IMG/VR virus record: IMGVR_UViG_3300034073_002120
DNA: 64,000 nt
Direction: 5' to 3' (one strand)
DNA from: a virus
Lineage: Duplodnaviria; Caudoviricetes
The notes under the pieces were generated by a model, which saw nothing but the letters and a program-made list of their open reading frames with translations, was not told where the DNA came from and did no database searches. Positions 1 through 64,000 of the stretch are shown here, piece by piece. The first letter of the stretch is position 1. Every line of letters starts with the position of its first letter. The position numbers and the translations under genes were made by a program.

Positions 1-3000
1 TTGGTTTGATATTATCTTTAAATCTTCTATCAGATGATGAGTATGCAACGATGTCGTTTGTAGCATCAATTCTACCAGATGTACCACTTGCAGCCATTCC
101 AATTCCTAATGAACCAAACTGAACATTGTCAGAAGTTCCACCACCAGTTGTAGATGATAATGTTATTTGCGATGAACCCGATACTAATGGTGTACCTGTA
201 GCAAGAAGTGTACCATTTACAACTGAATCAGAACCTAATGTAATTAAAGTTCCTGTATCAGAAATGTTAGAATCATTTAAGTGATGATTATCAACTGCTT
301 TAGGAATTTTATTAGTTGTTAAGTAAGTAGGTGAACCTTTCGTAGTGTATTCAGGTCCAAATATTGTTACTGCATAATCAATTCCTGCAGATGATGAATA
401 TTCATATCCCCAATCATTTGTTTCACCATCATAATAAAATGATGCAGTGGATGCTGTAGAACCCGAATCATAAACTGATAATCCTGCGTATCTTGATGTT
501 GGTGTGTTTGTATTCAATATTATAAATGAATCACCAATAATTTTTGCACTACCTGAAACTGATTGAATATATGCAAATGAACCTGTTCCATTTACAATAA
601 TATCATTAAATGTTTTTGTACCATTTATAGTTTGGTCACCATCTAATGTTACATACCTCACATCATAAGAAGCAGTTAATTGAGATGACCCACTAATTAC
701 ACCTTCGGTATTTAATTTAGTTTTAATTGTTGTATCAATTGATGAACTGAATGTTTCATAATTATCAATTCTACTTTCGTGGTTAGAAGCAGTTGAATAT
801 AATTCGGTTAATTGTATATTTACTGAACCTGTATATGATGCTAATGTAATGTTTTTAGTTTCTTCTGATGCAGAAAACGAATTCAAATTTGTTAAATTTA
901 TTTCAGCTGAAGCTGTAAAAGCTTCAATTGCATCTAATCTAACATCTTGAGAACCAGTATCACTTTCTAATGCATCCAATCTATAATCAACTGATGCTGA
1001 AAATACGTTAAATCCATTTACACTACCAATTATAACTTGTGATGAACCGGATACTACACCTTCAACATTTAATTTAGTTTTAATTGTTGTATCAATTGAT
1101 GAACTGAATGTTTCATAATTATCAATTCTATCTTCATGATTTGATGCAGATGAATATAATTCGGTTAATTGAGAATCAACAGAACCTGTATAAGATGCAA
1201 GAGTTGAATCTTTTGTTTCTTGTGATGCACTAAATGTGTTTAATGGAGTTAATATACTAACAATTTGAGATGAACCACTAACTACACCTTCGGTATTCAA
1301 CTTAGTTTTAATACCATCTGTGAAGTGTGTAGAACCAGTATCTAATGACATTGTTACATCGCCACTTACTCCACCACCACTAATACCATCACCTGCAGTA
1401 ACCGATGTAATATCAGCTACGGCAATTGCAGTTAAAATTTCGTCAGTTCTCCAGTCAATATATTTTTTAGTTGCACCAGCAGTAAGTAAGTGATTATTAT
1501 TGTAGTTAATACTACCACTTACTAATACTATATCAGCTGATGATGTTACACTATAAAATGCTGCATCTCTAATTGAACCTTGAGTTCCATAATTCCATTC
1601 ACCAACTAAATTATGGAATGATGCTGAATTTGCATATATTAAATCGTATGATGCAGTTAATTGTGATGAACCACTAACAACTGAATCTCCATTTATTTCT
1701 AAATAACGATTATCATATGATGATGTTAATTGTGATGAACCACTAATTACACCATCTACGTTTAATTTATCTTTAACATTAGTATCAAAATTCGTAATAG
1801 TGTCGGCATTTACTTGTGATGAACCACTAATTACACCTTCAATATCTAATTTATCCTTAACGTTTGTATCAAAGTTAGTAATGGTATCAGCATTTACTTG
1901 TGATGAACCACTAAATACTCCTTCAATATCTAATCTACTCTTAATACCACTTACATAGTTTGTAGTTTGTGTTAAATCAATTTGAGATGAACCAGAAACA
2001 ACATCATCTCCATCTATTTCTAAGAAAGTAAATTTAAGGGCATCTACTACTTGTGCAGAACCAGAAACTACACCATCTCCGCCTGCAAGTAATAATTTAC
2101 TTTCACTTCCTAATTTTCCACCCTTCCAATAATCATTTGTGGCATCCCATAATAAAGAACCACTTATAGTTGAAACACCAGTAGCATCTTTTGTTATAAT
2201 ACCAGCAGTTGTTGCCGAACCACCATAATTTAATTCTAATATATTTTCACCAATATTAACTTGTGTAGAGTTAATTTGAGTTGTTGTTCCTAATACTGAA
2301 AGGTCACCATTAATTGTTACATTTGTTCCGTTTACACCGATTGCAGTTCTTAATGATGATGTGTAATCTTGTATACCATCAATTCTAGTTTCATGATTAG
2401 AAGCAGTAGAATATAATTCCGTTAATTGTAAATCTACCGAACCTGTATATGTTCCTAATGTAGAATCTTTTGTTTCCTGTGATGCACTAAATGTATTCAA
2501 TAATGATATTGAATTATTTACACTACCACTATTAGTTTCTAATTGGTCTAATCTATCATCTACTGATTGAGAGAATTGTAAAGTATTACTAATACCATAA
2601 ATTGAACCAGAAAATAATGGTGCAGATATTTGATATGATGATGTAATTGGACTATAAATTTCTAAACTTGCAGTAGAATTACCTATTTTTATACTTTCGC
2701 CATTATACAAACCAATTTCAATAACATCTGCATATAATTTAGCTGCAGATTTACCATTCTTAAGGTCTTCAACTGAAATATTTGCTAAACTTATATCAGT
2801 TGAACCAGATGGTTGAATTTGTAAATGTGAACGATATGGACCTACTAATACTTCTGACCCATATGATAAATCTGGAGCAAACATGTAAGTAGAAATAGCA
2901 TTATGATATGTACCCGGAGCATCTTCAAAATGTTCTAATGCTATAGCAGCATATTCATAAGTTCTACCATCTAATGTAAACCCATTAGTTTTTACAATAT

Positions 3001-3649
3001 GTTGTTCTGCCGGTGCTGTTGGCCATTGAACGTTAAATTCAACTAATGACCCACTTGTTACTAATGAACCGGTGATTGTTTGGTTTCCAATAAAGATATT
3101 AGAACCAGTTGTTGCATATGAACCAGTTACATTTATTAAATTTGTTAATTTAGAATCAATCGAACCTGTATAAGTTCCTAATGTTGTAAATTTATTATTA
3201 ATTGATTCGGTAAAATTTAATATGTTTATATCAGTAATACTACCATTTAAGTTGTTAGCATATACATTATTCCATTTTTTCGTAGTTGAACCTAAATCAA
3301 AGGTTGATGCAGACGGTATTAACGAACCACTAAATTGTGCATTTACATTAATATTATCTTGAGGAACATCACCTAAAACAATTTGACCATCTAAACGAAC
3401 ATCACCTCTAAAATATGCATTTGATGCAGTAATATCGTTGTTAAGAGTTAAATACGAACCTGATATAGTTCCTACTATTTGTAAATTACCAGTATTTGTT
3501 TCGGTTAGTTTTACTAATGTAATATTATCGTTGGTTGCACTACTTTTACCAACTTGTAATGTTGCCAACGCACTATTATAGAATAATTCAGATTGTTCCA
3601 ACGAAGTTGGGGTAGTAGACCCTCTTCTTAATTTTAATATTGCAGCCAT
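1..3649 (-). CDS. Long Ser/Gly/Thr-rich tail-fibre-like protein, 3'-partial (>1216 aa), ending in the start of a peptidase S74 chaperone domain; missing from the ORF track
   Basis: I translated it by hand from ATG 3649 (MAAILKLRRGSTT...) with no stop noticed to the window edge. It ends ...IDATNDIVAYSSSDRRFKDNIKP, the SDxRxKxNI start of S74 domains. It has many SGSSQ repeats and AGGA upstream. Confidence 0.85.
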   Translation of the reverse strand, partial: MAAILKLRRGSTTPTSLEQSELFYNSALATLQVGKSSATNDNITLVKLTETNTGNLQIVGTISGSYLTLNNDITASNAYFRGDVRLDGQIVLGDVPQDNINVNAQFSGSLIPSASTFDLGSTTKKWNNVYANNLNGSITDINILNFTESINNKFTTLGTYTGSIDSKLTNLINVTGSYATTGSNIFIGNQTITGSLVTSGSLVEFNVQWPTAPAEQHIVKTNGFTLDGRTYEYAAIALEHFEDAPGTYHNAISTYMFAPDLSYGSEVLVGPYRSHLQIQPSGSTDISLANISVEDLKNGKSAAKLYADVIEIGLYNGESIKIGNSTASLEIYSPITSSYQISAPLFSGSIYGISNTLQFSQSVDDRLDQLETNSGSVNNSISLLNTFSASQETKDSTLGTYTGSVDLQLTELYSTASNHETRIDGIQDYTSSLRTAIGVNGTNVTINGDLSVLGTTTQINSTQVNIGENILELNYGGSATTAGIITKDATGVSTISGSLLWDATNDYWKGGKLGSESKLLLAGGDGVVSGSAQVVDALKFTFLEIDGDDVVSGSSQIDLTQTTNYVSGIKSRLDIEGVFSGSSQVNADTITNFDTNVKDKLDIEGVISGSSQVNADTITNFDTNVKDKLNVDGVISGSSQLTSSYDNRYLEINGDSVVSGSSQLTASYDLIYANSASFHNLVGEWNYGTQGSIRDAAFYSVTSSADIVLVSGSINYNNNHLLTAGATKKYIDWRTDEILTAIAVADITSVTAGDGISGGGVSGDVTMSLDTGSTHFTDGIKTKLNTEGVVSGSSQIVSILTPLNTFSASQETKDSTLASYTGSVDSQLTELYSSASNHEDRIDNYETFSSSIDTTIKTKLNVEGVVSGSSQVIIGSVNGFNVFSASVDYRLDALESDTGSQDVRLDAIEAFTASAEINLTNLNSFSASEETKNITLASYTGSVNIQLTELYSTASNHESRIDNYETFSSSIDTTIKTKLNTEGVISGSSQLTASYDVRYVTLDGDQTINGTKTFNDIIVNGTGSFAYIQSVSGSAKIIGDSFIILNTNTPTSRYAGLSVYDSGSTASTASFYYDGETNDWGYEYSSSAGIDYAVTIFGPEYTTKGSPTYLTTNKIPKAVDNHHLNDSNISDTGTLITLGSDSVVNGTLLATGTPLVSGSSQITLSSTTGGGTSDNVQFGSLGIGMAASGTSGRIDATNDIVAYSSSDRRFKDNIKP
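711..1130. repeat. Exact 63-bp direct repeat (711-773 and 1068-1130) inside the fibre gene
   Basis: tttaatttagttttaattgttgtatcaattgatgaactgaatgtttcataattatcaattcta occurs twice and encodes RIDNYETFSSSIDTTIKTKL. Confidence 0.9.
1730..1935. repeat. Imperfect tandem repeat with ~84-bp period (28-aa unit EGVISGSSQVNADTITNFDTNVKDKLD/N)
   Basis: tttacttgtgatgaaccacta recurs near 1810 and 1894, and the peptide units are near-identical. Confidence 0.8.
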
Positions 3650-3754
3650 TTATTGTGATTTCCTATTTTATTTCATATAAATATAAATAATTGGTAAATT
3701 TACCCTATGCATAATGCCATTTACACTTATATAAGTATTGTAAAACCAAAAGTT

Positions 3755-3785
3755 AAAAAAAAATCCCCCACTATTGTGAGGGATT
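3755..3785 (-). terminator. Rho-independent terminator after the 914-aa fibre gene
   Basis: The minus strand reads AATCCCTCAC-AATA-GTGGGGGATT followed by a T run. Confidence 0.8.
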
Positions 3786-3807
3786 CTTATTTTTTTATAT
3801 TCTACAA

Positions 3808-6552
3808 TTAGAAAGTTCCACCATCAATTTCGTTTGAAGCAACGAATGATGAACCATTCCACTGTATTAAATCACCTGCGTTTGATGGAGTTACTGAAAT
3901 TAATTTCTTACTACCATTTGATACTACAAATGAATTAGCAGTTAAACCATTTATTACTAAATCACTTGTGATAGTAACATTAGAACCTGCATCCGTAATA
4001 TGTGAATCAACTAATAAACCACTTGCACCGATTACTTGAACTGAACCTGAAGTTGGAGTAGCATTTAATCTTGCAAATTGTTTTTCAGAACCTAATACTC
4101 CACCTTTCCAATAATCATTAGTTGTATCCCATAATAATGAACCAGATGTAGTTGAACTTGCAGTTACATCTCTTACTAATAAACCACCATTTGTTGCACC
4201 TGTTCCATTTAATTCGATAATATTATCACCGATTTGGACAGTTGTTGAATCAATAGTAGTTGTAGTCCCTTGAACATATAAGTTACCAGTTACACTAACA
4301 TTTCCACCAACTGATAAATTGTTTCCAATTGATGCAGTAGCGATTGTTACTTCATCCGGTAAACCGATTGTTACAGTGCCACCATTACCTAATGTTACTG
4401 AACCTCCACTTACGGAAATTTCATTTGATGTACCTTGAACTGTCAACGAAGTATTACCCTCTACTGCAGTTCCTGCAGTTGAACCATAATCAACTTCGAT
4501 TGAATTATCAACACCATTTAATGAAATACCAGTTCCGGCAACACCTGCTGCTAAATTAGCTGCGGTTACACCACCACTTTTGATTGATACGTTACCAGAT
4601 GAAACTGCAAAGTTAGTAGCTGAGAATGAAGCAACACCTTTTGTGGTTGTTGATGCATCTACGCCACTAATAGTGATTGTATTGTTAGTTATTGCAGTAG
4701 AAACACCAGTTGAACCTGTCACTAATAATGTATCACTTAATAATGATAATGTATCGTTGCCCGTTGAACCGCTAATTCTTAAATCAGTTGCAATACCTGT
4801 TAATTGAGAACCATCACCTTTAAATGAACCACTAAATGAACCACTTAATTCACCAGATGTTACTCTTAATGCATTAATTGTAGTTGAATTTAATTGAGAT
4901 GAACCACTAATTACACCTAATGAATTGTTGTATGCTAAAACATTTGTATCAAAATTAGTAATTGAATCTGCGTTTACTTGAGATGAACCTGAAATTACAC
5001 CTTCGGTATTCAATTTAGTTTTAATCGTTGTGTTGATTGAAGAACTAAATGAATTTAAGTTAGTTAATGTAGTATCAACTGAACCAGTATAAGTTGCAAG
5101 AGTTGAGAATTTAGTTACTACTGAACCTGTAAATGTTGCTAATGTAGAATCTTTTGTTTCTTGAGAACCACTAAAAGTTTCTAACGATGTTACTCTAGCA
5201 CCAATTGAACCACCACCACCTAACGATGCTTCAACTACATCAATTCTACCTTCATGGTCAGATGCAGATGCAAATAATTCAGTATCTTTAGCTGTTAAAG
5301 AAGAACTAAATGTAGAATATCCAGTTGTTGATGAAATTGTAATTTGTGAAGAACCACTAACTACACTATCACCACCTGCTAATAATACTTTTGATTCAGA
5401 ATCTTTAACACCTGCTTTCCAATAGTCATTTGTTGAATCCCAAACGATTGAACCAGTGTTTGTATTTGGAGAATCCACATCTTTAACCCACAATCCACCA
5501 TTTGCTGCACCACTACCATTTAATTCGATAATATTATCACCGATTTGGACAGTTGTTGAATTTACCACAGTTTGTGTTCCAGCTACGGTCAAATTACCAG
5601 GAATAGTTACATCACCACTAAATATTACATCAGTTCCACTTGCAGTAATTGCAGTTCTTAACGATGCAGTATAATCTTGTATTCCATCAATTCTAGTTTC
5701 ATGATTAGAAGCGGATGCGAACAATTCAGTTAAATCACCATCAACTGAAGCAGTATAAGTTGCAATTGTTGAGAATTTAGTATCAATCGAACTTGTGTAA
5801 GTTCCTAATGTTGTGAATTTAGTATTAACTGACCCACTATATGTAGCAAGAGTAGAATTTTTTGCTTCTTCTGATGCAGTGAATGTATGTAATGCGGATA
5901 AATCTGATGTTACTGATGCAGTATAAGTTGCTAATGTAGAATCTTTTGTTTCTTGAGAACCACTAAAAGTTTCTAAATTAGTTACTCTTGTTGCTAAAGC
6001 ACCACCACCACCAATAGATGATTCAATCGAATCAATTCTACTTTCGTGGTCAGAAGCAGTTGTATAAAGTTCCGTTACATTTGTACTAGCAGTTACTAAT
6101 CTACTATTTAATGATGAACTAAAATCAGTATATCCAGTTGTTGAAGAAATAGTAATTTGAGATGAACCAGAAACTGTTGCAGTTGGTAATAATGGAGTTA
6201 TTTGAGATGAACCCGAAACAATACCCGTACCACCTGTGTTTGCAGTTGTTTTAATTTCAACATTCCCACCTTTATTTAAGATGTATAATTTTTGGTCATC
6301 GGTGTCATAAAATGGAATACCATTTATCGATGTATCATATGAAGCTCCAGTTAAATCTGGAAGTGATGTACCTTGTAATATTTTGTTTGCTGGTGTTACT
6401 GTCGAACCATCAATACCTACGAATAAGATAGAGTTACCATTAGTTGCCGTAATTCCTGACGAACCCGTTACAACTAACAATTCACCGGCTCTTTTAGTAG
6501 CACTTGCAACGGATTCCAGCGAACCACGTCTATGTTTGATTATTTGTGCCAT
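3808..6552 (-). CDS. Ser/Gly/Thr-rich tail-fibre/spike-like structural protein (914 aa), paralogous to 1..3649
   Basis: N-terminus MAQIIKHRRGS resembles MAAILKLRRGS. It shares the repeat cassettes FSxSQETKDSTLxTYTGSV, ASxHExRID and SGSSQ, has the duplicated TVQIGDNIIELNG motif, and ends in EIDGGTF. Confidence 0.75.
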   Translation of the reverse strand: MAQIIKHRRGSLESVASATKRAGELLVVTGSSGITATNGNSILFVGIDGSTVTPANKILQGTSLPDLTGASYDTSINGIPFYDTDDQKLYILNKGGNVEIKTTANTGGTGIVSGSSQITPLLPTATVSGSSQITISSTTGYTDFSSSLNSRLVTASTNVTELYTTASDHESRIDSIESSIGGGGALATRVTNLETFSGSQETKDSTLATYTASVTSDLSALHTFTASEEAKNSTLATYSGSVNTKFTTLGTYTSSIDTKFSTIATYTASVDGDLTELFASASNHETRIDGIQDYTASLRTAITASGTDVIFSGDVTIPGNLTVAGTQTVVNSTTVQIGDNIIELNGSGAANGGLWVKDVDSPNTNTGSIVWDSTNDYWKAGVKDSESKVLLAGGDSVVSGSSQITISSTTGYSTFSSSLTAKDTELFASASDHEGRIDVVEASLGGGGSIGARVTSLETFSGSQETKDSTLATFTGSVVTKFSTLATYTGSVDTTLTNLNSFSSSINTTIKTKLNTEGVISGSSQVNADSITNFDTNVLAYNNSLGVISGSSQLNSTTINALRVTSGELSGSFSGSFKGDGSQLTGIATDLRISGSTGNDTLSLLSDTLLVTGSTGVSTAITNNTITISGVDASTTTKGVASFSATNFAVSSGNVSIKSGGVTAANLAAGVAGTGISLNGVDNSIEVDYGSTAGTAVEGNTSLTVQGTSNEISVSGGSVTLGNGGTVTIGLPDEVTIATASIGNNLSVGGNVSVTGNLYVQGTTTTIDSTTVQIGDNIIELNGTGATNGGLLVRDVTASSTTSGSLLWDTTNDYWKGGVLGSEKQFARLNATPTSGSVQVIGASGLLVDSHITDAGSNVTITSDLVINGLTANSFVVSNGSKKLISVTPSNAGDLIQWNGSSFVASNEIDGGTF

Positions 6553-6680
6553 TTAAATTTCCTTTTTAGTTTTTTGTTAATTATATAACCTTTTTTTTTG
6601 AGTTTGTAAGGACATATGCCTAATGATAAAACACTATTTAGTGTCGATTTATGTATAAATATAAAAATATTTAGGATTGA

Positions 6681-7352
6681 TTAAATCGTACCGGCATCAA
6701 TCATATAAGAACCAGATGATATGATGTATTCTACTGCATTTGTAAAGTGTACAGAACCAGTATTTAATGATATAGTTGTTATTCCACTTGAAACTGATTT
6801 AGATAATCCATTTCCTGCGTTTACTGATGAATCACCGATAGCAAAAGTATAAGTGTTCCAAGTTATTGAATCAGTAAAGGTGGTTACAAAATCTGCATAA
6901 GTAATATCTGCTTGATAAAGTGTGTTTGTATCTTTTATATACACAATTTGGCCATCCGTAAAATAACTTACCGATGATGAGGTTAAAGTTGCGTAATTTT
7001 CATATATTCTAAATAAACCACCAACTTCATATGGTGATTTAATATCAATTGATGCAGTATTTGAGTTTATTATAGTTATGGGTGCACCACTGCCTGATAT
7101 TCTTACTTCGGTTACAACTGCATCTACCGAACCACTTAGTACGTTAATACCAGTTCCTTCTGCAACTACACCTGTTAATCTACTACCATCTCCAACAAAT
7201 TGTGAAGCTTGGACAATGTTAGATGCGGTAATATCACCATCTACAAATAATGAACCAGTCAATACTTGTGAACCAGATACTACAAAAACCCCATCAATTA
7301 CCGATGCGGTTACAACGCCTTCTATTTGTTTACTTTGAATAAGTGTAGCCAT
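6681..7352 (-). CDS. Putative virion structural protein (fibre-associated)
   Basis: ORF track. It shares a VxAGxGxS...xSLxTGSxHF motif with the left fibre gene and ends in IDAGTI. Confidence 0.55.
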   Translation of the reverse strand: MATLIQSKQIEGVVTASVIDGVFVVSGSQVLTGSLFVDGDITASNIVQASQFVGDGSRLTGVVAEGTGINVLSGSVDAVVTEVRISGSGAPITIINSNTASIDIKSPYEVGGLFRIYENYATLTSSSVSYFTDGQIVYIKDTNTLYQADITYADFVTTFTDSITWNTYTFAIGDSSVNAGNGLSKSVSSGITTISLNTGSVHFTNAVEYIISSGSYMIDAGTI

Positions 7353-7355
7353 ATC

Positions 7356-7721
7356 TTAAATACTCACTATCTTTCCTTTTACTAAAAAATCATTTTTTGT
7401 TAATTCATTTTGATTATAACCCAATGTATCACCAAATGTTATTACGATATTTTCGCCATTTATACCAATATCATATATATTACTACTTTGTTTAATACCT
7501 TGTAAATAAATATCAGTATAATCTTTCGGAACACTTACTTTCATTTCTTCTACCAAAAATTTCTTATCCCACAAAACTAAAGTAATCAATCCATCAATTA
7601 TTACAAGTTGGTCTGGTGTATGTGGGTATAGATTTACATCTTCAATTACATTATTGATTAAAGTTTTTAATCTACCCCTATTATCGTAGGGCATTTTTGG
7701 TATATTTGGTTTTTGTCTCAT
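7356..7721 (-). CDS. Hypothetical protein, probably structural
   Basis: ORF track. It is tightly packed in the operon and has a DIYLQG...IVITF beta motif shared with neighbours. Confidence 0.55.
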   Translation of the reverse strand: MRQKPNIPKMPYDNRGRLKTLINNVIEDVNLYPHTPDQLVIIDGLITLVLWDKKFLVEEMKVSVPKDYTDIYLQGIKQSSNIYDIGINGENIVITFGDTLGYNQNELTKNDFLVKGKIVSI

Positions 7722-8167
7722 TATATCAAAAATATTCTATCTCCATTTTCTTGTATCATATTCGTATCATCTTCATTTGAAATATATCTTAATGCAGATG
7801 GGATTGATAGTTCATTAATTCTTTCAGCTGTTTCAGTTAAGTGAAAATCTCCACTCATTTTAATACTATCAGTTCTTTCCAAATCATATTGGAAATTACT
7901 TCTTTTAAATTTTACTATTATATCCCCACCCATTTGTTCCACTATGTAATCTTTTGGACCAATAAATTGTCCATTTATAAACACGTCAAATCTTGCATGT
8001 TCTTTTATATTTTTTCGTAAATGAATTGGTAAATCATTAATTACAGAATTTCGTAATATCCAAATCCAATAAAGTGAATGCAATAAATCATACGGAGCCA
8101 AATGATACTCATCTGGTTCATGCATTTGTTTTAATAAACGATTTATATCACCTAATGGAGTAATCAT
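7721..8167 (-). CDS. Hypothetical protein, probably structural
   Basis: ORF track. It has 1- and 4-nt overlaps with its neighbours and a FDVFING...IIVKF motif. Confidence 0.55.
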   Translation of the reverse strand: MITPLGDINRLLKQMHEPDEYHLAPYDLLHSLYWIWILRNSVINDLPIHLRKNIKEHARFDVFINGQFIGPKDYIVEQMGGDIIVKFKRSNFQYDLERTDSIKMSGDFHLTETAERINELSIPSALRYISNEDDTNMIQENGDRIFLI

Positions 8168-9279
8168 AATTCTATAAATTTACCAGTTACATAAAATTCA
8201 TCCGTATTTTCTAAAACATAACCTAATTGTGTATTAGAAGCAGGACTATTAGTATTGAATGTAAATGTTACACTATTGGTATTCACATTATATGTGTAAG
8301 TGTATATTGCAGGTTTAATAAGTACACCATTAATATAAACTCTAAACCAGTTTGTATCATCAAATGAACTTCTCAATTCTGGCGGGCATTCGGGGATTCT
8401 TACGTTTTCTAACGTAATTGTATCACTACTTACAAAAGTACCCTCATATGAACCCCTAATAGTGATAAAATCTAATATATCTGAATACTCATTATACACC
8501 ACTTCGTTTTTAGCAGAATAATTTGTATAAGTATTACCAGTTAAATCAGTTTCTAACCCCCAAACCACTTTTTTTGGAGTTAATGTTTTCTTAGTAGTAG
8601 ATTGATTATCAAATTTTTCAGGTAATAAATACGCATTTACCGTCATACTAAATGTACTTCTTACTACTCTTTGTGAATTGTCACCAACTTCTTGTTGATT
8701 ATCAAATGAATCAATTTTTACTGCAAATTTGAATCCATTTTTATCACCCCAATATTCATCGGTTGCATATTGAAATGCTTCCAATATTTTATTCATATGT
8801 TCCGTAAAATCAGTCCAAACATTTACCTCATATGTAATAGTTACATAATCGGGCATTGTAATATTGTACTGCTCAACCGGTCTTTTTACACCAGTCATTT
8901 GGGAAAATCTATCGTACTTATGTTTCTTAGAATATTTGATTACGGATGGATAAATCAAATGTCTATTCATTGCACTAGCCATAGAATCATTTCTAGCAAT
9001 TGAATTACGTTTGAATACAATCATCGGTAATTGAATTTGACCATTTTTATCTCTTAGAAATCCATCTTTCTTAATATTCTTCCATCTCTCCGGATTTCCG
9101 TATAATACCGGCACTTTAACCTTTTCACCTAATACTTCAACGGTTGGGACAACCACATCCATCATGTGTTCAGCAATTGCTAAATCCACATCATATAACT
9201 TAACCCCTTTATGATTTTGAGGTTCAGTTTTAAGTTGTTCTGCCCTACTGAAAGGTTTTTTTAATGGGTCTATTGACAT
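8164..9279 (-). CDS. Putative tail-completion/sheath-stabiliser protein (T4 gp15-like position) with an extra C-terminal beta domain
   Basis: It lies after two neck-like genes and has the motifs LYGNPERW, LPMIVFKR and PDYVTITYE, typical of this gene in large myovirus-like phages. Confidence 0.5.
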   Translation of the reverse strand: MSIDPLKKPFSRAEQLKTEPQNHKGVKLYDVDLAIAEHMMDVVVPTVEVLGEKVKVPVLYGNPERWKNIKKDGFLRDKNGQIQLPMIVFKRNSIARNDSMASAMNRHLIYPSVIKYSKKHKYDRFSQMTGVKRPVEQYNITMPDYVTITYEVNVWTDFTEHMNKILEAFQYATDEYWGDKNGFKFAVKIDSFDNQQEVGDNSQRVVRSTFSMTVNAYLLPEKFDNQSTTKKTLTPKKVVWGLETDLTGNTYTNYSAKNEVVYNEYSDILDFITIRGSYEGTFVSSDTITLENVRIPECPPELRSSFDDTNWFRVYINGVLIKPAIYTYTYNVNTNSVTFTFNTNSPASNTQLGYVLENTDEFYVTGKFIEL

Positions 9280-9833
9280 TAGTATGTTCTCTCCTCAATT
9301 TGTATTTGTGAACGTCTTACTAAGAAACCAGTAGCTATTAATTGCATTCTAGCATCTTCAAATGTGTTAGTTTCGGGGTCATAAATCTTTGGTGAACCAC
9401 CTACTAATACACTTTCTTCTATATTATTCAACTCATAATAATATCCATCAAATAAAATTACATCACCAATTTCTGGGTAACCATATGTTGTATTTTGAAT
9501 TGCATCTGCAGATATTTCCGTTCCATTAACTGTGGTTATTTTTGGTATTTCATGAGTTCTTAAACGATGCCTCATAAAACGAAACTCAATAGTGTTTGTA
9601 CTATCAGGTCCGTATTCATCGTAATTTTGTGTTACTTGTTCTCTTTGTATAATACACATTAAGTTTGCAGGTTGATGATATACTTTACCAATTGATTCAC
9701 CATACAAATTTGTTTTTGATTCACCAACTGAAACTTTGAATAATGTAATAGATTGTTGCACTACATAATCAACCACTTCTTCAGCAATTGTTTTAATAAA
9801 ATCTAAATCTCTGCTATGAAAAAATTTTGGCAT
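9279..9833 (-). CDS. Putative neck/head-closure protein (gp14-like)
   Basis: Position, NLYGES motif and PEIGDVI.FDGYYYE motif. Confidence 0.5.
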   Translation of the reverse strand: MPKFFHSRDLDFIKTIAEEVVDYVVQQSITLFKVSVGESKTNLYGESIGKVYHQPANLMCIIQREQVTQNYDEYGPDSTNTIEFRFMRHRLRTHEIPKITTVNGTEISADAIQNTTYGYPEIGDVILFDGYYYELNNIEESVLVGGSPKIYDPETNTFEDARMQLIATGFLVRRSQIQIEERTY

Positions 9834-9838
9834 ATAAA

Positions 9839-10990
9839 TTATCCTATGTATATCGCAAGTGGAACTTTATTTAATATTTTTTGTTGATGGTCTATGATAT
9901 TTGATTCATTTTCCATTCTTTGTTTTTTACTAACCTCTTCTAAGTTTTCTCTTAATTGAGTCATCAATCCTTCTTTTTCTGTTTGTGCTTCTGCTCTTAA
10001 TGCTGCACCATCTAAAGAAACATCAGAACCAGGAATTGGAATAGTTGAATATTTTTCTCTAATTGCACCTAATAATTCTTTTGCAAGTGCAAGTGTATAT
10101 TTTCTAATCCATTGCTTACCAACATCGTTTATTGTAGAATATGTTTTAAAATTATATCCAACATTTGAGTAATCACTAACTACATTCGGTCTTACTACTG
10201 TTGCACCTTCTCTAAAATCTTTCTTTACAATATATTCAAACCAAAGTTTACTATCAGTTGTTGGTATTGGGAATATTTGTAATTTATTATTAGTAATATT
10301 AAATGTATGTGCAGATTTTCTAATTTGGTCATTAAATTCAATTGCTTGAATTCTTAACATATCTTCATACATTGGCATTAATACGAATTGTGCGGCTGGT
10401 GAGAACGAACCAAATCCGAATTCATCAATTAAGTTTAATGTACCTTGTCCACTTACTGAATAAGGGTCAAAGAATCTATTAATTGCAGGGGTTGGTTCGT
10501 GGAATACTCTTGTTATATCAATTCTTTCACCACTTTCACTTGTATCACCCCAAAGAGCCTGTAAATCATAATCTTGTCTACCACTTGTCATATCGATAGA
10601 ACCGCTTTTCACATCAATATTACCACCTACTCCTGCAAGTGTTCCGTATGAATCTGCAATGGTGATTACATTATGCAATTCACTACCTAAAACTGATGCA
10701 GATGAAAAATCTTTACTTAATTGTTGTCCTTCTAATGCACCTAAGTTTTGTCTTATGTTAAATTGATTGACTTGTGCAGAATATTCACTTACCGCTTCTT
10801 CAAAAACAGCAAAGAAACTACTTGATAATAGTTCAATATCAACAATTGGGTATCCTAAACGTTGTGCACACCATACTGCAACCTTTGGTGCATCAGATGT
10901 GAATTCCGAATCATTATCATATATACCGAATGGGGTTGAACTACCTGATGTAAATGTTGCTACACCTGTCCATACTCTTGATTGAGACAT
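9839..10990 (-). CDS. Putative neck/head-tail adaptor protein (gp13-like)
   Basis: RLGYPIVDIEL near the N-terminus and WIRKYTLALAKELLGAIREKY...DGAAL..EA..EKE.L near the C-terminus. Confidence 0.65.
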   Translation of the reverse strand: MSQSRVWTGVATFTSGSSTPFGIYDNDSEFTSDAPKVAVWCAQRLGYPIVDIELLSSSFFAVFEEAVSEYSAQVNQFNIRQNLGALEGQQLSKDFSSASVLGSELHNVITIADSYGTLAGVGGNIDVKSGSIDMTSGRQDYDLQALWGDTSESGERIDITRVFHEPTPAINRFFDPYSVSGQGTLNLIDEFGFGSFSPAAQFVLMPMYEDMLRIQAIEFNDQIRKSAHTFNITNNKLQIFPIPTTDSKLWFEYIVKKDFREGATVVRPNVVSDYSNVGYNFKTYSTINDVGKQWIRKYTLALAKELLGAIREKYSTIPIPGSDVSLDGAALRAEAQTEKEGLMTQLRENLEEVSKKQRMENESNIIDHQQKILNKVPLAIYIG

Positions 10991-11036
10991 AATTTACTCT
11001 CCTTAATACAATTATTCACATATAAATATAAAATAA

Positions 11037-11066
11037 CAAAAAAGGGAGTGAATTGCTCCACTCCCT
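11037..11066 (-). terminator. Rho-independent terminator with GNRA loop
   Basis: The minus strand reads AGGGAGTGGA-GCAA-TTCACTCCCT-TTTTTG. Confidence 0.85.
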
Positions 11067-11089
11067 TCTAATAATCCGTTTATATTTTA

Positions 11090-11461
11090 CTATCCCAAAT
11101 TTACCAATTTATATTTTGTAGTATATAGTAGTTTAGCGATATTATCTAATTCATTTTGAATCCAACTATCTTTTAATTGTTCAGATTGACGTTCAGTTTC
11201 TAAGAATTTAATTAATTTATCAAAATATGCGATTATATTTTCCTTTGATGAGTCAGTATCAAGTCCGTTTACTGGTTTAAATGTTATAATTCCGTATTTA
11301 CCCTGATAAGCTTCTAATAATTCATCCATTAAATCTAGTATACTATCATAGTATTTATTTAACGCTTTATGCATTGAATATGAACCAGGACCGGTTACTC
11401 CTAAATGGAATACGTGGGTTTGTGTTCTACTATGAAAGAATATTGATGCTAATTTTTCCAT
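11090..11461 (-). CDS. Small helical phage protein (ferritin/Dps-like, DUF5856-type)
   Basis: HSRTQTHVFH, HKALNKYYD, D.L.EAYQGKYG and QNELDNI..L...T.YKL form a four-helix pattern. Confidence 0.6.
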   Translation of the reverse strand: MEKLASIFFHSRTQTHVFHLGVTGPGSYSMHKALNKYYDSILDLMDELLEAYQGKYGIITFKPVNGLDTDSSKENIIAYFDKLIKFLETERQSEQLKDSWIQNELDNIAKLLYTTKYKLVNLG

Positions 11462-11500
11462 TTATTTTTTCCTTTTTTATATAAATAAGTATAAATCAAA

Positions 11501-12244
11501 CTAAAAAAGAATGTTTTTTATTTTTTGTGATGAAAAAATACTATTTAAAACATCATTTCCAATTTCAGATTCCCATTTTATTGATATTCTTTGCATTTGT
11601 GGGTGATAAAATTCTGATAGGTGAGTTTTTACAAAATCATGATTACACATAATGGTTGGATGACCATCTTGTTGACCATTTAAAAGGATATATGATGTTG
11701 GATTATATGTTTGTGAAAATTTATGTAATTTTTCAATAGTATAAACTGATTTTGAATAATCATCTAATAAGGTTAAAATATTCTCATCTACATTTAACAC
11801 ATTTCCCTCATCAGTATTCAATAATCCAAACGCTTCTACTATTTTATATTTACAACCAATATTATTTAAAATAGATTCAATTGTTTTAACACTAAACCAA
11901 GTGTTATAAATCGAATGTATATCATTCCACACTTCCCTTACAAATGTTTTACCAAAAATATGTTCTGAATTATAAATGTTTCCATTTAAGTTAAATTTAT
12001 TAATACGAGAATCGTAAATATCTAAACGATTTGCACTACTTAACATGATTATTACATCATCATCCTTTGTAAGATTATATTTTAAATGTGTTTCATATAA
12101 TTTTAAGGCTATATAATAGTTTCCTGCACCTGCGTGACCTAAATTATGAAATTCTTTATAATTTGTACCTATAATATCGGCCCATGTAGGCCATTTGTAT
12201 TTTGTAAAACTACATCCAAATGTGAATAACCTTTTATTTTCCAT
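11501..12244 (-). CDS. SGNH/GDSL-like hydrolase or acyl-transfer protein
   Basis: Block I FTFGCSFT, block II NLGHAGAGN and block V DGHP. Confidence 0.6.
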   Translation of the reverse strand: MENKRLFTFGCSFTKYKWPTWADIIGTNYKEFHNLGHAGAGNYYIALKLYETHLKYNLTKDDDVIIMLSSANRLDIYDSRINKFNLNGNIYNSEHIFGKTFVREVWNDIHSIYNTWFSVKTIESILNNIGCKYKIVEAFGLLNTDEGNVLNVDENILTLLDDYSKSVYTIEKLHKFSQTYNPTSYILLNGQQDGHPTIMCNHDFVKTHLSEFYHPQMQRISIKWESEIGNDVLNSIFSSQKIKNILF

Positions 12245-12256
12245 ATTATTAAATAT

Positions 12257-12280
12257 AAAAAAAGGGAGATTTCTCTCCCT
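12257..12280 (-). terminator. Rho-independent terminator closing the small-gene island
   Basis: The minus strand reads AGGGAGA-GAAA-TCTCCCT followed by a T run. Confidence 0.85.
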
Positions 12281-12319
12281 CTAAATCTAAAATATATGAA
12301 AAACAAAAAACAACTAATC

Positions 12320-12586
12320 TTAATATTCAATCATCGAAACCGGAACGTTGTATGAAGCAAATCCACCAATTACTCTTAGATTGGCTTTTGTTCGGTTGAT
12401 TTTAGTAACCTCTAACTCTCTACCCATCAACTTAGGGTGATTTACTTTTACTTTCATACCAATCTGCAATCCCATTTTCTTTTCTAAGGATTGAATTGTA
12501 CGTTTTGATTTAATCAACTCAATAACCATTTGGTTGATGTTTCTTAATTCTTCTACTGATAATTTTGATAATTCTGAATAATTCAT
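12320..12586 (-). CDS. Small hypothetical protein (SH3-like beta C-terminus), probably early
   Basis: ORF track. It has an A-rich SD-less leader taaaacataaaagacATG downstream of a host-type promoter. Confidence 0.7.
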   Translation of the reverse strand: MNYSELSKLSVEELRNINQMVIELIKSKRTIQSLEKKMGLQIGMKVKVNHPKLMGRELEVTKINRTKANLRVIGGFASYNVPVSMIEY

Positions 12587-12624
12587 GTCTTTTATGTTTT
12601 AAAGGTTAATCTCTTATTACAAAG

Positions 12625-12656
12625 CTAATATAGGTAATTTATTTGATATTTCCAAA
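12625..12656 (-). promoter_or_regulatory. Bacteroidota-type primary-sigma promoter (-33/-7), likely early
   Basis: The minus strand reads TTTG-(20 nt)-TATATTAG. The Bacteroidota consensus is TTTG-N19-21-TAnnTTTG. Confidence 0.7.
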
Positions 12657-12672
12657 TTATTTACCATTTTTT

Positions 12673-12963
12673 TTACAAATATTCTGGTCCTGTCCATTTA
12701 TATTTTGCAGTTCCATCAAATATATTTCCTCTACTATGTTTGGCAGGGGCTCTCCAACTTGCTGGTTTCATTAAATCTCCTTTTTTGATTGGAATACCTT
12801 GAAACTCACCATCAAACATCGAAACAAACCCCCAAACGTGACTCCCATTTTGTATTTTCATAAACTTAGAGCCTTTTTTAGCAACTAAGGGTGACCAACT
12901 ATATACTTTACCCTCAAACTCCTTATTAACACCATCTAACCAAATTTCAAATTGCGTTTTCAT
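12673..12963 (-). CDS. Conserved small phage protein of unknown function
   Basis: ORF track. The GDLMKPASWRAPAKHSRGNIF motif recurs in many phage hypotheticals. Confidence 0.7.
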   Translation of the reverse strand: MKTQFEIWLDGVNKEFEGKVYSWSPLVAKKGSKFMKIQNGSHVWGFVSMFDGEFQGIPIKKGDLMKPASWRAPAKHSRGNIFDGTAKYKWTGPEYL

Positions 12964-12975
12964 ATCTTTTATATT

Positions 12976-13203
12976 TTATTTTAACCATAAATTGTAAACA
13001 TAATCATAACTTACCTCCATACTCTCAGCAAGTTTCTCAAACAATCGTTCTCTGATGATACTATCACCAACACCAATATATCGGTAAACATCACCACCGA
13101 TAATCAATTGATTTAATAGACCAGGAAAGGTTGGAGTTTCGTTAAGTTCTAATCCCAATTCATCAGTTGGGTAGTTTTCTAAATAAAATTCTTTAAGTTT
13201 CAT
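12976..13203 (-). CDS. Small hypothetical protein
   Basis: ORF track. It has the same taaaacataaaatATG leader. Confidence 0.65.
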   Translation of the reverse strand: MKLKEFYLENYPTDELGLELNETPTFPGLLNQLIIGGDVYRYIGVGDSIIRERLFEKLAESMEVSYDYVYNLWLK

Positions 13204-13231
13204 ATTTTATGTTTTAAAGGGTAGTTGTAAT

Positions 13232-13402
13232 TTATAAATTATTTACTTTTCTGATTCTTGCTATTAGTTTTTTCTCTCTTAGTGTAGCATTATAATATTG
13301 TTCAACTAATTCTAATTGTTCATTTGTCAATGGGTATTTAAATACTATAAATTTAACCCATGTTAAGAATATCTGAATGTTGTAGATGATGAATCGTTTC
13401 AT
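13232..13402 (-). CDS. 56-aa hypothetical protein below the ORF-track cut-off (MKRFIIYNIQIFLTWVKF...RKVNNL)
   Basis: Hand translation. It has the same taaaacataaaatATG leader as its neighbours and is the first gene after the promoter at 13442-13473. Confidence 0.6.
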   Translation of the reverse strand: MKRFIIYNIQIFLTWVKFIVFKYPLTNEQLELVEQYYNATLREKKLIARIRKVNNL

Positions 13403-13441
13403 ATTTTATGTTTTAATTGTTTATCTCTCAATCTTACATAG

Positions 13442-13473
13442 CTAAACTACACATTTTTTACCAATTTTCCAAA
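13442..13473 (-). promoter_or_regulatory. Second Bacteroidota-type promoter, likely early
   Basis: The minus strand reads TTTG-(20 nt)-TAGTTTAG, followed by ct(a/t)tgtaa as in the copy at 12625. Confidence 0.7.
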
Positions 13474-13532
13474 TATTTTATCACTTTTTTTTCAATTATT
13501 TTTGGCCATTGATAATCAACTAGTTATGGGCA

Positions 13533-13560
13533 TAAAAAAGAGGTAAAATTACCCCTTTTT
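13533..13560 (-). terminator. Terminator overlapping the GIY-YIG stop codon
   Basis: The minus strand reads AAAAAGGGGTA-ATTT-TACCTCTTTTTT. Confidence 0.6.
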
Positions 13561-14112
13561 CACAAAATTTCCCTTATCATCTCTCTTCATTACCCTATTA
13601 CTCAAAAAGGCCCTTCTTTCATCATACATCCGTTGACCGGCTTCCTTTCCGTTCCTATCTATGTACCATTCTAAGGAGAATCTACCCTTAGCCTTCTCTT
13701 TTTGTTTCAGTTTTGCCTCCTCTGAATGGGATTTGCCGAACATACCATTCTTATCACCCTTTGTAAGTTCTTTCATCTTAGATACGAATTCAGTATATTC
13801 ATCAGTATCTCTCCTACCATACCATATATCCCCACCTTCACCTTTATATATTGCGTTTAATCCTCCCTTTACTGAATTGTATGCAAGTATTAGTTCTTCT
13901 TCTACTTTTACGGATTCTTTTGGGTCTACCTCGCATATAATTTCCTTTTTAAAATTATCCCATCCGTATTTACGAACTGCTTTGTATAATGGAAAATCTA
14001 ATTTCTTATGATATGCTGCTCTATAATGACCATACATTCTATCATCGAAATCAAAAGTACGTCCAATATATACCTTTCCGTTGGGTGATGTTAATTTATA
14101 AATTATATCCAT
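13549..14112 (-). mobile_element. Free-standing GIY-YIG homing endonuclease with NUMOD3 motif
   Basis: N-terminal IIYKLTSPNGKVYIG and NUMOD3-like GMFGKSHSEEAKLKQKEKAKGR. It is flanked by terminators directly after the capsid gene. Confidence 0.85.
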
Positions 14113-14158
14113 AAAACTTTCTTTTTATATAAATATAGTTCTTTGGAGTAAACCGCAT

Positions 14159-14185
14159 AAAAAAAGGGAAACCGAAGTTTCCCTT
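14159..14185 (-). terminator. Terminator after the major capsid gene, cUUCGg tetraloop
   Basis: The minus strand reads AAGGGAAAC-TTCG-GTTTCCCTT-TTTTT. Confidence 0.9.
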
Positions 14186-14221
14186 TTCTATTATGGAATC
14201 GTTAGTTCGATTACATTAAGA

Positions 14222-15841
14222 TTAAACTGAAGCTAAATCTTTGATGTAAATCTTGCCGTAGAATTCTGGACGCACCATCTTCTTAGCGTAACGAGTCATA
14301 ACACCACGTCTTGGCGTGAAGTTAGTTGGGTCGTACACTAATGGAGTCATAATTAATGGAACGTATGGAGCATATACCGCACCAGTCTCTAAGAATGATG
14401 AACCTTTGAAACCTAACAATACTTCGTTAGATGTCATGTAAGGGTTCTTGTAAACTGTGTAACGAGATGCTAAAGAACCTACTTGAGAAACACCAGCTGC
14501 GAAAGATGTAGCATCTTTATCAGCATTAACTGTAAATCCTGGAATTGATTCTAAGATTGTAGCAACATCTGGAGATACAACGATGAAGTTTGCACCACCA
14601 CGTAATGTTAATTGGTGAATTTTGTTAGATACTTTGTTAATCTTAGTTCCTAAAGTTTGGAACCAAGTATTTTTTTGGTATGCCAATGAAGACGAACCTG
14701 CTGACCAAGTACCTGATGTAGAGTTGTACTCTTCACCGATAGTTGCTGACCAATAATCAGTTGTTAAAGCGTTTGCTTTTAACATATCTAAGATTTCTAA
14801 ATCGATTTCTAATGAAATGTATTCAGACAACATAGAAGTTAATTCAGCTTCAGCATCGATTGAGTGGTAAGCGTTTAAGTCTTGTGCCAACTCTGGTGTC
14901 CACACTGCTTTTAACTTACGAGTCTTAGCCACGATAGCCTCTGAACGTAATTCCAAATCAACTTCTGGAATAGCGATATCAGTTGCTGGTTCTGTTGGAG
15001 TAGCATCTTCGAAATCACCTCTTGTTGTAGAAGTTGGAGCCAAAGAATACTTAACTGTCAACGCAGTTTTAGTAGCTACAGTTGCAACTTTCGCGAAGAA
15101 AATTACGTTAGCACCAGAAACTTGTGAGAATTGTGGATAGAATGTATCTACATCAGCAAAACCAGATGCAGAGATGTGGAATGAACGAACTGCTTCATAA
15201 TCAGCTGCAGATGCAACGTTAGATTTTGCAATTGTAATCTTAGCAACTGCACCAGCTGCGATAGATGAAGATAATGCAGAATCATATCCAACTTCTGACC
15301 AAGATGCTGTTGCATATGTTTGGTTAGATGTAGAAACCGATACTGATTGGTCGTTGATTGTGTAAGAATATCTTCCTTCACCATAAAGACCGTTTACTGC
15401 TGCTTTAGTTCTACCGAAATCACCATCGAATGCAGAAGTTCCATTACCACCAAATAATGATTTACCATTAAATTTAGTATCACCTTGAACTGCTGTTCCG
15501 TATTTGAAATCTAGATAGAAGATAAGACCTGATGGTAAGTTCATTGGTTGAACTGAAACGAATTCTTTCGCTGCGATTTCACCAAAAATACGTCTTACCA
15601 ATGGTAATGCTACACCAGACCACTCTTCTGAACCTGCAGAAGTACCAGTTGCTGTTGCTTCATCCAATAATTGTTTAGCTTGGTTCTCTAATAGAACTGC
15701 TACTTGAGATTGCTCTCTTTCTTTTAAACCTTCTAAAAGACCAGTTTTTTCCCACTTATTCTTCAATTGACGTGTTTCAGCCAACATTACTGATTGTGGG
15801 TTCTTGCCTTCCATAAGTTTAGATAAATTAAAATTTGCCAT
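14222..15841 (-). CDS. Major capsid protein, T4 gp23-like
   Basis: KWEKTGLLEGL, VSVQPMNLPSGLIFYLDF, AKTRKLKAVWTPELAQDLNAYHSIDAEAEL and YAPYVPL...FTPRRGVMTRYA. SD AAGGAG. Confidence 0.97.
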   Translation of the reverse strand: MANFNLSKLMEGKNPQSVMLAETRQLKNKWEKTGLLEGLKEREQSQVAVLLENQAKQLLDEATATGTSAGSEEWSGVALPLVRRIFGEIAAKEFVSVQPMNLPSGLIFYLDFKYGTAVQGDTKFNGKSLFGGNGTSAFDGDFGRTKAAVNGLYGEGRYSYTINDQSVSVSTSNQTYATASWSEVGYDSALSSSIAAGAVAKITIAKSNVASAADYEAVRSFHISASGFADVDTFYPQFSQVSGANVIFFAKVATVATKTALTVKYSLAPTSTTRGDFEDATPTEPATDIAIPEVDLELRSEAIVAKTRKLKAVWTPELAQDLNAYHSIDAEAELTSMLSEYISLEIDLEILDMLKANALTTDYWSATIGEEYNSTSGTWSAGSSSLAYQKNTWFQTLGTKINKVSNKIHQLTLRGGANFIVVSPDVATILESIPGFTVNADKDATSFAAGVSQVGSLASRYTVYKNPYMTSNEVLLGFKGSSFLETGAVYAPYVPLIMTPLVYDPTNFTPRRGVMTRYAKKMVRPEFYGKIYIKDLASV

Positions 15842-15875
15842 TTTATTTTTCTCTCCTTAGAATTTTTTGTTTTGT

Positions 15876-16967
15876 TTATTTAATATTTGCTAACTTTTTA
15901 AATCTTTCAGCCATATCGTTTGATTCGTTGATAATTGCAGCCTTTGGTGCAGTTGAAGCAACTTTCTTAGATGCGAATGATTCAGTTATTTTGTTTGTTT
16001 TTACCTTCTTAGCAGTTCCACCGATTTTCATCGATTCAGCTAATGTTGCGAAAACTAATTTTACTTCTCTAACATTTTGTGTTCTGTCTAATGTTTCAAC
16101 AACTTTGTGTTTTTGTTCGTTTGTTAAATCATAAGAACGGAATAATTTGTTAGTGTAAAGTAACTTTGCGTTTAACAAGTTTACTTCGTTGATTGTAGAT
16201 TTCAAAGATTTGATTACTTTGTAAGCTTCTTCTAATTCTTGTTCCATTTCTGAAACTTTATCAGATTCTTCTTCTTCACCTTCTTCTACTGTCTCTTCAT
16301 CATCTCCGTATCCCATTTCACGTAAGATTTCTTCCAAGTCGATTTCGTCTTCTTCTGAAACTTCAGCTTCTGGTGCAACTTCTGCATCAACTGCAGGAGT
16401 TTCATCTTCTTCTGAAACTTCAGCATCAGCTGCTGGAGCTTCAACTTCATCTTCTTCTGAAACTTCGTCAGATTCAGCACCCAATTCATCTTCTAATTCT
16501 CTGATGATTGATTCTAAATCTAATTCGTCTTCATCTTCTTCTGCAATTGCACCCGTTGGGTCATCAATTACACCATCTTGGTTTTCATCTTCTTCACCTT
16601 CTGCAAGAGGCATATTTTCGTCCTCTTTACCTGGTTCAGCTGTTTCTTTTTCTGTGTCACCTAATTCAGTGTGAGCATCAGTTGCAATTCCTTGTGGTTC
16701 ATCACCATCAGTTCCACTACCATCTTGTCCTTCGCCTGCACCGATTTCTGATGAATCGTTTGCATCAACATCATCAGCACCATACTCTTCATTTACATCA
16801 GCTTCTTCCTCTTCACCTTCCATTTCTGCTTGAAGTTTCTTAGATAGAATTGATTGTAATCTCGGAGTAAAAGCTTCTTCTAATGCGATTTTAGCGTTAG
16901 CAATAGCAGTTTCACGTACGGCTTTAGCATCAGCAATTGCGTCTTTTAACAATTTTGAGTTTGCCAT
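15876..16967 (-). CDS. Prohead core/scaffold protein
   Basis: Highly acidic centre, coiled-coil termini and LNEVNLLNAKLLY motif, immediately upstream of MCP. Confidence 0.8.
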   Translation of the reverse strand: MANSKLLKDAIADAKAVRETAIANAKIALEEAFTPRLQSILSKKLQAEMEGEEEEADVNEEYGADDVDANDSSEIGAGEGQDGSGTDGDEPQGIATDAHTELGDTEKETAEPGKEDENMPLAEGEEDENQDGVIDDPTGAIAEEDEDELDLESIIRELEDELGAESDEVSEEDEVEAPAADAEVSEEDETPAVDAEVAPEAEVSEEDEIDLEEILREMGYGDDEETVEEGEEEESDKVSEMEQELEEAYKVIKSLKSTINEVNLLNAKLLYTNKLFRSYDLTNEQKHKVVETLDRTQNVREVKLVFATLAESMKIGGTAKKVKTNKITESFASKKVASTAPKAAIINESNDMAERFKKLANIK

Positions 16968-17037
16968 TTGTTTACTTTCCTTTACTTTTTTCTGAAAATA
17001 TTAAGGGAGATTTTCAATAGAATGTGTTAGGTTAGTT

Positions 17038-17110
17038 GTTCGGTCACCACTTATATAAAAGGGTATTCATTAACCAACATTTAATTTTAAATCCACAATA
17101 GAGGTGGATT
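17038..17110 (-). promoter_or_regulatory. Structured 5' leader of the scaffold/capsid operon (two hairpins)
   Basis: Hairpin AAUCCAC/GUGGAUU (17090-17110) and bulged hairpin GUUGGUU...GACC-G-AAC (17038-17078) in a 206-nt intergenic gap. Confidence 0.45.
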
Positions 17111-17173
17111 ATTTGAAAATAAATATATAAATGTTTATAGAAACATTAAATTTATATTACTTTTTTAAAAATT

Positions 17174-17476
17174 TTATTCAAAATTTTTATCTTTTTGGGG
17201 TTTTTGTTCGTCTTTACCCTTTTTCTTTCTTTTTTTAGTGAAAAAACGTATTGTTCTATCACCTTCTGCTATTTTTTGTAGAGCAACTCTTTTTTGTTCC
17301 TCTCTAACAGCTTTTTGTTTTTGTAACCTTCTTTTGGTTGTAGGTTTAACGTATTCTTTTCTTTCTCTTAATTCTAAAAGATGTCCAGATTCATTTACCT
17401 TCTTTTTGAATTTCTTTAAGGCCTTTGCAATGTCTCCATTACGAACCTCTACTGTAACTCTTGATAATCCGCTCAT
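17174..17476 (-). CDS. rpsU: Phage-encoded ribosomal protein bS21 with basic C-terminal extension
   Basis: V.VRNGDIAKALKKFKKKV...G.L.ELRERKEYVKPTTKRR is the bS21 signature. It sits inside the head module. Confidence 0.92.
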   Translation of the reverse strand: MSGLSRVTVEVRNGDIAKALKKFKKKVNESGHLLELRERKEYVKPTTKRRLQKQKAVREEQKRVALQKIAEGDRTIRFFTKKRKKKGKDEQKPQKDKNFE

Positions 17477-17534
17477 TAATTTAATTTAAATTGTTTTGTT
17501 GTAACTATTTGAGAATAAGTATGTCTTTTAAAAA

Positions 17535-18806
17535 TTATTTGCTTAAAAGGAACAATGCTTCTTCTGCTTCTTGTTGATTTTTAATTTTTGGGTCTTTATA
17601 CATATCAACTTTGTATCCTCTTAAAGCATTTGATAAAAATATCATATACTTAGGATGACCTAATTTCTCTTCTAACGCAGATAATGAATCATAAAACTTT
17701 TGTTCGTTTCCATTATTCATTTTTTCTGCAGTTTTATATTCATCTTTGTGATTATTGATATAAGATGCTTTAGAATCAGAATAACCATGCGCTGCTTCGT
17801 TTACTGATTCGAATAATCTAACTGAAAGAATAACATCATTACCGATTTTTAAGTTTCTTACTTTATTTCTTTCTAAATCGTATGATGGATTTATAGTTTT
17901 TGCTATAGCAATCACACCATTCTTAATAAAGTGTGGTTGAATACCTGAATAATTATCATCTCTAAACATAAATACATTTTCTGGATTATCCTTAGAAATT
18001 TTAATTAGTTTCATTAAACCTGTTTTACCGACATAACATCCACCTTCACATTTAGTTCCACCATAGGTTTTACCTTTTATAAATGATGTTTCATTTACTG
18101 ATTTTTCTTCTTTAATATATTTTACAGATGAATTTGAACCATCGGTAAAAAATACATTATCACCATCAATCATTTTTACTTTTCGTCTAAATGGTCCTTT
18201 TTTCCCCAATGCACCTTCCCAGTGTGGGTTGTCAACTTTAACCATTTGACCAACTTTGATTTCTTCGTTTACCGAATTACATCCACAATCAGTAGATTCT
18301 TTAATTGATTCATTTGTAGGTACACAATTGGGAACTTCTTTACCATCTTTCATTTTCATCCCAACTTGCTTGTATCCATCCCAACAAGGAGATGCTTCTT
18401 TAATACCCAAACGTTCTTTCATTTGGTCTTCGGAAATTTCACCAATTTTATAGTAACGAGATAGGATATGTCCCATATCTTCGTATAATCCATGTAATCT
18501 TTGGTCTAAGTTTTTTGCTTCAATTGCTACTTTATCAAATTGACTACCTAATTTCGCCAATTCACTCATATTTCTTTTCACAGTTTGTGCATCAAACCAA
18601 TCATCGGATTCGTTTACCGCTAATTCTCTAGCTGCTTCAGTAATTCCACCTAAAACTTCTGCGATTTCAGCAATATCAGATTTTCTATCCATCATTTCTT
18701 GATACTTGTTGTATGTAGAAACGATTTCTAAGAAATGTTTTTTTACTTCATTCGAAAATTTCTTTGGTTCTTCACCTTCTTTAACTATATTTGATAAACG
18801 TATCAT
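17535..18806 (-). CDS. Modular putative internal-head protein with repeated (E/K/N)SVNE junctions
   Basis: N-terminal MIRLSNIVKE, a CWDGYKQVGMK...VPNCVP module and three SVNE junctions. Confidence 0.6.
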   Translation of the reverse strand: MIRLSNIVKEGEEPKKFSNEVKKHFLEIVSTYNKYQEMMDRKSDIAEIAEVLGGITEAARELAVNESDDWFDAQTVKRNMSELAKLGSQFDKVAIEAKNLDQRLHGLYEDMGHILSRYYKIGEISEDQMKERLGIKEASPCWDGYKQVGMKMKDGKEVPNCVPTNESIKESTDCGCNSVNEEIKVGQMVKVDNPHWEGALGKKGPFRRKVKMIDGDNVFFTDGSNSSVKYIKEEKSVNETSFIKGKTYGGTKCEGGCYVGKTGLMKLIKISKDNPENVFMFRDDNYSGIQPHFIKNGVIAIAKTINPSYDLERNKVRNLKIGNDVILSVRLFESVNEAAHGYSDSKASYINNHKDEYKTAEKMNNGNEQKFYDSLSALEEKLGHPKYMIFLSNALRGYKVDMYKDPKIKNQQEAEEALFLLSK

Positions 18807-18824
18807 TCTCTCTCCTACTATTAT

Positions 18825-19784
18825 TTATTTTTGAAATGCTTTGATGATTCCTTGTGCAAATTTGTTTCCCGGTTTACCAACAATTGCAGTTGATATATCC
18901 ATTCTATTACTTAATGTCTTTGGACCTTTGATTTTAAGGTATGCTAATAATTTTCTATCATCTATGTTATTATCATCGATAAATTTCTTAACAGCTTGAG
19001 TTCTCAACCCAGTTAAGTTAGCAATTTCTTCTACTTCTGATTCATTCACCATTTTAGTTAATGAAATTCTACCTTCTTTGTTTAAAGCCTTCATATAAGG
19101 TTTATTATCAAATATAGATTGAATTGTGTCTGCCTCTTTATGGAATCCATTCATTCTTAATGTAAATGCAATACCATCTGCAGCTTGAACACCATCCCAA
19201 CCTGATGATTGTGATACGTTTCTTCCAAATTCATGTGCGTTATCATCACCATTCCAATATTCCGAACTATCTACACCATTGGTTCTTATATCTGCCATCT
19301 TTTCTTTATACTTAGGGTCATCCATTTTAGGATAATCCACTCTCTTAGCCCATTCAGGCTTTCCTTCAATCTTTGAAATCAATTCTCTCGCCTCATCATG
19401 AAAGTTTGCATCAGTTAAAGCCTCAACTGCTGCTTTTATCATTGTTTTCTTATATCCATCATTACCCAACTTTTGTGGAGTAATTCCAAATTCTTCTGCT
19501 TTCTTTTTAGCCTCTTTATTTACTTGAGGATTACCTGGTCTTTTCTTTGGTTGTGTTGCAGTTGGTTCTGATTTTGGTTCACCGGATGGTTTATTAAAGA
19601 TATTCACCTTTGGGGTTTCACTACCTTTAGAATTGGAATCTCCTTTATCTTTTATAGGATTATGAGTTCCTGCTTTGATTGCATTATCTCTACTATCTTT
19701 TGATTTGAATACAGATGTTTTACCACTTGCTTTGTTTGTAGCAGTAAATGTTTCTGCTTCTAAAAGTAAATTTTTTAATTTCAT
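18825..19784 (-). CDS. Modular putative internal-head protein
   Basis: N-terminal MKLKNLLLE. The first module is paralogous to a module in 21030..21689. Confidence 0.6.
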   Translation of the reverse strand: MKLKNLLLEAETFTATNKASGKTSVFKSKDSRDNAIKAGTHNPIKDKGDSNSKGSETPKVNIFNKPSGEPKSEPTATQPKKRPGNPQVNKEAKKKAEEFGITPQKLGNDGYKKTMIKAAVEALTDANFHDEARELISKIEGKPEWAKRVDYPKMDDPKYKEKMADIRTNGVDSSEYWNGDDNAHEFGRNVSQSSGWDGVQAADGIAFTLRMNGFHKEADTIQSIFDNKPYMKALNKEGRISLTKMVNESEVEEIANLTGLRTQAVKKFIDDNNIDDRKLLAYLKIKGPKTLSNRMDISTAIVGKPGNKFAQGIIKAFQK

Positions 19785-19802
19785 TTCGTTATTTCCTTAT
19801 TA

Positions 19803-20243
19803 TTAAAATCCAATTGATACTGTTTTACTATCAAACTCTATCCAACGTATTTTCATTGCAATTAAGTCTTTCAAATCAGATGTGTCCATTCTCCAATTAG
19901 GTTCTGACATTTGAATATCAACAATATTACCATGTATACCATCCCAAATTGTGATAATCTTACCACCAAAAAACTTTACAAAAGCATTTACTTGCTTTTG
20001 TTTAGTAGAATCTAATTCGTTAAATTTAATTTCAGAAGCTTCTTTAATTAAAGATTTACCTTCTGTCATTATAGTTTTATGAGTATAAAGGTCTAATTTA
20101 CCATCTTCCTTTATCTTCACATCGTAGTTAGTCTTACGAATATCGTTATGACCACCCTTATATGGTGTATCACCCACTTCTTTCTTAATACTACCTAACT
20201 CTATCTTATTATTCTTTAAATAATCTTGTATGTTAAATGCCAT
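19803..20243 (-). CDS. Hypothetical head-module protein
   Basis: ORF track. SD AAGGA and internal MTE/IKE sites. Confidence 0.6.
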   Translation of the reverse strand: MAFNIQDYLKNNKIELGSIKKEVGDTPYKGGHNDIRKTNYDVKIKEDGKLDLYTHKTIMTEGKSLIKEASEIKFNELDSTKQKQVNAFVKFFGGKIITIWDGIHGNIVDIQMSEPNWRMDTSDLKDLIAMKIRWIEFDSKTVSIGF

Positions 20244-20254
20244 AATTATTTCCT

Positions 20255-20848
20255 TTATGATAATTCAGTAATGATTTCTCTCATAAGGTCTTGTGCCTTA
20301 CAAAAATCACCACAAACTATTGCTTGTTCTTGTAATTGTTTATTTACGGATTCGTTCATCGGTGTCATAAATGCACCATGAGTAGATGGGTTTGATACGA
20401 AATCCCAACCAATTAGTTCGAAATCTTCACCTACTTTCACCTTACCCTCTCCCATAGGAGTTACTGAGCCCATACCACGAGAAGAAATACCTAATAGGAT
20501 TCCTGCTCTTAACAATTCTTTTAATATATTACCAGATGGAGTTGGTAAAATTTCTACTGTCCCGCATAAATCATTACCTTCCCACCAAATTTCTCTTATA
20601 TTGTGTGAAACGTTCTTTAAGTTGATTACTGATGAATCTGGGTGGTCTAATTCTCCTAATGCTCTTCTCTCTTTAATAAGAGTTTCATATTTTTTAGCTT
20701 CTCTTTGTAAGATTTCTAAAGGATATACTCTACCATTTTGATTTTCAGCAACAGCTCTTTGCAAAACACCTTTAACCAGTGTTCTACCTGATGCATCTTC
20801 GTTGATTCTACCTTCAAATAGGTTTGTTTCAATTAATAAATTTTTCAT
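20255..20848 (-). CDS. Prohead protease (T4 gp21/S77-like); start moved from TTG 20860 to ATG 20848
   Basis: ALGELDHP, VSHNI, GISSRGMGS and WDFVSNPSTHGA. ATG 20848 overlaps the upstream stop (TAATG). Confidence 0.93.
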   Translation of the reverse strand: MKNLLIETNLFEGRINEDASGRTLVKGVLQRAVAENQNGRVYPLEILQREAKKYETLIKERRALGELDHPDSSVINLKNVSHNIREIWWEGNDLCGTVEILPTPSGNILKELLRAGILLGISSRGMGSVTPMGEGKVKVGEDFELIGWDFVSNPSTHGAFMTPMNESVNKQLQEQAIVCGDFCKAQDLMREIITELS

Positions 20849-21024
20849 TATGCTCCCCAAACGTTTCTTTTCTTAAATAAATCGAAAAATATTGCAGAAA
20901 CTTCTTTGCGAATAATATCTCTAATAAGTTTTTCATCCTCACTAGTGATTTCTTCGTTTACAAATCCCCATTTTACTTTAAGGATTTCTTCGTCAATTAT
21001 TTCTAACAATCTTTTCTTAGTCAT
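20848..21024 (-). CDS. 58-aa protein translationally coupled to the prohead protease (missed by the ORF track)
   Basis: Hand translation gives MTKKRLLEIIDEEILKVKWGFVNEEITSEDEKLIRDIIRKEVSAIFFDLFKKRNVWGA. It fills the gap exactly, with a TAATG overlap. Confidence 0.75.
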   Translation of the reverse strand: MTKKRLLEIIDEEILKVKWGFVNEEITSEDEKLIRDIIRKEVSAIFFDLFKKRNVWGA

Positions 21025-21029
21025 TGTTG

Positions 21030-21689
21030 TTATTTTAATTTTAAACTGCGTTGTGCATTAGTTAAACCATCAATAATTGATTGTAATCCTTTTTTAACAC
21101 CATCAGTATCTCTATCTTTAACTCTTTTATCTAAAATTTTTGTATTTGCTTTTAGAAAGTTAATGATTGCGTTTTCGGTTGCACCCCAATTAATATCTTC
21201 TGCCTCATTTACTGATTCTTTTGTGAATATATTAACACCAGTTCCTTTTGATGTGGATGATTTCTTTTTAGGGGTATTCTCTGATGGAGTAAAAGTTCCT
21301 CGTTTAATAGCGGCATCTCTATGTGCTTTGTCTTTAAACATAACAACTTTACCGGTTTCCTTGCTTCTAGCACTATAAGTCATTAATTCATTTATAGATT
21401 CATCTGCTTTTTTACCAGCTCTTAAATCTGCTAAATCATCACCCTCAATATCACCATCACTATCTACATCCAATTCCTTTTGTCCACCTACCAATTCTTC
21501 GTTCTTTTCACCTTTACCATTCCAAGCAGAATCTATTTTATCAAAGAAAGCTTTCTTTTCTTCTTCGGACATATCTGGTATTGATTTACCTGCTTTATCT
21601 AATGCTTTTTGAAAGAATTGTTGGTATTCTGTTTCTTCTACCATCACTTCTTTTACAATTTCTTTTAATCTTGCTCTTGATATTTTCAT
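21030..21689 (-). CDS. Modular putative internal-head protein (ESINE/ESVNE junctions, EF-hand-like DVDSDGDIEGDD)
   Basis: MKISRARLKEIVKE N-terminus, ELDVDSDGDIEGDDL motif and two junctions. Confidence 0.6.
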   Translation of the reverse strand: MKISRARLKEIVKEVMVEETEYQQFFQKALDKAGKSIPDMSEEEKKAFFDKIDSAWNGKGEKNEELVGGQKELDVDSDGDIEGDDLADLRAGKKADESINELMTYSARSKETGKVVMFKDKAHRDAAIKRGTFTPSENTPKKKSSTSKGTGVNIFTKESVNEAEDINWGATENAIINFLKANTKILDKRVKDRDTDGVKKGLQSIIDGLTNAQRSLKLK

Positions 21690-22390
21690 TATTTTTCTAT
21701 CTCCTGTATTGTTTTTGCAATATTGATTAATCTCTCTTTTATTTTATAAATATGACCGTGAGTTCTTTTCCAAAAACTATCAGATGATAATTCGTTCATC
21801 GTTTTAATTTGATTATACCAACGAAAAAACTTTTCAACTTCACTTAATTGATATTTTAATTCTCTCAACCCAACTGCTAACTTTTTATTAGCATGCATTG
21901 TTTCATCATTTTTTAATTCTAACCAACGATTTACAGGTCTTTTTGATTTACCTTCGTTTACCGATTCTTTGATTTTTCTTTTTTGTTGAATTATTTGTTG
22001 GATTTGTGAAAATATAGATTGTATATCTTTATCTAATTGTTTCTCATCGGCACTCATCGGTGATTCAATATCTACATTAGAATAAAGTTTTTTCTTTTTA
22101 GCAATTAATACATCTACTTTTTTAATTAAATCGTTTCGTACTTTATCTAAATCTTTTACAATTTCAGATGCTGTTGCTTCATTTACCTCATCAATATCTT
22201 TAACCTTCGTATATCCAGTCACTTCTATATTTGAATCTGCCTTTTCTTTATCTTGTTTTCTCTTGTCTGAAAATGCAAAAGGAGTCTGATACCCATCGAC
22301 ATTACCTGTCGCATTAGATTCATCTAACTCCTCTTCGATTTCTTTAATAAGTTCGTCTATGTACGATTTAAGATTTTCTTTCTTTAACAT
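21689..22390 (-). CDS. Putative head-module protein with a cassette between DEVNE and ESVNE
   Basis: ELDESNATGNVDGYQTPFAF motif, and a C-terminal helical domain ending YKIKERLINIAKTIQEI. Confidence 0.6.
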   Translation of the reverse strand: MLKKENLKSYIDELIKEIEEELDESNATGNVDGYQTPFAFSDKRKQDKEKADSNIEVTGYTKVKDIDEVNEATASEIVKDLDKVRNDLIKKVDVLIAKKKKLYSNVDIESPMSADEKQLDKDIQSIFSQIQQIIQQKRKIKESVNEGKSKRPVNRWLELKNDETMHANKKLAVGLRELKYQLSEVEKFFRWYNQIKTMNELSSDSFWKRTHGHIYKIKERLINIAKTIQEIEK

Positions 22391-23240
22391 TTTTTATTTC
22401 CTTTATCAATTCATATGACATCATCAAAGCAGAAACTTGTTCATCAGTAACTTTCTTACCAACCTTTTGCTGTTTCATTACGTTGATAGTTTCTTTTAAT
22501 TTAATCTTTGTGATTTTATCATTAACTTCTGAATAAAGTTTATGTAATTCCGTTACAACAACCTTCAATTTAGAATCATAATATTCACCAAATTTAGAAG
22601 TATTGTTTACGTTGTTAATATACTCTCTTAAAATATCCTTTTGGTCATCATTTAAGTTTGTATATTTCTTGTTAAATGTTTCAACAAGAATCTTATATGT
22701 TAATAATCTTAAATCTTTCTCTTGTTTTCTATAATCTTCTAACAACTTATCTTCTTTTTGTTTCAAAGATGGTGTTGTACTTGATATATGTTCGATTAAC
22801 GTTAATTTAGCATCAAATACGTCTTTAACATTAGTTACATCTTGTACTTTTGCTTCAAATATCTTATGAACAGATGCTAATACTTTGTAGTTAGATACAG
22901 GTGATGATAAGAATGAATCTAATTCAAAATTCTCTTTTATTGCTTTAACAAGATTATACTTTTCTCTTGCTAATTTTGTTTCATCCAATTTTGTACGAGT
23001 TTCTATAATAGCATCAATATACTTTTCTGCTTTAGATTCAGAATTATATTTTTCGTTTACCAATAAATTGAATAAACGTAATTCTTTAGCCATTTCAGTT
23101 TTTCCACCAAAAAATTCTTGCACGATTTTTTTAGCTTTTTCTTCAGGTGCGTTGTTTAATATTTCCAACGTTATTTGACGTGTTAATAACTCAAATAGGA
23201 ATCCTGTATTTTTGAATTTCGAATGTTTTATTTTTCTCAT
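22368..23240 (-). CDS. Conserved helical protein downstream of the portal
   Basis: MRKIKHSKFKNTGFLFELL N-terminus and SD AAGGA. Confidence 0.7.
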   Translation of the reverse strand: MRKIKHSKFKNTGFLFELLTRQITLEILNNAPEEKAKKIVQEFFGGKTEMAKELRLFNLLVNEKYNSESKAEKYIDAIIETRTKLDETKLAREKYNLVKAIKENFELDSFLSSPVSNYKVLASVHKIFEAKVQDVTNVKDVFDAKLTLIEHISSTTPSLKQKEDKLLEDYRKQEKDLRLLTYKILVETFNKKYTNLNDDQKDILREYINNVNNTSKFGEYYDSKLKVVVTELHKLYSEVNDKITKIKLKETINVMKQQKVGKKVTDEQVSALMMSYELIKEIKNVKERKS

Positions 23241-23300
23241 TTGTTAATCCTTATTTTGATAGACTCAAAATTTCTGTATATAAATATTAAAAATTATAAG

Positions 23301-25037
23301 TTAAATGAATTTTTCCGTATCATCGATAATATTAGTCTCATCTAACATATCTTTTGTTTCGTGTAGATATTTACGTTTTGATGAAATCCCATTGATAAAA
23401 CTTTTAGCTTTATGTTCTGATGTTCGACTACGTTTTCCTGTTCTTTCATTATCACCTAATGGGTCTCTTCCATAAGGATGTTTATCTTTACCATATGTAT
23501 TACCTTCTCGTGGTCTTCCCACTTTAGCACTAAGTTCAGTTTTTAAATTTTCTAAACTTTCTTCAACATCGGTTTGTTGTGGTGGGTTTGCAGGGTCATT
23601 ACCATCATTTTCAATTGAATTATAACGGAATGTATCTTTTAAATCTTCTACAATCTTACCACGTTGTTCTGTTTGTTCCGTTTCAGACATTTTGAAAATA
23701 TTATCGTAAATCCAATCTTTTGACAACATTTTTAAAGATTGCATATCAGTAGCCAAACGAATCTTTTCAGACCATAAGTTTACTTTTTCTTGCTCATAAA
23801 TTGTTGAAGGATTTACTAATTGAATTTCAAAATTAGCCATTTCTGAATCCTGTATTCCATTACCATATAAATGTATTACACCGATTCTTGATAATTCTGA
23901 TATAATTGTTCTTTGTATTCTTTCGATTGTTCTAGCGAAACGAACGTCTTCTGCTGCAAGGGTTGCTTTACCATTTACATTTTCTTCATATCCCAAATAT
24001 GCTTTTGGAATTTTTAATGCAGCAAATAATTTACCCTTTAAGTATTCAATATCTTCGGTTGCCGTGTACTCTAAACCACTTAGGTTTTCGATGTTAGTTC
24101 CACTATCACCACCTCTTACCGGTAGATAAAAATCTTCCGTTAAGTTTTGCATATTATATTTTAAGTTATAATCACCAGTATCCTTATTTACAAAAGGAAC
24201 TTTTTTCATCTTACTGATGATTTTTTGCATGTAGTTGTCAACTTCGGTAGGATTGATATTACCTATATCGATTTTAAACACTCTTTTTTCTGGTGCTCTC
24301 ATAATACGATGGATTAACATCGCATCTTCCATTAAACTCAATTGTTTCCATAATCTTCTACCATTCTCAACCATAGATTTACCATAAGGTAACCAGTTAG
24401 TATCTGATAATAGACGGAAGTGAGCCATTTCAAAATTATCATAATCTACTTTACCAATAGCATCATCCATTACTCTGAATTTAACCATATGTGGATTGGT
24501 TGGGTCATGTCCCTCAATTCGTTCGGTATTATATTGTGAATATGGAGTAACATTTACAATACCCTTACCCTCTGCTATTTCTAATCCCAAAAAGAAATCA
24601 CCATACTTACACATATTGCGAACCCATGGCCAAAGAGTAAATTCGATATTTAAAATATCATAGTATAAGTTTTCTAATAATTCTTGAACACGTGGATTAT
24701 CAGAACGAATAATCAACATTTCACCGAATTCATTTTTTAATGTAGATTCATCAGCGTAAATATCTAATGCAGATGCAATAATTGGGTCTTGGTCCATTGC
24801 ATCATAATCTCTAAATACTTCTCTACGAACTTGTTGATACGCCATTGATTGTGCACCACCAGCTTGTTCGTAAAAAGATTTTTGTAGTTTTGTGTATCTA
24901 TCTCTTAATGATGATAGGTTAGTTTCTTGTCTTTCATCAAAATCAAAAACTTTTCTTTTACCATCGGGCGTAACAGTAACGATAGCCTTTTGGGAAAAGA
25001 GTTTTCTTAACCTACCAAAAAATGAAGTATCTGCCAT
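23301..25037 (-). CDS. Portal (vertex) protein, T4 gp20-like
   Basis: MEDAMLIHRIMRAPEKRVFKIDIGN, EDFYLPVRGGDSGTNIENL.G and LFAALKIPKAYL. Confidence 0.95.
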   Translation of the reverse strand: MADTSFFGRLRKLFSQKAIVTVTPDGKRKVFDFDERQETNLSSLRDRYTKLQKSFYEQAGGAQSMAYQQVRREVFRDYDAMDQDPIIASALDIYADESTLKNEFGEMLIIRSDNPRVQELLENLYYDILNIEFTLWPWVRNMCKYGDFFLGLEIAEGKGIVNVTPYSQYNTERIEGHDPTNPHMVKFRVMDDAIGKVDYDNFEMAHFRLLSDTNWLPYGKSMVENGRRLWKQLSLMEDAMLIHRIMRAPEKRVFKIDIGNINPTEVDNYMQKIISKMKKVPFVNKDTGDYNLKYNMQNLTEDFYLPVRGGDSGTNIENLSGLEYTATEDIEYLKGKLFAALKIPKAYLGYEENVNGKATLAAEDVRFARTIERIQRTIISELSRIGVIHLYGNGIQDSEMANFEIQLVNPSTIYEQEKVNLWSEKIRLATDMQSLKMLSKDWIYDNIFKMSETEQTEQRGKIVEDLKDTFRYNSIENDGNDPANPPQQTDVEESLENLKTELSAKVGRPREGNTYGKDKHPYGRDPLGDNERTGKRSRTSEHKAKSFINGISSKRKYLHETKDMLDETNIIDDTEKFI

Positions 25038-25048
25038 ATTTTATTATT

Positions 25049-25471
25049 TTACCATTTTCTGCAAGACCAATATCTAGCTTTTGTTCTTGGACCTGGTTGG
25101 TCACAATTATGTCTTGCTCTAAAAGATTTTCTTCTTTCAGGATTATTTTTCTTAATGTTCATTCCCGGTTGACCGAAATTTACTTTAACTACTTTTCCTG
25201 TCTTTGGGTTTTTAACATAAACTTTAAACTTCTTAACATCACCTTGCATTGGTTTACCCAATTTCACTTCTCTACCTTGATATTCCGCTTCGTAAACACA
25301 ATTACAATTTGCTTCTTGTAATTCGGTTGTGTAAGATTTTAGAAAATTTAAAAAATCTTCTTCATCTTCATCTTCCACATCTAATTCATCGTAATCCAAA
25401 AAATTGTGTTCTGGTTGGTCAAATGGATAATCTTCCACTTCCTCTTTGATTATGTTTTTTAACTTTATCAT
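25049..25471 (-). CDS. Small basic phage protein with RRKSFRARHNC...ARYWSCRKW domain and acidic N-terminal propeptide
   Basis: The motif is common in large myovirus head modules. N-terminal MIKLKNIIKE. Confidence 0.65.
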   Translation of the reverse strand: MIKLKNIIKEEVEDYPFDQPEHNFLDYDELDVEDEDEEDFLNFLKSYTTELQEANCNCVYEAEYQGREVKLGKPMQGDVKKFKVYVKNPKTGKVVKVNFGQPGMNIKKNNPERRKSFRARHNCDQPGPRTKARYWSCRKW

Positions 25472-25518
25472 GATATATTTCTCCTATACACTATAAATAT
25501 ATACATTTTTTTATTTGA

Positions 25519-27105
25519 TTATTTTATTAACCACGATAAATCTTCTGTTCCACTACCAACTCTCATTTGCCATGGATTTTCATCAAATGAACTATTACCA
25601 CCAAACCCACCAATATCGGTTACACTTTGATTTATACCACCCAAAGCCTGTTTAGTTAAATCTATACCTTCTTGTCTTAATCTTAATGCAGTATCTCTAA
25701 CCCATAAACCAATTGAAAGAGACATTACCAAGTCATCATTATATCCTTTCATTGCTTCAGCACGATTACCATTCCATATAAATGTAAATAACTCATCTAT
25801 CAACCTTGTAGAACGGATTGTAAAGGATTTCTCTCTTAGGTAATCATCTAACTTAGAAATAATTAATGGACGGGTTTTAGAGGTAGTAGAGAACCCAGCA
25901 ACCATACCTCTTTCTTCTGCTCGGAACTTATTTGTCATTTGATGAGCAACATCTACATATTTTAAATCCTTACTCATATAAAATAAGTTTCCATATCCTC
26001 TATCAATTACTTGTTGGATAACCGCCCAACCAATATTTGCGTTCTCCACAACTAATAATGCGTTGTTGTAATCAGTTGATAATGAAACTAAGAAGTTTCC
26101 AAAATCTTTTGTATCTAATTTACCTTTATACTCAGCAACTTGCGTTGAATTCACTACATCAAATACTTGTGCAGTAGAATAATCGGCTCCATCGCCACGA
26201 GCAACGTCGGCAACTACCATATATGATTGATTGTAATCTGGATATTCCCATTTCCAAAGATTTCCATCGAACCCGGTCTTCTCTAAAGGTTCTTGACAAT
26301 ACGTTTCTCTATAAAATTGTAATAATGCAGGGTCAATGACAGTATCACCGGAACTTACAAAGTCACAATCACACTCTTGTGCAGCACCTTTAGGTCCTAA
26401 TAACCTTTCTTGTTCATCTCTCCATGCTTGTCCACGCTCAGGGTGAACTGACCAGTGTAAACGAATTGTATTGAAACCATTTCTACCTTCTTCTGCACCT
26501 ACCCACGTTCTATGAAAGAAATTACCCACACCATTAGGTGTAGAAAGGATAATTGCATTACCACCCGTTGATAAAGTAGATTGTGCAGAAATCCAAATCT
26601 CTTCAATACTATCGATGAACGCAGCCTCGTCAAATACTAAGAGTGATAAGGCTTCAGAACGACCCGCATCTCCTGCTGCAGAAGTTGCTTTTGCCTGTGA
26701 ACCATTTGAATATCGTAATGAAAGTTTATTATCTTCAACTGTTGTTTGTTTTAACCAACTTGGTAAGTATTGGTTCATTACCCTAATCTTTGTGATAAGG
26801 TTTTTAGCAACTTCTTGTTTAGTTGCAATTACCAATACGTTAAAATCTTGATTAAACAACATCTTCCATAATGAGAACCCCGCAACTAAGGTTGATATAC
26901 CTGTCTGACGGGATTTAAGAACGATGTTGTAACGATTATCCTTAAAATCAGTAAGAGTATCCTCTTGGAAAGGATATAAGTGAAATGGAATCTTACCTCG
27001 TACCGGATGTTGAATCATACAATACTTACGCATGAAATAAATCGGGTCACCAGCACATTTCTGATACTCAATCTTTATAATATCTTTTAATGATGCACCT
27101 GCCAT
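25519..27105 (-). CDS. terL: Terminase large subunit, T4 gp17-like
   Basis: Walker A LKSRQTGIS, Walker B LLVFDEAAF, coupling motif STPNG, nuclease VADVARGDGADYS and DDLVMS. No intein. Confidence 0.96.
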   Translation of the reverse strand: MAGASLKDIIKIEYQKCAGDPIYFMRKYCMIQHPVRGKIPFHLYPFQEDTLTDFKDNRYNIVLKSRQTGISTLVAGFSLWKMLFNQDFNVLVIATKQEVAKNLITKIRVMNQYLPSWLKQTTVEDNKLSLRYSNGSQAKATSAAGDAGRSEALSLLVFDEAAFIDSIEEIWISAQSTLSTGGNAIILSTPNGVGNFFHRTWVGAEEGRNGFNTIRLHWSVHPERGQAWRDEQERLLGPKGAAQECDCDFVSSGDTVIDPALLQFYRETYCQEPLEKTGFDGNLWKWEYPDYNQSYMVVADVARGDGADYSTAQVFDVVNSTQVAEYKGKLDTKDFGNFLVSLSTDYNNALLVVENANIGWAVIQQVIDRGYGNLFYMSKDLKYVDVAHQMTNKFRAEERGMVAGFSTTSKTRPLIISKLDDYLREKSFTIRSTRLIDELFTFIWNGNRAEAMKGYNDDLVMSLSIGLWVRDTALRLRQEGIDLTKQALGGINQSVTDIGGFGGNSSFDENPWQMRVGSGTEDLSWLIK

Positions 27106-27106
27106 A

Positions 27107-27766
27107 TTACAAATAATGTTCCAATTTGTTTTCTTTTAAAATTTCAAATGCTTTATTACGAAATTCTTCTACTTTAATAAGTTCTTCTTTACCGAACTCA
27201 ATCATTTCCATCAAATCCGCTTTAACTTCATCTACTGATTGTGGTAATTCCCATTTTTCAGTAGTTCCATCTTCATTCACATATTCGTAAAATGGTTTTA
27301 CATCACTATATGCTTGTTGAAGTTCTTCTAATTTAATTTTACCATCAATCAACATACGAGTATATATTTTATAATCCTCATATTGTTCCCAAAATCCTAA
27401 TGCACGAATTTTAGTTTCGATTTCTGCTAAACAATTAGCACAATAACCTGTTTTTTTGATTAGAGTTTTGTGAGTAGGTGTAAATTTGATTGTTTTACAA
27501 TTTGGACTTTTGCATTGAGATTGCTCATCTCGCCATTTACGAAGTTCTTCAAATGCTTCTGAATTTTTAGAAGTCTTTAAAGTAAATCCTTCTTTCTTTT
27601 CATATCTATGATGTTCGTCTTCCCAAACATCACCAACTTTACGTTCAATCTTATCGGCGTTCCATCCTAATGTGGTATTAGTTTCATAATCAGAACCATG
27701 TAACACCATATCAACCAACTTTCTACGAGTTGGATGCATATATTTCTTTTTAAACTCTTTCGCCAT
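27107..27766 (-). CDS. Uncharacterised protein immediately upstream of terL (CxxC pairs; possible terminase-associated factor)
   Basis: Stop lies 1 nt before the terL ATG. Contains CKSPNC and CANC motifs. Confidence 0.6.
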   Translation of the reverse strand: MAKEFKKKYMHPTRRKLVDMVLHGSDYETNTTLGWNADKIERKVGDVWEDEHHRYEKKEGFTLKTSKNSEAFEELRKWRDEQSQCKSPNCKTIKFTPTHKTLIKKTGYCANCLAEIETKIRALGFWEQYEDYKIYTRMLIDGKIKLEELQQAYSDVKPFYEYVNEDGTTEKWELPQSVDEVKADLMEMIEFGKEELIKVEEFRNKAFEILKENKLEHYL

Positions 27767-27820
27767 TATTATTATATATTAGGTTTTTATTTTAATATAG
27801 ATAAATATGGCGAAAGAGTT
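27753..27820 (-). promoter_or_regulatory. Perfect 14-bp inverted repeat whose downstream arm is the start codon and first codons of 27107..27766
   Basis: aactctttcgccat (27753-27766) pairs with atggcgaaagagtt (27807-27820). The 40-nt loop holds a late-motif variant at 27800-27807. Confidence 0.8.
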
Positions 27821-27824
27821 ATTT

Positions 27825-30800
27825 TTAGTAAAAAATACCCAAAAGTTGATTTAATGATGCGAACGCACCAGTTAGTTTGAACGTTTGTCCGTTGTATATG
27901 AATACAATACCTTCAATTGGAACTATTTTAGATGGTCCACCGATTGCATTCAATCTTTTTAATTCTAATTTTAATTTTTCTATTTTTTTAGGGTCACCAC
28001 TTGCTTCTACATCTTTGATAGTTTGGTCTAATCTCTTTTTCATATCTCTAACAGCCTTGTCAGGATTTACTGTCAATACTGATGATGTGAATTGTAGAAC
28101 TTCTGCACCTACTCCTAAGAAAATATCTTCGAATTTCATTAGATTATCTTTTGCAATTCCTTTTTGGTCTTCCTTATCCATCTTAGTTGCCCAAGCAAGT
28201 GTTTTCTCATCCACAATTGTATTCTTATCAATACGGAATCCTTTATCACCGAATGCCCATCTCTTTACCAATCCAATTTTAGTGGTATTATCTAATGTTG
28301 ATGGTGATTTTTTATCTACATAGTTTTCCCACCACGCTTGATGATATTCAGCAACACCGGCAGTATCACCTAATCCAAATTCTTTTTGTAATTTAGATAT
28401 TTTAGCAAGATACTTTGGTTTCTTAGATGAAAGGTCTTGTGATTTCGGTAATTTTAATACAGGTGGTCCTTGTAAAGTGTAATTATCTTGTACATTCTGT
28501 TCGATTTGTTTAATCATACCACCCAATACTCTACCTGCTTCTGCAGATTCACCTACTGCGTTACCACTTTCATCATACTCCATAGTTCCGTGAAATACTA
28601 ATAAAGGTTGACCATATGGTATAACGTTTACCGATGTTGGGTATATCACCTCAATATTCATAAAACATGCACCATTCTTAAAAATCTTTTCTTTTTGTTT
28701 ATCTGATAGTGATGATATAGCCTTTGTTAAATCTTTCATTGCAAAGTTATATGCTTTTTCTAATTCACCTCTTCCAGCAAACTTAGTAGCAACACCACTA
28801 ATATCTAATGCATTTGCACCTCTATTTGCTAAGTGTGATTTATTACGAGCTGCAACTAACTTACCATTTACCCAACTGATTGCTAATGCCTGTCCATCGG
28901 TCTTCTCTCTAGCTAATTCTAAATTACCTTCTAATGCACGATTTACAATATCTTTTAATTGACCAAATGTTAAATTGATTTCAGTATCAAATGGATGATT
29001 CATATGTCCATATGCACCACCTTCATTTATTATTACTTCTTTTACTGGTTCATATCCTCTATCTTCATCATCTTTTGTATCAGTTTGATGACCAGGTTGT
29101 TTTTTTCTTTTATCATCAAAATCAATTGTATCTAATTCTGCAGGATGTCCATAATCCGGTGCATATGTAGAGGTTTTGTGATGATGCATAAAATTATGCT
29201 CAACATCAGTTTCTGCTTTATGATTTTTTGAATTTATTGATTCAAATGCTTTAGGTGTTTTTACTTTATACCAACCACCACCAGGAGTTCTAAATATTCT
29301 AGCAGGTATTTCTAATACCCCGTTTGCAGGTAATTTAGAACGATATTTACTATCTATATGAACTACTTTAGTTATGAATACTTTTGTTTTATTATTTGAA
29401 CCCAATAATTCAACTTCTATTTTAACCGGTTGACCACCAATTTTTATAGTTCCTGCAAATATTTCACCCTTAGTAAGTTCATTTATATCATCATCTTCTA
29501 AATCTGGTTGTCCTGAATCTTTTGTTGGGAAATTGGTTTTACCTCTATATTTGTTTGGATTAGTTCCGATTGCAGTATGGTAATCCCAACCAGTTCCATA
29601 GTTAAAACTTTGTGGAACTCTACCTTCTTCAATTGATGCTAGGTTTGTATAATATTTTGGGTCTTCAAAAAGATGGTCTAACGCTATTTCCTTTGCAACA
29701 TCACTATCAGTTGTATGTTCTCTTTCAACTTTATATCCTTTTTTGAACTCATCGGTTATATCTTCAATTGATACATTATGTTTTGTAGCAATATCACTTA
29801 AAGATAATCCTTTTGCCAATCCGCCAGGTATTTTATCCACTTGAACTGCAATTTCAACGGAAAGAGTTGGGTTAGATGTTTTGAAATCATCCTTTCTCAT
29901 TACTGTTTTTGCAATAATTTGATTTGCTTGTTTAACAAATGGAATGTTTATATCATATCTCTTGTCTTTAACAACAATTTGATTATACTTTTCTAAAAAC
30001 TCTTTAAATTCTTTTTTATGACGTGCTAATCTCTTAAAAAATCCTGTCAATTCTGGTTCTGATATTTCTTTACCATTACGAGTATCATTTACTCTATCAA
30101 AGAAGTGTTTAGTAAATTCAATATCTTCTGGTGATAGTTGTTTCTCTGCATATTTCTCAATTTGATTTAATTGAGAATGACTCATTTCGGATACATTTTG
30201 TTTTTCGTTGTACGAATCTATTGCTTTCTCCATTACATCTGCAGGAATTTCCATATTTTCTAAACCATCTGCTATTTTATCTGAAAATAACATAAGTAAT
30301 CGTTCTTCTTCATTTACATCTGCAAATAATGCTGCTTTTCCTGCTCCCATTGCTAATGTTTCTGCAATAATATGAGGAACAAACTCTACTGCCAAATGTT
30401 GTGCAAATGGTAAAACTCCATGTGATAATCCACCGGTTGCGATTCCAAAAATTGCTGTGGTGACTATTTTTTTACCAACATCAACTAATGCTTTTTTCTC
30501 ATCTTCCGATACACCTTTACCACTTACAAAATTAGCAACACCTTTACCTGCTGTTTTAAATAAATGTGCTTCATGTTTAAGTCCATGAACAATAGCATTT
30601 CTAGCACCCTTTGTTTTATCTCTTAATGCCTCACCCCAACTTCTACGTTCATCCGATTTTGGTTTATCCTGATGTTTTGTAAAGAATTCTTTTTCTTTTT
30701 CTGCCCAACCACTAATCTTTCTTTTTAAATTCTTTACACTATACTTTGAAACATCAGCACCACCATCTTCTGGTTCCGAACCTTTATTAAATACACCATC

Positions 30801-32684
30801 ATAATCCATTACTTTCACCGGTAATTTCTTACCATACGCAGTAAATGACATTAAACGAGTATTTCCTGCAACTAAATGTAAATCACCATTTTTATCTCTT
30901 AAAGCAATTGGTGGTGGAACGTTATTTCCTTTTTGAATACCTTTTTCTAATCTATTCCAATCCTTACCATATTCATCTGCAAGTTCTTTACCTCTTGCTT
31001 TCATAGCATTAGAACCACCTTCTTCACTTGCAGAAAGAATTTCACCAACATCGGTATTACTCATATTCTGCATATCTTCGGATGATAAGTAAATAGGTTT
31101 TGCTGCTTTCATTTTCTGAATCATATCTGTTTCATCTTTGAAAGCATTTGGTGCAACGTTTTTAGTTACATCATTTTCAAAATATTCACCAGTCTCACCT
31201 TGATATTCTTCATCACTATAATCTCTAATATTTTTTACCTTTGCACGGTCATCATCTAAGATTTCCCAACCATCTTTCCCACTTGTCCAATCTTCTTTTG
31301 GTTTAGCAGGTTGTTGTTTAACACTTTTGTCGTGTTTAAACATATCTGCACCTTGTATTGCTTGACCAGTTGGTTTTGTTTTTTGTGTAGAAGGTTTATC
31401 TGATTTTAATTCAATATATTTACCACTATCATCTTTTTCAAATGTAGGTGCGTTTTGGTCTTTCTCCTTACCTTTCTCTTTATACTTTCCATACCCAACG
31501 TGCACGTATTTATCATCGTCATTTCCTTCCAATAAATCTAATAATTGAGAATACTCACTAATTAGTTCTTCTACTATATCTTTCTTTTTAGCTTTTTGTT
31601 TTTTCACTTTTATTTTCTCTACTGGTTTTGTTACATCAATATCAGATGGTGCATATGGATATGTTGTTGCTTCAAAATCCGCTCTTGCGTTGTTTTTTGA
31701 TTTAATTTTAAATGTGAATTGGTCTTCATCATCTTTAGCAAATATTGCATCTGCTTTTGGAAAATCAGTTTGAGTATATCCGCCTCTTACAAACCACTCA
31801 TCACTACTATTTACACCATCATCTGCACCTAATTTACGTTTTTTACCTTTTGGTAAATAACCACCATCTGGTTGCGAATCTTCACCACCACTTGCTATAG
31901 CAGTTTCGTTAAAAATATTTTGTTTTGGTATTATTCTGAATGTGGTTGCTTTTTTACCATTTATAGTTGGCATTCCATGTTCATCTTTACCGATTGATTT
32001 CACTACTACTTTTTTATTTTTGAATTTACCCATTAAGACAGTATCACCAATATTGACATCCATCGTAATATCTTCATTTATTGATTCGCCTAACTTTGCT
32101 AATTTAAGTGTAATGAATTTGTAGATTGTTTCATCAAATTTTGGATATGCTTTTAAGAAATTTTTTCTCTTTTCATCATCACTACCTTTACTTAACCAAT
32201 TACGAACATCAGTTCCACTAACTGCGTTTGGTTGAGCAGGTGAAGCATAAACGTATCCTTTATCTTTATACCCAAATTCAATTTTACCTTTATATTTTTC
32301 AAAGTATTTACCACCCAAACGTTGTTTGTCTTTTTCACCAACAACAGTTATAAATCCAGTTGTAGTTTCATCGAAATTTTTAAGTATTTCAGTAGGAGCA
32401 TAAGGATTCTTAACCTCAACTATTTTGTTTGATGGAATACCAAACATTTTAGTCATTATGGTTTTCTTTTCCTTAAAATTAAATGGTGATTTTTGATTAT
32501 CGGTTTTATTAGATGTACCGATATACACTCTATCCTTACCAAACTTTTTTACAAGTCCTTGATAAGTTGCAAGGTGACCTTTGTGAAATGGTTGAAATCT
32601 ACCTGAATATACTACAACAAAATCTTTTAACTCCTCTTCGGTTAAAAGTATTTGTTCCATCAGATATTTACTTAATTCATTCAT
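27825..32684 (-). CDS. 1619-aa multidomain protein: HIGH-family cytidylyl/nucleotidyltransferase, ParB/Srx-like, DUF5661-like and C-terminal KxDG-containing domains
   Basis: YSGRFQPFHKGH; PPPIALRDKNGDLHLVAGNTRLM; TKHFFDRVND.RN; VEREHT.D..VAKEIALDHLFEDPKYY; EGGAYGHMNHPFD...REKTDGQAL. Confidence 0.7.
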   Translation of the reverse strand: MNELSKYLMEQILLTEEELKDFVVVYSGRFQPFHKGHLATYQGLVKKFGKDRVYIGTSNKTDNQKSPFNFKEKKTIMTKMFGIPSNKIVEVKNPYAPTEILKNFDETTTGFITVVGEKDKQRLGGKYFEKYKGKIEFGYKDKGYVYASPAQPNAVSGTDVRNWLSKGSDDEKRKNFLKAYPKFDETIYKFITLKLAKLGESINEDITMDVNIGDTVLMGKFKNKKVVVKSIGKDEHGMPTINGKKATTFRIIPKQNIFNETAIASGGEDSQPDGGYLPKGKKRKLGADDGVNSSDEWFVRGGYTQTDFPKADAIFAKDDEDQFTFKIKSKNNARADFEATTYPYAPSDIDVTKPVEKIKVKKQKAKKKDIVEELISEYSQLLDLLEGNDDDKYVHVGYGKYKEKGKEKDQNAPTFEKDDSGKYIELKSDKPSTQKTKPTGQAIQGADMFKHDKSVKQQPAKPKEDWTSGKDGWEILDDDRAKVKNIRDYSDEEYQGETGEYFENDVTKNVAPNAFKDETDMIQKMKAAKPIYLSSEDMQNMSNTDVGEILSASEEGGSNAMKARGKELADEYGKDWNRLEKGIQKGNNVPPPIALRDKNGDLHLVAGNTRLMSFTAYGKKLPVKVMDYDGVFNKGSEPEDGGADVSKYSVKNLKRKISGWAEKEKEFFTKHQDKPKSDERRSWGEALRDKTKGARNAIVHGLKHEAHLFKTAGKGVANFVSGKGVSEDEKKALVDVGKKIVTTAIFGIATGGLSHGVLPFAQHLAVEFVPHIIAETLAMGAGKAALFADVNEEERLLMLFSDKIADGLENMEIPADVMEKAIDSYNEKQNVSEMSHSQLNQIEKYAEKQLSPEDIEFTKHFFDRVNDTRNGKEISEPELTGFFKRLARHKKEFKEFLEKYNQIVVKDKRYDINIPFVKQANQIIAKTVMRKDDFKTSNPTLSVEIAVQVDKIPGGLAKGLSLSDIATKHNVSIEDITDEFKKGYKVEREHTTDSDVAKEIALDHLFEDPKYYTNLASIEEGRVPQSFNYGTGWDYHTAIGTNPNKYRGKTNFPTKDSGQPDLEDDDINELTKGEIFAGTIKIGGQPVKIEVELLGSNNKTKVFITKVVHIDSKYRSKLPANGVLEIPARIFRTPGGGWYKVKTPKAFESINSKNHKAETDVEHNFMHHHKTSTYAPDYGHPAELDTIDFDDKRKKQPGHQTDTKDDEDRGYEPVKEVIINEGGAYGHMNHPFDTEINLTFGQLKDIVNRALEGNLELAREKTDGQALAISWVNGKLVAARNKSHLANRGANALDISGVATKFAGRGELEKAYNFAMKDLTKAISSLSDKQKEKIFKNGACFMNIEVIYPTSVNVIPYGQPLLVFHGTMEYDESGNAVGESAEAGRVLGGMIKQIEQNVQDNYTLQGPPVLKLPKSQDLSSKKPKYLAKISKLQKEFGLGDTAGVAEYHQAWWENYVDKKSPSTLDNTTKIGLVKRWAFGDKGFRIDKNTIVDEKTLAWATKMDKEDQKGIAKDNLMKFEDIFLGVGAEVLQFTSSVLTVNPDKAVRDMKKRLDQTIKDVEASGDPKKIEKLKLELKRLNAIGGPSKIVPIEGIVFIYNGQTFKLTGAFASLNQLLGIFY

Positions 32685-32706
32685 AATTTACTGCTCTATC
32701 TTAGTA

Positions 32707-32714
32707 TATAAATA
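32707..32714 (-). promoter_or_regulatory. Representative copy of the putative late-promoter motif, sense TATTTATA
   Basis: Exact plus-strand tataaata occurs in intergenic gaps at 3676, 3682, 6654, 11021, 11480, 14128, 23279, 25492, 32707, 50081, 51838, 52937 and 61303, each upstream of a minus-strand ATG. Confidence 0.65.
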
Positions 32715-32729
32715 TGAATGTTTTCATAA

Positions 32730-32858
32730 TTAGTGATTTTTGTAAACGAATGGGTCTCTCTTACGCAATTCTTCTAATTTCTTTTTATAAATTTCCATTT
32801 GTTTCTTTTTGTTTCGTTTTTTCTTAAAATACTCAACAATTTTTTTAAATAAGTTCAT
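32730..32858 (-). CDS. 42-aa basic peptide (MNLFKKIVEYF...LRKRDPFVYKNH); likely true start at 32858
   Basis: The in-frame ATG gives a 14-nt overlap with the upstream gene instead of ~120 nt. KRDPF(I/V)Y ending. Confidence 0.55.
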   Translation of the reverse strand: MNLFKKIVEYFKKKRNKKKQMEIYKKKLEELRKRDPFVYKNH

Positions 32859-33537
32859 TTTTTCTATTTGGGTCTTTAAAGTAAATTCTATACACATATC
32901 TATTCCAATTTTCAATTTTAGTAACCGAATGGGATATTCCTGGTGTATTATAATATGAATCAAAAATTACTAATTGATTTTTTTTCGGTTTATAGGTATA
33001 AATAATATTTTTACCGGTTTCATCATCATAAAAAAGAACATCACCGCCAATATCACCCTCTTGCATATCAGTACAATATAAAACTGCAGTACATAATCTA
33101 CTATTACCAGGTGATGTATCGGAATGAATTCTCATTAAATAACCAGGACCATATTCGATTACCGATTGATATTCTATTTCTATGTTGTTATTATTATAAA
33201 TCTCTTTAATGAGATTATGTATATTTTTTGTTATTGTTTCTCGTGTTTGATTACTTAACATTATATCAGAATCACGTCTTAATAATTCATAATCTGTATC
33301 TATATCATAATTTTTATGAAACATTTCTTTTTCAATATCAGTAAAATCTTTATAAAATTTTTGATAAATACCGAAAGTTGTATTTGTTATATTGTTTGTT
33401 ACTGCAAATCTAACTGATTGATTTCCTTCACTTTTTTGGTCTATTATTTCATTAGTAATAGTATCAAATATATTTGTATCTATGACATCATCATAGATAA
33501 AAAATCTTTTAGCAGTATCTTCATATATTTTTATCAT
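32845..33537 (-). CDS. 2OG-Fe(II) oxygenase, prolyl-4-hydroxylase-like
   Basis: YGPGYLMRIHSD (HxD), TAVLY, GGDVLF, KPKKNQLVIFDS, SHSVTKI and distal R. Confidence 0.8.
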   Translation of the reverse strand: MIKIYEDTAKRFFIYDDVIDTNIFDTITNEIIDQKSEGNQSVRFAVTNNITNTTFGIYQKFYKDFTDIEKEMFHKNYDIDTDYELLRRDSDIMLSNQTRETITKNIHNLIKEIYNNNNIEIEYQSVIEYGPGYLMRIHSDTSPGNSRLCTAVLYCTDMQEGDIGGDVLFYDDETGKNIIYTYKPKKNQLVIFDSYYNTPGISHSVTKIENWNRYVYRIYFKDPNRKNELI

Positions 33538-34985
33538 AATAAATGTATTTCTTCATTATTGTTAATAATTTTATTAAGATTTTTCATATAAATATCAGCT
33601 ACATATTCATCAGTATATTTTAATAAATGATTTCTATTATACTCTAATATATGAAACATTTGTTTCATCATTTCATCCCATTCTTCGGTTGATTTAGTTA
33701 TTAGTGTTTTTATCAATTCATATACTTTAATAATTCTATCACTATTATTTTCAATATCATCATAACTTTCATCCCAAAAATCACTAAATGTTTTAAATCC
33801 ATAATTTTTAAGAGTTTTAAGAATACCAGGTCTACCTACTAATACAAATGGATGTAAATGAGCTATTGGTTTTAATGTTTTTTCTGAAATATATGTTCCC
33901 ATTTCATAAAATAACGTTTCTGCTACAATACTAAAATATGTTTTTTCATATATATCTTTTGTTTCAAACGCAAATCCCCATACTGAATCTAAATCATCAT
34001 AATCTACAACTCTCTTTTTTATTTTTGTTAAATTATGAAACCCCGTACTCATTTTATTTTTATAATGTTGTGGTTCTATATATGGGTTTCCATCATATCC
34101 ACCACCATTAACCAAATCCAATCCCGCATCTGGTGTATATAACATTTCTCCCATATCAAACGATGAAAGAGTATTATTTAATAACCCATCATTTTGTAAT
34201 AAAGATAAAATAACCAATCGATGTGGTCGTAATCTACGATTTAACATCAATGCTTTCTTTTCCCTATTTTTTAATTCAAGTAAATCATTTGTTTTTGTAA
34301 TTGAATTTATATTAGTATGACCGTTAAAATTCATTTCACTTACATCGTTCAATAAATCACGAGTTTCTTTACTTTTAGCAAATATTGGCCATGGATAACA
34401 AGTTGTTTTTAATAAATTTTCTGGATTATTAGTTTTTACATAATAATTTTTATACAATTCAGTAGTATTTGCAGATGCTGTGATTATCAATATCTTAGAT
34501 GGGTTTATATCTAATCTATCACAAGTTTTATGAATATTATCAAATAGTTCTGGTTTAATATCACCCTCACTACTATAATCAAATATTAAAAAAAAGTTTT
34601 TGGCCTTTAAATTTTCTTTTGCACGAGCTGATATGAAATCAAACGTATGTTTATTTTGATGATATGTAAAATCATCGCCAGTTGATACTAATAAATTTCC
34701 GAATGGTGCGATTGTGTAATAATAGACATCTGATGGGTTTCCTATTGTGTTAGTATTATCATCATATTGTAAATCATTTATATGATGGTCTTTTATACAC
34801 ATATCACCAATATTTAAATAACAATCATATACTGCTATTTGTAAATATTTTTTTGAAAACGCAGTAATAAAATCATTATCAATAAAAAAATTATTATCCC
34901 ACAAATCACTTGTAAAATTATAATTCAATCCATTTGGAATAAATCCACTTGGACCTAAAAAATCAAAAACTCTATGTATTTGCAT
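33534..34985 (-). CDS. Putative glycosyltransferase, paralog 1 of the ET...EK..KPI family; likely start MQIHRV at 34985
   Basis: LMLNRRLRPHR, YFSIVAETLFYEMGTYISEKTLKPIAHLHPF and GFKTFSDFWDESYD. Confidence 0.55.
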   Translation of the reverse strand: MQIHRVFDFLGPSGFIPNGLNYNFTSDLWDNNFFIDNDFITAFSKKYLQIAVYDCYLNIGDMCIKDHHINDLQYDDNTNTIGNPSDVYYYTIAPFGNLLVSTGDDFTYHQNKHTFDFISARAKENLKAKNFFLIFDYSSEGDIKPELFDNIHKTCDRLDINPSKILIITASANTTELYKNYYVKTNNPENLLKTTCYPWPIFAKSKETRDLLNDVSEMNFNGHTNINSITKTNDLLELKNREKKALMLNRRLRPHRLVILSLLQNDGLLNNTLSSFDMGEMLYTPDAGLDLVNGGGYDGNPYIEPQHYKNKMSTGFHNLTKIKKRVVDYDDLDSVWGFAFETKDIYEKTYFSIVAETLFYEMGTYISEKTLKPIAHLHPFVLVGRPGILKTLKNYGFKTFSDFWDESYDDIENNSDRIIKVYELIKTLITKSTEEWDEMMKQMFHILEYNRNHLLKYTDEYVADIYMKNLNKIINNNEEIHLL

Positions 34986-35523
34986 AATATAATTCAGGAT
35001 ATTCAACCAATAGATGAATACCAACATTTTCTATTGCATATTTATAACTTAACTCAACATCTTGCCAAGTTTTTAAATCATGGAATTCAATATTTGGACA
35101 CATTGATTTAAATTGCTCAGTATAATTCCCTTTATGTTGATGACCTGGGTCTAATGGTTTATCAGAACCTTTACCAACTCTAATTAGGATATGTGGATTC
35201 CAAGTACCATCTGACATTAATCCGATTTTATCTAAATGATTCACAAGTTGATTAGTTGCACATATTAAAAAATCCCAACGTGGATAAAAACTTACTACTT
35301 TATGGCCATTCATAGCCAATCCTAAACTCATTCCCATTTGAGTTTCTTCCATAACAGGAACTTCAATCATTTTTTCTTTTGGTAATCCTTCAATAGTCTT
35401 TGACATTGGATTTCCATAATATACAATTTGTTGTCCTATAAAAATAGTAGATTCATCTTCCATTATAGTCTTCATAGCACTTGTCAATGCATCTACATAT
35501 GGTGTAAATTGTGGTGAACTCAT
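34972..35523 (-). CDS. TPP-dependent enzyme beta-like subunit (transketolase pyrimidine-binding domain only)
   Basis: IFIGQQI, EVPVMEETQMGMSLGLAMNG, FLICATNQLVNHL.K and GHQH. No C-terminal domain. Confidence 0.8.
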   Translation of the reverse strand: MSSPQFTPYVDALTSAMKTIMEDESTIFIGQQIVYYGNPMSKTIEGLPKEKMIEVPVMEETQMGMSLGLAMNGHKVVSFYPRWDFLICATNQLVNHLDKIGLMSDGTWNPHILIRVGKGSDKPLDPGHQHKGNYTEQFKSMCPNIEFHDLKTWQDVELSYKYAIENVGIHLLVEYPELYYANT

Positions 35524-35526
35524 AAC

Positions 35527-36519
35527 TTATGGTTTTGAATTTGGATTATATTCGTTTTTATGTTCTTTATACCATTCGATGGTTTCTTTCAATGCCTGTT
35601 TTAAATCTCTTTTTGGTTTCCAACCTGCATCGTTTATTTTTTTAGATGAAAGTAATCTAACCGGAATCATCGGTGCCTTATTATTTACAAATTCGATTGG
35701 ATTAGTGTTTCCTTCAATTTCCTTAATCCACCCTAACACTTCATTAACACTATAACCCTTTCCATAAGCAACATTAAAAATATTGTATGTATCGTTGTTC
35801 TCAGCAACCCAAATAAATCCATCGGCCATATCTTCTACGTGCAATAAATCTCTGATTTCAGAACCATCGCCCCATACCGGAATTGGATTTAAATTATCTG
35901 CTACTTTACGAATGTTTGCGGGTGTAACATGACACTTTTCAAAATCAAATTTATCATTTGGTCCGAATGCGTTTGAAGGTCTAACAATTAAACATTGCAT
36001 TGGATTGTGAATTTGATGTGAAAAATAATCACAAAGTAATTCACCATATCTTTTCATATTACCAACTGCTCCATATATTGGGAATGTAGGTGTTGCATGA
36101 ACATTTATATCTTCCGTACAAAACTCATCCTTCATATCTGGATAAACTGTATTAGATGAAATGAATAAGAATTTCGTAACCCCATTTCTCCAACTTTGTT
36201 CCATCAAATTTACATTCATTTCTACATTTGGAGTAACGTGTAATAGAGGATTTTCTTTTGTATCTAATGCATTTGATGTATTTGCTGCACAATGAAATAC
36301 TACATCTACACCTTCGGAAACTTCTGCACAAAACTTTGCATCTTGTAAATTTCCTTTATAAAACGCAACATCAGATGTTCCTACGAAATCGTTTCTTAAA
36401 TTTCTACTATGAGATGTTGCTCGTAGGTTTCTATAACCTTTCTCCCATAATAATCTTAATAGATGTGAACCAATAAATCCACTTGCACCAGTAACTAAAA
36501 TCTTATCCGTTTTTTTCAT
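35527..36519 (-). CDS. NAD-dependent epimerase/reductase (GDP-L-fucose synthase-like extended SDR)
   Basis: VTGASGFIG, FLFISSNTVYP, RPSNAFGPND and VWGDGSEIRDLLHVED. Confidence 0.85.
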   Translation of the reverse strand: MKKTDKILVTGASGFIGSHLLRLLWEKGYRNLRATSHSRNLRNDFVGTSDVAFYKGNLQDAKFCAEVSEGVDVVFHCAANTSNALDTKENPLLHVTPNVEMNVNLMEQSWRNGVTKFLFISSNTVYPDMKDEFCTEDINVHATPTFPIYGAVGNMKRYGELLCDYFSHQIHNPMQCLIVRPSNAFGPNDKFDFEKCHVTPANIRKVADNLNPIPVWGDGSEIRDLLHVEDMADGFIWVAENNDTYNIFNVAYGKGYSVNEVLGWIKEIEGNTNPIEFVNNKAPMIPVRLLSSKKINDAGWKPKRDLKQALKETIEWYKEHKNEYNPNSKP

Positions 36520-36522
36520 AAC

Positions 36523-37488
36523 TTATTTTTTGTATTCGTTTAAATAATAATCTATCGTATGTTTCAATCCTGTCTTTAAGGATATTTTTTGTTTGATTCC
36601 AAATGATTCTGCACGTTCCGTACTCATCAATCGCTTCTCATCTCCATTTGGTTTAGTTGGGTCCCATTCAATTTGAACTTTAACTCCGTACATTTCTTCA
36701 TAGATTTCTACAAGAGTTTCTGCAAGTTCTTTGATTGTTACTCCAGTTCCACTACCTAAATTTATTGGTTGCGTAATACCTTGTTCGTATGCTTGAATAA
36801 TTCCATCTGCAACATCACCTGCATAGATAAAATCTCTAATAGGTGAACCATCTCCCCAACACACTAATGGATGTTCTTTCTCACCAAATAATCGTTTAAT
36901 TAAAGATGCGATGACGGTAGATTCTGGACCGAAATTATCATGTCTACCATAAATGTTTGCAGGTCTTACAATTGATGCTTTATTCCAATCATATGATACT
37001 GAATATACTTCTGCTTGAAGTTCTCCAAGTCTTTTTGCCCAACCTGCGTATTTATCTTTTTCTGATGGGAAGGTTTTCCAAACATCATCTTCGTAAAATA
37101 CTTCCGCCGGTTGATATACTCCAACTGTCGATGTGTAAACATACCATTCTACATTTTCTAAACGTGCAGCTTCCATCATATTGGTATTAAACTGCAACAT
37201 CGGTACAAAATAATCTGCAGGTTGTTCTGCTGCTCTTTTTGGAGAACCCTTTACACCTGCAATGTGGAAAATAACATCTTGTCCTTCCACTACTCTTTTA
37301 CAATTTTTGAATTCTCTTAAATCAGCTTTAATAAACTGATAATCACTCTCTTTGTATTTTTCTAATTGATTTAATGGTTCTACAATATCTACGGCGGTTA
37401 CGATTGCACCTCTTTGTAAACATTTTTCTACCATATAATTACCAACCAATCCGTTGGCACCCGTTATCAAAACCTTTTTACCATTCAT
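36523..37488 (-). CDS. NAD-dependent epimerase/reductase (GDP-fucose synthase/GDP-mannose epimerase-like)
   Basis: ITGANGLVG, YAGWAK, RPANIYG, WGDGSPIRDFIYAGD, NLGSG and WDPTKPNG. Confidence 0.85.
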   Translation of the reverse strand: MNGKKVLITGANGLVGNYMVEKCLQRGAIVTAVDIVEPLNQLEKYKESDYQFIKADLREFKNCKRVVEGQDVIFHIAGVKGSPKRAAEQPADYFVPMLQFNTNMMEAARLENVEWYVYTSTVGVYQPAEVFYEDDVWKTFPSEKDKYAGWAKRLGELQAEVYSVSYDWNKASIVRPANIYGRHDNFGPESTVIASLIKRLFGEKEHPLVCWGDGSPIRDFIYAGDVADGIIQAYEQGITQPINLGSGTGVTIKELAETLVEIYEEMYGVKVQIEWDPTKPNGDEKRLMSTERAESFGIKQKISLKTGLKHTIDYYLNEYKK

Positions 37489-38620
37489 TTTCTATTGTTT
37501 TTAATATTTTATCTAAACTATCAATTTCCATCGAATCAAATAGTTGTTTATTATATATACATATATGTTTTACATTTTTATATAATTCATTTAACTCTTC
37601 GATTGGTTTTGAATTAAATTCTTTTACAATTTTCAATATACTGAAAAATCGTTCTTTAGGGTCTACAATCAAATCATAACTTTCATCCCAAAATTCATTA
37701 AATGTTTTAAATCCATATGAACGTAATTTTTCTAAATATCCATATGGTCCAAATACAATAAATGGTTGGTAGTTAATTATAGGTTTTAATATTTTCTCTG
37801 AAATAAATAATTCATTTAAATCATAAGATGTTTCGGTTACTAAATGTATACAAGAATTTAAAAATAATTCTTTTTTAAATGTATTGGTTACACTAAAATT
37901 AGATTTATCTTTTATGTTGAATGTATCTAATTCAATTGGTAAGTGTTTATTAAAAAATTCAATTGGTATTTTTTTATCATCTAACTGGTATATTAATGAA
38001 TATCCTTCGGTTTTCAATAAAAATGTAAAATATGAATCTGAATAATCGTTTGTAAGATATTCATAAAATAATGATATTCTATGAGGTTTATCGTTATTAC
38101 GATTAAAACATAAAAATTTTTTATTCCTAAATACGTCTAATTCAGATATTTCAATTTCTTCACTAACATATCCTAACGAATTTTTATCACTAATAAAATT
38201 ATCGTTTTTATGCCAAATAGCTTCTTCTAAGAAAAAATCAAAAGTAAATATATTAGGTAAACGAGTATTACTATCTAATAAATAATATTTGTTTTTTGGT
38301 AATTTTGTTTGAATATAATCATATCCAAGTTCAAATGTGGGTTCATTGCATGGGTCTGGCATGCTTGTAAACAACATTTTTACATCATTTGTTTTTATGT
38401 AATCAAATATACTATCTGGTATATGTAATAAACTTTCAAATTTATGATTTGATTCTATTAATAATATATTTTTTTTGGTTTCATCCAACTTACCATCTAA
38501 AGTATAAGAGTATTTTTTTTCTATAATATAATTAAAAATTGGGCCTTGTTGTGAGTAACGCTCATCTCCATTATAATCTAATGAATTTTTTAAAAATACA
38601 AAATTTAAATTGTCGTTCAT
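37478..38620 (-). CDS. Putative glycosyltransferase, paralog 2
   Basis: FLCFNRNNDKPHR, IHLVTET...FISEKILKPIINYQPF and GFKTFNEFWDESYD. Confidence 0.55.
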   Translation of the reverse strand: MNDNLNFVFLKNSLDYNGDERYSQQGPIFNYIIEKKYSYTLDGKLDETKKNILLIESNHKFESLLHIPDSIFDYIKTNDVKMLFTSMPDPCNEPTFELGYDYIQTKLPKNKYYLLDSNTRLPNIFTFDFFLEEAIWHKNDNFISDKNSLGYVSEEIEISELDVFRNKKFLCFNRNNDKPHRISLFYEYLTNDYSDSYFTFLLKTEGYSLIYQLDDKKIPIEFFNKHLPIELDTFNIKDKSNFSVTNTFKKELFLNSCIHLVTETSYDLNELFISEKILKPIINYQPFIVFGPYGYLEKLRSYGFKTFNEFWDESYDLIVDPKERFFSILKIVKEFNSKPIEELNELYKNVKHICIYNKQLFDSMEIDSLDKILKTIENEW

Positions 38621-39576
38621 TATCTTCTGTCTATTTTTTTTGTACTATTTCTAACAAATTTATTTTCATGTTTAAAACTATCAAATAATGATTCATTTTG
38701 AACATATCCCTTTTCACACATCTTATCAAACATAAAATCACCAAATTCTATTTGTGGAGAATATAAGTGTAGGAGTGAAATATTTAGTTTTATATATTGT
38801 TTTATTCCATCTATTATAGATTGTTTATCTCTAAAATCTGATTCAGTAATTTCCCAATCAGCATTAATAAATTTACCATTCACTAAATCAATATATGTTC
38901 CAACTTTATCTACAAAAATAGATTCAAAAAATATTATATTATCTTTAAATGTTGATTCATAAAATGGATATAATCCTTTTGCATCTTCTATTGGTAAATT
39001 ACCCTTATATGTAAAATATCTTCCTTTGAATTTATAACCATAAACCTTTTCCAAATAATATTGTGTTGTTCCTTGAAATCCACTATCTACCATTATGATA
39101 TTTTTCGCAGAACCAATTACATCATCTATATATTTTTTATACTCAATTCTAAGTTCATTTGATTTGATAATAATCGTTTCAATCCATTCACTTAAATTCG
39201 GTAATTCCTTTGTTGTATCAATCCACTGTTTTGTAGTGTTTACTTTTACACCAAATCTATCAAATAATAAATCATTAATATCACCCTCATACCTATGTAG
39301 TTTAAATGAAGCATATATTTCAGTTTCCGTTGTAAATGAAATCATCGATGCTAATTTACGAGAAGTTTTGAAATATACACTCTTTGGTAAATCGTATTTA
39401 TCTCTATAAATTTCCCAAATATCTTTTAGAAAATATCCTTCTCGTGAATTAAATAAAACTAAATCGACATCATTTAGATTATCAATTAACCATTTAAAGT
39501 AATTGAATACCAAAGGGCCAATATATGTTGAACCTAATTCTTCTAATGTTTGAGGATTTCTATTAATCAATAACAT
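38620..39576 (-). CDS. Protein resembling the C-terminal region of HAD-superfamily capsule-cluster proteins
   Basis: GPLVFNY..WL, LFNSREGYFL, SRKLA and MVDSGFQGTTQ. Confidence 0.55.
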   Translation of the reverse strand: MLLINRNPQTLEELGSTYIGPLVFNYFKWLIDNLNDVDLVLFNSREGYFLKDIWEIYRDKYDLPKSVYFKTSRKLASMISFTTETEIYASFKLHRYEGDINDLLFDRFGVKVNTTKQWIDTTKELPNLSEWIETIIIKSNELRIEYKKYIDDVIGSAKNIIMVDSGFQGTTQYYLEKVYGYKFKGRYFTYKGNLPIEDAKGLYPFYESTFKDNIIFFESIFVDKVGTYIDLVNGKFINADWEITESDFRDKQSIIDGIKQYIKLNISLLHLYSPQIEFGDFMFDKMCEKGYVQNESLFDSFKHENKFVRNSTKKIDRR

Positions 39577-40003
39577 AAACTTTAAAACAAGGTATTCCTA
39601 ATTCAACCCACATATCGATTATTCGTTGGTCATCATCGTATGCACAAAATACATCTGATTTAATGTGCGTTTTATACATCTTCTTTTTGTAGATTGGTGC
39701 TTTTAAAAAATTATCTTCCCAACTTCGCATAATTAATTGGTCATATTCTATATCATATTTTTTTAACCATTCAATCGTAACTCCTCTAACTGACTCCGGT
39801 CGACCTGTAAGTAGTATAACCTCAAAACCATCTTTCTTATATCTTTTTGCTAAATCAATCATAGGATAAAATGGGTCATCCATCAAAATATTATTAGGAA
39901 TATGTGCTGCTTCCCAATCTATTTTTCCATTTGGCATTGTTGCTAGAGCAAATCGTATGTTACTATTACATAATGTATTATCTATATCAATTATTACTTT
40001 CAT
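39563..40003 (-). CDS. HAD phosphatase (PNK 3'-phosphatase-like domain)
   Basis: IIDIDNTL (DxDxT), LLTGRPE and AYDDD. Confidence 0.8.
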   Translation of the reverse strand: MKVIIDIDNTLCNSNIRFALATMPNGKIDWEAAHIPNNILMDDPFYPMIDLAKRYKKDGFEVILLTGRPESVRGVTIEWLKKYDIEYDQLIMRSWEDNFLKAPIYKKKMYKTHIKSDVFCAYDDDQRIIDMWVELGIPCFKVYVID

Positions 40004-41205
40004 AAATCTCGTATTCCCTGTTTTTCATACCCAACTGGTATTTTAATTCCAGTATTACACCCATTACAATTATCACAAAATGTAATATATCCTAAATTTG
40101 TATATCCCAAATCAAACTTTAATAATTCCTCTTTTGAAATTTTGTTTATATCCACATAATCATTTTCACTTAATGGAAATAACTTTGTTCTAACGGCCGA
40201 AGTGTTTAGATGACAATAATAAAACTTACCATCGTTCAATCCTCTAAATGGTGCGGTGCATGAATCAAAGTGTTTTATCAATTTATCAGTTGGTAAGTTT
40301 TTCTTAACTCTCAAATCACCAAAATCATACCATTCAATTTGGTTTCTAACATAATGATTAATATTGTTTTCTTTATATGAATCCAATACTTTTACAACCT
40401 TTTTCTTTATATGGTCTAACTTATCACTATAATCACTAACACTCAAAATAACATCATTATCTTTTAACAATTGAATGATACTATCTTTTGGTAAAATTGT
40501 GCCGTTTGTAGTGATTATTAGTTTATCAATTTTAGTTATGTAGTTTTCTAATAGGTGTTTAATTACATTTTCTATATTTGGATACAAAAATGGTTCTCCA
40601 CCAACTAAATGAAATACACTTACATAATCTACAATTTTAAAATAAGAATCTATATCAGAAATTATAGTGTCCAACTCTCTATGAATTGGAAATTCGTAAT
40701 GTGGCATGAACATATTGCAATGAGAACAATTCAAACTACACTTTTCAGTAACCAACATATCGGATTGAAATATATGAACTATATTTTTATGTTTATATGG
40801 CCAAATTGAAGCTATATTCTTATACCAAGTCCATTTTACACCATTTTCTTCTAAAAATTGTTTATATTTTTGTTTATAAACATCGGTTGTTATAATAACT
40901 TGCGTATTTGATGTAATTTCGAAATCATCTATGTGAATTAGTTGAATATTCTCTCTTTTTATCTCAATATTTTTTGATTGGTGATAAAATGAACTGATTT
41001 CGTTGATGTTATTTAACGTAGTTTGATTTTTTACATCATGGTCAACTATATATTTGATTTTTAATACGTTTTCGCCTAATAGTAAATCAATAGTTCTGAT
41101 GAATTGAATGCATTCTTTACTTGCACCAAATAAAACATATTCAGTATCTAAGTTCCAATCTGAAATGAACTTATCAAAACTATGTAACTCATCATTATAT
41201 AACAT
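40000..41205 (-). CDS. Radical SAM protein with N-terminal Rossmann-like domain
   Basis: CSLNCSHC, LVGGEPFL, ITTNGT and C-terminal Cys cluster C...C..C..C. N-terminal YVLFGAS. Confidence 0.85.
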   Translation of the reverse strand: MLYNDELHSFDKFISDWNLDTEYVLFGASKECIQFIRTIDLLLGENVLKIKYIVDHDVKNQTTLNNINEISSFYHQSKNIEIKRENIQLIHIDDFEITSNTQVIITTDVYKQKYKQFLEENGVKWTWYKNIASIWPYKHKNIVHIFQSDMLVTEKCSLNCSHCNMFMPHYEFPIHRELDTIISDIDSYFKIVDYVSVFHLVGGEPFLYPNIENVIKHLLENYITKIDKLIITTNGTILPKDSIIQLLKDNDVILSVSDYSDKLDHIKKKVVKVLDSYKENNINHYVRNQIEWYDFGDLRVKKNLPTDKLIKHFDSCTAPFRGLNDGKFYYCHLNTSAVRTKLFPLSENDYVDINKISKEELLKFDLGYTNLGYITFCDNCNGCNTGIKIPVGYEKQGIRDL

Positions 41206-41209
41206 ATTG

Positions 41210-41848
41210 TTAAAATACTACCCATTTTCCAGTTCCGTAGTGTGGATATTTTGATTTATATTGATAATAAATCACATCTTCAGGTATTTCTCTTTGAATT
41301 CCACCCCACGTATCCAAAGTTGGAGTATTTGTTGAAACACCATTATCTTCTACAACAAAATATAGTGGTAAATTATTATTTCTAGCGTATTTATGAACCT
41401 CATAAAAGATTCCGGTCTCAAAAGTCATATCACCGATGAAACACCACACTTTTTTATCTTCACCTTTTAACTTAATTGATTCAGCAACACCCAATGCAAT
41501 AGGTAAAATACCTGTTACAATTGCCGATGAATAAAAATTACACTTTTTGTTTACAATAGTGATACTTTTTCCATCCAAAATTTCGCCCATCAACCAACTT
41601 CTATCAATTCCATGCAACAAAGCATGGTAATGTGACCTCCAGGTCGAAAATACCCAGTCATCTACACCTACTTTTTTGAAAATTTCAATAAGTTGTTCTT
41701 CATTTCCGTTTGATAAGTGTATTGGGCCTCGGATTTTTCCACTTTCCCAATGCTTTATAACATCATCTTCGAACTGAATTAGGTCTTCAGGTGTTAAATT
41801 TCCATCTACCCATCTATCTTCGTGATAATTTAAGTTTTTAATTTCCAT
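41210..41848 (-). CDS. TPP-dependent enzyme alpha-like subunit (short E1-alpha-like)
   Basis: GPIHLS.GNEEQL, STWRSHYHAL, and TPP motif variant FIGDM...(x26)...VVEDNG. Confidence 0.85.
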   Translation of the reverse strand: MEIKNLNYHEDRWVDGNLTPEDLIQFEDDVIKHWESGKIRGPIHLSNGNEEQLIEIFKKVGVDDWVFSTWRSHYHALLHGIDRSWLMGEILDGKSITIVNKKCNFYSSAIVTGILPIALGVAESIKLKGEDKKVWCFIGDMTFETGIFYEVHKYARNNNLPLYFVVEDNGVSTNTPTLDTWGGIQREIPEDVIYYQYKSKYPHYGTGKWVVF

Positions 41849-42422
41849 TTCTATCCCTTTTTGATAATATTGGTTGTGCTACAGGCCACTCCACATTAAA
41901 TCTTTTATCGTTAAATACTATTGTCTTTTGCTTGTTCTCATCATTATACTCACCATCATACGCCATCTTATAAAAAAAGATAGAATCATCTTCCATCACA
42001 TAGTGGCCATTGGCAAACATAGGTGGAATTAAGACTTGTGTTGCGGTTTCCGGCGAAATTATAAAAGATTCCCATTTACCATAGGTTGGGGATTTAGGAC
42101 GAACATCCATAACTACCAAATATATCTTTCCTTGTAAACAACTTACCAATTTCCAAGTCTTCTCATCGTAATGCATTCCTCTCAATACCCCAATCTTTGA
42201 TTTTGAGTATCTATCATGTTTAAATTGTAACCCATTATTGCGTTCAGCGGCGGGCAACAATCTATCATAATAATCTGCATGATAAGTTGTAGAGATTGAA
42301 CCACGATATTCGTAATATGTGGATGGTTGTACGATTTTAACCTCTGGTAAAACCGAACCATTATAATAGTGGAAATCGTTCCAACTTCTCTCTTTGTAAA
42401 ATATACTACGTCCTTGTGCCAT
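41838..42422 (-). CDS. rfbC: dTDP-4-dehydrorhamnose 3,5-epimerase-like cupin
   Basis: GVLRGMHY, KLVSCLQGKIYLVVMDVR..SPTYGKW and LIPPMFANGH. Confidence 0.85.
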   Translation of the reverse strand: MAQGRSIFYKERSWNDFHYYNGSVLPEVKIVQPSTYYEYRGSISTTYHADYYDRLLPAAERNNGLQFKHDRYSKSKIGVLRGMHYDEKTWKLVSCLQGKIYLVVMDVRPKSPTYGKWESFIISPETATQVLIPPMFANGHYVMEDDSIFFYKMAYDGEYNDENKQKTIVFNDKRFNVEWPVAQPILSKRDRNGN

Positions 42423-43371
42423 AACCTAATGGAAATCCATTCCTATATTTTGATGATAAATCTTGTATTAAAATTGTATAAGTTTTTATAAGTTCTTCAA
42501 TACCATCTTCCAAACTCCAATCTGGTTTCCAACCAGTATCTTCTATTTTTTTATTCGAAACTACATAATCTCTTTTATCGGGGTCTTCATAAAAATCTGA
42601 ATATGTAATTGCAAAGTTTGGTACAAATTCTTTAATTTTTTCTACCAATTGTTGTTTAGTTAAATTAGCGTTTGATAGACCTACATTAAATACTTCACCA
42701 CTAAAATTATCATAATTATTTATCATATATTCAAATGTTTTAGCAACATCTCTAATATGAATGTAATTACGAGTAAAATTTTTCTCAAAAATAGTAATGT
42801 ATTTATCAGTTAGTGCTTTGTAAACAAATTCGTTTACTAATAAATCCATTCTCATTCTAGGAGATGAACCAAAGACGGTAGCAAGTCTTATTGAAATACC
42901 ACCAATTGCAAGAACCTCTCTTTCTGCTTTAACTTTGGTCACTCCATAGTGGGAAATTGGGTTGAGTGGACTTTCTTCGGTACACTCACCATTCTCTCCT
43001 ATCCCATATCCACTATTTGTGTTTGGATATATAACTTTTGTTCTTGTATTTTTTGCTAACTCACAAACTTTTCTAACGTGTTCGTAATTTACTGCAGTTG
43101 CAAGGTCTTTATCTCTATCACATGCAGGAAATCCTACAATTGCTGCTAAGGGGATTACAACATCAAATGTAGTAACTAAATCTTCTAACAATTTATGATT
43201 TCTAACATCACCATAAATAAAATTAAATCGTTTGTTATGTGAGTAATGAATTAAAGATGTTTGATTATACATCAAATTATCTAATATAGTAACACTATAA
43301 CCATTATTCAACAATCGCTCAGTCAAAACCGAACCTAAGTATCCTGCACCTCCTGTAATTAAAACTCTCAT
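42406..43371 (-). CDS. NAD-dependent epimerase/dehydratase (extended SDR)
   Basis: ITGGAGYLGS, LAAIVG, YGVTK and RLATVFG.SPRMR.DLLVN. Confidence 0.9.
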   Translation of the reverse strand: MRVLITGGAGYLGSVLTERLLNNGYSVTILDNLMYNQTSLIHYSHNKRFNFIYGDVRNHKLLEDLVTTFDVVIPLAAIVGFPACDRDKDLATAVNYEHVRKVCELAKNTRTKVIYPNTNSGYGIGENGECTEESPLNPISHYGVTKVKAEREVLAIGGISIRLATVFGSSPRMRMDLLVNEFVYKALTDKYITIFEKNFTRNYIHIRDVAKTFEYMINNYDNFSGEVFNVGLSNANLTKQQLVEKIKEFVPNFAITYSDFYEDPDKRDYVVSNKKIEDTGWKPDWSLEDGIEELIKTYTILIQDLSSKYRNGFPLGYGTRT

Positions 43372-43372
43372 A

Positions 43373-44788
43373 TTAATTTAAATTTTCTAATAATATTTTT
43401 TGTGTTCTATTTGTTGTATAAAATGAATGTAATAATTTTTTATTGTGAATCAAAACAGATTCCATATTTTTTATCATTTCAATCATTTCTGATTGTGTTT
43501 TATTACAAAGTTTTTTTACCTCTATGATTATCATATCACAGCGTTTTTTGTAATTTTTTTCAGAATCATAACTTTCATCCCAAAAATCACTAAACGTTTT
43601 AAAACCTAATGATTTTAAATATCTTAATGTGTTTGGATTACCTACAACAAAAAATGGATGAAGATTCATTATTGGTTTCATAGTTTTTTCAGTAATAAAA
43701 AGATATTGAGATTCTGCATTAGTTTCACCTACAATTGTAAAAAAAGTTTCCTCATATTCTTTATTTCTACTTAAAAAATTATGAAACCAAGCTATTTTTT
43801 CACCGTCTTCTTCATCTATATTTAATGGGTAATAATTTGTATAAGTAGTTCTAAGTTTATTGAAATCACCCTCATTCAAATCTATCTCATCTGCAGAACC
43901 AGCAAGTTCGTTCATTCTATCTTCAAATTCATCATTTTTAATAAGAGAAACATATCCATTATTTAATAAATTTTCTTCCCATAATTTCATTACAAAATAT
44001 GGACGATGTAACCTCGATGTATTTCTATTATACATTAAGAAATATTTTGGTTTTTCTTCAAATTTTAATTCAGTTTGTAATGAGTAAACATACTCCTCTG
44101 AAAGTATTTGATTATTTTTTGCTGCACGAATTTCTGATATAAATTTGCCTGAATCATTAATGTATTGGTCGTTTATAAAACGTTTTATTCTATTTGTATT
44201 ATATGGATTAATTTTATTATTATCCATTTCCATCAATAGTACATTATTACCACTAACAAATACTTTACCATCGTCATTTATTTCGTATTTATCCAAAAAT
44301 GAATTAATATTTTGAAATAAATTGTAACTATGTTCGTATGAACCTTCCCAAATATCAATAAAAAGAATTTTAAAATTTTTATTTTCTTTGAATAACTTAA
44401 TTAGTTTAGGCGATAACATATTATCTAAACTATTATATTCTGTTCCATAATATTCAAACAATACTTGATTAGCAAATGATTCAAAACATATTACATATAA
44501 GTCGTTTTCATTTATAGTTTCATCAGTTAGCTCGGTCGTTAATATTGTATCAATTGTTTTTCCACGTTCTAATAGTTTAGTTTGATATGATATTGGAAAC
44601 GATTTATATTCGGTAGGATTATCCATATTTGTTATAAACACCACATCCTTTTCATCACATATCGTATCTATATGAGATAAGCAATTATATGGAAATGAAT
44701 ATTTGTTATACCCTAATGGTAAAATACCATTTGGTGTTTTAAACTCATATACAAAATGAATATTTTTTTTTAATTCTCGGTCATCCAT
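43373..44788 (-). CDS. Putative glycosyltransferase, paralog 3
   Basis: FLMYNRNTSRLHR, FFTIVGET...FITEKTMKPIMNLHPF and GFKTFSDFWDESYD. Confidence 0.55.
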   Translation of the reverse strand: MDDRELKKNIHFVYEFKTPNGILPLGYNKYSFPYNCLSHIDTICDEKDVVFITNMDNPTEYKSFPISYQTKLLERGKTIDTILTTELTDETINENDLYVICFESFANQVLFEYYGTEYNSLDNMLSPKLIKLFKENKNFKILFIDIWEGSYEHSYNLFQNINSFLDKYEINDDGKVFVSGNNVLLMEMDNNKINPYNTNRIKRFINDQYINDSGKFISEIRAAKNNQILSEEYVYSLQTELKFEEKPKYFLMYNRNTSRLHRPYFVMKLWEENLLNNGYVSLIKNDEFEDRMNELAGSADEIDLNEGDFNKLRTTYTNYYPLNIDEEDGEKIAWFHNFLSRNKEYEETFFTIVGETNAESQYLFITEKTMKPIMNLHPFFVVGNPNTLRYLKSLGFKTFSDFWDESYDSEKNYKKRCDMIIIEVKKLCNKTQSEMIEMIKNMESVLIHNKKLLHSFYTTNRTQKILLENLN

Positions 44789-45507
44789 CGTTTATCATAA
44801 TTTATTAAGTTATTACCATTTTTAGTAATATCTAAAACTTTATATGGAGTTAATTTTTCAAAATTGTAAACAGCAACTGGTCTGTCTGATTTTTCCCATT
44901 TTCCATCAAAAGCTCTTTTAATATCTTTAGAATCCATATATGTTTGAAACACTCCACAAAATGATATATCTCCTTTGAAATAATGTCTATGTTCTTCTGG
45001 ACAACTATCTAATGGATTTGCAACACCTACCCACAACCAAGATGATGAATAATCTGCTAAATCATATATGAATTCTTGACTTATTTCAAAATCATTTGCA
45101 CTAAGTTTAAATAATTTTTTAGTTAAATTAAATGAAATAGAAATATCCATATAATCGTTAGAAATATCAGTTTCTGCATTTAATGGTAATAAAATTTGTT
45201 CGTATGTGGCGTTTTCCGAAGGTTCACCGATGATTTCAGTATCGTTACGTTTTTCTGTCCAACACATTCCTTTCAATATTCGATAATTATTACCTGTTTT
45301 TGCTATTGATATTCCTAAATGTTTTCCATTTTTTATCATAATACCAACCTCTTGCGTTTTAGTATTAGGTATTAAAAAATCCCAATCAACTTTTACTCTC
45401 ACTAAAAAAGTAAAATCACCAAGATGTAAATCGTTTGAATTGACTCTACTTAGACCATATTTACTTGTAGGTGGTATAAACCACGCATCATTTCCGTTGA
45501 ATATCAT
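44770..45507 (-). CDS. Stand-alone LamG/concanavalin-A-like domain protein
   Basis: FTFLVRVK, WLWVGVAN...FKGDIS..GVF and YNFEK. It resembles the inserts of the two GT7-like genes. Confidence 0.55.
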   Translation of the reverse strand: MIFNGNDAWFIPPTSKYGLSRVNSNDLHLGDFTFLVRVKVDWDFLIPNTKTQEVGIMIKNGKHLGISIAKTGNNYRILKGMCWTEKRNDTEIIGEPSENATYEQILLPLNAETDISNDYMDISISFNLTKKLFKLSANDFEISQEFIYDLADYSSSWLWVGVANPLDSCPEEHRHYFKGDISFCGVFQTYMDSKDIKRAFDGKWEKSDRPVAVYNFEKLTPYKVLDITKNGNNLINYDKRWMTEN

Positions 45508-46937
45508 AATTTAATTGTTTTGGTAAATTCATAAAAATCTGCTAATTCTGGAAATGTTTTTTTAAAATCAGTTCCTCTACGTCTATCGTGTTCTTCAAAG
45601 TATTTACCAAAATTATATCTTTGCTCAAATAATTTTTTATCATCTACAGGTGACACCATCCAATCATAAGTTCTTTTTATTTTTTGAATTTCAATATCAG
45701 AATAACCAATATATTTATGGTCAAAAAGTGGAACTCCTAAAAAATCTGCTTGCTGTGCTTGTTGATAAATTAGGTGTGCGAAATCATATGGTAATACTTG
45801 AACTGTTTGATGTGTTGGATATCGCAAATACGATGTATCTAAAAATACTGCAGAATTCCAATACCTATCATTCGAACCATATTTATGTTTTAAATCATAA
45901 ACACCATCGATTAATTTATGATAATTTGGCACTGATAATGCATTATATGTAACCATAAAAGTAAGATTTACTCTTGGACACTTTTCTAATACTTTATTTA
46001 CATTATCCCAAAAACGATTAAATTCGAGTCCGTTACGAATATATTCTGCTTGTTCCCCCCAACTATCACATGATGTAAATATGATAAATTCTCTAACTTT
46101 ATTGTCATCACAAATTTTGTTTATTTTATCAATAAATTTATCAACCAATTTATCTGGTACACCTAAATTTGAATTTATGGCAAGATTAAGTTGTCTATTA
46201 GGGTCTTTATGTTCTATAATATAATCTAACACATCCCATGTATCTTTACTCATTAATGGTTCACCGCCGGTAATTCTAAACGTGTGTAAATCTTTATATA
46301 ATTCCGGCCACCATTTCCAAAATGCATCTACATATGGATTATAATCCGAATGTTTTATTGGCATTTTATTTTCTACTGCATTATGTTCTAATGAATTAAA
46401 TTTATCAGTTGTTGGATATGAACCAAATTGTTCTATTTCTTCCATCCAACGAGATGAAAACGCAGGTGCACAATAAGAACACTTAAAATTACAAGCATTT
46501 GAGAATGCTACTTCTACATATTTTGGATTATAGTCATCTCTCCAATTTGTTTGTTTAATCTCATCCATAAAAGGATATGACCAACTCTCTGCAGATTTAA
46601 ATGTTCTATCAGAAAAACGGTCTGAATTATCTTCTACTCCCCAACAATAATCACATTCAGATGGTCGTTCACCTTCTAACATTTCTTTTCTTCTTCTCTT
46701 TTTATATTGAGTATTATGAAGAGCAGATGGATTACGTTCAATTTCTTTAGTAGGTATTGGATGAGTACGAGGGTGGTGACATGAATGTGTATGACCCAAT
46801 TGTAAGTGTAATGTAGTCTGTGTCCATTTAGCTAAACACATACCATTCCCTTGTGCGTTTAATTCATTTCTAACACCAACGTAAAATGGATTTTCACCGG
46901 TGAGAGTTTTCTTAAGGTCTTCCTTTTCTTCTGCCAT
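45504..46937 (-). CDS. Radical SAM protein with N-terminal twitch/SPASM-like Cys region
   Basis: CLAKW...HSCHHP, C..CW, FSNACNFKCSYC and ITGGEPLM. Confidence 0.9.
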   Translation of the reverse strand: MAEEKEDLKKTLTGENPFYVGVRNELNAQGNGMCLAKWTQTTLHLQLGHTHSCHHPRTHPIPTKEIERNPSALHNTQYKKRRRKEMLEGERPSECDYCWGVEDNSDRFSDRTFKSAESWSYPFMDEIKQTNWRDDYNPKYVEVAFSNACNFKCSYCAPAFSSRWMEEIEQFGSYPTTDKFNSLEHNAVENKMPIKHSDYNPYVDAFWKWWPELYKDLHTFRITGGEPLMSKDTWDVLDYIIEHKDPNRQLNLAINSNLGVPDKLVDKFIDKINKICDDNKVREFIIFTSCDSWGEQAEYIRNGLEFNRFWDNVNKVLEKCPRVNLTFMVTYNALSVPNYHKLIDGVYDLKHKYGSNDRYWNSAVFLDTSYLRYPTHQTVQVLPYDFAHLIYQQAQQADFLGVPLFDHKYIGYSDIEIQKIKRTYDWMVSPVDDKKLFEQRYNFGKYFEEHDRRRGTDFKKTFPELADFYEFTKTIKL

Positions 46938-46962
46938 AACTTAGTTTATATATGTATATATA

Positions 46963-48429
46963 TTATAGTTTTACATTTATCATTTTTGCTTGAGGAGTTA
47001 ATTGATTAATAGAAATCAATTCATATTCTAATTGAGTAATTCCATCAGATTTATAATCCCAATTACCTTGTTGCATTTGTAAAACATATCGTCTTTCATT
47101 TCGAGCAGTTGTTTCTCCCTTTGCCCATTTATCAACTCCACCAACTTTTATCAATCCTTCATCTTTATGAGGTAAACAACGTAATCTACCTGGTCTTCTA
47201 TGTGGAATTATAGTGTATGGTATTTCTATTTTTTCCATAACCGATTGACAACGTTTAATATCACCATTAATTCCGTTTCCACTAAAATCAATTGCAACAT
47301 TTGGTGAATCTATTTGTGTTGGATGGTTAAAATCATAATGTAAAGTTAAACCATTTGATGGAAAACTTTTATGTAAATTTTTAATTTCTTCTGATGACAA
47401 AGCACGATTCCAAAATTTTATATTTGCTATATCACCTTTAAACCATTTATTTGGTTGTCCTTTTCCTACGGATGTTGTTGTTCCGATATAGTAATCATCC
47501 AATCCATAACTTTTTAAACGATTTTCATAATGTAGTGGTGATTCAGTACCAGTTCCATGTCTTGCATCACTTTCTTTACCATTTAAATAAAAGTGAATAT
47601 TTTGATTTGCAGAATCTACTGATAAGGTTACCCAACTCCACTGGTTTTCATAACGTTTTATCCACTGGTATAGATGTTTTTGCTCAGAATCCCAAAGTTG
47701 TGCGGTATATGCTCTACTATTGTTATATGATAATCCGTAATCGTATCCTGGTCTTCGTATAATAGGGTATTCACAAAATCGTCTTTCAGTATCACCCACT
47801 AACCAAATAGGAACTTTTTCTTCTTGTTGATTTGCACGAACTAAAACTGAAATTGTGTGTGAACGTGATGTTAGATTTCTAAGTGTATTATGTTTTTCAA
47901 TTTTAATATGTGATATTCTTCCATCAAAATGTAAAAATGATTGAGGTGTTTGTGTATATTCCATATAAGAATCGTTTGCATAACCTTCTAACACACATCT
48001 CCAAAATAAATCATCATCTTCCATACCCCAATCCCAATAATCATTAGAGTATCCATTTGTTCGTTCTACTTGTTCTTTGGAGAATATTACTGCACCACCA
48101 AAATACTCTTCGTATTTCAACTTATAATCCATTTGAGAGATATTCGTAGCGATGTGTATAGGATGTTCTTTTGGAAATGAATAATCACATCCTTCTTCTG
48201 GTATCATATCAATATCATGCCAAACTATATAATCACACCCATCTTCAAATGCGTGTTTAGCTGCAACGTTTTTCATTGCACCTCTATTAAATAATTTATC
48301 ATCAGTTTGATGACCAAAATATATACAAAAATCAATACCTTGTTCTGTTAAATATTTACTAACAGCCGGTATAAATTCTTTTAAATGTTCTTCTCTATTT
48401 CTATATGGTACGCAAACTCCTAATTTCAT
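46963..48429 (-). CDS. GT7-like (beta-1,4-galactosyltransferase-like) glycosyltransferase with inserted LamG-like domain
   Basis: VPYRNR, FNRG, HDIDM, YFGG and GYSNDYWDWGMEDDD; insert W.WVTL...FYLNG...IG...FKGDIANIKFWNRALS; tail RR.G...CL.H. Confidence 0.8.
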   Translation of the reverse strand: MKLGVCVPYRNREEHLKEFIPAVSKYLTEQGIDFCIYFGHQTDDKLFNRGAMKNVAAKHAFEDGCDYIVWHDIDMIPEEGCDYSFPKEHPIHIATNISQMDYKLKYEEYFGGAVIFSKEQVERTNGYSNDYWDWGMEDDDLFWRCVLEGYANDSYMEYTQTPQSFLHFDGRISHIKIEKHNTLRNLTSRSHTISVLVRANQQEEKVPIWLVGDTERRFCEYPIIRRPGYDYGLSYNNSRAYTAQLWDSEQKHLYQWIKRYENQWSWVTLSVDSANQNIHFYLNGKESDARHGTGTESPLHYENRLKSYGLDDYYIGTTTSVGKGQPNKWFKGDIANIKFWNRALSSEEIKNLHKSFPSNGLTLHYDFNHPTQIDSPNVAIDFSGNGINGDIKRCQSVMEKIEIPYTIIPHRRPGRLRCLPHKDEGLIKVGGVDKWAKGETTARNERRYVLQMQQGNWDYKSDGITQLEYELISINQLTPQAKMINVKL

Positions 48430-49859
48430 TATATACCAACATTTATTATTTGAATTTTATCACTCACTCTTTCTATACCATATTCAATAAATTCAAGAGT
48501 GTTTAACCCATCATTATATATTAATTCGTGATGTTCGTTTACTTCATTTGTAAATCTAAGTTGATTCCAACGCGTTGATTGGTCTTTCCATTTATTTCCA
48601 ATAAATCCATTTTCTTCATGTTTGAGTGATTTAAAAAGAGATTCTCTTCGTTTTGGTACATCAAATTCGATAGTATCTTCAACATCCATTTCAATTATTT
48701 CACAATTAACAATTTCACCCATATTATCATTATATGATAAATCAATTAATTTATAATCACGACAATATGATGATTCATAATATAATTTTAAATTATCTGC
48801 AGATTTATATTCAGCAAAATTTACATTTAAAAGATTATTTTTATTATTAACTATTTCTAATATCTCCGTTTCATTCAACGTTTTATTGAAACATGCAAAA
48901 TACTCAAAATACCCCTTAAACCAATTTGGAATTATTTCTCTATCTGGATTACCTACTCCTAAGTAAATAAATTCTTCTTTTGTATATTTTGTATAAAATT
49001 TTCTAATAATTTCGGTTTCACCTATAAGAACACCATCTTGATACATTTTTATTGTTTTCGATGTGTTGTTATATGTAAGTGTTATATTAGTTCTATATGT
49101 TGGTTTAATTTCGGAATTTAAATATATTGCTTTTTTAGTAGAATCAAATACACAAAAATTATAACGATTAAACGATGTGTATGAAATAGCAAAATCATAA
49201 CCAGGAACACTAAAAATGGAATATTCATCCGATGGTTTAGTGTGGTCAAATTTTAAATCGGTTGGTTCAAAACAAACAGTTATAGAAAAATCATCAGTAA
49301 AATCTATTGTATTTTTTGCTTTAACTAAAGCATTATTTCCATTAAATTTTAATACTTGTTTATTTTTTGTAATGTTTTTAATATATTTTTTTGCAAGTGG
49401 AATATTGTGAAGTTTACATCTTAAAAATAAATCATCATCTTCATATCCCCAACCCCAATATTTGTTAGAATATCCATTAATTCTTTCAAAATCATCGACT
49501 GGGAACATTGTCACTCCACCGAAATATTGGTCAAATATTACTCTATGGTCTGATTTATTTTCAAATTCAAAATTTGTAGCAAGATGTATTGGAGAATCAG
49601 TTGGAGTGTAATCTGCATAGATAGGAAGCATATCTACATCGTGGAAAATTACATAATTACATCGTTGTTTTTTAGCATAACTAAATCCGATATTAAGTAA
49701 CATTCCACGATTAAATAATTTTGCATCATCTTGCTGAACAATTATTATTCTATAATCAATATGTGAATTTCTTCTAAAATATCGAGTTATATTTTTTTTA
49801 AATTCTTTTAAGTGTTCAGGTCGATTACGATATGGAACTATTATTCCAAGTCTATCCAT
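48429..49859 (-). CDS. Second GT7-like glycosyltransferase with inserted LamG-like domain
   Basis: IVPYRNR, FNRGMLLNIGF, FHDVDM and GYSNKYWGWGYEDDD; insert F.GNN...MYQDGVLIG...YLGVG...FKGYF...FNKTLN. Confidence 0.8.
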   Translation of the reverse strand: MDRLGIIVPYRNRPEHLKEFKKNITRYFRRNSHIDYRIIIVQQDDAKLFNRGMLLNIGFSYAKKQRCNYVIFHDVDMLPIYADYTPTDSPIHLATNFEFENKSDHRVIFDQYFGGVTMFPVDDFERINGYSNKYWGWGYEDDDLFLRCKLHNIPLAKKYIKNITKNKQVLKFNGNNALVKAKNTIDFTDDFSITVCFEPTDLKFDHTKPSDEYSIFSVPGYDFAISYTSFNRYNFCVFDSTKKAIYLNSEIKPTYRTNITLTYNNTSKTIKMYQDGVLIGETEIIRKFYTKYTKEEFIYLGVGNPDREIIPNWFKGYFEYFACFNKTLNETEILEIVNNKNNLLNVNFAEYKSADNLKLYYESSYCRDYKLIDLSYNDNMGEIVNCEIIEMDVEDTIEFDVPKRRESLFKSLKHEENGFIGNKWKDQSTRWNQLRFTNEVNEHHELIYNDGLNTLEFIEYGIERVSDKIQIINVGI

Positions 49860-49870
49860 TCTAAAATATA

Positions 49871-50062
49871 TTATTTACCTTCATCAATATATTTCTTCTT
49901 CCACTCATATAGATAGTGTTCTATTCTTGGACCCCACTCATCTTTATCGATTTCTTCAAACCATAAAGTAAGTGCATCTAATGAATTACCTATCTTTTCT
50001 AAAGCTTTAACTTTACGTTCTTCAAGCAATTGAGATGCTTCGTTTTGTGTTTTATCTGCCAT
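49871..50062 (-). CDS. Small hypothetical protein
   Basis: ORF track. It has its own upstream TATTTATA motif. Confidence 0.6.
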   Translation of the reverse strand: MADKTQNEASQLLEERKVKALEKIGNSLDALTLWFEEIDKDEWGPRIEHYLYEWKKKYIDEGK

Positions 50063-50096
50063 AACTTATTTGTTTGTATATATAAATATATTTTTT

Positions 50097-50945
50097 TTAT
50101 ATTTTGGTTATTATTTTACTCAATCGATTCCAATATGTATAATCGAAAAAATTACTTTTTGTATTCGTCATTTTTTCAATAAAAAACTTAGAATTTTCAA
50201 CATCTATTTTAAAATCGTTTGATTCTATTTCATTATACATTAGTTCATATTCGGATGAAAATGCATATTCTTTTTTAACATCTGCAACTTGTTTTATTCT
50301 ATCTACACAAGTAGAATCCCATTTAAAATGATGTACTTGTATTAATCCATCACCTCTACCAACTGGATAACGTTTTGGATGTGATGTACCCCAACTATTT
50401 TTCCCATCCTCTACAATTGCATAATGTTGACCAGGGGTTACATCAACATATCCTTTCATTATACAAACTTTATTAGGACAAGCCCCACTTAGTGGATGTC
50501 TAAAAAATCCAGCAAGTGGAAACTTTTCCCAAATATTAGAGTCTTTCTCAACGATTGGAAATTCTCCATTTTCTCCTATCCTATCTATGAATCCACCAGT
50601 TATAAAATCCCAACCATTTTCTTCGCATTCTGAAATAAGTTCTTTGATTGGTTTTGGATAAATGTGAAATTCATCATCGTCTGAAACTACCCACCATTCG
50701 TTTGGTTTGGTTCGTTTAATTTCGTTATATAATTCGGTTACTTTTTCCCAATTGAATTTTGGTTCAGTAACTACTTTAATTGGCGTAATTCCTAATTTTT
50801 TAACTTCATCTAATATACCATCGGTTTCTGTCTGTCTATAAACAACGACGTGTATTTCATCAACTAATGGTTTGTAATGATTAATCATATGACCCAACAT
50901 AGTTGTGTTATGACCTACTACTGTAACTAAATTTATTTTTGACAT
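50097..50945 (-). CDS. GT-A fold glycosyltransferase (GT2-like)
   Basis: WWVVSDDDEF (DxDE), GFIDR, NKV, GQH and HHFKW. Confidence 0.7.
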   Translation of the reverse strand: MSKINLVTVVGHNTTMLGHMINHYKPLVDEIHVVVYRQTETDGILDEVKKLGITPIKVVTEPKFNWEKVTELYNEIKRTKPNEWWVVSDDDEFHIYPKPIKELISECEENGWDFITGGFIDRIGENGEFPIVEKDSNIWEKFPLAGFFRHPLSGACPNKVCIMKGYVDVTPGQHYAIVEDGKNSWGTSHPKRYPVGRGDGLIQVHHFKWDSTCVDRIKQVADVKKEYAFSSEYELMYNEIESNDFKIDVENSKFFIEKMTNTKSNFFDYTYWNRLSKIITKI

Positions 50946-51703
50946 CTTCTAACTAAAGTTAATCCGGTTGATGCTGGTTTATTTTTTTGAATTCCAAAAT
51001 TGAAAAGGTCAAATACTTCCCAATCTGAATTATCTTTAAGTTCTTTTGTGAATTTAATTGGGCCGTACCAATCATCAAAATCACCTCTATCTTTTACTTC
51101 ATCCGTAACGATGTAACTATCTGCATAATTTGGGTCGGTATCGTGAATTGAAATAATGGCGTTTGGAGAAAGTATTTGTGAATATAACTCAAAATCTTCT
51201 TTTACATTTTCATATGAATGTCCTGCATCTATATGTAAATAATCAATCTTAATATCGTTCAATACAAAGAAATTATGAAAGGCAGCTGCAGTTGTACTAC
51301 CAATAATACGTGGACAGAAAAAACGTCTAAAAAAAGATTCTTCTCTGAACCAATCTACATTACCTCCGATTCCATTCATTGCATCAACAACATAAGTAAC
51401 ACCAATATCACCCCAACTATAATCAGGGTTTCCATCAAATATTCCTTGTTGATGTAAATCGTATCTAGCTTGTGTCATTAATCTCGGAATAAATCCACCA
51501 CCACTACCTAAACATACACAAGTTTTTGCTCTCATATATTGTATAAGAGAATATACAATTAAACCGTCTCCCAAATGTAAATCAGTAGCACCATGTGACC
51601 AACGATATGGAACTGGCCTAACTTCTACTTCATGTGATTCGTTAAACTCCTGATTATTTGTCAGATTGTTTTTTAAGTATTCTAAATCTTGTAATGAAAC
51701 CAT
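50933..51703 (-). CDS. Class I SAM-dependent methyltransferase (Methyltransf_24-like)
   Basis: VCLGSGGGF, IDYLHIDAGHSYENVKEDF and ISIHDT. Confidence 0.85.
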   Translation of the reverse strand: MVSLQDLEYLKNNLTNNQEFNESHEVEVRPVPYRWSHGATDLHLGDGLIVYSLIQYMRAKTCVCLGSGGGFIPRLMTQARYDLHQQGIFDGNPDYSWGDIGVTYVVDAMNGIGGNVDWFREESFFRRFFCPRIIGSTTAAAFHNFFVLNDIKIDYLHIDAGHSYENVKEDFELYSQILSPNAIISIHDTDPNYADSYIVTDEVKDRGDFDDWYGPIKFTKELKDNSDWEVFDLFNFGIQKNKPASTGLTLVRRCQK

Positions 51704-51895
51704 AAACGAATTGTATTTTCCGAAATTACGGAGGTATGCTTAGATAAGCTTTATATAAAGTATAATATTAATAAAATAGTATAAGTTATAGTGTAGTAGT
51801 TAGTAGCTTTGTAGCTAATCCCCCTACCCCCTTTGTATATAAATATATAAAAATATACAAAACGTAAAAAAAAGTGAAAAAATAAATATTTGGAA

Positions 51896-52933
51896 TTATG
51901 ATAAAATTGCTGTACGGACTTTATCAATCCACTCCTCTTTATTATCAAATTTTTGCATATATTTTTTAAGATTTGACCAATTTTGGAATCGTTCTTCTTG
52001 TGAATCTTTTAATATTTGTTTTACACATTCATCGAACTCATTTTTAGTTGAAACTCTATATTTGTATTCAATTTCCGGTGCCCAATCTTTATTAATTATA
52101 GGTAATTTACCATAATCTACTGCCTGAAATATTGAATAACCAAATGGTTCTTTGAAATAAGCACCATGAAATATACCCCAATTTTTTAACATAAAAAAAT
52201 GATGAATAGTAGGGTCCCACTGAAATAAATCGATTCCATTTAACGAATATGTTGTAGTATCTCTTAAATTTTTTACATCAAATTGGTTAGTTAATACATA
52301 ACCTTTATGGTCATTCATCCAATGCAAACATTTACGTGATTCAGCACGAGATGCAAATCCAATTTTACCATTATCTATGTGAGTTGTAAGTGGTATATTA
52401 TTTTTGAATTCGTAAAAATTTGGAACGTTGTATGTGTAATTTGGAAATTCATCGATTAATTGAGTTTTATTATTTCCAATCCATATTCTTCGTTTAAATG
52501 TAGCTAGATATTCATCATAAAATTCTACATCTACTTTTGTTCCAAATTGTAATCGATTTATTTCTGGATTATTATCAATAACTTCTACCATTTCTCTAGC
52601 ATAAGCATGAACAAAAACTGTTCCAAATTTATCTTCCCAATGCCAAAGATGTGGACGATTGTGGTAATGTGGATGTAGAACATGAATTACTTCACTCTCT
52701 TCTAACCAACGATTTGTTTTTTCAGTATCATCGTAATGAAAATGAAATTGTAATCCTTTTGGTAAAGATTTTTCTTCAAAATTAATAGGTCTTTTAGAAT
52801 CGATTAATAATCTCCATTCCTTTTTTACAGGTAGAGTAGGCCAAACTAATTCTAAAAAATAATTAGTCCATATATCAGACCCACCTTGTATAGTGTTTCC
52901 TGCACCAGTTGTAACTAATAGTTTATACCCCAT
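51896..52933 (-). CDS. GT-B fold glycosyltransferase (GT4-like)
   Basis: IGFASRAESRK and EPFGYSIFQAVDYGKLPII (variant of ExFGxxxxEAxxxGxPvI). Confidence 0.7.
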   Translation of the reverse strand: MGYKLLVTTGAGNTIQGGSDIWTNYFLELVWPTLPVKKEWRLLIDSKRPINFEEKSLPKGLQFHFHYDDTEKTNRWLEESEVIHVLHPHYHNRPHLWHWEDKFGTVFVHAYAREMVEVIDNNPEINRLQFGTKVDVEFYDEYLATFKRRIWIGNNKTQLIDEFPNYTYNVPNFYEFKNNIPLTTHIDNGKIGFASRAESRKCLHWMNDHKGYVLTNQFDVKNLRDTTTYSLNGIDLFQWDPTIHHFFMLKNWGIFHGAYFKEPFGYSIFQAVDYGKLPIINKDWAPEIEYKYRVSTKNEFDECVKQILKDSQEERFQNWSNLKKYMQKFDNKEEWIDKVRTAILS

Positions 52934-52957
52934 ATATATAAATATATTATTTATACA

Positions 52958-53983
52958 TTATTCAAAAATAGCAGAAGCACAATTTCTACATATTGTATTA
53001 TATGATTCTTCCACTTTTTTTATATGCTCATCAGTTCCCCAAAAATCTTTTAATGTTTGTGTTTTAAAATCACCAAATTGTACTTCCATATCATAATCAT
53101 TGCAGCATAGAAATGCTTTACCTGCTGCATTTACATGAATCCATCCAACCGGTCTTCCACCAACCTCCCTACCATTACCACAGCCAATTACTTTTTTAGT
53201 CTCATCTCCTCCTTGTAAATTTCGTTTTATTGCTTTTTTATTAGTCATTATATTATCTAATAAACCGGCTCTATCAATTAAGGATGGCACATCGAATATT
53301 TGCAAACCAGGAAATAATTCTCTTGCTTTATTTGTTTGGGTTCGTAATTCACCGGTATTTGGGTCTAAATCCATATCGATGGGAAATTCTGGTCCTTTAT
53401 CTAACCAACCACCTCTATCACTAAAAGAATATTCGTTAGAACCATTTACCTGAATTGAAAATGATTTATTCTGAACCATGTCAGATAATTTTTCCATTGC
53501 GTATTTTACATTTGAAATTAGTTTATCAAATTGTTTAATATTAATGCCACTTCTCAAACTCCAAATATCAGGTTCAAATGCTGGAATATTCAAACATATA
53601 CCATTTACTACGCCCTTATATTTTACAATTAAATCTATTTTTTCGGAAGTCAAAGGAACTCCATTAGATAATACCATAAAACACAATCTATATTTCTGAC
53701 ATATTTTTAATAATTCTTCAAAATGTGGATATAATAAAATTTCATTATAATGTGCCGTATAAAATCCTCCAAAATTTTTGTGAACTAAGCCATCTGGTTT
53801 TTCTCTTTCATCTATTAGATTTTTAATTATTTTTTCTAATAATTCAGGACTCATCACTTCTTTACCATTTGTTGGATTACCTTTGTATTTTACCGGACAA
53901 AACCAACATTTTGCATTACATACTCCATATGGGTCTAATTGCATTTGATGGATTTTATAAGTTTGAAATTGCTCTTTTACCAT
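52958..53983 (-). CDS. Radical SAM protein with C-terminal SPASM-like domain; likely start ATG 53983
   Basis: CNAKCWFC, HYNEILL, SNG and FLCCNDY...G...C..C. TAATG coupling to the upstream gene. Confidence 0.85.
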   Translation of the reverse strand: MVKEQFQTYKIHQMQLDPYGVCNAKCWFCPVKYKGNPTNGKEVMSPELLEKIIKNLIDEREKPDGLVHKNFGGFYTAHYNEILLYPHFEELLKICQKYRLCFMVLSNGVPLTSEKIDLIVKYKGVVNGICLNIPAFEPDIWSLRSGINIKQFDKLISNVKYAMEKLSDMVQNKSFSIQVNGSNEYSFSDRGGWLDKGPEFPIDMDLDPNTGELRTQTNKARELFPGLQIFDVPSLIDRAGLLDNIMTNKKAIKRNLQGGDETKKVIGCGNGREVGGRPVGWIHVNAAGKAFLCCNDYDMEVQFGDFKTQTLKDFWGTDEHIKKVEESYNTICRNCASAIFE

Positions 53984-54960
53984 TATACTAATATTGATTT
54001 TTTTCCTACTTTTTGAATAAGTTGCCAATATTCATATGATGTAGTTCCTTCATTTATATTAATAGTTGCACCATATGGTAATTTATCCGTAAAATCTGAT
54101 TTATAAAATAATCCAGATGTTGAATTGACAACTCCTGCATTATGAAATATATTACATTCATCCCAAAGTTTATCTGCAGATGTACCCCAACTAAATTCTA
54201 AGTTTTCATGACAGATAGTTTCATATCCAAGTTTCCAACCATTCCACAAAACTGCCCACATATCTGCACACCATATTTGCAATGGATGATATGGAATTCG
54301 CTTTGGTGAATCAAGTGAATGGGTATGTCTATCTAATTGAATTTTTTCGTTATTTAATTCCGTTATATTGAAAAATAAATTTTCAGAATCGTCTTCTACT
54401 TTTTGCCAATAGTTTTCATCAATTCCCTTCATTATATATTGTGCCCCGATTGCGTTTAATTCGTTAGATTTGACTATCTCTTTATCTATGTCTACAATTT
54501 CACACATCTTATCTAATACATCTTCACCTTTACTGATAATGTAATCGTGTCCAATATACCAACGTGTATCACTACCATACCATTTTTCATCATCAATCAT
54601 TTCATCTGTAATCCATTCAGAAATTGGGTTTGTAAAAACTATATCACAATCATGATAGAAGATAGTTTCTTCTTTTAATTCTGGTCTATTTTTCCAATGC
54701 TGTTTTAATGCATTTGGTCTACTAGATGAAATATAATTTTTAGTTGTTCTAATATCATTATAAAAAAAGAATCTAACGTAATTATACTTTCCAGCTAGTT
54801 TAATCCATTCATCTGATATTAAGTCATTTTGTTTTATCCCAATAATATCTATATTATTTGGGTTTACTCCCATTTCTATAAAATTATGTATCATAACTTC
54901 AACCTGCCATGCGTAATAAAAAATAGCAGGTTGTGCACAAACAAAACGTAAATTTTTCAT
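53983..54960 (-). CDS. Putative peptide O-glycosyltransferase resembling plant HPAT (GT95) / SERGT (GT96)
   Basis: YYAWQVEVMIH, NYISSSRPNAL, FYHDCDIVFTNP, WCADMWA and IFH match, in order, the HPAT motifs YxxWQxxxM, Y...NRP, ExDHxFxxP, WxxEMY and IHY as I recall them. Confidence 0.6.
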   Translation of the reverse strand: MKNLRFVCAQPAIFYYAWQVEVMIHNFIEMGVNPNNIDIIGIKQNDLISDEWIKLAGKYNYVRFFFYNDIRTTKNYISSSRPNALKQHWKNRPELKEETIFYHDCDIVFTNPISEWITDEMIDDEKWYGSDTRWYIGHDYIISKGEDVLDKMCEIVDIDKEIVKSNELNAIGAQYIMKGIDENYWQKVEDDSENLFFNITELNNEKIQLDRHTHSLDSPKRIPYHPLQIWCADMWAVLWNGWKLGYETICHENLEFSWGTSADKLWDECNIFHNAGVVNSTSGLFYKSDFTDKLPYGATININEGTTSYEYWQLIQKVGKKSILV

Positions 54961-54972
54961 ATTTAATTATTT

Positions 54973-56151
54973 TTAAAGAATATCACATGCACCTCCTGAT
55001 GTGAAACGTCCACTTGAATTAATTGTTCCATATACTGCTCCATCTGAATATGTTGCTCCACCACCATCGAATGGTGAACCATCATAATTGTAGTAGAATC
55101 TACCACTTATCAATTCAGAATATAAATTTGAATATACTGTTGTACTATATGAACCATATTGTGCATCTGAACAAGCACTTCCACCTGAACCTGTACTACC
55201 TTGTGCAATATTAATTGAGTAATTCCATCCACTAGGTGCTTCAGTTGTTGTAGTAGTTGTAGTTGTAGTTGTTGCAGGTGCAACATAACAACTTAATGTA
55301 GTTGATTTTTCGGTATAATTACCAACACTATCCGTCAATCTAACCCACCAAGTTCCATCACTTAATGATGACCAATATTTAGATGATGCACCTCCTAATA
55401 TTTCAGGTTCTGCGTATGATAATGCAGCCTGAGAATCTGCAATTCTAACTTGACTATAAGAACCATTACCACCAGAGAAATTATATATCGTTACAGTGCC
55501 ATTGTAACCAGATGCATCTGGACAACTACTAGCTATTCCAAAATTAACTGCTGATAGTGTTGTAGTTGTTGTTGTAGTTGTTGTTGTAGTTGTTGTAGTA
55601 CATCCTGTAACTAATACACTTCTCATAGAAGTTCTACCACCATCATCTGCTAAAATAATATAATAAGTTTGACCGTTTGTTAAACCAGTAAAATCATAAT
55701 TTGATGTATTAAATGGAATAGTAATAGGACTACTTATAGAAGTATTTGCTTCAGTAGTTCCAATTTTAACATACGACCAACTATTATTACCACCACCAAA
55801 ATTATTTATTCGTATTGTACCTGTATCTCCGGTACATTCTAATAAAAATGCATTGAATGTAATTGCACCAAATGTTGTAGTAGTAGTTGTAGTAGTAGTT
55901 GTAGTTGTCGTAGTGGTAGTAGTAGTTGTAGGTGCAGCAGTAGTCGTTGTTGTAGTTGTTGGTGCGGTAGTAGTCGTTGTTGTAGTTGCACCACCTACAC
56001 TTCTTCCTCTAAACTCATCCATACCATGTGGTTTTGATGAAATACCATATGCAATTGCAGCAGTATCCATATCAATCTGAGCAGTAGCTGTTATTCCTCT
56101 ATCTGTATTAAAATCTCTAAATGATATTTCGCCGGTTGATGGAAGTGCCAT
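54973..56151 (-). CDS. Mucin-like poly-Thr virion-associated protein with two SprB-like repeats
   Basis: N-terminal MALPSTGEISF.DFN.D.G motif typical of fibre-accessory proteins. It has three poly-Thr regions and is coupled by TAATG to the tail gene. Confidence 0.7.
   Translation of the reverse strand: MALPSTGEISFRDFNTDRGITATAQIDMDTAAIAYGISSKPHGMDEFRGRSVGGATTTTTTTAPTTTTTTTAAPTTTTTTTTTTTTTTTTTTTFGAITFNAFLLECTGDTGTIRINNFGGGNNSWSYVKIGTTEANTSISSPITIPFNTSNYDFTGLTNGQTYYIILADDGGRTSMRSVLVTGCTTTTTTTTTTTTTTLSAVNFGIASSCPDASGYNGTVTIYNFSGGNGSYSQVRIADSQAALSYAEPEILGGASSKYWSSLSDGTWWVRLTDSVGNYTEKSTTLSCYVAPATTTTTTTTTTEAPSGWNYSINIAQGSTGSGGSACSDAQYGSYSTTVYSNLYSELISGRFYYNYDGSPFDGGGATYSDGAVYGTINSSGRFTSGGACDIL
55243..55986. 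repeat. Three ACN-codon (poly-Thr) tracts: 55243-55272, 55558-55599 and 55873-55986
   Basis: The plus strand has tgt/agt/cgt/ggt triplet runs with mixed synonymous codons. Confidence 0.95.
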
Positions 56152-59100
56152 TACTTATCTTTTTTTAATTCGTCAATTTCGTTTTTAAGTTGTTTAACCG
56201 ATTCAATTAAAAGAGGAACTAATTTTTCATATCTAACTCCTAAATATCCACCATTCATCGTATTAACAATTTCAGGAAATACAGCTTGAACTTCTTGTGC
56301 AACCACACCTACATCATGTCCTGTAAATATTGTTTGATTATTATTCCAATCAAACTCATATCCATTTAATTGTGTTAGTTTATCAATAGGATTTTCTATA
56401 AGTGTTAAATTATCTTTTAATCGTTTATCCGAAGATACATATGCAGTAATATTACCATCACATCCAATAGCACCAGAAACAAACAATTGATATGTTGAAG
56501 TATTATCTCTTGGTATTAATACCTTTCTATTAGCTGCAGAAACTACCTGAATACCTCCGGCATTAATTTCCGTAAATTCTTCCGATATAGCTAAAGACAT
56601 ACCAGATACATTAGGAGTTCTAATAGAGAGATATTGAGTCATACTATATGGATAACCAGTGGTGCTTCCGGCAGCTGAAAATGTTGCTATAGAAATACCA
56701 ACCGATATATAATATGTACCAGATTCTACTACAAAGTTGAAGGTACCTGAATTATTTGAAGTTAAATTGACAGTGCTACCATTATTATTACCACCACTAT
56801 CATTAAACGTTTTTGTTACGTTACCGGATGGAGTGTGTAAAGTTATAGAAACAGTAACAGTTCCACTCATTCCATACAAACTTACATTAGTTGTAGAAGC
56901 ATATGCAGATGCATACCAATATCCACTTTGTGGTGTTAGTGTATATGCTAATGTAGCAGTTTGTCCTATAACCGAACTCCATGAACTATTACTTACTTGA
57001 GTATATCCATAACCAGTGTATCCACTTAAACTAGCAGCAATATAGTTAGTTTGTGTTGGACCATTTGATGTAGATGCTACGAATGAAGTTGCTATTGATG
57101 TTGTTGCAAGTGTAGGAGTTGATATAGATGGTTGTGTAAATGATGCATCGTTAGATATAGTTACACGAGTTTCATTTGTGGATGCATCATTTAATTTTAT
57201 GCTAGGTTCAAGTGAATTCAACACTAAATAATTTGCTGACATAGCTCCAGCACCAATTGTAAATCCACCAATATTACCACCGGTTGCATTAATAGTTCCA
57301 ACGAAATTACCGCCTGATGCGAATAAATTACCTGCAGTATCTACTGAAAAATTTTGTCCTATTTGAAAACTACCACCTGTTACTGTTACATTTGAAGCAA
57401 CCACTGCCCCTGCAGGACTTACTTTGAATGGTGCTGCTGCATAAGATGCATTTCCTAAGTAAATTCCATCTGGATCTGCTTTGAAAATATTATCACCACT
57501 ACCGATTGAAATTGTACCACCACTTAAAGCACCTGTAAATGTTCCACTTGCCCCACTTAATGCTCCGGTAAATGTACCACCACCATTTATACTCAATGCA
57601 GACCCATTCCAAGTTACGTTTCCATTTCCTAAACTAAACGTTCCATCTGAATACCAATAATCATTTGAATCGATGTAAATACCATCAGATGTTCCATTTA
57701 CATCATTTCCCAAACTCATTCCACCTGCAGTAATCTTACCAGCAAATGTTCCACCTGCAGCAGATAAGTTTCCACTAAATGTACCACCACCTGTAATTGA
57801 AAGATTTGTTCCATCCCACAATAATGAGTTTGATGCACTTTTTAGAGAAAGTTTTCCACTCGTTCCATCACTACCAATCCACGCACCAGTTTGGTCATAA
57901 CCTTTGGTTGCTTGACCAATGGAAATATATGGTGAGGTTGTACCACCGGCAATAGTAATATTAGCATTACCTGATGTGTTAGTTCCAACGTTTATAGTTT
58001 CCTTAACATAAGATTCTCTAAATATGGCAATTTCAGCTGCTACAAAATAAGAATCAGTTCCTAATGATTCCCAAAACGCAGTTTGAGTATCTGGTTGTTT
58101 ATTTAAGTTCGTAGTTGCGTTTGGTAATGTTGCATAATAAGTTCCACTATATAAAACAGCATCTCTACGAGTCGGATAATCATCAGTATCGTAATAAGTT
58201 GTAGTAGAACTCCACGGCCCCCTAAATACAACACCCGGTCCATCCGCACCATCTGTTCCATCAGTTCCGTCAGTTCCATCAGTTCCGTCAGTTCCATTCG
58301 TACCATCAATTGTTACACTAACTCTATGAACTTTTGTAATTGTACCAGATGTTCCTTCCGAATTTACATATGTTATTGTTAAAGAAACTGTTGTTCCGGC
58401 ATCAGTTGTTGGTGTTGTTGGAGTAATTGTTCCACTTGAATTAGAACCACCTGTAATTGCAGAAACATAATAAGTATTTATTGCACCACCAGTTGAATAT
58501 GAATAGTTAGAACCTCCCTCATTCACCGATGTTGTAAATGTAGATGGTGTTCCATATGTACCTGTATTTGATTTTGTAATCGATTGTGCATCATTTGATA
58601 AAAGAGCAATCACAATCGGAGCAGGTCTTTTTGCTTTTGTGTAAGTTACAATTTTTGTTACATCGGTTGTATCACCTGCACCATCTTTATATCTAACTAA
58701 TAAACTTAATGAACCACTATCTTTTGTTAAAGATGTAATACCATACGTTGCATCATCTGGAGTTGTATCATTTGCAACAACATTTGTTTCAGTTGCAGAA
58801 ATAATATCAAAACGATTATTTGTAGATAAACCTTCTTCTCTTGTTATATCTTCACCTCCAACTTTCACACTTACCGAACCACTTGTCAATACAAATGAAC
58901 CACTCTCAACAAATCCAGTCGATTTAGCAGGAAGAGTTGCGTTTTCATTTGTAAGAGTTACTGATAATCCATCTAATATTTTTACAGGTGTAATTTTAAT
59001 GAAATCAGAATAATTTATTCCATAATTATCCGATGCAGTAAATGAATATACTACCTCACCTGTTCCATATGAAAAAGTAGAACCACTTAAAAAATAAGTA

Positions 59101-61283
59101 GATACACCAGTTCCACCATCCGTACTTAATAATGTTAAAGGTGGTGCACCTGCCGTTGAATTCACTGTTATTGCAGTAATTGCAGATGCTAAATTTTTTC
59201 TTTTTGCATCAAATAATATTTTTTGTCCAGCTGGGTTTAGTGATAAATCCGTTGCTTTATAAATGAATTGATTTGCGTTAGATGTTACAAAAAGACCGGG
59301 TGCGTTATCACCATCTTCAAATCTATATATCGTTTCGTATTCTTCGATTGCTTCACATGATGCAGTGTATGTTATTGAACCTACTATTATTGAACTACTT
59401 AATTCTCCTTTAAAATTATCTATTACTAATGTTGCACCACCATCACCAAATGAAGAAAATCCACCAGGATATGTTCCACCATAAGAACCCGGTGAAATGT
59501 AATTACCACTTGTATCAAATGCAGATGAATAATAAGTTACACTACCTGTTAAATTTTGTTTTGTTACTTTGAATCCAATTTGTTGAGTTTGTGGATTAGC
59601 AAATGAGCCAGTAGAAAATCTAAAAGCAGTTCTATCAGATTCGAATGTTAGTAACTTTGTTGATGTTGGAAAATTATTACCGCCTGTAAATTGTTTTGAA
59701 GCAAATACATCTACTGGTATGTAGTTGTTATTTATATCATAAAATTCAAAACGGAAATCAAAAGTTTCTGATGCCACATTTTTAGAAACATCTTGTACTA
59801 TTGTAAATTCATCAGGTGAAAATGATGTTTCTTGTGCATTTTTCAAACTCACATTTGATATGTACCAACCACTACCATTAAACTCAAATACCAATTTGGC
59901 ATTTTCAGAACTACTGATAGGGGATGCAATTATATTTTGTGTAATATCTTGTTTTGTTTGATATATTGCAGAACCTGATAATGTTGTAAATTCTTGTGTA
60001 TAATTTGATGAACTTAAATACGCACGAAGTGTTTTTGAACTATCTACCGAACCACTATAAAGTGTTTTGAAACTAAGTGTATATTCCACATCTTTTGATA
60101 TGGAAATAGATTCGGTTGTATATAATGTTTGAACCCCAACTTGTCCATTTGTAGGTTTTACCGATGCGTATAATTTATCTAAGTTTATTGTTGGTTGTAA
60201 ATTAGCAGAACCAGTCCAATATGTATTTAAATTTGTTTGAGTAAAATTACCAAATGAAATATCGGTTTGACCTGTTGCTGTTAAATCTCTTAATAATTCA
60301 GTAGATTCTAATTTAGATTCTTGTACTAAAACATAATCACCAACATCGTTACGAGATTTACGGAATACTTTTACTCTTGCAACATCACCAACAAATGTTT
60401 TAAGATTTGAAATGTTTATTTTTGCAAACGAACCATTTAGAGCAGATTCTTCGAATGTTTGACCATCTAAATATTCAAATGATGATGTGTAACTAGTTTG
60501 TGCAAAATTTGTTACAACATTATTGATTGTATATGGAGTATCAACTAAAATCTCATCAGTATTTAAAACCTCTAAAACTTTAGCAGAATATCCGATTTCA
60601 GGTAATTCAATTGTATTTTCATCAATCGATGATGTCCATCCTGCACCACTAACTCTTTTTAATTTATACAAAGTTCCTGCAGTCCATCTACTTAAATTTG
60701 TTCCAGCAATAGGAATTTCTGAAATACCCTCTACTGAACCACTTTGTGTTATGAATGGAGTTGTTACGTTATAGATTGGTTTTACAATCTCATCTATTGT
60801 AATTGTTGGTCTTCTATAAAATCTTACACGAGTTTCGTTTGTTATATTTTTGTTGATTTGGAATGTCTTTTCCCACTTTACATTATATGTACCTTTCCAT
60901 TCTACTGGAATATCACGAATAACCCCGCTAGCATCCTCATAAGTCTTCAATTCTCCTAAAATGGTAATCTTACCTATCCCAATAGGTGTGTCCTCATAAA
61001 CGTGGACAGAAATCAATTTAGATATACCCTCATAATATTCAGGCACACCATTACCCGGTTCATAGTAAATAGGATTACCATCTACATCTAAAATCTCAAT
61101 TTTTATTTCAGTTGTTTCTTTTAAATGCTCAGAACCCTCAATTAAGAATCCGTTTTTACCACCTGTAAAAGTTTCATTAAATTCCGTAATACGAAAATAA
61201 TCAGAATTAGGATTTTGGTCTATGATAAACGTTCCGTAATTCGATAAATTTTGTAGTGGTGAATATGATTTGATTATTGCCAT
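56151..61283 (-). CDS. 1710-aa tail/baseplate-fibre protein with collagen-like linker and C-terminal peptidase S74 chaperone
   Basis: GTNGTDGTDGTDGTDGADGPG, FRGPWSSTTTYY...DAVLYSGTYY, Gly-rich beta repeats and SDKRLKDNL...GYEFDW...GVVAQEV..VFPEIV...VRYEKLVPLLIESVKQL. Confidence 0.85.
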   Translation of the reverse strand: MAIIKSYSPLQNLSNYGTFIIDQNPNSDYFRITEFNETFTGGKNGFLIEGSEHLKETTEIKIEILDVDGNPIYYEPGNGVPEYYEGISKLISVHVYEDTPIGIGKITILGELKTYEDASGVIRDIPVEWKGTYNVKWEKTFQINKNITNETRVRFYRRPTITIDEIVKPIYNVTTPFITQSGSVEGISEIPIAGTNLSRWTAGTLYKLKRVSGAGWTSSIDENTIELPEIGYSAKVLEVLNTDEILVDTPYTINNVVTNFAQTSYTSSFEYLDGQTFEESALNGSFAKINISNLKTFVGDVARVKVFRKSRNDVGDYVLVQESKLESTELLRDLTATGQTDISFGNFTQTNLNTYWTGSANLQPTINLDKLYASVKPTNGQVGVQTLYTTESISISKDVEYTLSFKTLYSGSVDSSKTLRAYLSSSNYTQEFTTLSGSAIYQTKQDITQNIIASPISSSENAKLVFEFNGSGWYISNVSLKNAQETSFSPDEFTIVQDVSKNVASETFDFRFEFYDINNNYIPVDVFASKQFTGGNNFPTSTKLLTFESDRTAFRFSTGSFANPQTQQIGFKVTKQNLTGSVTYYSSAFDTSGNYISPGSYGGTYPGGFSSFGDGGATLVIDNFKGELSSSIIVGSITYTASCEAIEEYETIYRFEDGDNAPGLFVTSNANQFIYKATDLSLNPAGQKILFDAKRKNLASAITAITVNSTAGAPPLTLLSTDGGTGVSTYFLSGSTFSYGTGEVVYSFTASDNYGINYSDFIKITPVKILDGLSVTLTNENATLPAKSTGFVESGSFVLTSGSVSVKVGGEDITREEGLSTNNRFDIISATETNVVANDTTPDDATYGITSLTKDSGSLSLLVRYKDGAGDTTDVTKIVTYTKAKRPAPIVIALLSNDAQSITKSNTGTYGTPSTFTTSVNEGGSNYSYSTGGAINTYYVSAITGGSNSSGTITPTTPTTDAGTTVSLTITYVNSEGTSGTITKVHRVSVTIDGTNGTDGTDGTDGTDGTDGADGPGVVFRGPWSSTTTYYDTDDYPTRRDAVLYSGTYYATLPNATTNLNKQPDTQTAFWESLGTDSYFVAAEIAIFRESYVKETINVGTNTSGNANITIAGGTTSPYISIGQATKGYDQTGAWIGSDGTSGKLSLKSASNSLLWDGTNLSITGGGTFSGNLSAAGGTFAGKITAGGMSLGNDVNGTSDGIYIDSNDYWYSDGTFSLGNGNVTWNGSALSINGGGTFTGALSGASGTFTGALSGGTISIGSGDNIFKADPDGIYLGNASYAAAPFKVSPAGAVVASNVTVTGGSFQIGQNFSVDTAGNLFASGGNFVGTINATGGNIGGFTIGAGAMSANYLVLNSLEPSIKLNDASTNETRVTISNDASFTQPSISTPTLATTSIATSFVASTSNGPTQTNYIAASLSGYTGYGYTQVSNSSWSSVIGQTATLAYTLTPQSGYWYASAYASTTNVSLYGMSGTVTVSITLHTPSGNVTKTFNDSGGNNNGSTVNLTSNNSGTFNFVVESGTYYISVGISIATFSAAGSTTGYPYSMTQYLSIRTPNVSGMSLAISEEFTEINAGGIQVVSAANRKVLIPRDNTSTYQLFVSGAIGCDGNITAYVSSDKRLKDNLTLIENPIDKLTQLNGYEFDWNNNQTIFTGHDVGVVAQEVQAVFPEIVNTMNGGYLGVRYEKLVPLLIESVKQLKNEIDELKKDK
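58232..58310. repeat. 9-bp-period repeat encoding a collagen-like (G-T-D)n segment
   Basis: ccatcagttccgtcagttccatcagttccgtcagttcc. Confidence 0.85.
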
Positions 61284-61334
61284 TATATTTCTCCTATGCA
61301 GGTATAAATATAACTGTTTTTAATACTTATTGTA

Positions 61335-61358
61335 AAATCCATAGAAATCCATAGAAAT
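61335..61358 (+). repeat. Tandem 10-bp direct repeat AAATCCATAG x2 plus a partial copy, abutting the RHH start codon
   Basis: aaatccatag aaatccatag aaatg. Confidence 0.85.
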
Positions 61359-61521
61359 GAATAAATACACTACAATACAAATAAAAAAAGAAACCCACGA
61401 ACTTCTACAACAATATTGTAAAGAACGTGGGTATAAATTAAGCGGATTGGTAGAATCTTTAATTATGCAAAGAATAACTCTTCCTAAAAATGTTTTGAAG
61501 GTTAAAACTTCACATGACTAA
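61357..61521 (+). CDS. 54-aa ribbon-helix-helix (CopG/Arc-like) DNA-binding protein; the only convincing plus-strand gene
   Basis: Hand translation gives MNKYTTIQIKKETHELLQQYCKERGYKLSGLVESLIMQRITLPKNVLKVKTSHD: an alternating beta strand TIQI, a helix, a G turn and a second helix. Confidence 0.75.
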   Translation: MNKYTTIQIKKETHELLQQYCKERGYKLSGLVESLIMQRITLPKNVLKVKTSHD

Positions 61522-64000
61522 ATCCTTCTACTTTTTTAATTTCGATTAAACCATCTACTACATCTCTCATAGAATCGATGTGTGATATAATCATGACAAA
61601 ATCAAATTGTGTCTTTAAGTAAGTGAATAACATAAATAACGATTGTAAATTCTCACTATCTAACGTTCCAAACCCTTCATCGATTACTAAGAAATTTGGA
61701 CGAGGTAAGTTACATACGTTGATTAAAGCAACTCTAATTGCAAGTCCTGATATAAATCTCTCCATACCACTACACATCTCCAAAGACCACTTATTATCAC
61801 CATAAACAAGGTAAGCATTGATGTTTTTACCATCCATCTCTAATTGCATTCCGAACTCAACAATTTGTGCAAGGATGTTATTTACCTCACCTTCAATCAT
61901 AGGTAATGCTTTTTCAATCAATTCATAAGAAACACCATCTTTACTCAAAGAGTTCAAATAATACTCATATAATTTAGATTGTTCTTCTAATTCTTTAATC
62001 TCACTAATCTTTGCCTCAAGGGTTTCTTTTTGTGATTTAAGAGACGAAACCTTACCATTTAAATCTAAAAGTTTTTTATTTGTCTTTGTAAAGTTTTTCT
62101 TAACCTCTTCTAATAAATCACGCTTACCTTTGATTTCTTCTCTAATTTCACCATTCTTTTTGATTTGTTCTTCATTTTGATGATACTCCTCAATAAGTTT
62201 AATTTGGTCTGCAATTTGTGTTTGAATACGAACTTCTTCGGTTTCTGATGCTGAAAGTTTGTTTATTAGAGTTGAAATTTCTCTATCAACTTTACCCTCT
62301 TTTTCTTTAGTTTGAACCAAATTATTCCAATCAGTTTCGTATGGAGTCAATTCGTTAATTTTGATTTCAGTAATATCATGTGTATGTGTTACTTGACTAA
62401 TCTCTTCAAAAAGGTTTGCTAAACTCTCTTCAACATCTTTTTTAGATTCTAAAATACTTTTAGAGTTTTCCATACAAATATCACAATTTTCGTTATATTT
62501 GTGAGAATCTAAATGTTCTTTTTTATCTTTTAATGAATCTAATTTTATATCTAATTTTTCTAATTCATGAGTTGCAGTGTTAAAATCTCTTCTAGCAAAC
62601 TTCAATACTTCAATCTTATCTTCTAAATCTTCTTCATCAAATCCATCAATAATTTCCTCTAATTGTAGTTGTAATTCTTCCAATTTAGAAATTCTTTCTT
62701 GTATTGCAATTTTTGTATTTAAGATTTCAGTTTCCTTATCGGTAAGAATTTTTTTACGTTTTTCTAATTCATCAATACCAACTAAATCAGAATTTAATTT
62801 TACAATCTTTCCATTTAATCGTATCAAATCTTTATTTAGTCCATCTTCATCATCCTTAATACCACCCAATTCAATCTCAACTAATTTGTATTCAGATTTG
62901 TTTTCTTTCAAATCGGTTTCAATTTGAGCAAGTTTAGAAGTAAAATCATCCGATTTAAATTTCTTAATTAGAGTTGCATTTTCTCTATTCTCATCTGATG
63001 CTAATTGGTATAATTTATCAAAAATATCCACACCGATGAATTGTGATAAAATCTCTTTACGTTCTGATTGTGATTTATCGATGAAGAGTGCGTTATTACC
63101 TTGTAAGGATAATGATGTTAAAACAAAATCTTCAAACTTACCTAAATACTTTTCAATATTTTTGTTAGTATCTCTACGTTGTTCTCCATTTAAAGATGTA
63201 ATTACACCGGCATCTTCTTTCCAAAAGTTTACGTTTACCGAAAGGTTAGTTCCCTTTCTAGTCCACTTCGCACTTCTTTCAATAAAATAATCAACTCCAT
63301 CAATCTCAAAATTAAACTTACAATAAAAGTTGTCTTTTTGATTATTTAGAATGTTTTTTGATGAAGATGTACGAGATGTTTTATCAAAGATACAGAATGA
63401 TAGAGCATCAAACAACGATGATTTACCACTTGCGTTTGGTGCAAAAATACCAATCACACCTCTTGCATCTTCGAACCTAACTTTATTACCCTCACCATAA
63501 GAAAACATATTACTGAACTCCAATGTCTTAGGAGTCCAAAGAATATTCTCAGCTAAAGTAGAATCATCAATTCTTGAGTTTACCTCTTTATTTATATCTG
63601 AAATCTTATCTAAATCAGAATCTTCTAAAAGAAATTGTCTTTCTAAGTAATCTCTAATAAGTTGGTTTTGGAACGTTTCATCCTTTACATTACCAACGAT
63701 ATTTTTGTTTAGAGCAGAGTTACGTTTTAATTGACCAATCGTATCAGTTCTTGTAACTGTAACCTCAGCAACATTAAATAATTGTTTTAATTCAGTAATA
63801 CGAAGTTTCATATCAGATGCTTCGGTATTAGTAAATCGCAATCTTAAACGAGGATTTTTAGGTAATTTTGTTCCAACCTCATCATAGACCCATTGTGGTA
63901 TAACTCCACCAACTACATCGATTGTAAGGAAACCATAATCGTTATGTATGTGATGTTCGGTAAAAGTACGAGTAGGAACATCCCATATCAAATAACCATG
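61502..64000 (-). CDS. 5'-partial SbcC/Rad50/gp46-like ATPase, fused to the C-terminal part of an SbcD/Mre11/gp47-like nuclease
   Basis: The frame stays open to the edge (HGYLIWDV...NDYGF). Walker A APNASGKSS, Q-loop LSLQG, Zn-hook CDIC, signature CSGMERF, Walker B VIDEGFGTLD and H-loop IISH. Confidence 0.88.
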   Translation of the reverse strand, partial: HGYLIWDVPTRTFTEHHIHNDYGFLTIDVVGGVIPQWVYDEVGTKLPKNPRLRLRFTNTEASDMKLRITELKQLFNVAEVTVTRTDTIGQLKRNSALNKNIVGNVKDETFQNQLIRDYLERQFLLEDSDLDKISDINKEVNSRIDDSTLAENILWTPKTLEFSNMFSYGEGNKVRFEDARGVIGIFAPNASGKSSLFDALSFCIFDKTSRTSSSKNILNNQKDNFYCKFNFEIDGVDYFIERSAKWTRKGTNLSVNVNFWKEDAGVITSLNGEQRRDTNKNIEKYLGKFEDFVLTSLSLQGNNALFIDKSQSERKEILSQFIGVDIFDKLYQLASDENRENATLIKKFKSDDFTSKLAQIETDLKENKSEYKLVEIELGGIKDDEDGLNKDLIRLNGKIVKLNSDLVGIDELEKRKKILTDKETEILNTKIAIQERISKLEELQLQLEEIIDGFDEEDLEDKIEVLKFARRDFNTATHELEKLDIKLDSLKDKKEHLDSHKYNENCDICMENSKSILESKKDVEESLANLFEEISQVTHTHDITEIKINELTPYETDWNNLVQTKEKEGKVDREISTLINKLSASETEEVRIQTQIADQIKLIEEYHQNEEQIKKNGEIREEIKGKRDLLEEVKKNFTKTNKKLLDLNGKVSSLKSQKETLEAKISEIKELEEQSKLYEYYLNSLSKDGVSYELIEKALPMIEGEVNNILAQIVEFGMQLEMDGKNINAYLVYGDNKWSLEMCSGMERFISGLAIRVALINVCNLPRPNFLVIDEGFGTLDSENLQSLFMLFTYLKTQFDFVMIISHIDSMRDVVDGLIEIKKVEGFSHVKF

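Follow-up and report, generated by a model that had tools for sequence, protein, structure and literature searches.

A phage-borne glycosyltransferase family resembling plant GT95/GT96 enzymes in predicted fold is paired with poly-threonine tracts of virion proteins

Introduction

Why does a phage place a glycosyltransferase-like gene directly after a gene whose product carries long runs of threonine? A precedent is found in plants and algae, where hydroxyproline O-arabinosyltransferase (HPAT, GT95) and peptidyl-serine alpha-galactosyltransferase (SERGT1, GT96), the priming enzymes of extensins and arabinogalactan proteins, place the first sugar directly on the hydroxyl side chains of repetitive Pro/Ser-rich structural proteins. 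A sequence-only reading of the locus described here had proposed protein O-glycosylation of this kind, and it was supported by a fold search and a gene-neighborhood test, both of which were positive. The interpretation that we favor, and consider likely although far from certain, is that the 325-aa enzyme encoded at this locus works in the cytoplasm as the initiating O-glycosyltransferase of poly-Thr tags carried by virion proteins.

Results

Organization of the locus and the poly-Thr protein

All genes of the locus are carried on the minus strand of the window, the 64-kb stretch of DNA that was analyzed. The 1710-aa tail fiber protein (56151-61283) matches PHROG tail fiber families (best E 3.7e-29) and contains collagen-like GTD repeats and a C-terminal fiber/chaperone-type region. 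Its stop codon overlaps the start of the poly-Thr gene in the sequence TAATG, as read directly at the junction. The poly-Thr gene (54973-56151, placed by its ORF and junctions) encodes a modular protein of 392 aa that we propose as the glycan acceptor, and a 12-nt gap separates it from the gene for the 325-aa GT-A glycosyltransferase (53983-54960), which was assigned to PHROG 4417 by profile match, AlphaFold model and fold neighbors. The order previously claimed, from tail protein to 325-aa gene, was found at all of these junctions.

Threonine makes up 22.7% of the 392-aa protein. The first tract consists of 7, 7 and 19 Thr separated by AP/AAP (residues 56-93; 55873-55986), the second of 14 Thr that start straight after the Cys closing the first beta-sandwich module (residues 185-198; 55558-55599), and the third of 10 Thr (residues 294-303; 55243-55272), in agreement with the runs of roughly 7-19 reported earlier. 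The runs use mixed ACA/ACT/ACC/ACG codons, and all 27 matches to a pattern of seven ACN codons in the window fall inside this gene, with 0 matches in 100 shuffles used as a control. Between the runs lie an N-terminal module of about 50 aa, two beta-sandwich (Ig/FN3/SprB-like) modules and a C-terminal domain. The N-terminal module is common to homologues in related contigs, and together with the internal modules it recurs in the upstream ORFs of several related loci (L004, L011, L026, L033 and others). The protein had no match in Pfam, PHROG or NCBIfam, and a fold search gave weak matches to beta-sandwich, SprB and fn3 structures (TM <= 0.35).

The 325-aa protein is predicted to be a soluble GT-A glycosyltransferase

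The 325-aa protein matches PHROG 4417, a family of unknown function, with an E value of 4.8e-61 (residues 5-318 aligned to profile positions 2-291 of 293), and has no match in Pfam or NCBIfam. Full-length homologues were found by tblastn in 77 of 50,697 phage records, and two-domain relatives of 480-650 aa are present in Chitinophaga, Pedobacter and Sphingobacterium chromosomes. PHROG 4417 is an unannotated, largely phage-borne family, some members of which are fused to GT2, GT32-like, GT7C, GT6, Methyltransf_24 or radical SAM/SPASM domains; the last two are also encoded by neighbors of the gene in the window.

The AlphaFold (AF2) model is a GT-A glycosyltransferase (pLDDT 96.8). Its first beta strand is at residues 4-11, with no N-terminal helix or extension seen, and on this model the enzyme is soluble and without a membrane anchor. 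The five motifs quoted in the sequence-only reading are present in the order given there: YYAWQVEVM at residue 15, YISSSRPNAL at 76, HDCDIVFTNP at 103, WCADMW at 230 and IFH at 271. Across 38 family members at 32-60% identity, the conserved set is D104xD106, Q174, H273, N274 and K287. Within the DxD motif (D104-C-D106; 54643-54651) D106 is invariant and D104 is at least 90% conserved; by analogy with GT-A and GT8 enzymes, this is the expected metal and nucleotide-sugar site. His273 (54142-54144) is part of a conserved H-N-x-G ... F-x-K287 block in which H273 and K287 are invariant, and N274, G276 and F285 are at least 90% conserved. As judged from GT8-type enzymes, His273 is a probable third metal ligand and K287 probably binds the diphosphate. 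The enzyme is probably metal-dependent, with the anomeric configuration retained.

Fold neighbors of the enzyme

The comparison with HPAT and SERGT1 that had been proposed was performed with three model libraries and with solved structures. The nine best matches among reviewed UniProt (Swiss-Prot) models were all plant or algal SERGT1 (GT96) or HPAT-type (GT95) proteins, including SERGT1 of Arabidopsis and Chlamydomonas, HPAT1/2/3, PLENTY, RDN1/2 and NOD3 (E 5.8e-11 to 3.2e-8; TM by query 0.51-0.63), and GT8-like retaining transferases ranked after them (E >= 2.8e-7). In the AFDB clusters, three uncharacterized family members came first, followed by HPAT-like-domain proteins, and in the ESM Atlas the best named relatives were again HPAT-domain proteins. 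The ESM Atlas shape matches included a viral cluster in which 10% of members match Pfam HPAT, and a bacterial cluster (TM 0.71) that joins an HPAT domain to PqqD, a peptide-recognition domain. Thus, the modeled fold is closer to GT95/GT96 than to other GT-A families.

The HPAT/SERGT-like label therefore stands for the fold, but not for sequence membership or for a membrane anchor. Sequence identity with GT95/GT96 is about 14%. At E <= 1 the 325-aa protein had no match to the Pfam HPAT model (PF23452), which matched 1 of the 38 family members (E 0.23) and gave no match at the transferase gene in five carrier phage genomes. Because the HPAT model misses it, the 325-aa protein is a structural relative and not a sequence member. 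The Pfam GT8 model (Glyco_transf_8) likewise gave no match to the 325-aa protein (E <= 1) or to the 38 members (E <= 10). The phage enzyme shares with GT95/GT96 the GT-A fold with DxD, these being its nearest named folds in three libraries, and the repetitive structural acceptors of the plant enzymes parallel the repetitive Thr tracts on which it is proposed to act. In contrast, the plant enzymes are Golgi type II membrane proteins with Hyp or Ser as the acceptor, whereas the phage protein is predicted to be soluble and cytoplasmic and its proposed acceptor is Thr.

Retaining GT-A enzymes came first among solved structures, with LgtC and glycogenin at Z 14.5, AgtA (the Skp1 galactosyltransferase) and UGGT at Z 13.8, the serine-rich-repeat-protein enzyme GlyE at Z 12.3 and the chlorovirus capsid enzyme A64R at Z 11.0. 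Besides the fold matches to the GT8-type enzymes LgtC, glycogenin and GlyE (Z 12-14.5), the phage family has a conserved DxD and a conserved C-terminal His...Lys block, which may play the parts that such residues have in GT8-type enzymes. The glycosylation of streptococcal serine-rich repeat proteins takes place in the cytoplasm on a long hydroxy-amino-acid repeat, and in both respects it resembles the proposed phage system; however, the GT8 enzymes GlyD and GlyE build on a GlcNAc that the GT-B pair GtfA/B has already attached, whereas the phage enzyme is proposed to initiate. AgtA (GT77), which acts in cytoplasmic Skp1 hydroxyproline glycosylation in Dictyostelium and Toxoplasma, is similarly a GT-A enzyme that is soluble, cytoplasmic and active on a glycan attached to protein, but it serves one acceptor site on one protein and extends the glycan rather than initiating it. 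No sequence relationship between AgtA and the 325-aa protein was detected.

The family is associated with poly-Thr tracts in distant phages

The proposed test for neighboring Thr-rich genes was run on the single-domain homologues of the 325-aa protein. A Thr-rich ORF was found directly upstream in 48 of 66 non-redundant copies, compared to 38 of 3167 other ORFs (1.2%), an enrichment of about 200-fold over the other ORFs of the same loci; these loci are phylogenetically related, and so the Fisher p-value overstates their independence. In the other 18 of the 66 there was no Thr-rich ORF directly upstream. Among 13 isolated phages examined, the upstream ORF was Thr-rich in 10 and weakly Thr-rich in two more, including 521B, and phage bIL285 had no Thr-rich ORF directly upstream of its homologue.

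The isolated carriers infect Lactobacillus, Enterococcus, Staphylococcus, Lactococcus, Clostridium, Arcanobacterium and Chryseobacterium, and the homologue comes after the poly-Thr-bearing virion gene, whichever gene that is. This is the tail tube gene in phiCTP1, phiFL1A and 1706. In SA2 and TPWB06 it is a tail-tube extension of the frameshift type, and in VPE25 and Planchet an extension of this type on the capsid protein. Semele and iLp84 have a small protein with Ig/FN3 and poly-Thr in this place, and Chryseobacterium phage MA9V-3 has one of 429 aa. Seven ACN codons in a row are a rarity across the genomes (0 in reversed-pattern controls), and most such runs lie at the poly-Thr neighbor genes or at the C-terminal ends of the major capsid and tail proteins. 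Poly-Thr was present at capsid or tail-tube C-termini in iLp84, phiFL1A, 1706, VPE25, SA2 and TPWB06; in iLp84 the capsid and tail-tube proteins both end in T7-S-K. The genomic association of the family with poly-Thr tracts is strong and two-way, and it extends across distant phages.

Viewed from the poly-Thr side, a family member comes immediately after 7 of the 67 poly-Thr ORFs in IMG/VR for which sufficient downstream sequence was available, and some 90% of the long poly-Thr ORFs there lack an adjacent member. The scarcity of such partners, along with the frequency of low-complexity linkers in fibers, would fit poly-Thr tracts that are unmodified flexible linkers beside a GT-like protein that lacks activity or serves in assembly or as a chaperone. 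We regard this as most improbable, given that the DxD, His and Lys positions presumed to be catalytic are invariant or nearly so across the family and that members are fused to other active-type glycan enzymes.

The two-domain relatives in cellular chromosomes have a Thr-rich ORF upstream in just 2 of 57 cases. As they are almost never beside such an ORF, poly-Thr cannot be the acceptor of the whole family. These relatives could point to an acceptor other than protein, for example phage DNA, a wall polysaccharide of the host, teichoic acid or LPS, with proximity to poly-Thr genes resulting from shared late structural operons; DNA and the surface glycans of the host are the targets of many phage transferases, and the DNA of VPE25 is glucosylated (PMC4999554). 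The VPE25 modification, however, was ascribed to a separate enzyme resembling T4 beta-glucosyltransferase (PMC4999554), and some of the carriers are temperate phages of 36-39 kb. The gene also tracks the poly-Thr gene, be it a capsid, tail tube or small decoration gene, the pair sits away from the main structural block in Herelleviridae, and the enrichment is relative to other ORFs of the same loci. A non-protein acceptor is decidedly unlikely on this evidence.

Genes downstream of the transferase and the nature of the acceptor

A radical SAM/SPASM protein (52958-53983; Pfam Radical_SAM and SPASM) is encoded directly downstream, and its likely ATG start overlaps the transferase stop, again as TAATG, although ORF prediction gives a longer ORF with a TTG start, up to 54028. 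A radical SAM/SPASM gene occupies this position in 16 of 80 IMG/VR loci and in the loci L098 and L099; its identity is 72-90% in the full-length matches of the 16 loci, one match being short and partial. In one family member (P0013) it is fused to the transferase. The fold matches of this protein were a tie between DesII/BlsE/BtrN and CteB/SuiB/SkfB/anSME, leaving a sugar or a peptide as the candidate substrate.

Next are a 345-aa protein with no family assignment (51896-52933), co-conserved with the module in L004, L011, L026 and L066; a Methyltransf_24-type methyltransferase (50933-51703), the same domain being fused to family member P0026; and a GT-A-like protein (Glyco_tranf_2_4; 50097-50945) that at 26.7 bits is just below the Pfam cut-off of 27.5 and is co-conserved in L004, L011 and L026. 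Two paralogous proteins with GT7 (beta-4-galactosyltransferase-like) and Laminin_G_3 domains (46963-49859) are candidate glycan extenders. The remaining block of sugar-nucleotide and tailoring genes (32845-46937) encodes three more radical SAM proteins (twitch-type and other), three SDR epimerase/dehydratases, an RmlC-like 3,5-epimerase, split TPP E1-like subunits, a HAD phosphatase, several ORFs without a family, and a P4H-type 2OG-Fe(II) oxygenase (32845-33537). Pfam and NCBIfam thus bear out the radical SAM, methyltransferase, GT7 and sugar enzymes claimed earlier, and gave no support for the labels 'GT4' and 'GT10-like'; several ORFs of the block had no family match.

The oxygenase and the precedent of plant HPAT raise the question of whether the acceptor is a residue next to the Thr runs, either hydroxyproline made by the oxygenase or a residue altered by the radical SAM/SPASM protein, which is coupled or fused to the transferase. 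Pro does flank Thr runs in the window (AP-T7, AAP-T19, VAPA-T10) and in Lactobacillus and Enterococcus phages (VKP-T5). Nevertheless, the small phages in which enzyme and poly-Thr gene stay together have neither the oxygenase nor the radical SAM gene, Pro is missing from the tail-tube tag of iLp84 (GE-T7-SK), and the sole feature common to all neighbors is the Thr runs, which makes a non-Thr acceptor very improbable.

The window encodes at least 3 further GT-A-type proteins and several unassigned ORFs, and any of these other transferases could be the initiator here. The 325-aa enzyme might then extend a glycan begun by another transferase in the same poly-Thr pathway, much as its closest solved structures (LgtC, GlyE and AgtA) attach sugars to sugars. 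We consider this unlikely because it is the PHROG 4417 gene that is kept beside the poly-Thr ORF in distant phages, because the best named fold neighbors, GT95 and GT96, are peptide-priming enzymes, and because small temperate phages such as iLp84 (39 kb) have no second annotated glycosyltransferase, which argues for an initiator role.

Discussion

In the initiation model that we prefer, the enzyme would act in the cytoplasm of the infected cell, before or during assembly. We infer that the acceptor is Thr, that the 325-aa enzyme is the initiator, and that the first sugar would move from a nucleotide sugar donor to the Thr hydroxyls of poly-Thr tracts in virion proteins. The acceptor in this phage would be the upstream 392-aa modular protein, translationally coupled to the tail fiber gene. 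The 21 kb downstream (32845-53983) plausibly provide unusual nucleotide sugars and the means to lengthen or tailor the glycan. The product, for which we presume a location and function on the virion as we do roles for the downstream genes, would form linkers or tails on the particle that are stiff, mucin-like and resistant to proteases.

The pairing of enzyme and poly-Thr, which recurs in dozens of unrelated phages, suggests a widespread way of sugar-coating phage particles. A broader reading is that poly-Thr and the PHROG 4417 enzyme form a portable 'glyco-tag', in which any virion protein that gains a poly-Thr tail would be O-glycosylated by one dedicated cytoplasmic enzyme; the tail would be encoded directly, or programmed frameshifting at the stop codon would give it to a fraction of the subunits. 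Such a system would span phages of Bacillota, Actinomycetota and Bacteroidota and aquatic myoviruses, and the enzyme would come from an ancient GT-A lineage directed at peptides, from which bacterial RiPP glycosyltransferases (PqqD-fused) and plant and algal GT95 and GT96 also arose. We hold this reading tentatively, as possible but somewhat short of probable if all of its parts are to be correct together.

If the proposal is true, one unannotated gene and a simple tag predict glycosylated capsids or tails in many phages, including abundant aquatic phages and well-studied ones of therapeutic or industrial relevance that infect Enterococcus (VPE25, phiFL1A), Staphylococcus (6ec-like), Lactococcus (1706) and Lactobacillus. 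This would bear on immune recognition and clearance in phage therapy and on particle stability and adhesion, and unexplained masses and disordered tails in cryo-EM and proteomic data would be read differently. It would also offer a compact enzyme-plus-tag pair for cytoplasmic protein glycoengineering and the first plausible prokaryotic and viral relatives of GT95 and GT96. The hypothesis is directly testable in culturable phages.

To our knowledge, phage-encoded virion glycosylation has so far been documented mainly in mycobacteriophages, where it was reportedly described by Freeman et al. in Cell Host Microbe in 2023 and where it alters antibody recognition. What we propose would add a new enzyme family and a new acceptor tag to this known phenomenon; our literature search found no description of a PHROG 4417-type enzyme paired with poly-Thr. 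In the published summary of the mycobacteriophage system, the C-terminal ends of both capsid and tail-tube subunits are glycosylated by transferases that the phage encodes (PMC12619734), and it is at these ends that carriers of the present family have poly-Thr tags. However, neither a poly-Thr tag nor a fixed order of tag then enzyme appears in that summary (PMC12619734), the hosts here are Bacillota, Actinomycetota (Arcanobacterium), Bacteroidota and those of aquatic myoviruses, and the tract bearer in the window is a separate modular protein. There was no Mycobacterium phage among the 77 tblastn matches from the 50,697 records, and therefore mycobacteriophages use a different transferase family. 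Chlorovirus PBCV-1 A64R and the giant-virus enzymes are also virus-encoded GT-A proteins that glycosylate virion proteins in the cytoplasm, but they belong to eukaryotic viruses and make atypical N-linked glycans on a capsid protein, and the fold match of A64R to the 325-aa protein is more distant than those of GT95/GT96 and GT8.

Gene Order around the Candidate Transferase

In the part of the window around the candidate transferase, all ORFs lie on the minus strand and the GC content is about 30%. The 1710-aa ORF at 56151-61283 (-) matched tail-fibre PHROGs (best E 3.7e-29), and its stop codon overlaps, in the sequence TAATG, the start codon of a poly-Thr ORF of 392 aa at 54973-56151 (-). The 325-aa ORF at 53983-54960 (-) starts twelve bases after the 392-aa ORF, and its own stop overlaps, in a second TAATG, the ATG that opens a radical SAM/SPASM gene at 52958-53983 (-), which is translationally coupled to the transferase. 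These junctions bear out the order of tail protein, TAATG, poly-Thr protein, 12-nt gap and transferase described in the sequence-only reading, and the five motifs that it had named were all found in the 325-aa protein, in the order that it gave. The large terminase of the window is closest to those of Microcystis phage Mel-JY01 and Flavobacterium 'immuto' phages (54-55% identity), and this likeness indicates that the source is an aquatic myovirus related only distantly to T4.

Thr makes up 22.7% of the 392-aa protein, the proposed glycan acceptor, in which it forms runs of 7, 7, 19, 14 and 10 residues with Pro flanks. The Thr codons within the runs are mixed, which argues that the repeat is maintained at the protein level. 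Seven consecutive ACN codons were matched 27 times in the 64-kb window, all 27 inside the 392-aa gene, and never in shuffled sequences. No family match was found for this protein and its shape matches were weak (TM at most 0.35, to beta-sandwich, fn3 or SprB-like modules); the upstream ORFs of related contigs share its first 50 or so residues and its internal modules. From its translational coupling with the tail-fibre gene, it may be a fibre-associated or decoration protein.

Sequence Family and Predicted Fold of the 325-aa Protein

The 325-aa protein falls clearly within PHROG 4417 (E 4.8e-61), which is annotated as of unknown function. Sequence searches of Pfam, NCBIfam and the PDB with this protein and with a 38-member profile gave no real match, and a TALE-repeat match in the PDB was spurious. 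The Pfam HPAT model did not recognise the 325-aa protein or its family at the sequence level, nor did it match the gene in five carrier phage genomes, where its lone weak match (E 0.012) lay elsewhere in one contig. The family comprised 847 cluster representatives at E <= 1e-3 in an exhaustive search, and only 358 relatives were found in 2.9 million viral contigs; the distant member P0115, when used to scan viral contigs, gave no match. In a profile search of 5.8 billion proteins, the matches listed were close relatives without names only, and all source names displayed among the best 120 were 'hypothetical protein'.

An alignment of 38 members (32-60% identity) showed W18, Q19, Y76, D104, D106, Y135, G172, Q174, M234, W239, H273, N274 and K287 to be invariant or nearly so. 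This set comprises a DxD motif and a C-terminal His...Lys block, which by analogy with GT8 are predicted to supply the metal and diphosphate ligands.

The AlphaFold model of the 325-aa protein (pLDDT 96.8, pTM 0.93) opens directly on a beta strand, so a membrane anchor appears to be absent. When the model was compared with those of reviewed UniProt entries, the top nine matches were SERGT1 of Arabidopsis and Chlamydomonas together with HPAT1/2/3, PLENTY, RDN1/2 and NOD3 (E 5.8e-11 to 3.2e-8, TM by query 0.51-0.63, about 14% identity), followed by GT8-like enzymes (E at least 2.8e-7, TM by query up to 0.53). Therefore, the GT95/96 enzymes are the nearest named folds in that set, in agreement with the HPAT/SERGT-like assignment that the sequence-only reading had made. 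Among AFDB clusters, three uncharacterised family members came first (TM 0.81-0.86), and then algal 'HPAT-like domain' proteins. A search of the ESM Atlas by shape returned a Chlorophyta HPAT cluster (TM 0.73), a viral cluster in which 10% of the members match Pfam HPAT, and a bacterial cluster in which HPAT occurs together with PqqD (TM 0.71), PqqD being the peptide-recognition domain of RiPP pathways. The best solved structures were retaining GT-A enzymes, namely LgtC and glycogenin (Z 14.5), AgtA and UGGT (13.8), GlyE (12.3) and chlorovirus A64R (11.0), with no GT95/96 entry among the matches.

On these models, the 325-aa protein would be a structural nearest relative of GT95/96 and is likened to them in action, with membership not demonstrable at the sequence level. 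We treat the family as new within the GT8/GT95/GT96-like retaining GT-A group, its separation in sequence being judged by the Pfam HPAT model. The predicted structural tie of a phage family to plant GT95/GT96 is unexpected.

Association of the Family with Poly-Thr Tracts

Co-occurrence of the transferase with Thr-rich genes was evaluated in 80 related loci from IMG/VR and 80 loci from genome contigs, with near-duplicates removed and a Thr-rich ORF defined as having at least 8 Thr in 12 residues and ending just before the homologue. Such an ORF lay directly upstream of 48 of the 66 single-domain copies, as compared with 38 of the 3167 other ORFs that these loci contain, an odds ratio of about 220 (the p-value is indicative only, because the loci are related). 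The co-occurrence that the sequence-only reading had predicted was thus found, and this neighbourhood association is the strongest evidence in the analysis. A reading in which the Thr runs are unmodified linkers and the glycosyltransferase-like protein is inactive has the smallest probability of those we weighed.

The association also held in the reverse direction, a family member being immediately downstream of 7 of 67 poly-Thr ORFs in IMG/VR (at least 10 consecutive Thr, at least 1 kb of sequence downstream). One quarter of the single-domain copies have no adjoining Thr tract, the majority of the poly-Thr ORFs in viral contigs have no adjoining family member, and only 2 of 57 two-domain relatives have a Thr-rich neighbour. 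Therefore, poly-Thr is neither necessary nor sufficient across the family as a whole.

Isolated phages provide the more telling pattern, since in them the gene trails a poly-Thr tract regardless of which protein carries it. The carrier is the C-terminal tail of the tail tube protein in phiCTP1, Enterococcus phage phiFL1A and Lactococcus phage 1706, an out-of-frame ORF overlapping the end of the tail tube gene in Staphylococcus phage SA2 and Arcanobacterium phage TPWB06 or of the major capsid gene in Planchet and Enterococcus phage VPE25, a small FN3/Ig-like protein bearing a long poly-Thr tail in Semele and Lactobacillus phage iLp84, a 429-aa protein in Chryseobacterium phage MA9V-3, and a weaker Thr-rich protein in LP65 and 521B. 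The sole isolated phage examined that has no tract upstream was bIL285. Carrier phages have few runs of seven ACN codons across their genomes, reversed-pattern controls gave none, and most of the runs are at poly-Thr genes or at the C termini of major capsid or tail proteins. The capsid and tail-tube proteins of iLp84 share a C-terminal tag of seven Thr followed by Ser-Lys (L292:6345-6374 and 9793-9822), and the phiFL1A capsid C terminus reads T5-KP-T5-KP-T7 (L091:806-955). In several records, small poly-Thr proteins beside the enzyme are labelled 'major tail protein', which is probably wrong.

In VPE25 (L088:2725-2883) and Planchet (L085:2742-2888), an unannotated poly-Thr ORF of 48-52 codons lies in the -1 frame over the end of the major capsid gene. 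The VPE25 gene ends GCA-AAG-TAA, and slippage by -1 on A-AAG at the stop codon would join the capsid protein to the poly-Thr tail; judging by the sequence, the overlap in these two phages resembles a programmed frameshift by which some of the capsid subunits would be tagged. In SA2 (L087:2649-2930) and TPWB06 (L090:2660-2926), the major tail protein ends with 8 or 9 Thr, Pro and a stop, and an overlapping ORF annotated 'hypothetical' carries on with long poly-Thr runs. The SA2 ORF is in the +1 frame, with the junction CCC-TAA-G, which we take to be a classic +1 site of the kind known for the SPP1 tail-tube extension.

Proposed Mechanism and Known Systems

We consider it probable that a soluble GT-A enzyme primes the poly-Thr tracts of virion proteins with a first sugar. 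The enzyme would be metal-dependent, probably retaining, and active in the cytoplasm, and would transfer the first sugar from a nucleotide sugar onto Thr hydroxyls of these tracts; in the window phage, downstream transferases and sugar-nucleotide enzymes would then build a more elaborate glycan. It is unlikely that the enzyme instead extends a glycan begun by another: the iLp84 genome has no second annotated glycosyltransferase, which argues for an initiator. A non-protein acceptor is more improbable still. DNA was considered for this role and rejected, as DNA glucosylation in VPE25 has been attributed to a different gene (PMC4999554) and small temperate carriers retain the enzyme/poly-Thr pair.

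The nearest documented system, as summarised in PMC12619734, is the virion glycosylation of mycobacteriophages at the C termini of capsid and tail-tube subunits. None of the 77 tblastn matches to the present family in 50,697 phage records is from a Mycobacterium phage. No account of the PHROG 4417 family or of poly-Thr phage glycosylation tags was found in literature full text, which is weak evidence of novelty given its thin coverage of subscription journals. We rate the enzyme family and the simple putative acceptor tag as new and phage virion glycosylation as already known.

Partner Genes in the Window

The block at 32.8-54 kb, downstream of the transferase, was found to contain transferases and sugar-nucleotide and tailoring enzymes, as had been proposed, although neither 'GT4' nor 'GT10-like' was reproduced as a label. 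Fusions of the family include GT2 with a GT32-like domain, GT7C, GT6, Methyltransf_24 and radical SAM/SPASM, and the last three types are also separate genes in the window.

The radical SAM/SPASM gene is directly downstream of the transferase in 16 of the 80 IMG/VR loci (L004-L037; 72-90% identity for full-length matches, one of the 16 being a short partial match only) and in two genome contigs (L098 and L099, 52-57% identity), and a single database protein (P0013) has the two fused. Conservation of this gene exceeds that of the transferase across the related IMG/VR loci (72-90% versus about 60-72% identity). Its model was mediocre (pLDDT 70), and its fold matches tied between the sugar-modifying DesII, BlsE and BtrN and the peptide-modifying CteB, SuiB, SkfB and anSME, so its substrate may be either sugar or peptide.

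The gene at 32845-33537 (-), on the far edge of this block, encodes a prolyl-4-hydroxylase-type 2OG-Fe(II) oxygenase, and the Pro beside the Thr runs makes hydroxyproline formation by this enzyme conceivable. These two features favour Hyp as the acceptor; we regard Hyp or another modified residue in this role as very improbable compared to priming on Thr.

In two tandem paralogues at 46963-49859 (-), the catalytic domain is a eukaryote-type GT7 (beta-4-galactosyltransferase-like) and is accompanied by a Laminin_G_3/concanavalin-like lectin domain, an architecture that is unusual for a phage. Of two short genes that lie 6 kb apart within the sugar block, the one at 41210-41848 (-) resembles the TPP-binding half (E1 alpha-like) of a thiamine enzyme and the one at 34972-35523 (-) its pyrimidine-binding half (E1 beta/transketolase-like), and we speculate that the pair may attach a two-carbon branch to a sugar. 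The very large ORF (1619 aa) at 27825-32684 (-), which separates the sugar block from the terminase region, has an N-terminal cytidylyltransferase-like domain and a DUF5661 domain.

Two-Domain Cellular Relatives

The two-domain relatives, of 480-650 aa (L105-L165 generally), consist of the family GT-A domain and a GT7C-like domain and are common in chromosomes of Chitinophagaceae and Sphingobacteriaceae (Chitinophaga, Pedobacter, Sphingobacterium and Mucilaginibacter). Their acceptor may be some other peptide. In the single such locus inspected, L104 of Chitinophaga niastensis, the neighbouring genes encode a radical SAM/SPASM protein, two unknown proteins, a LanC-like protein and a second transferase, and from ORF translations judged by eye this locus looks like a cluster for a glycosylated peptide natural product.
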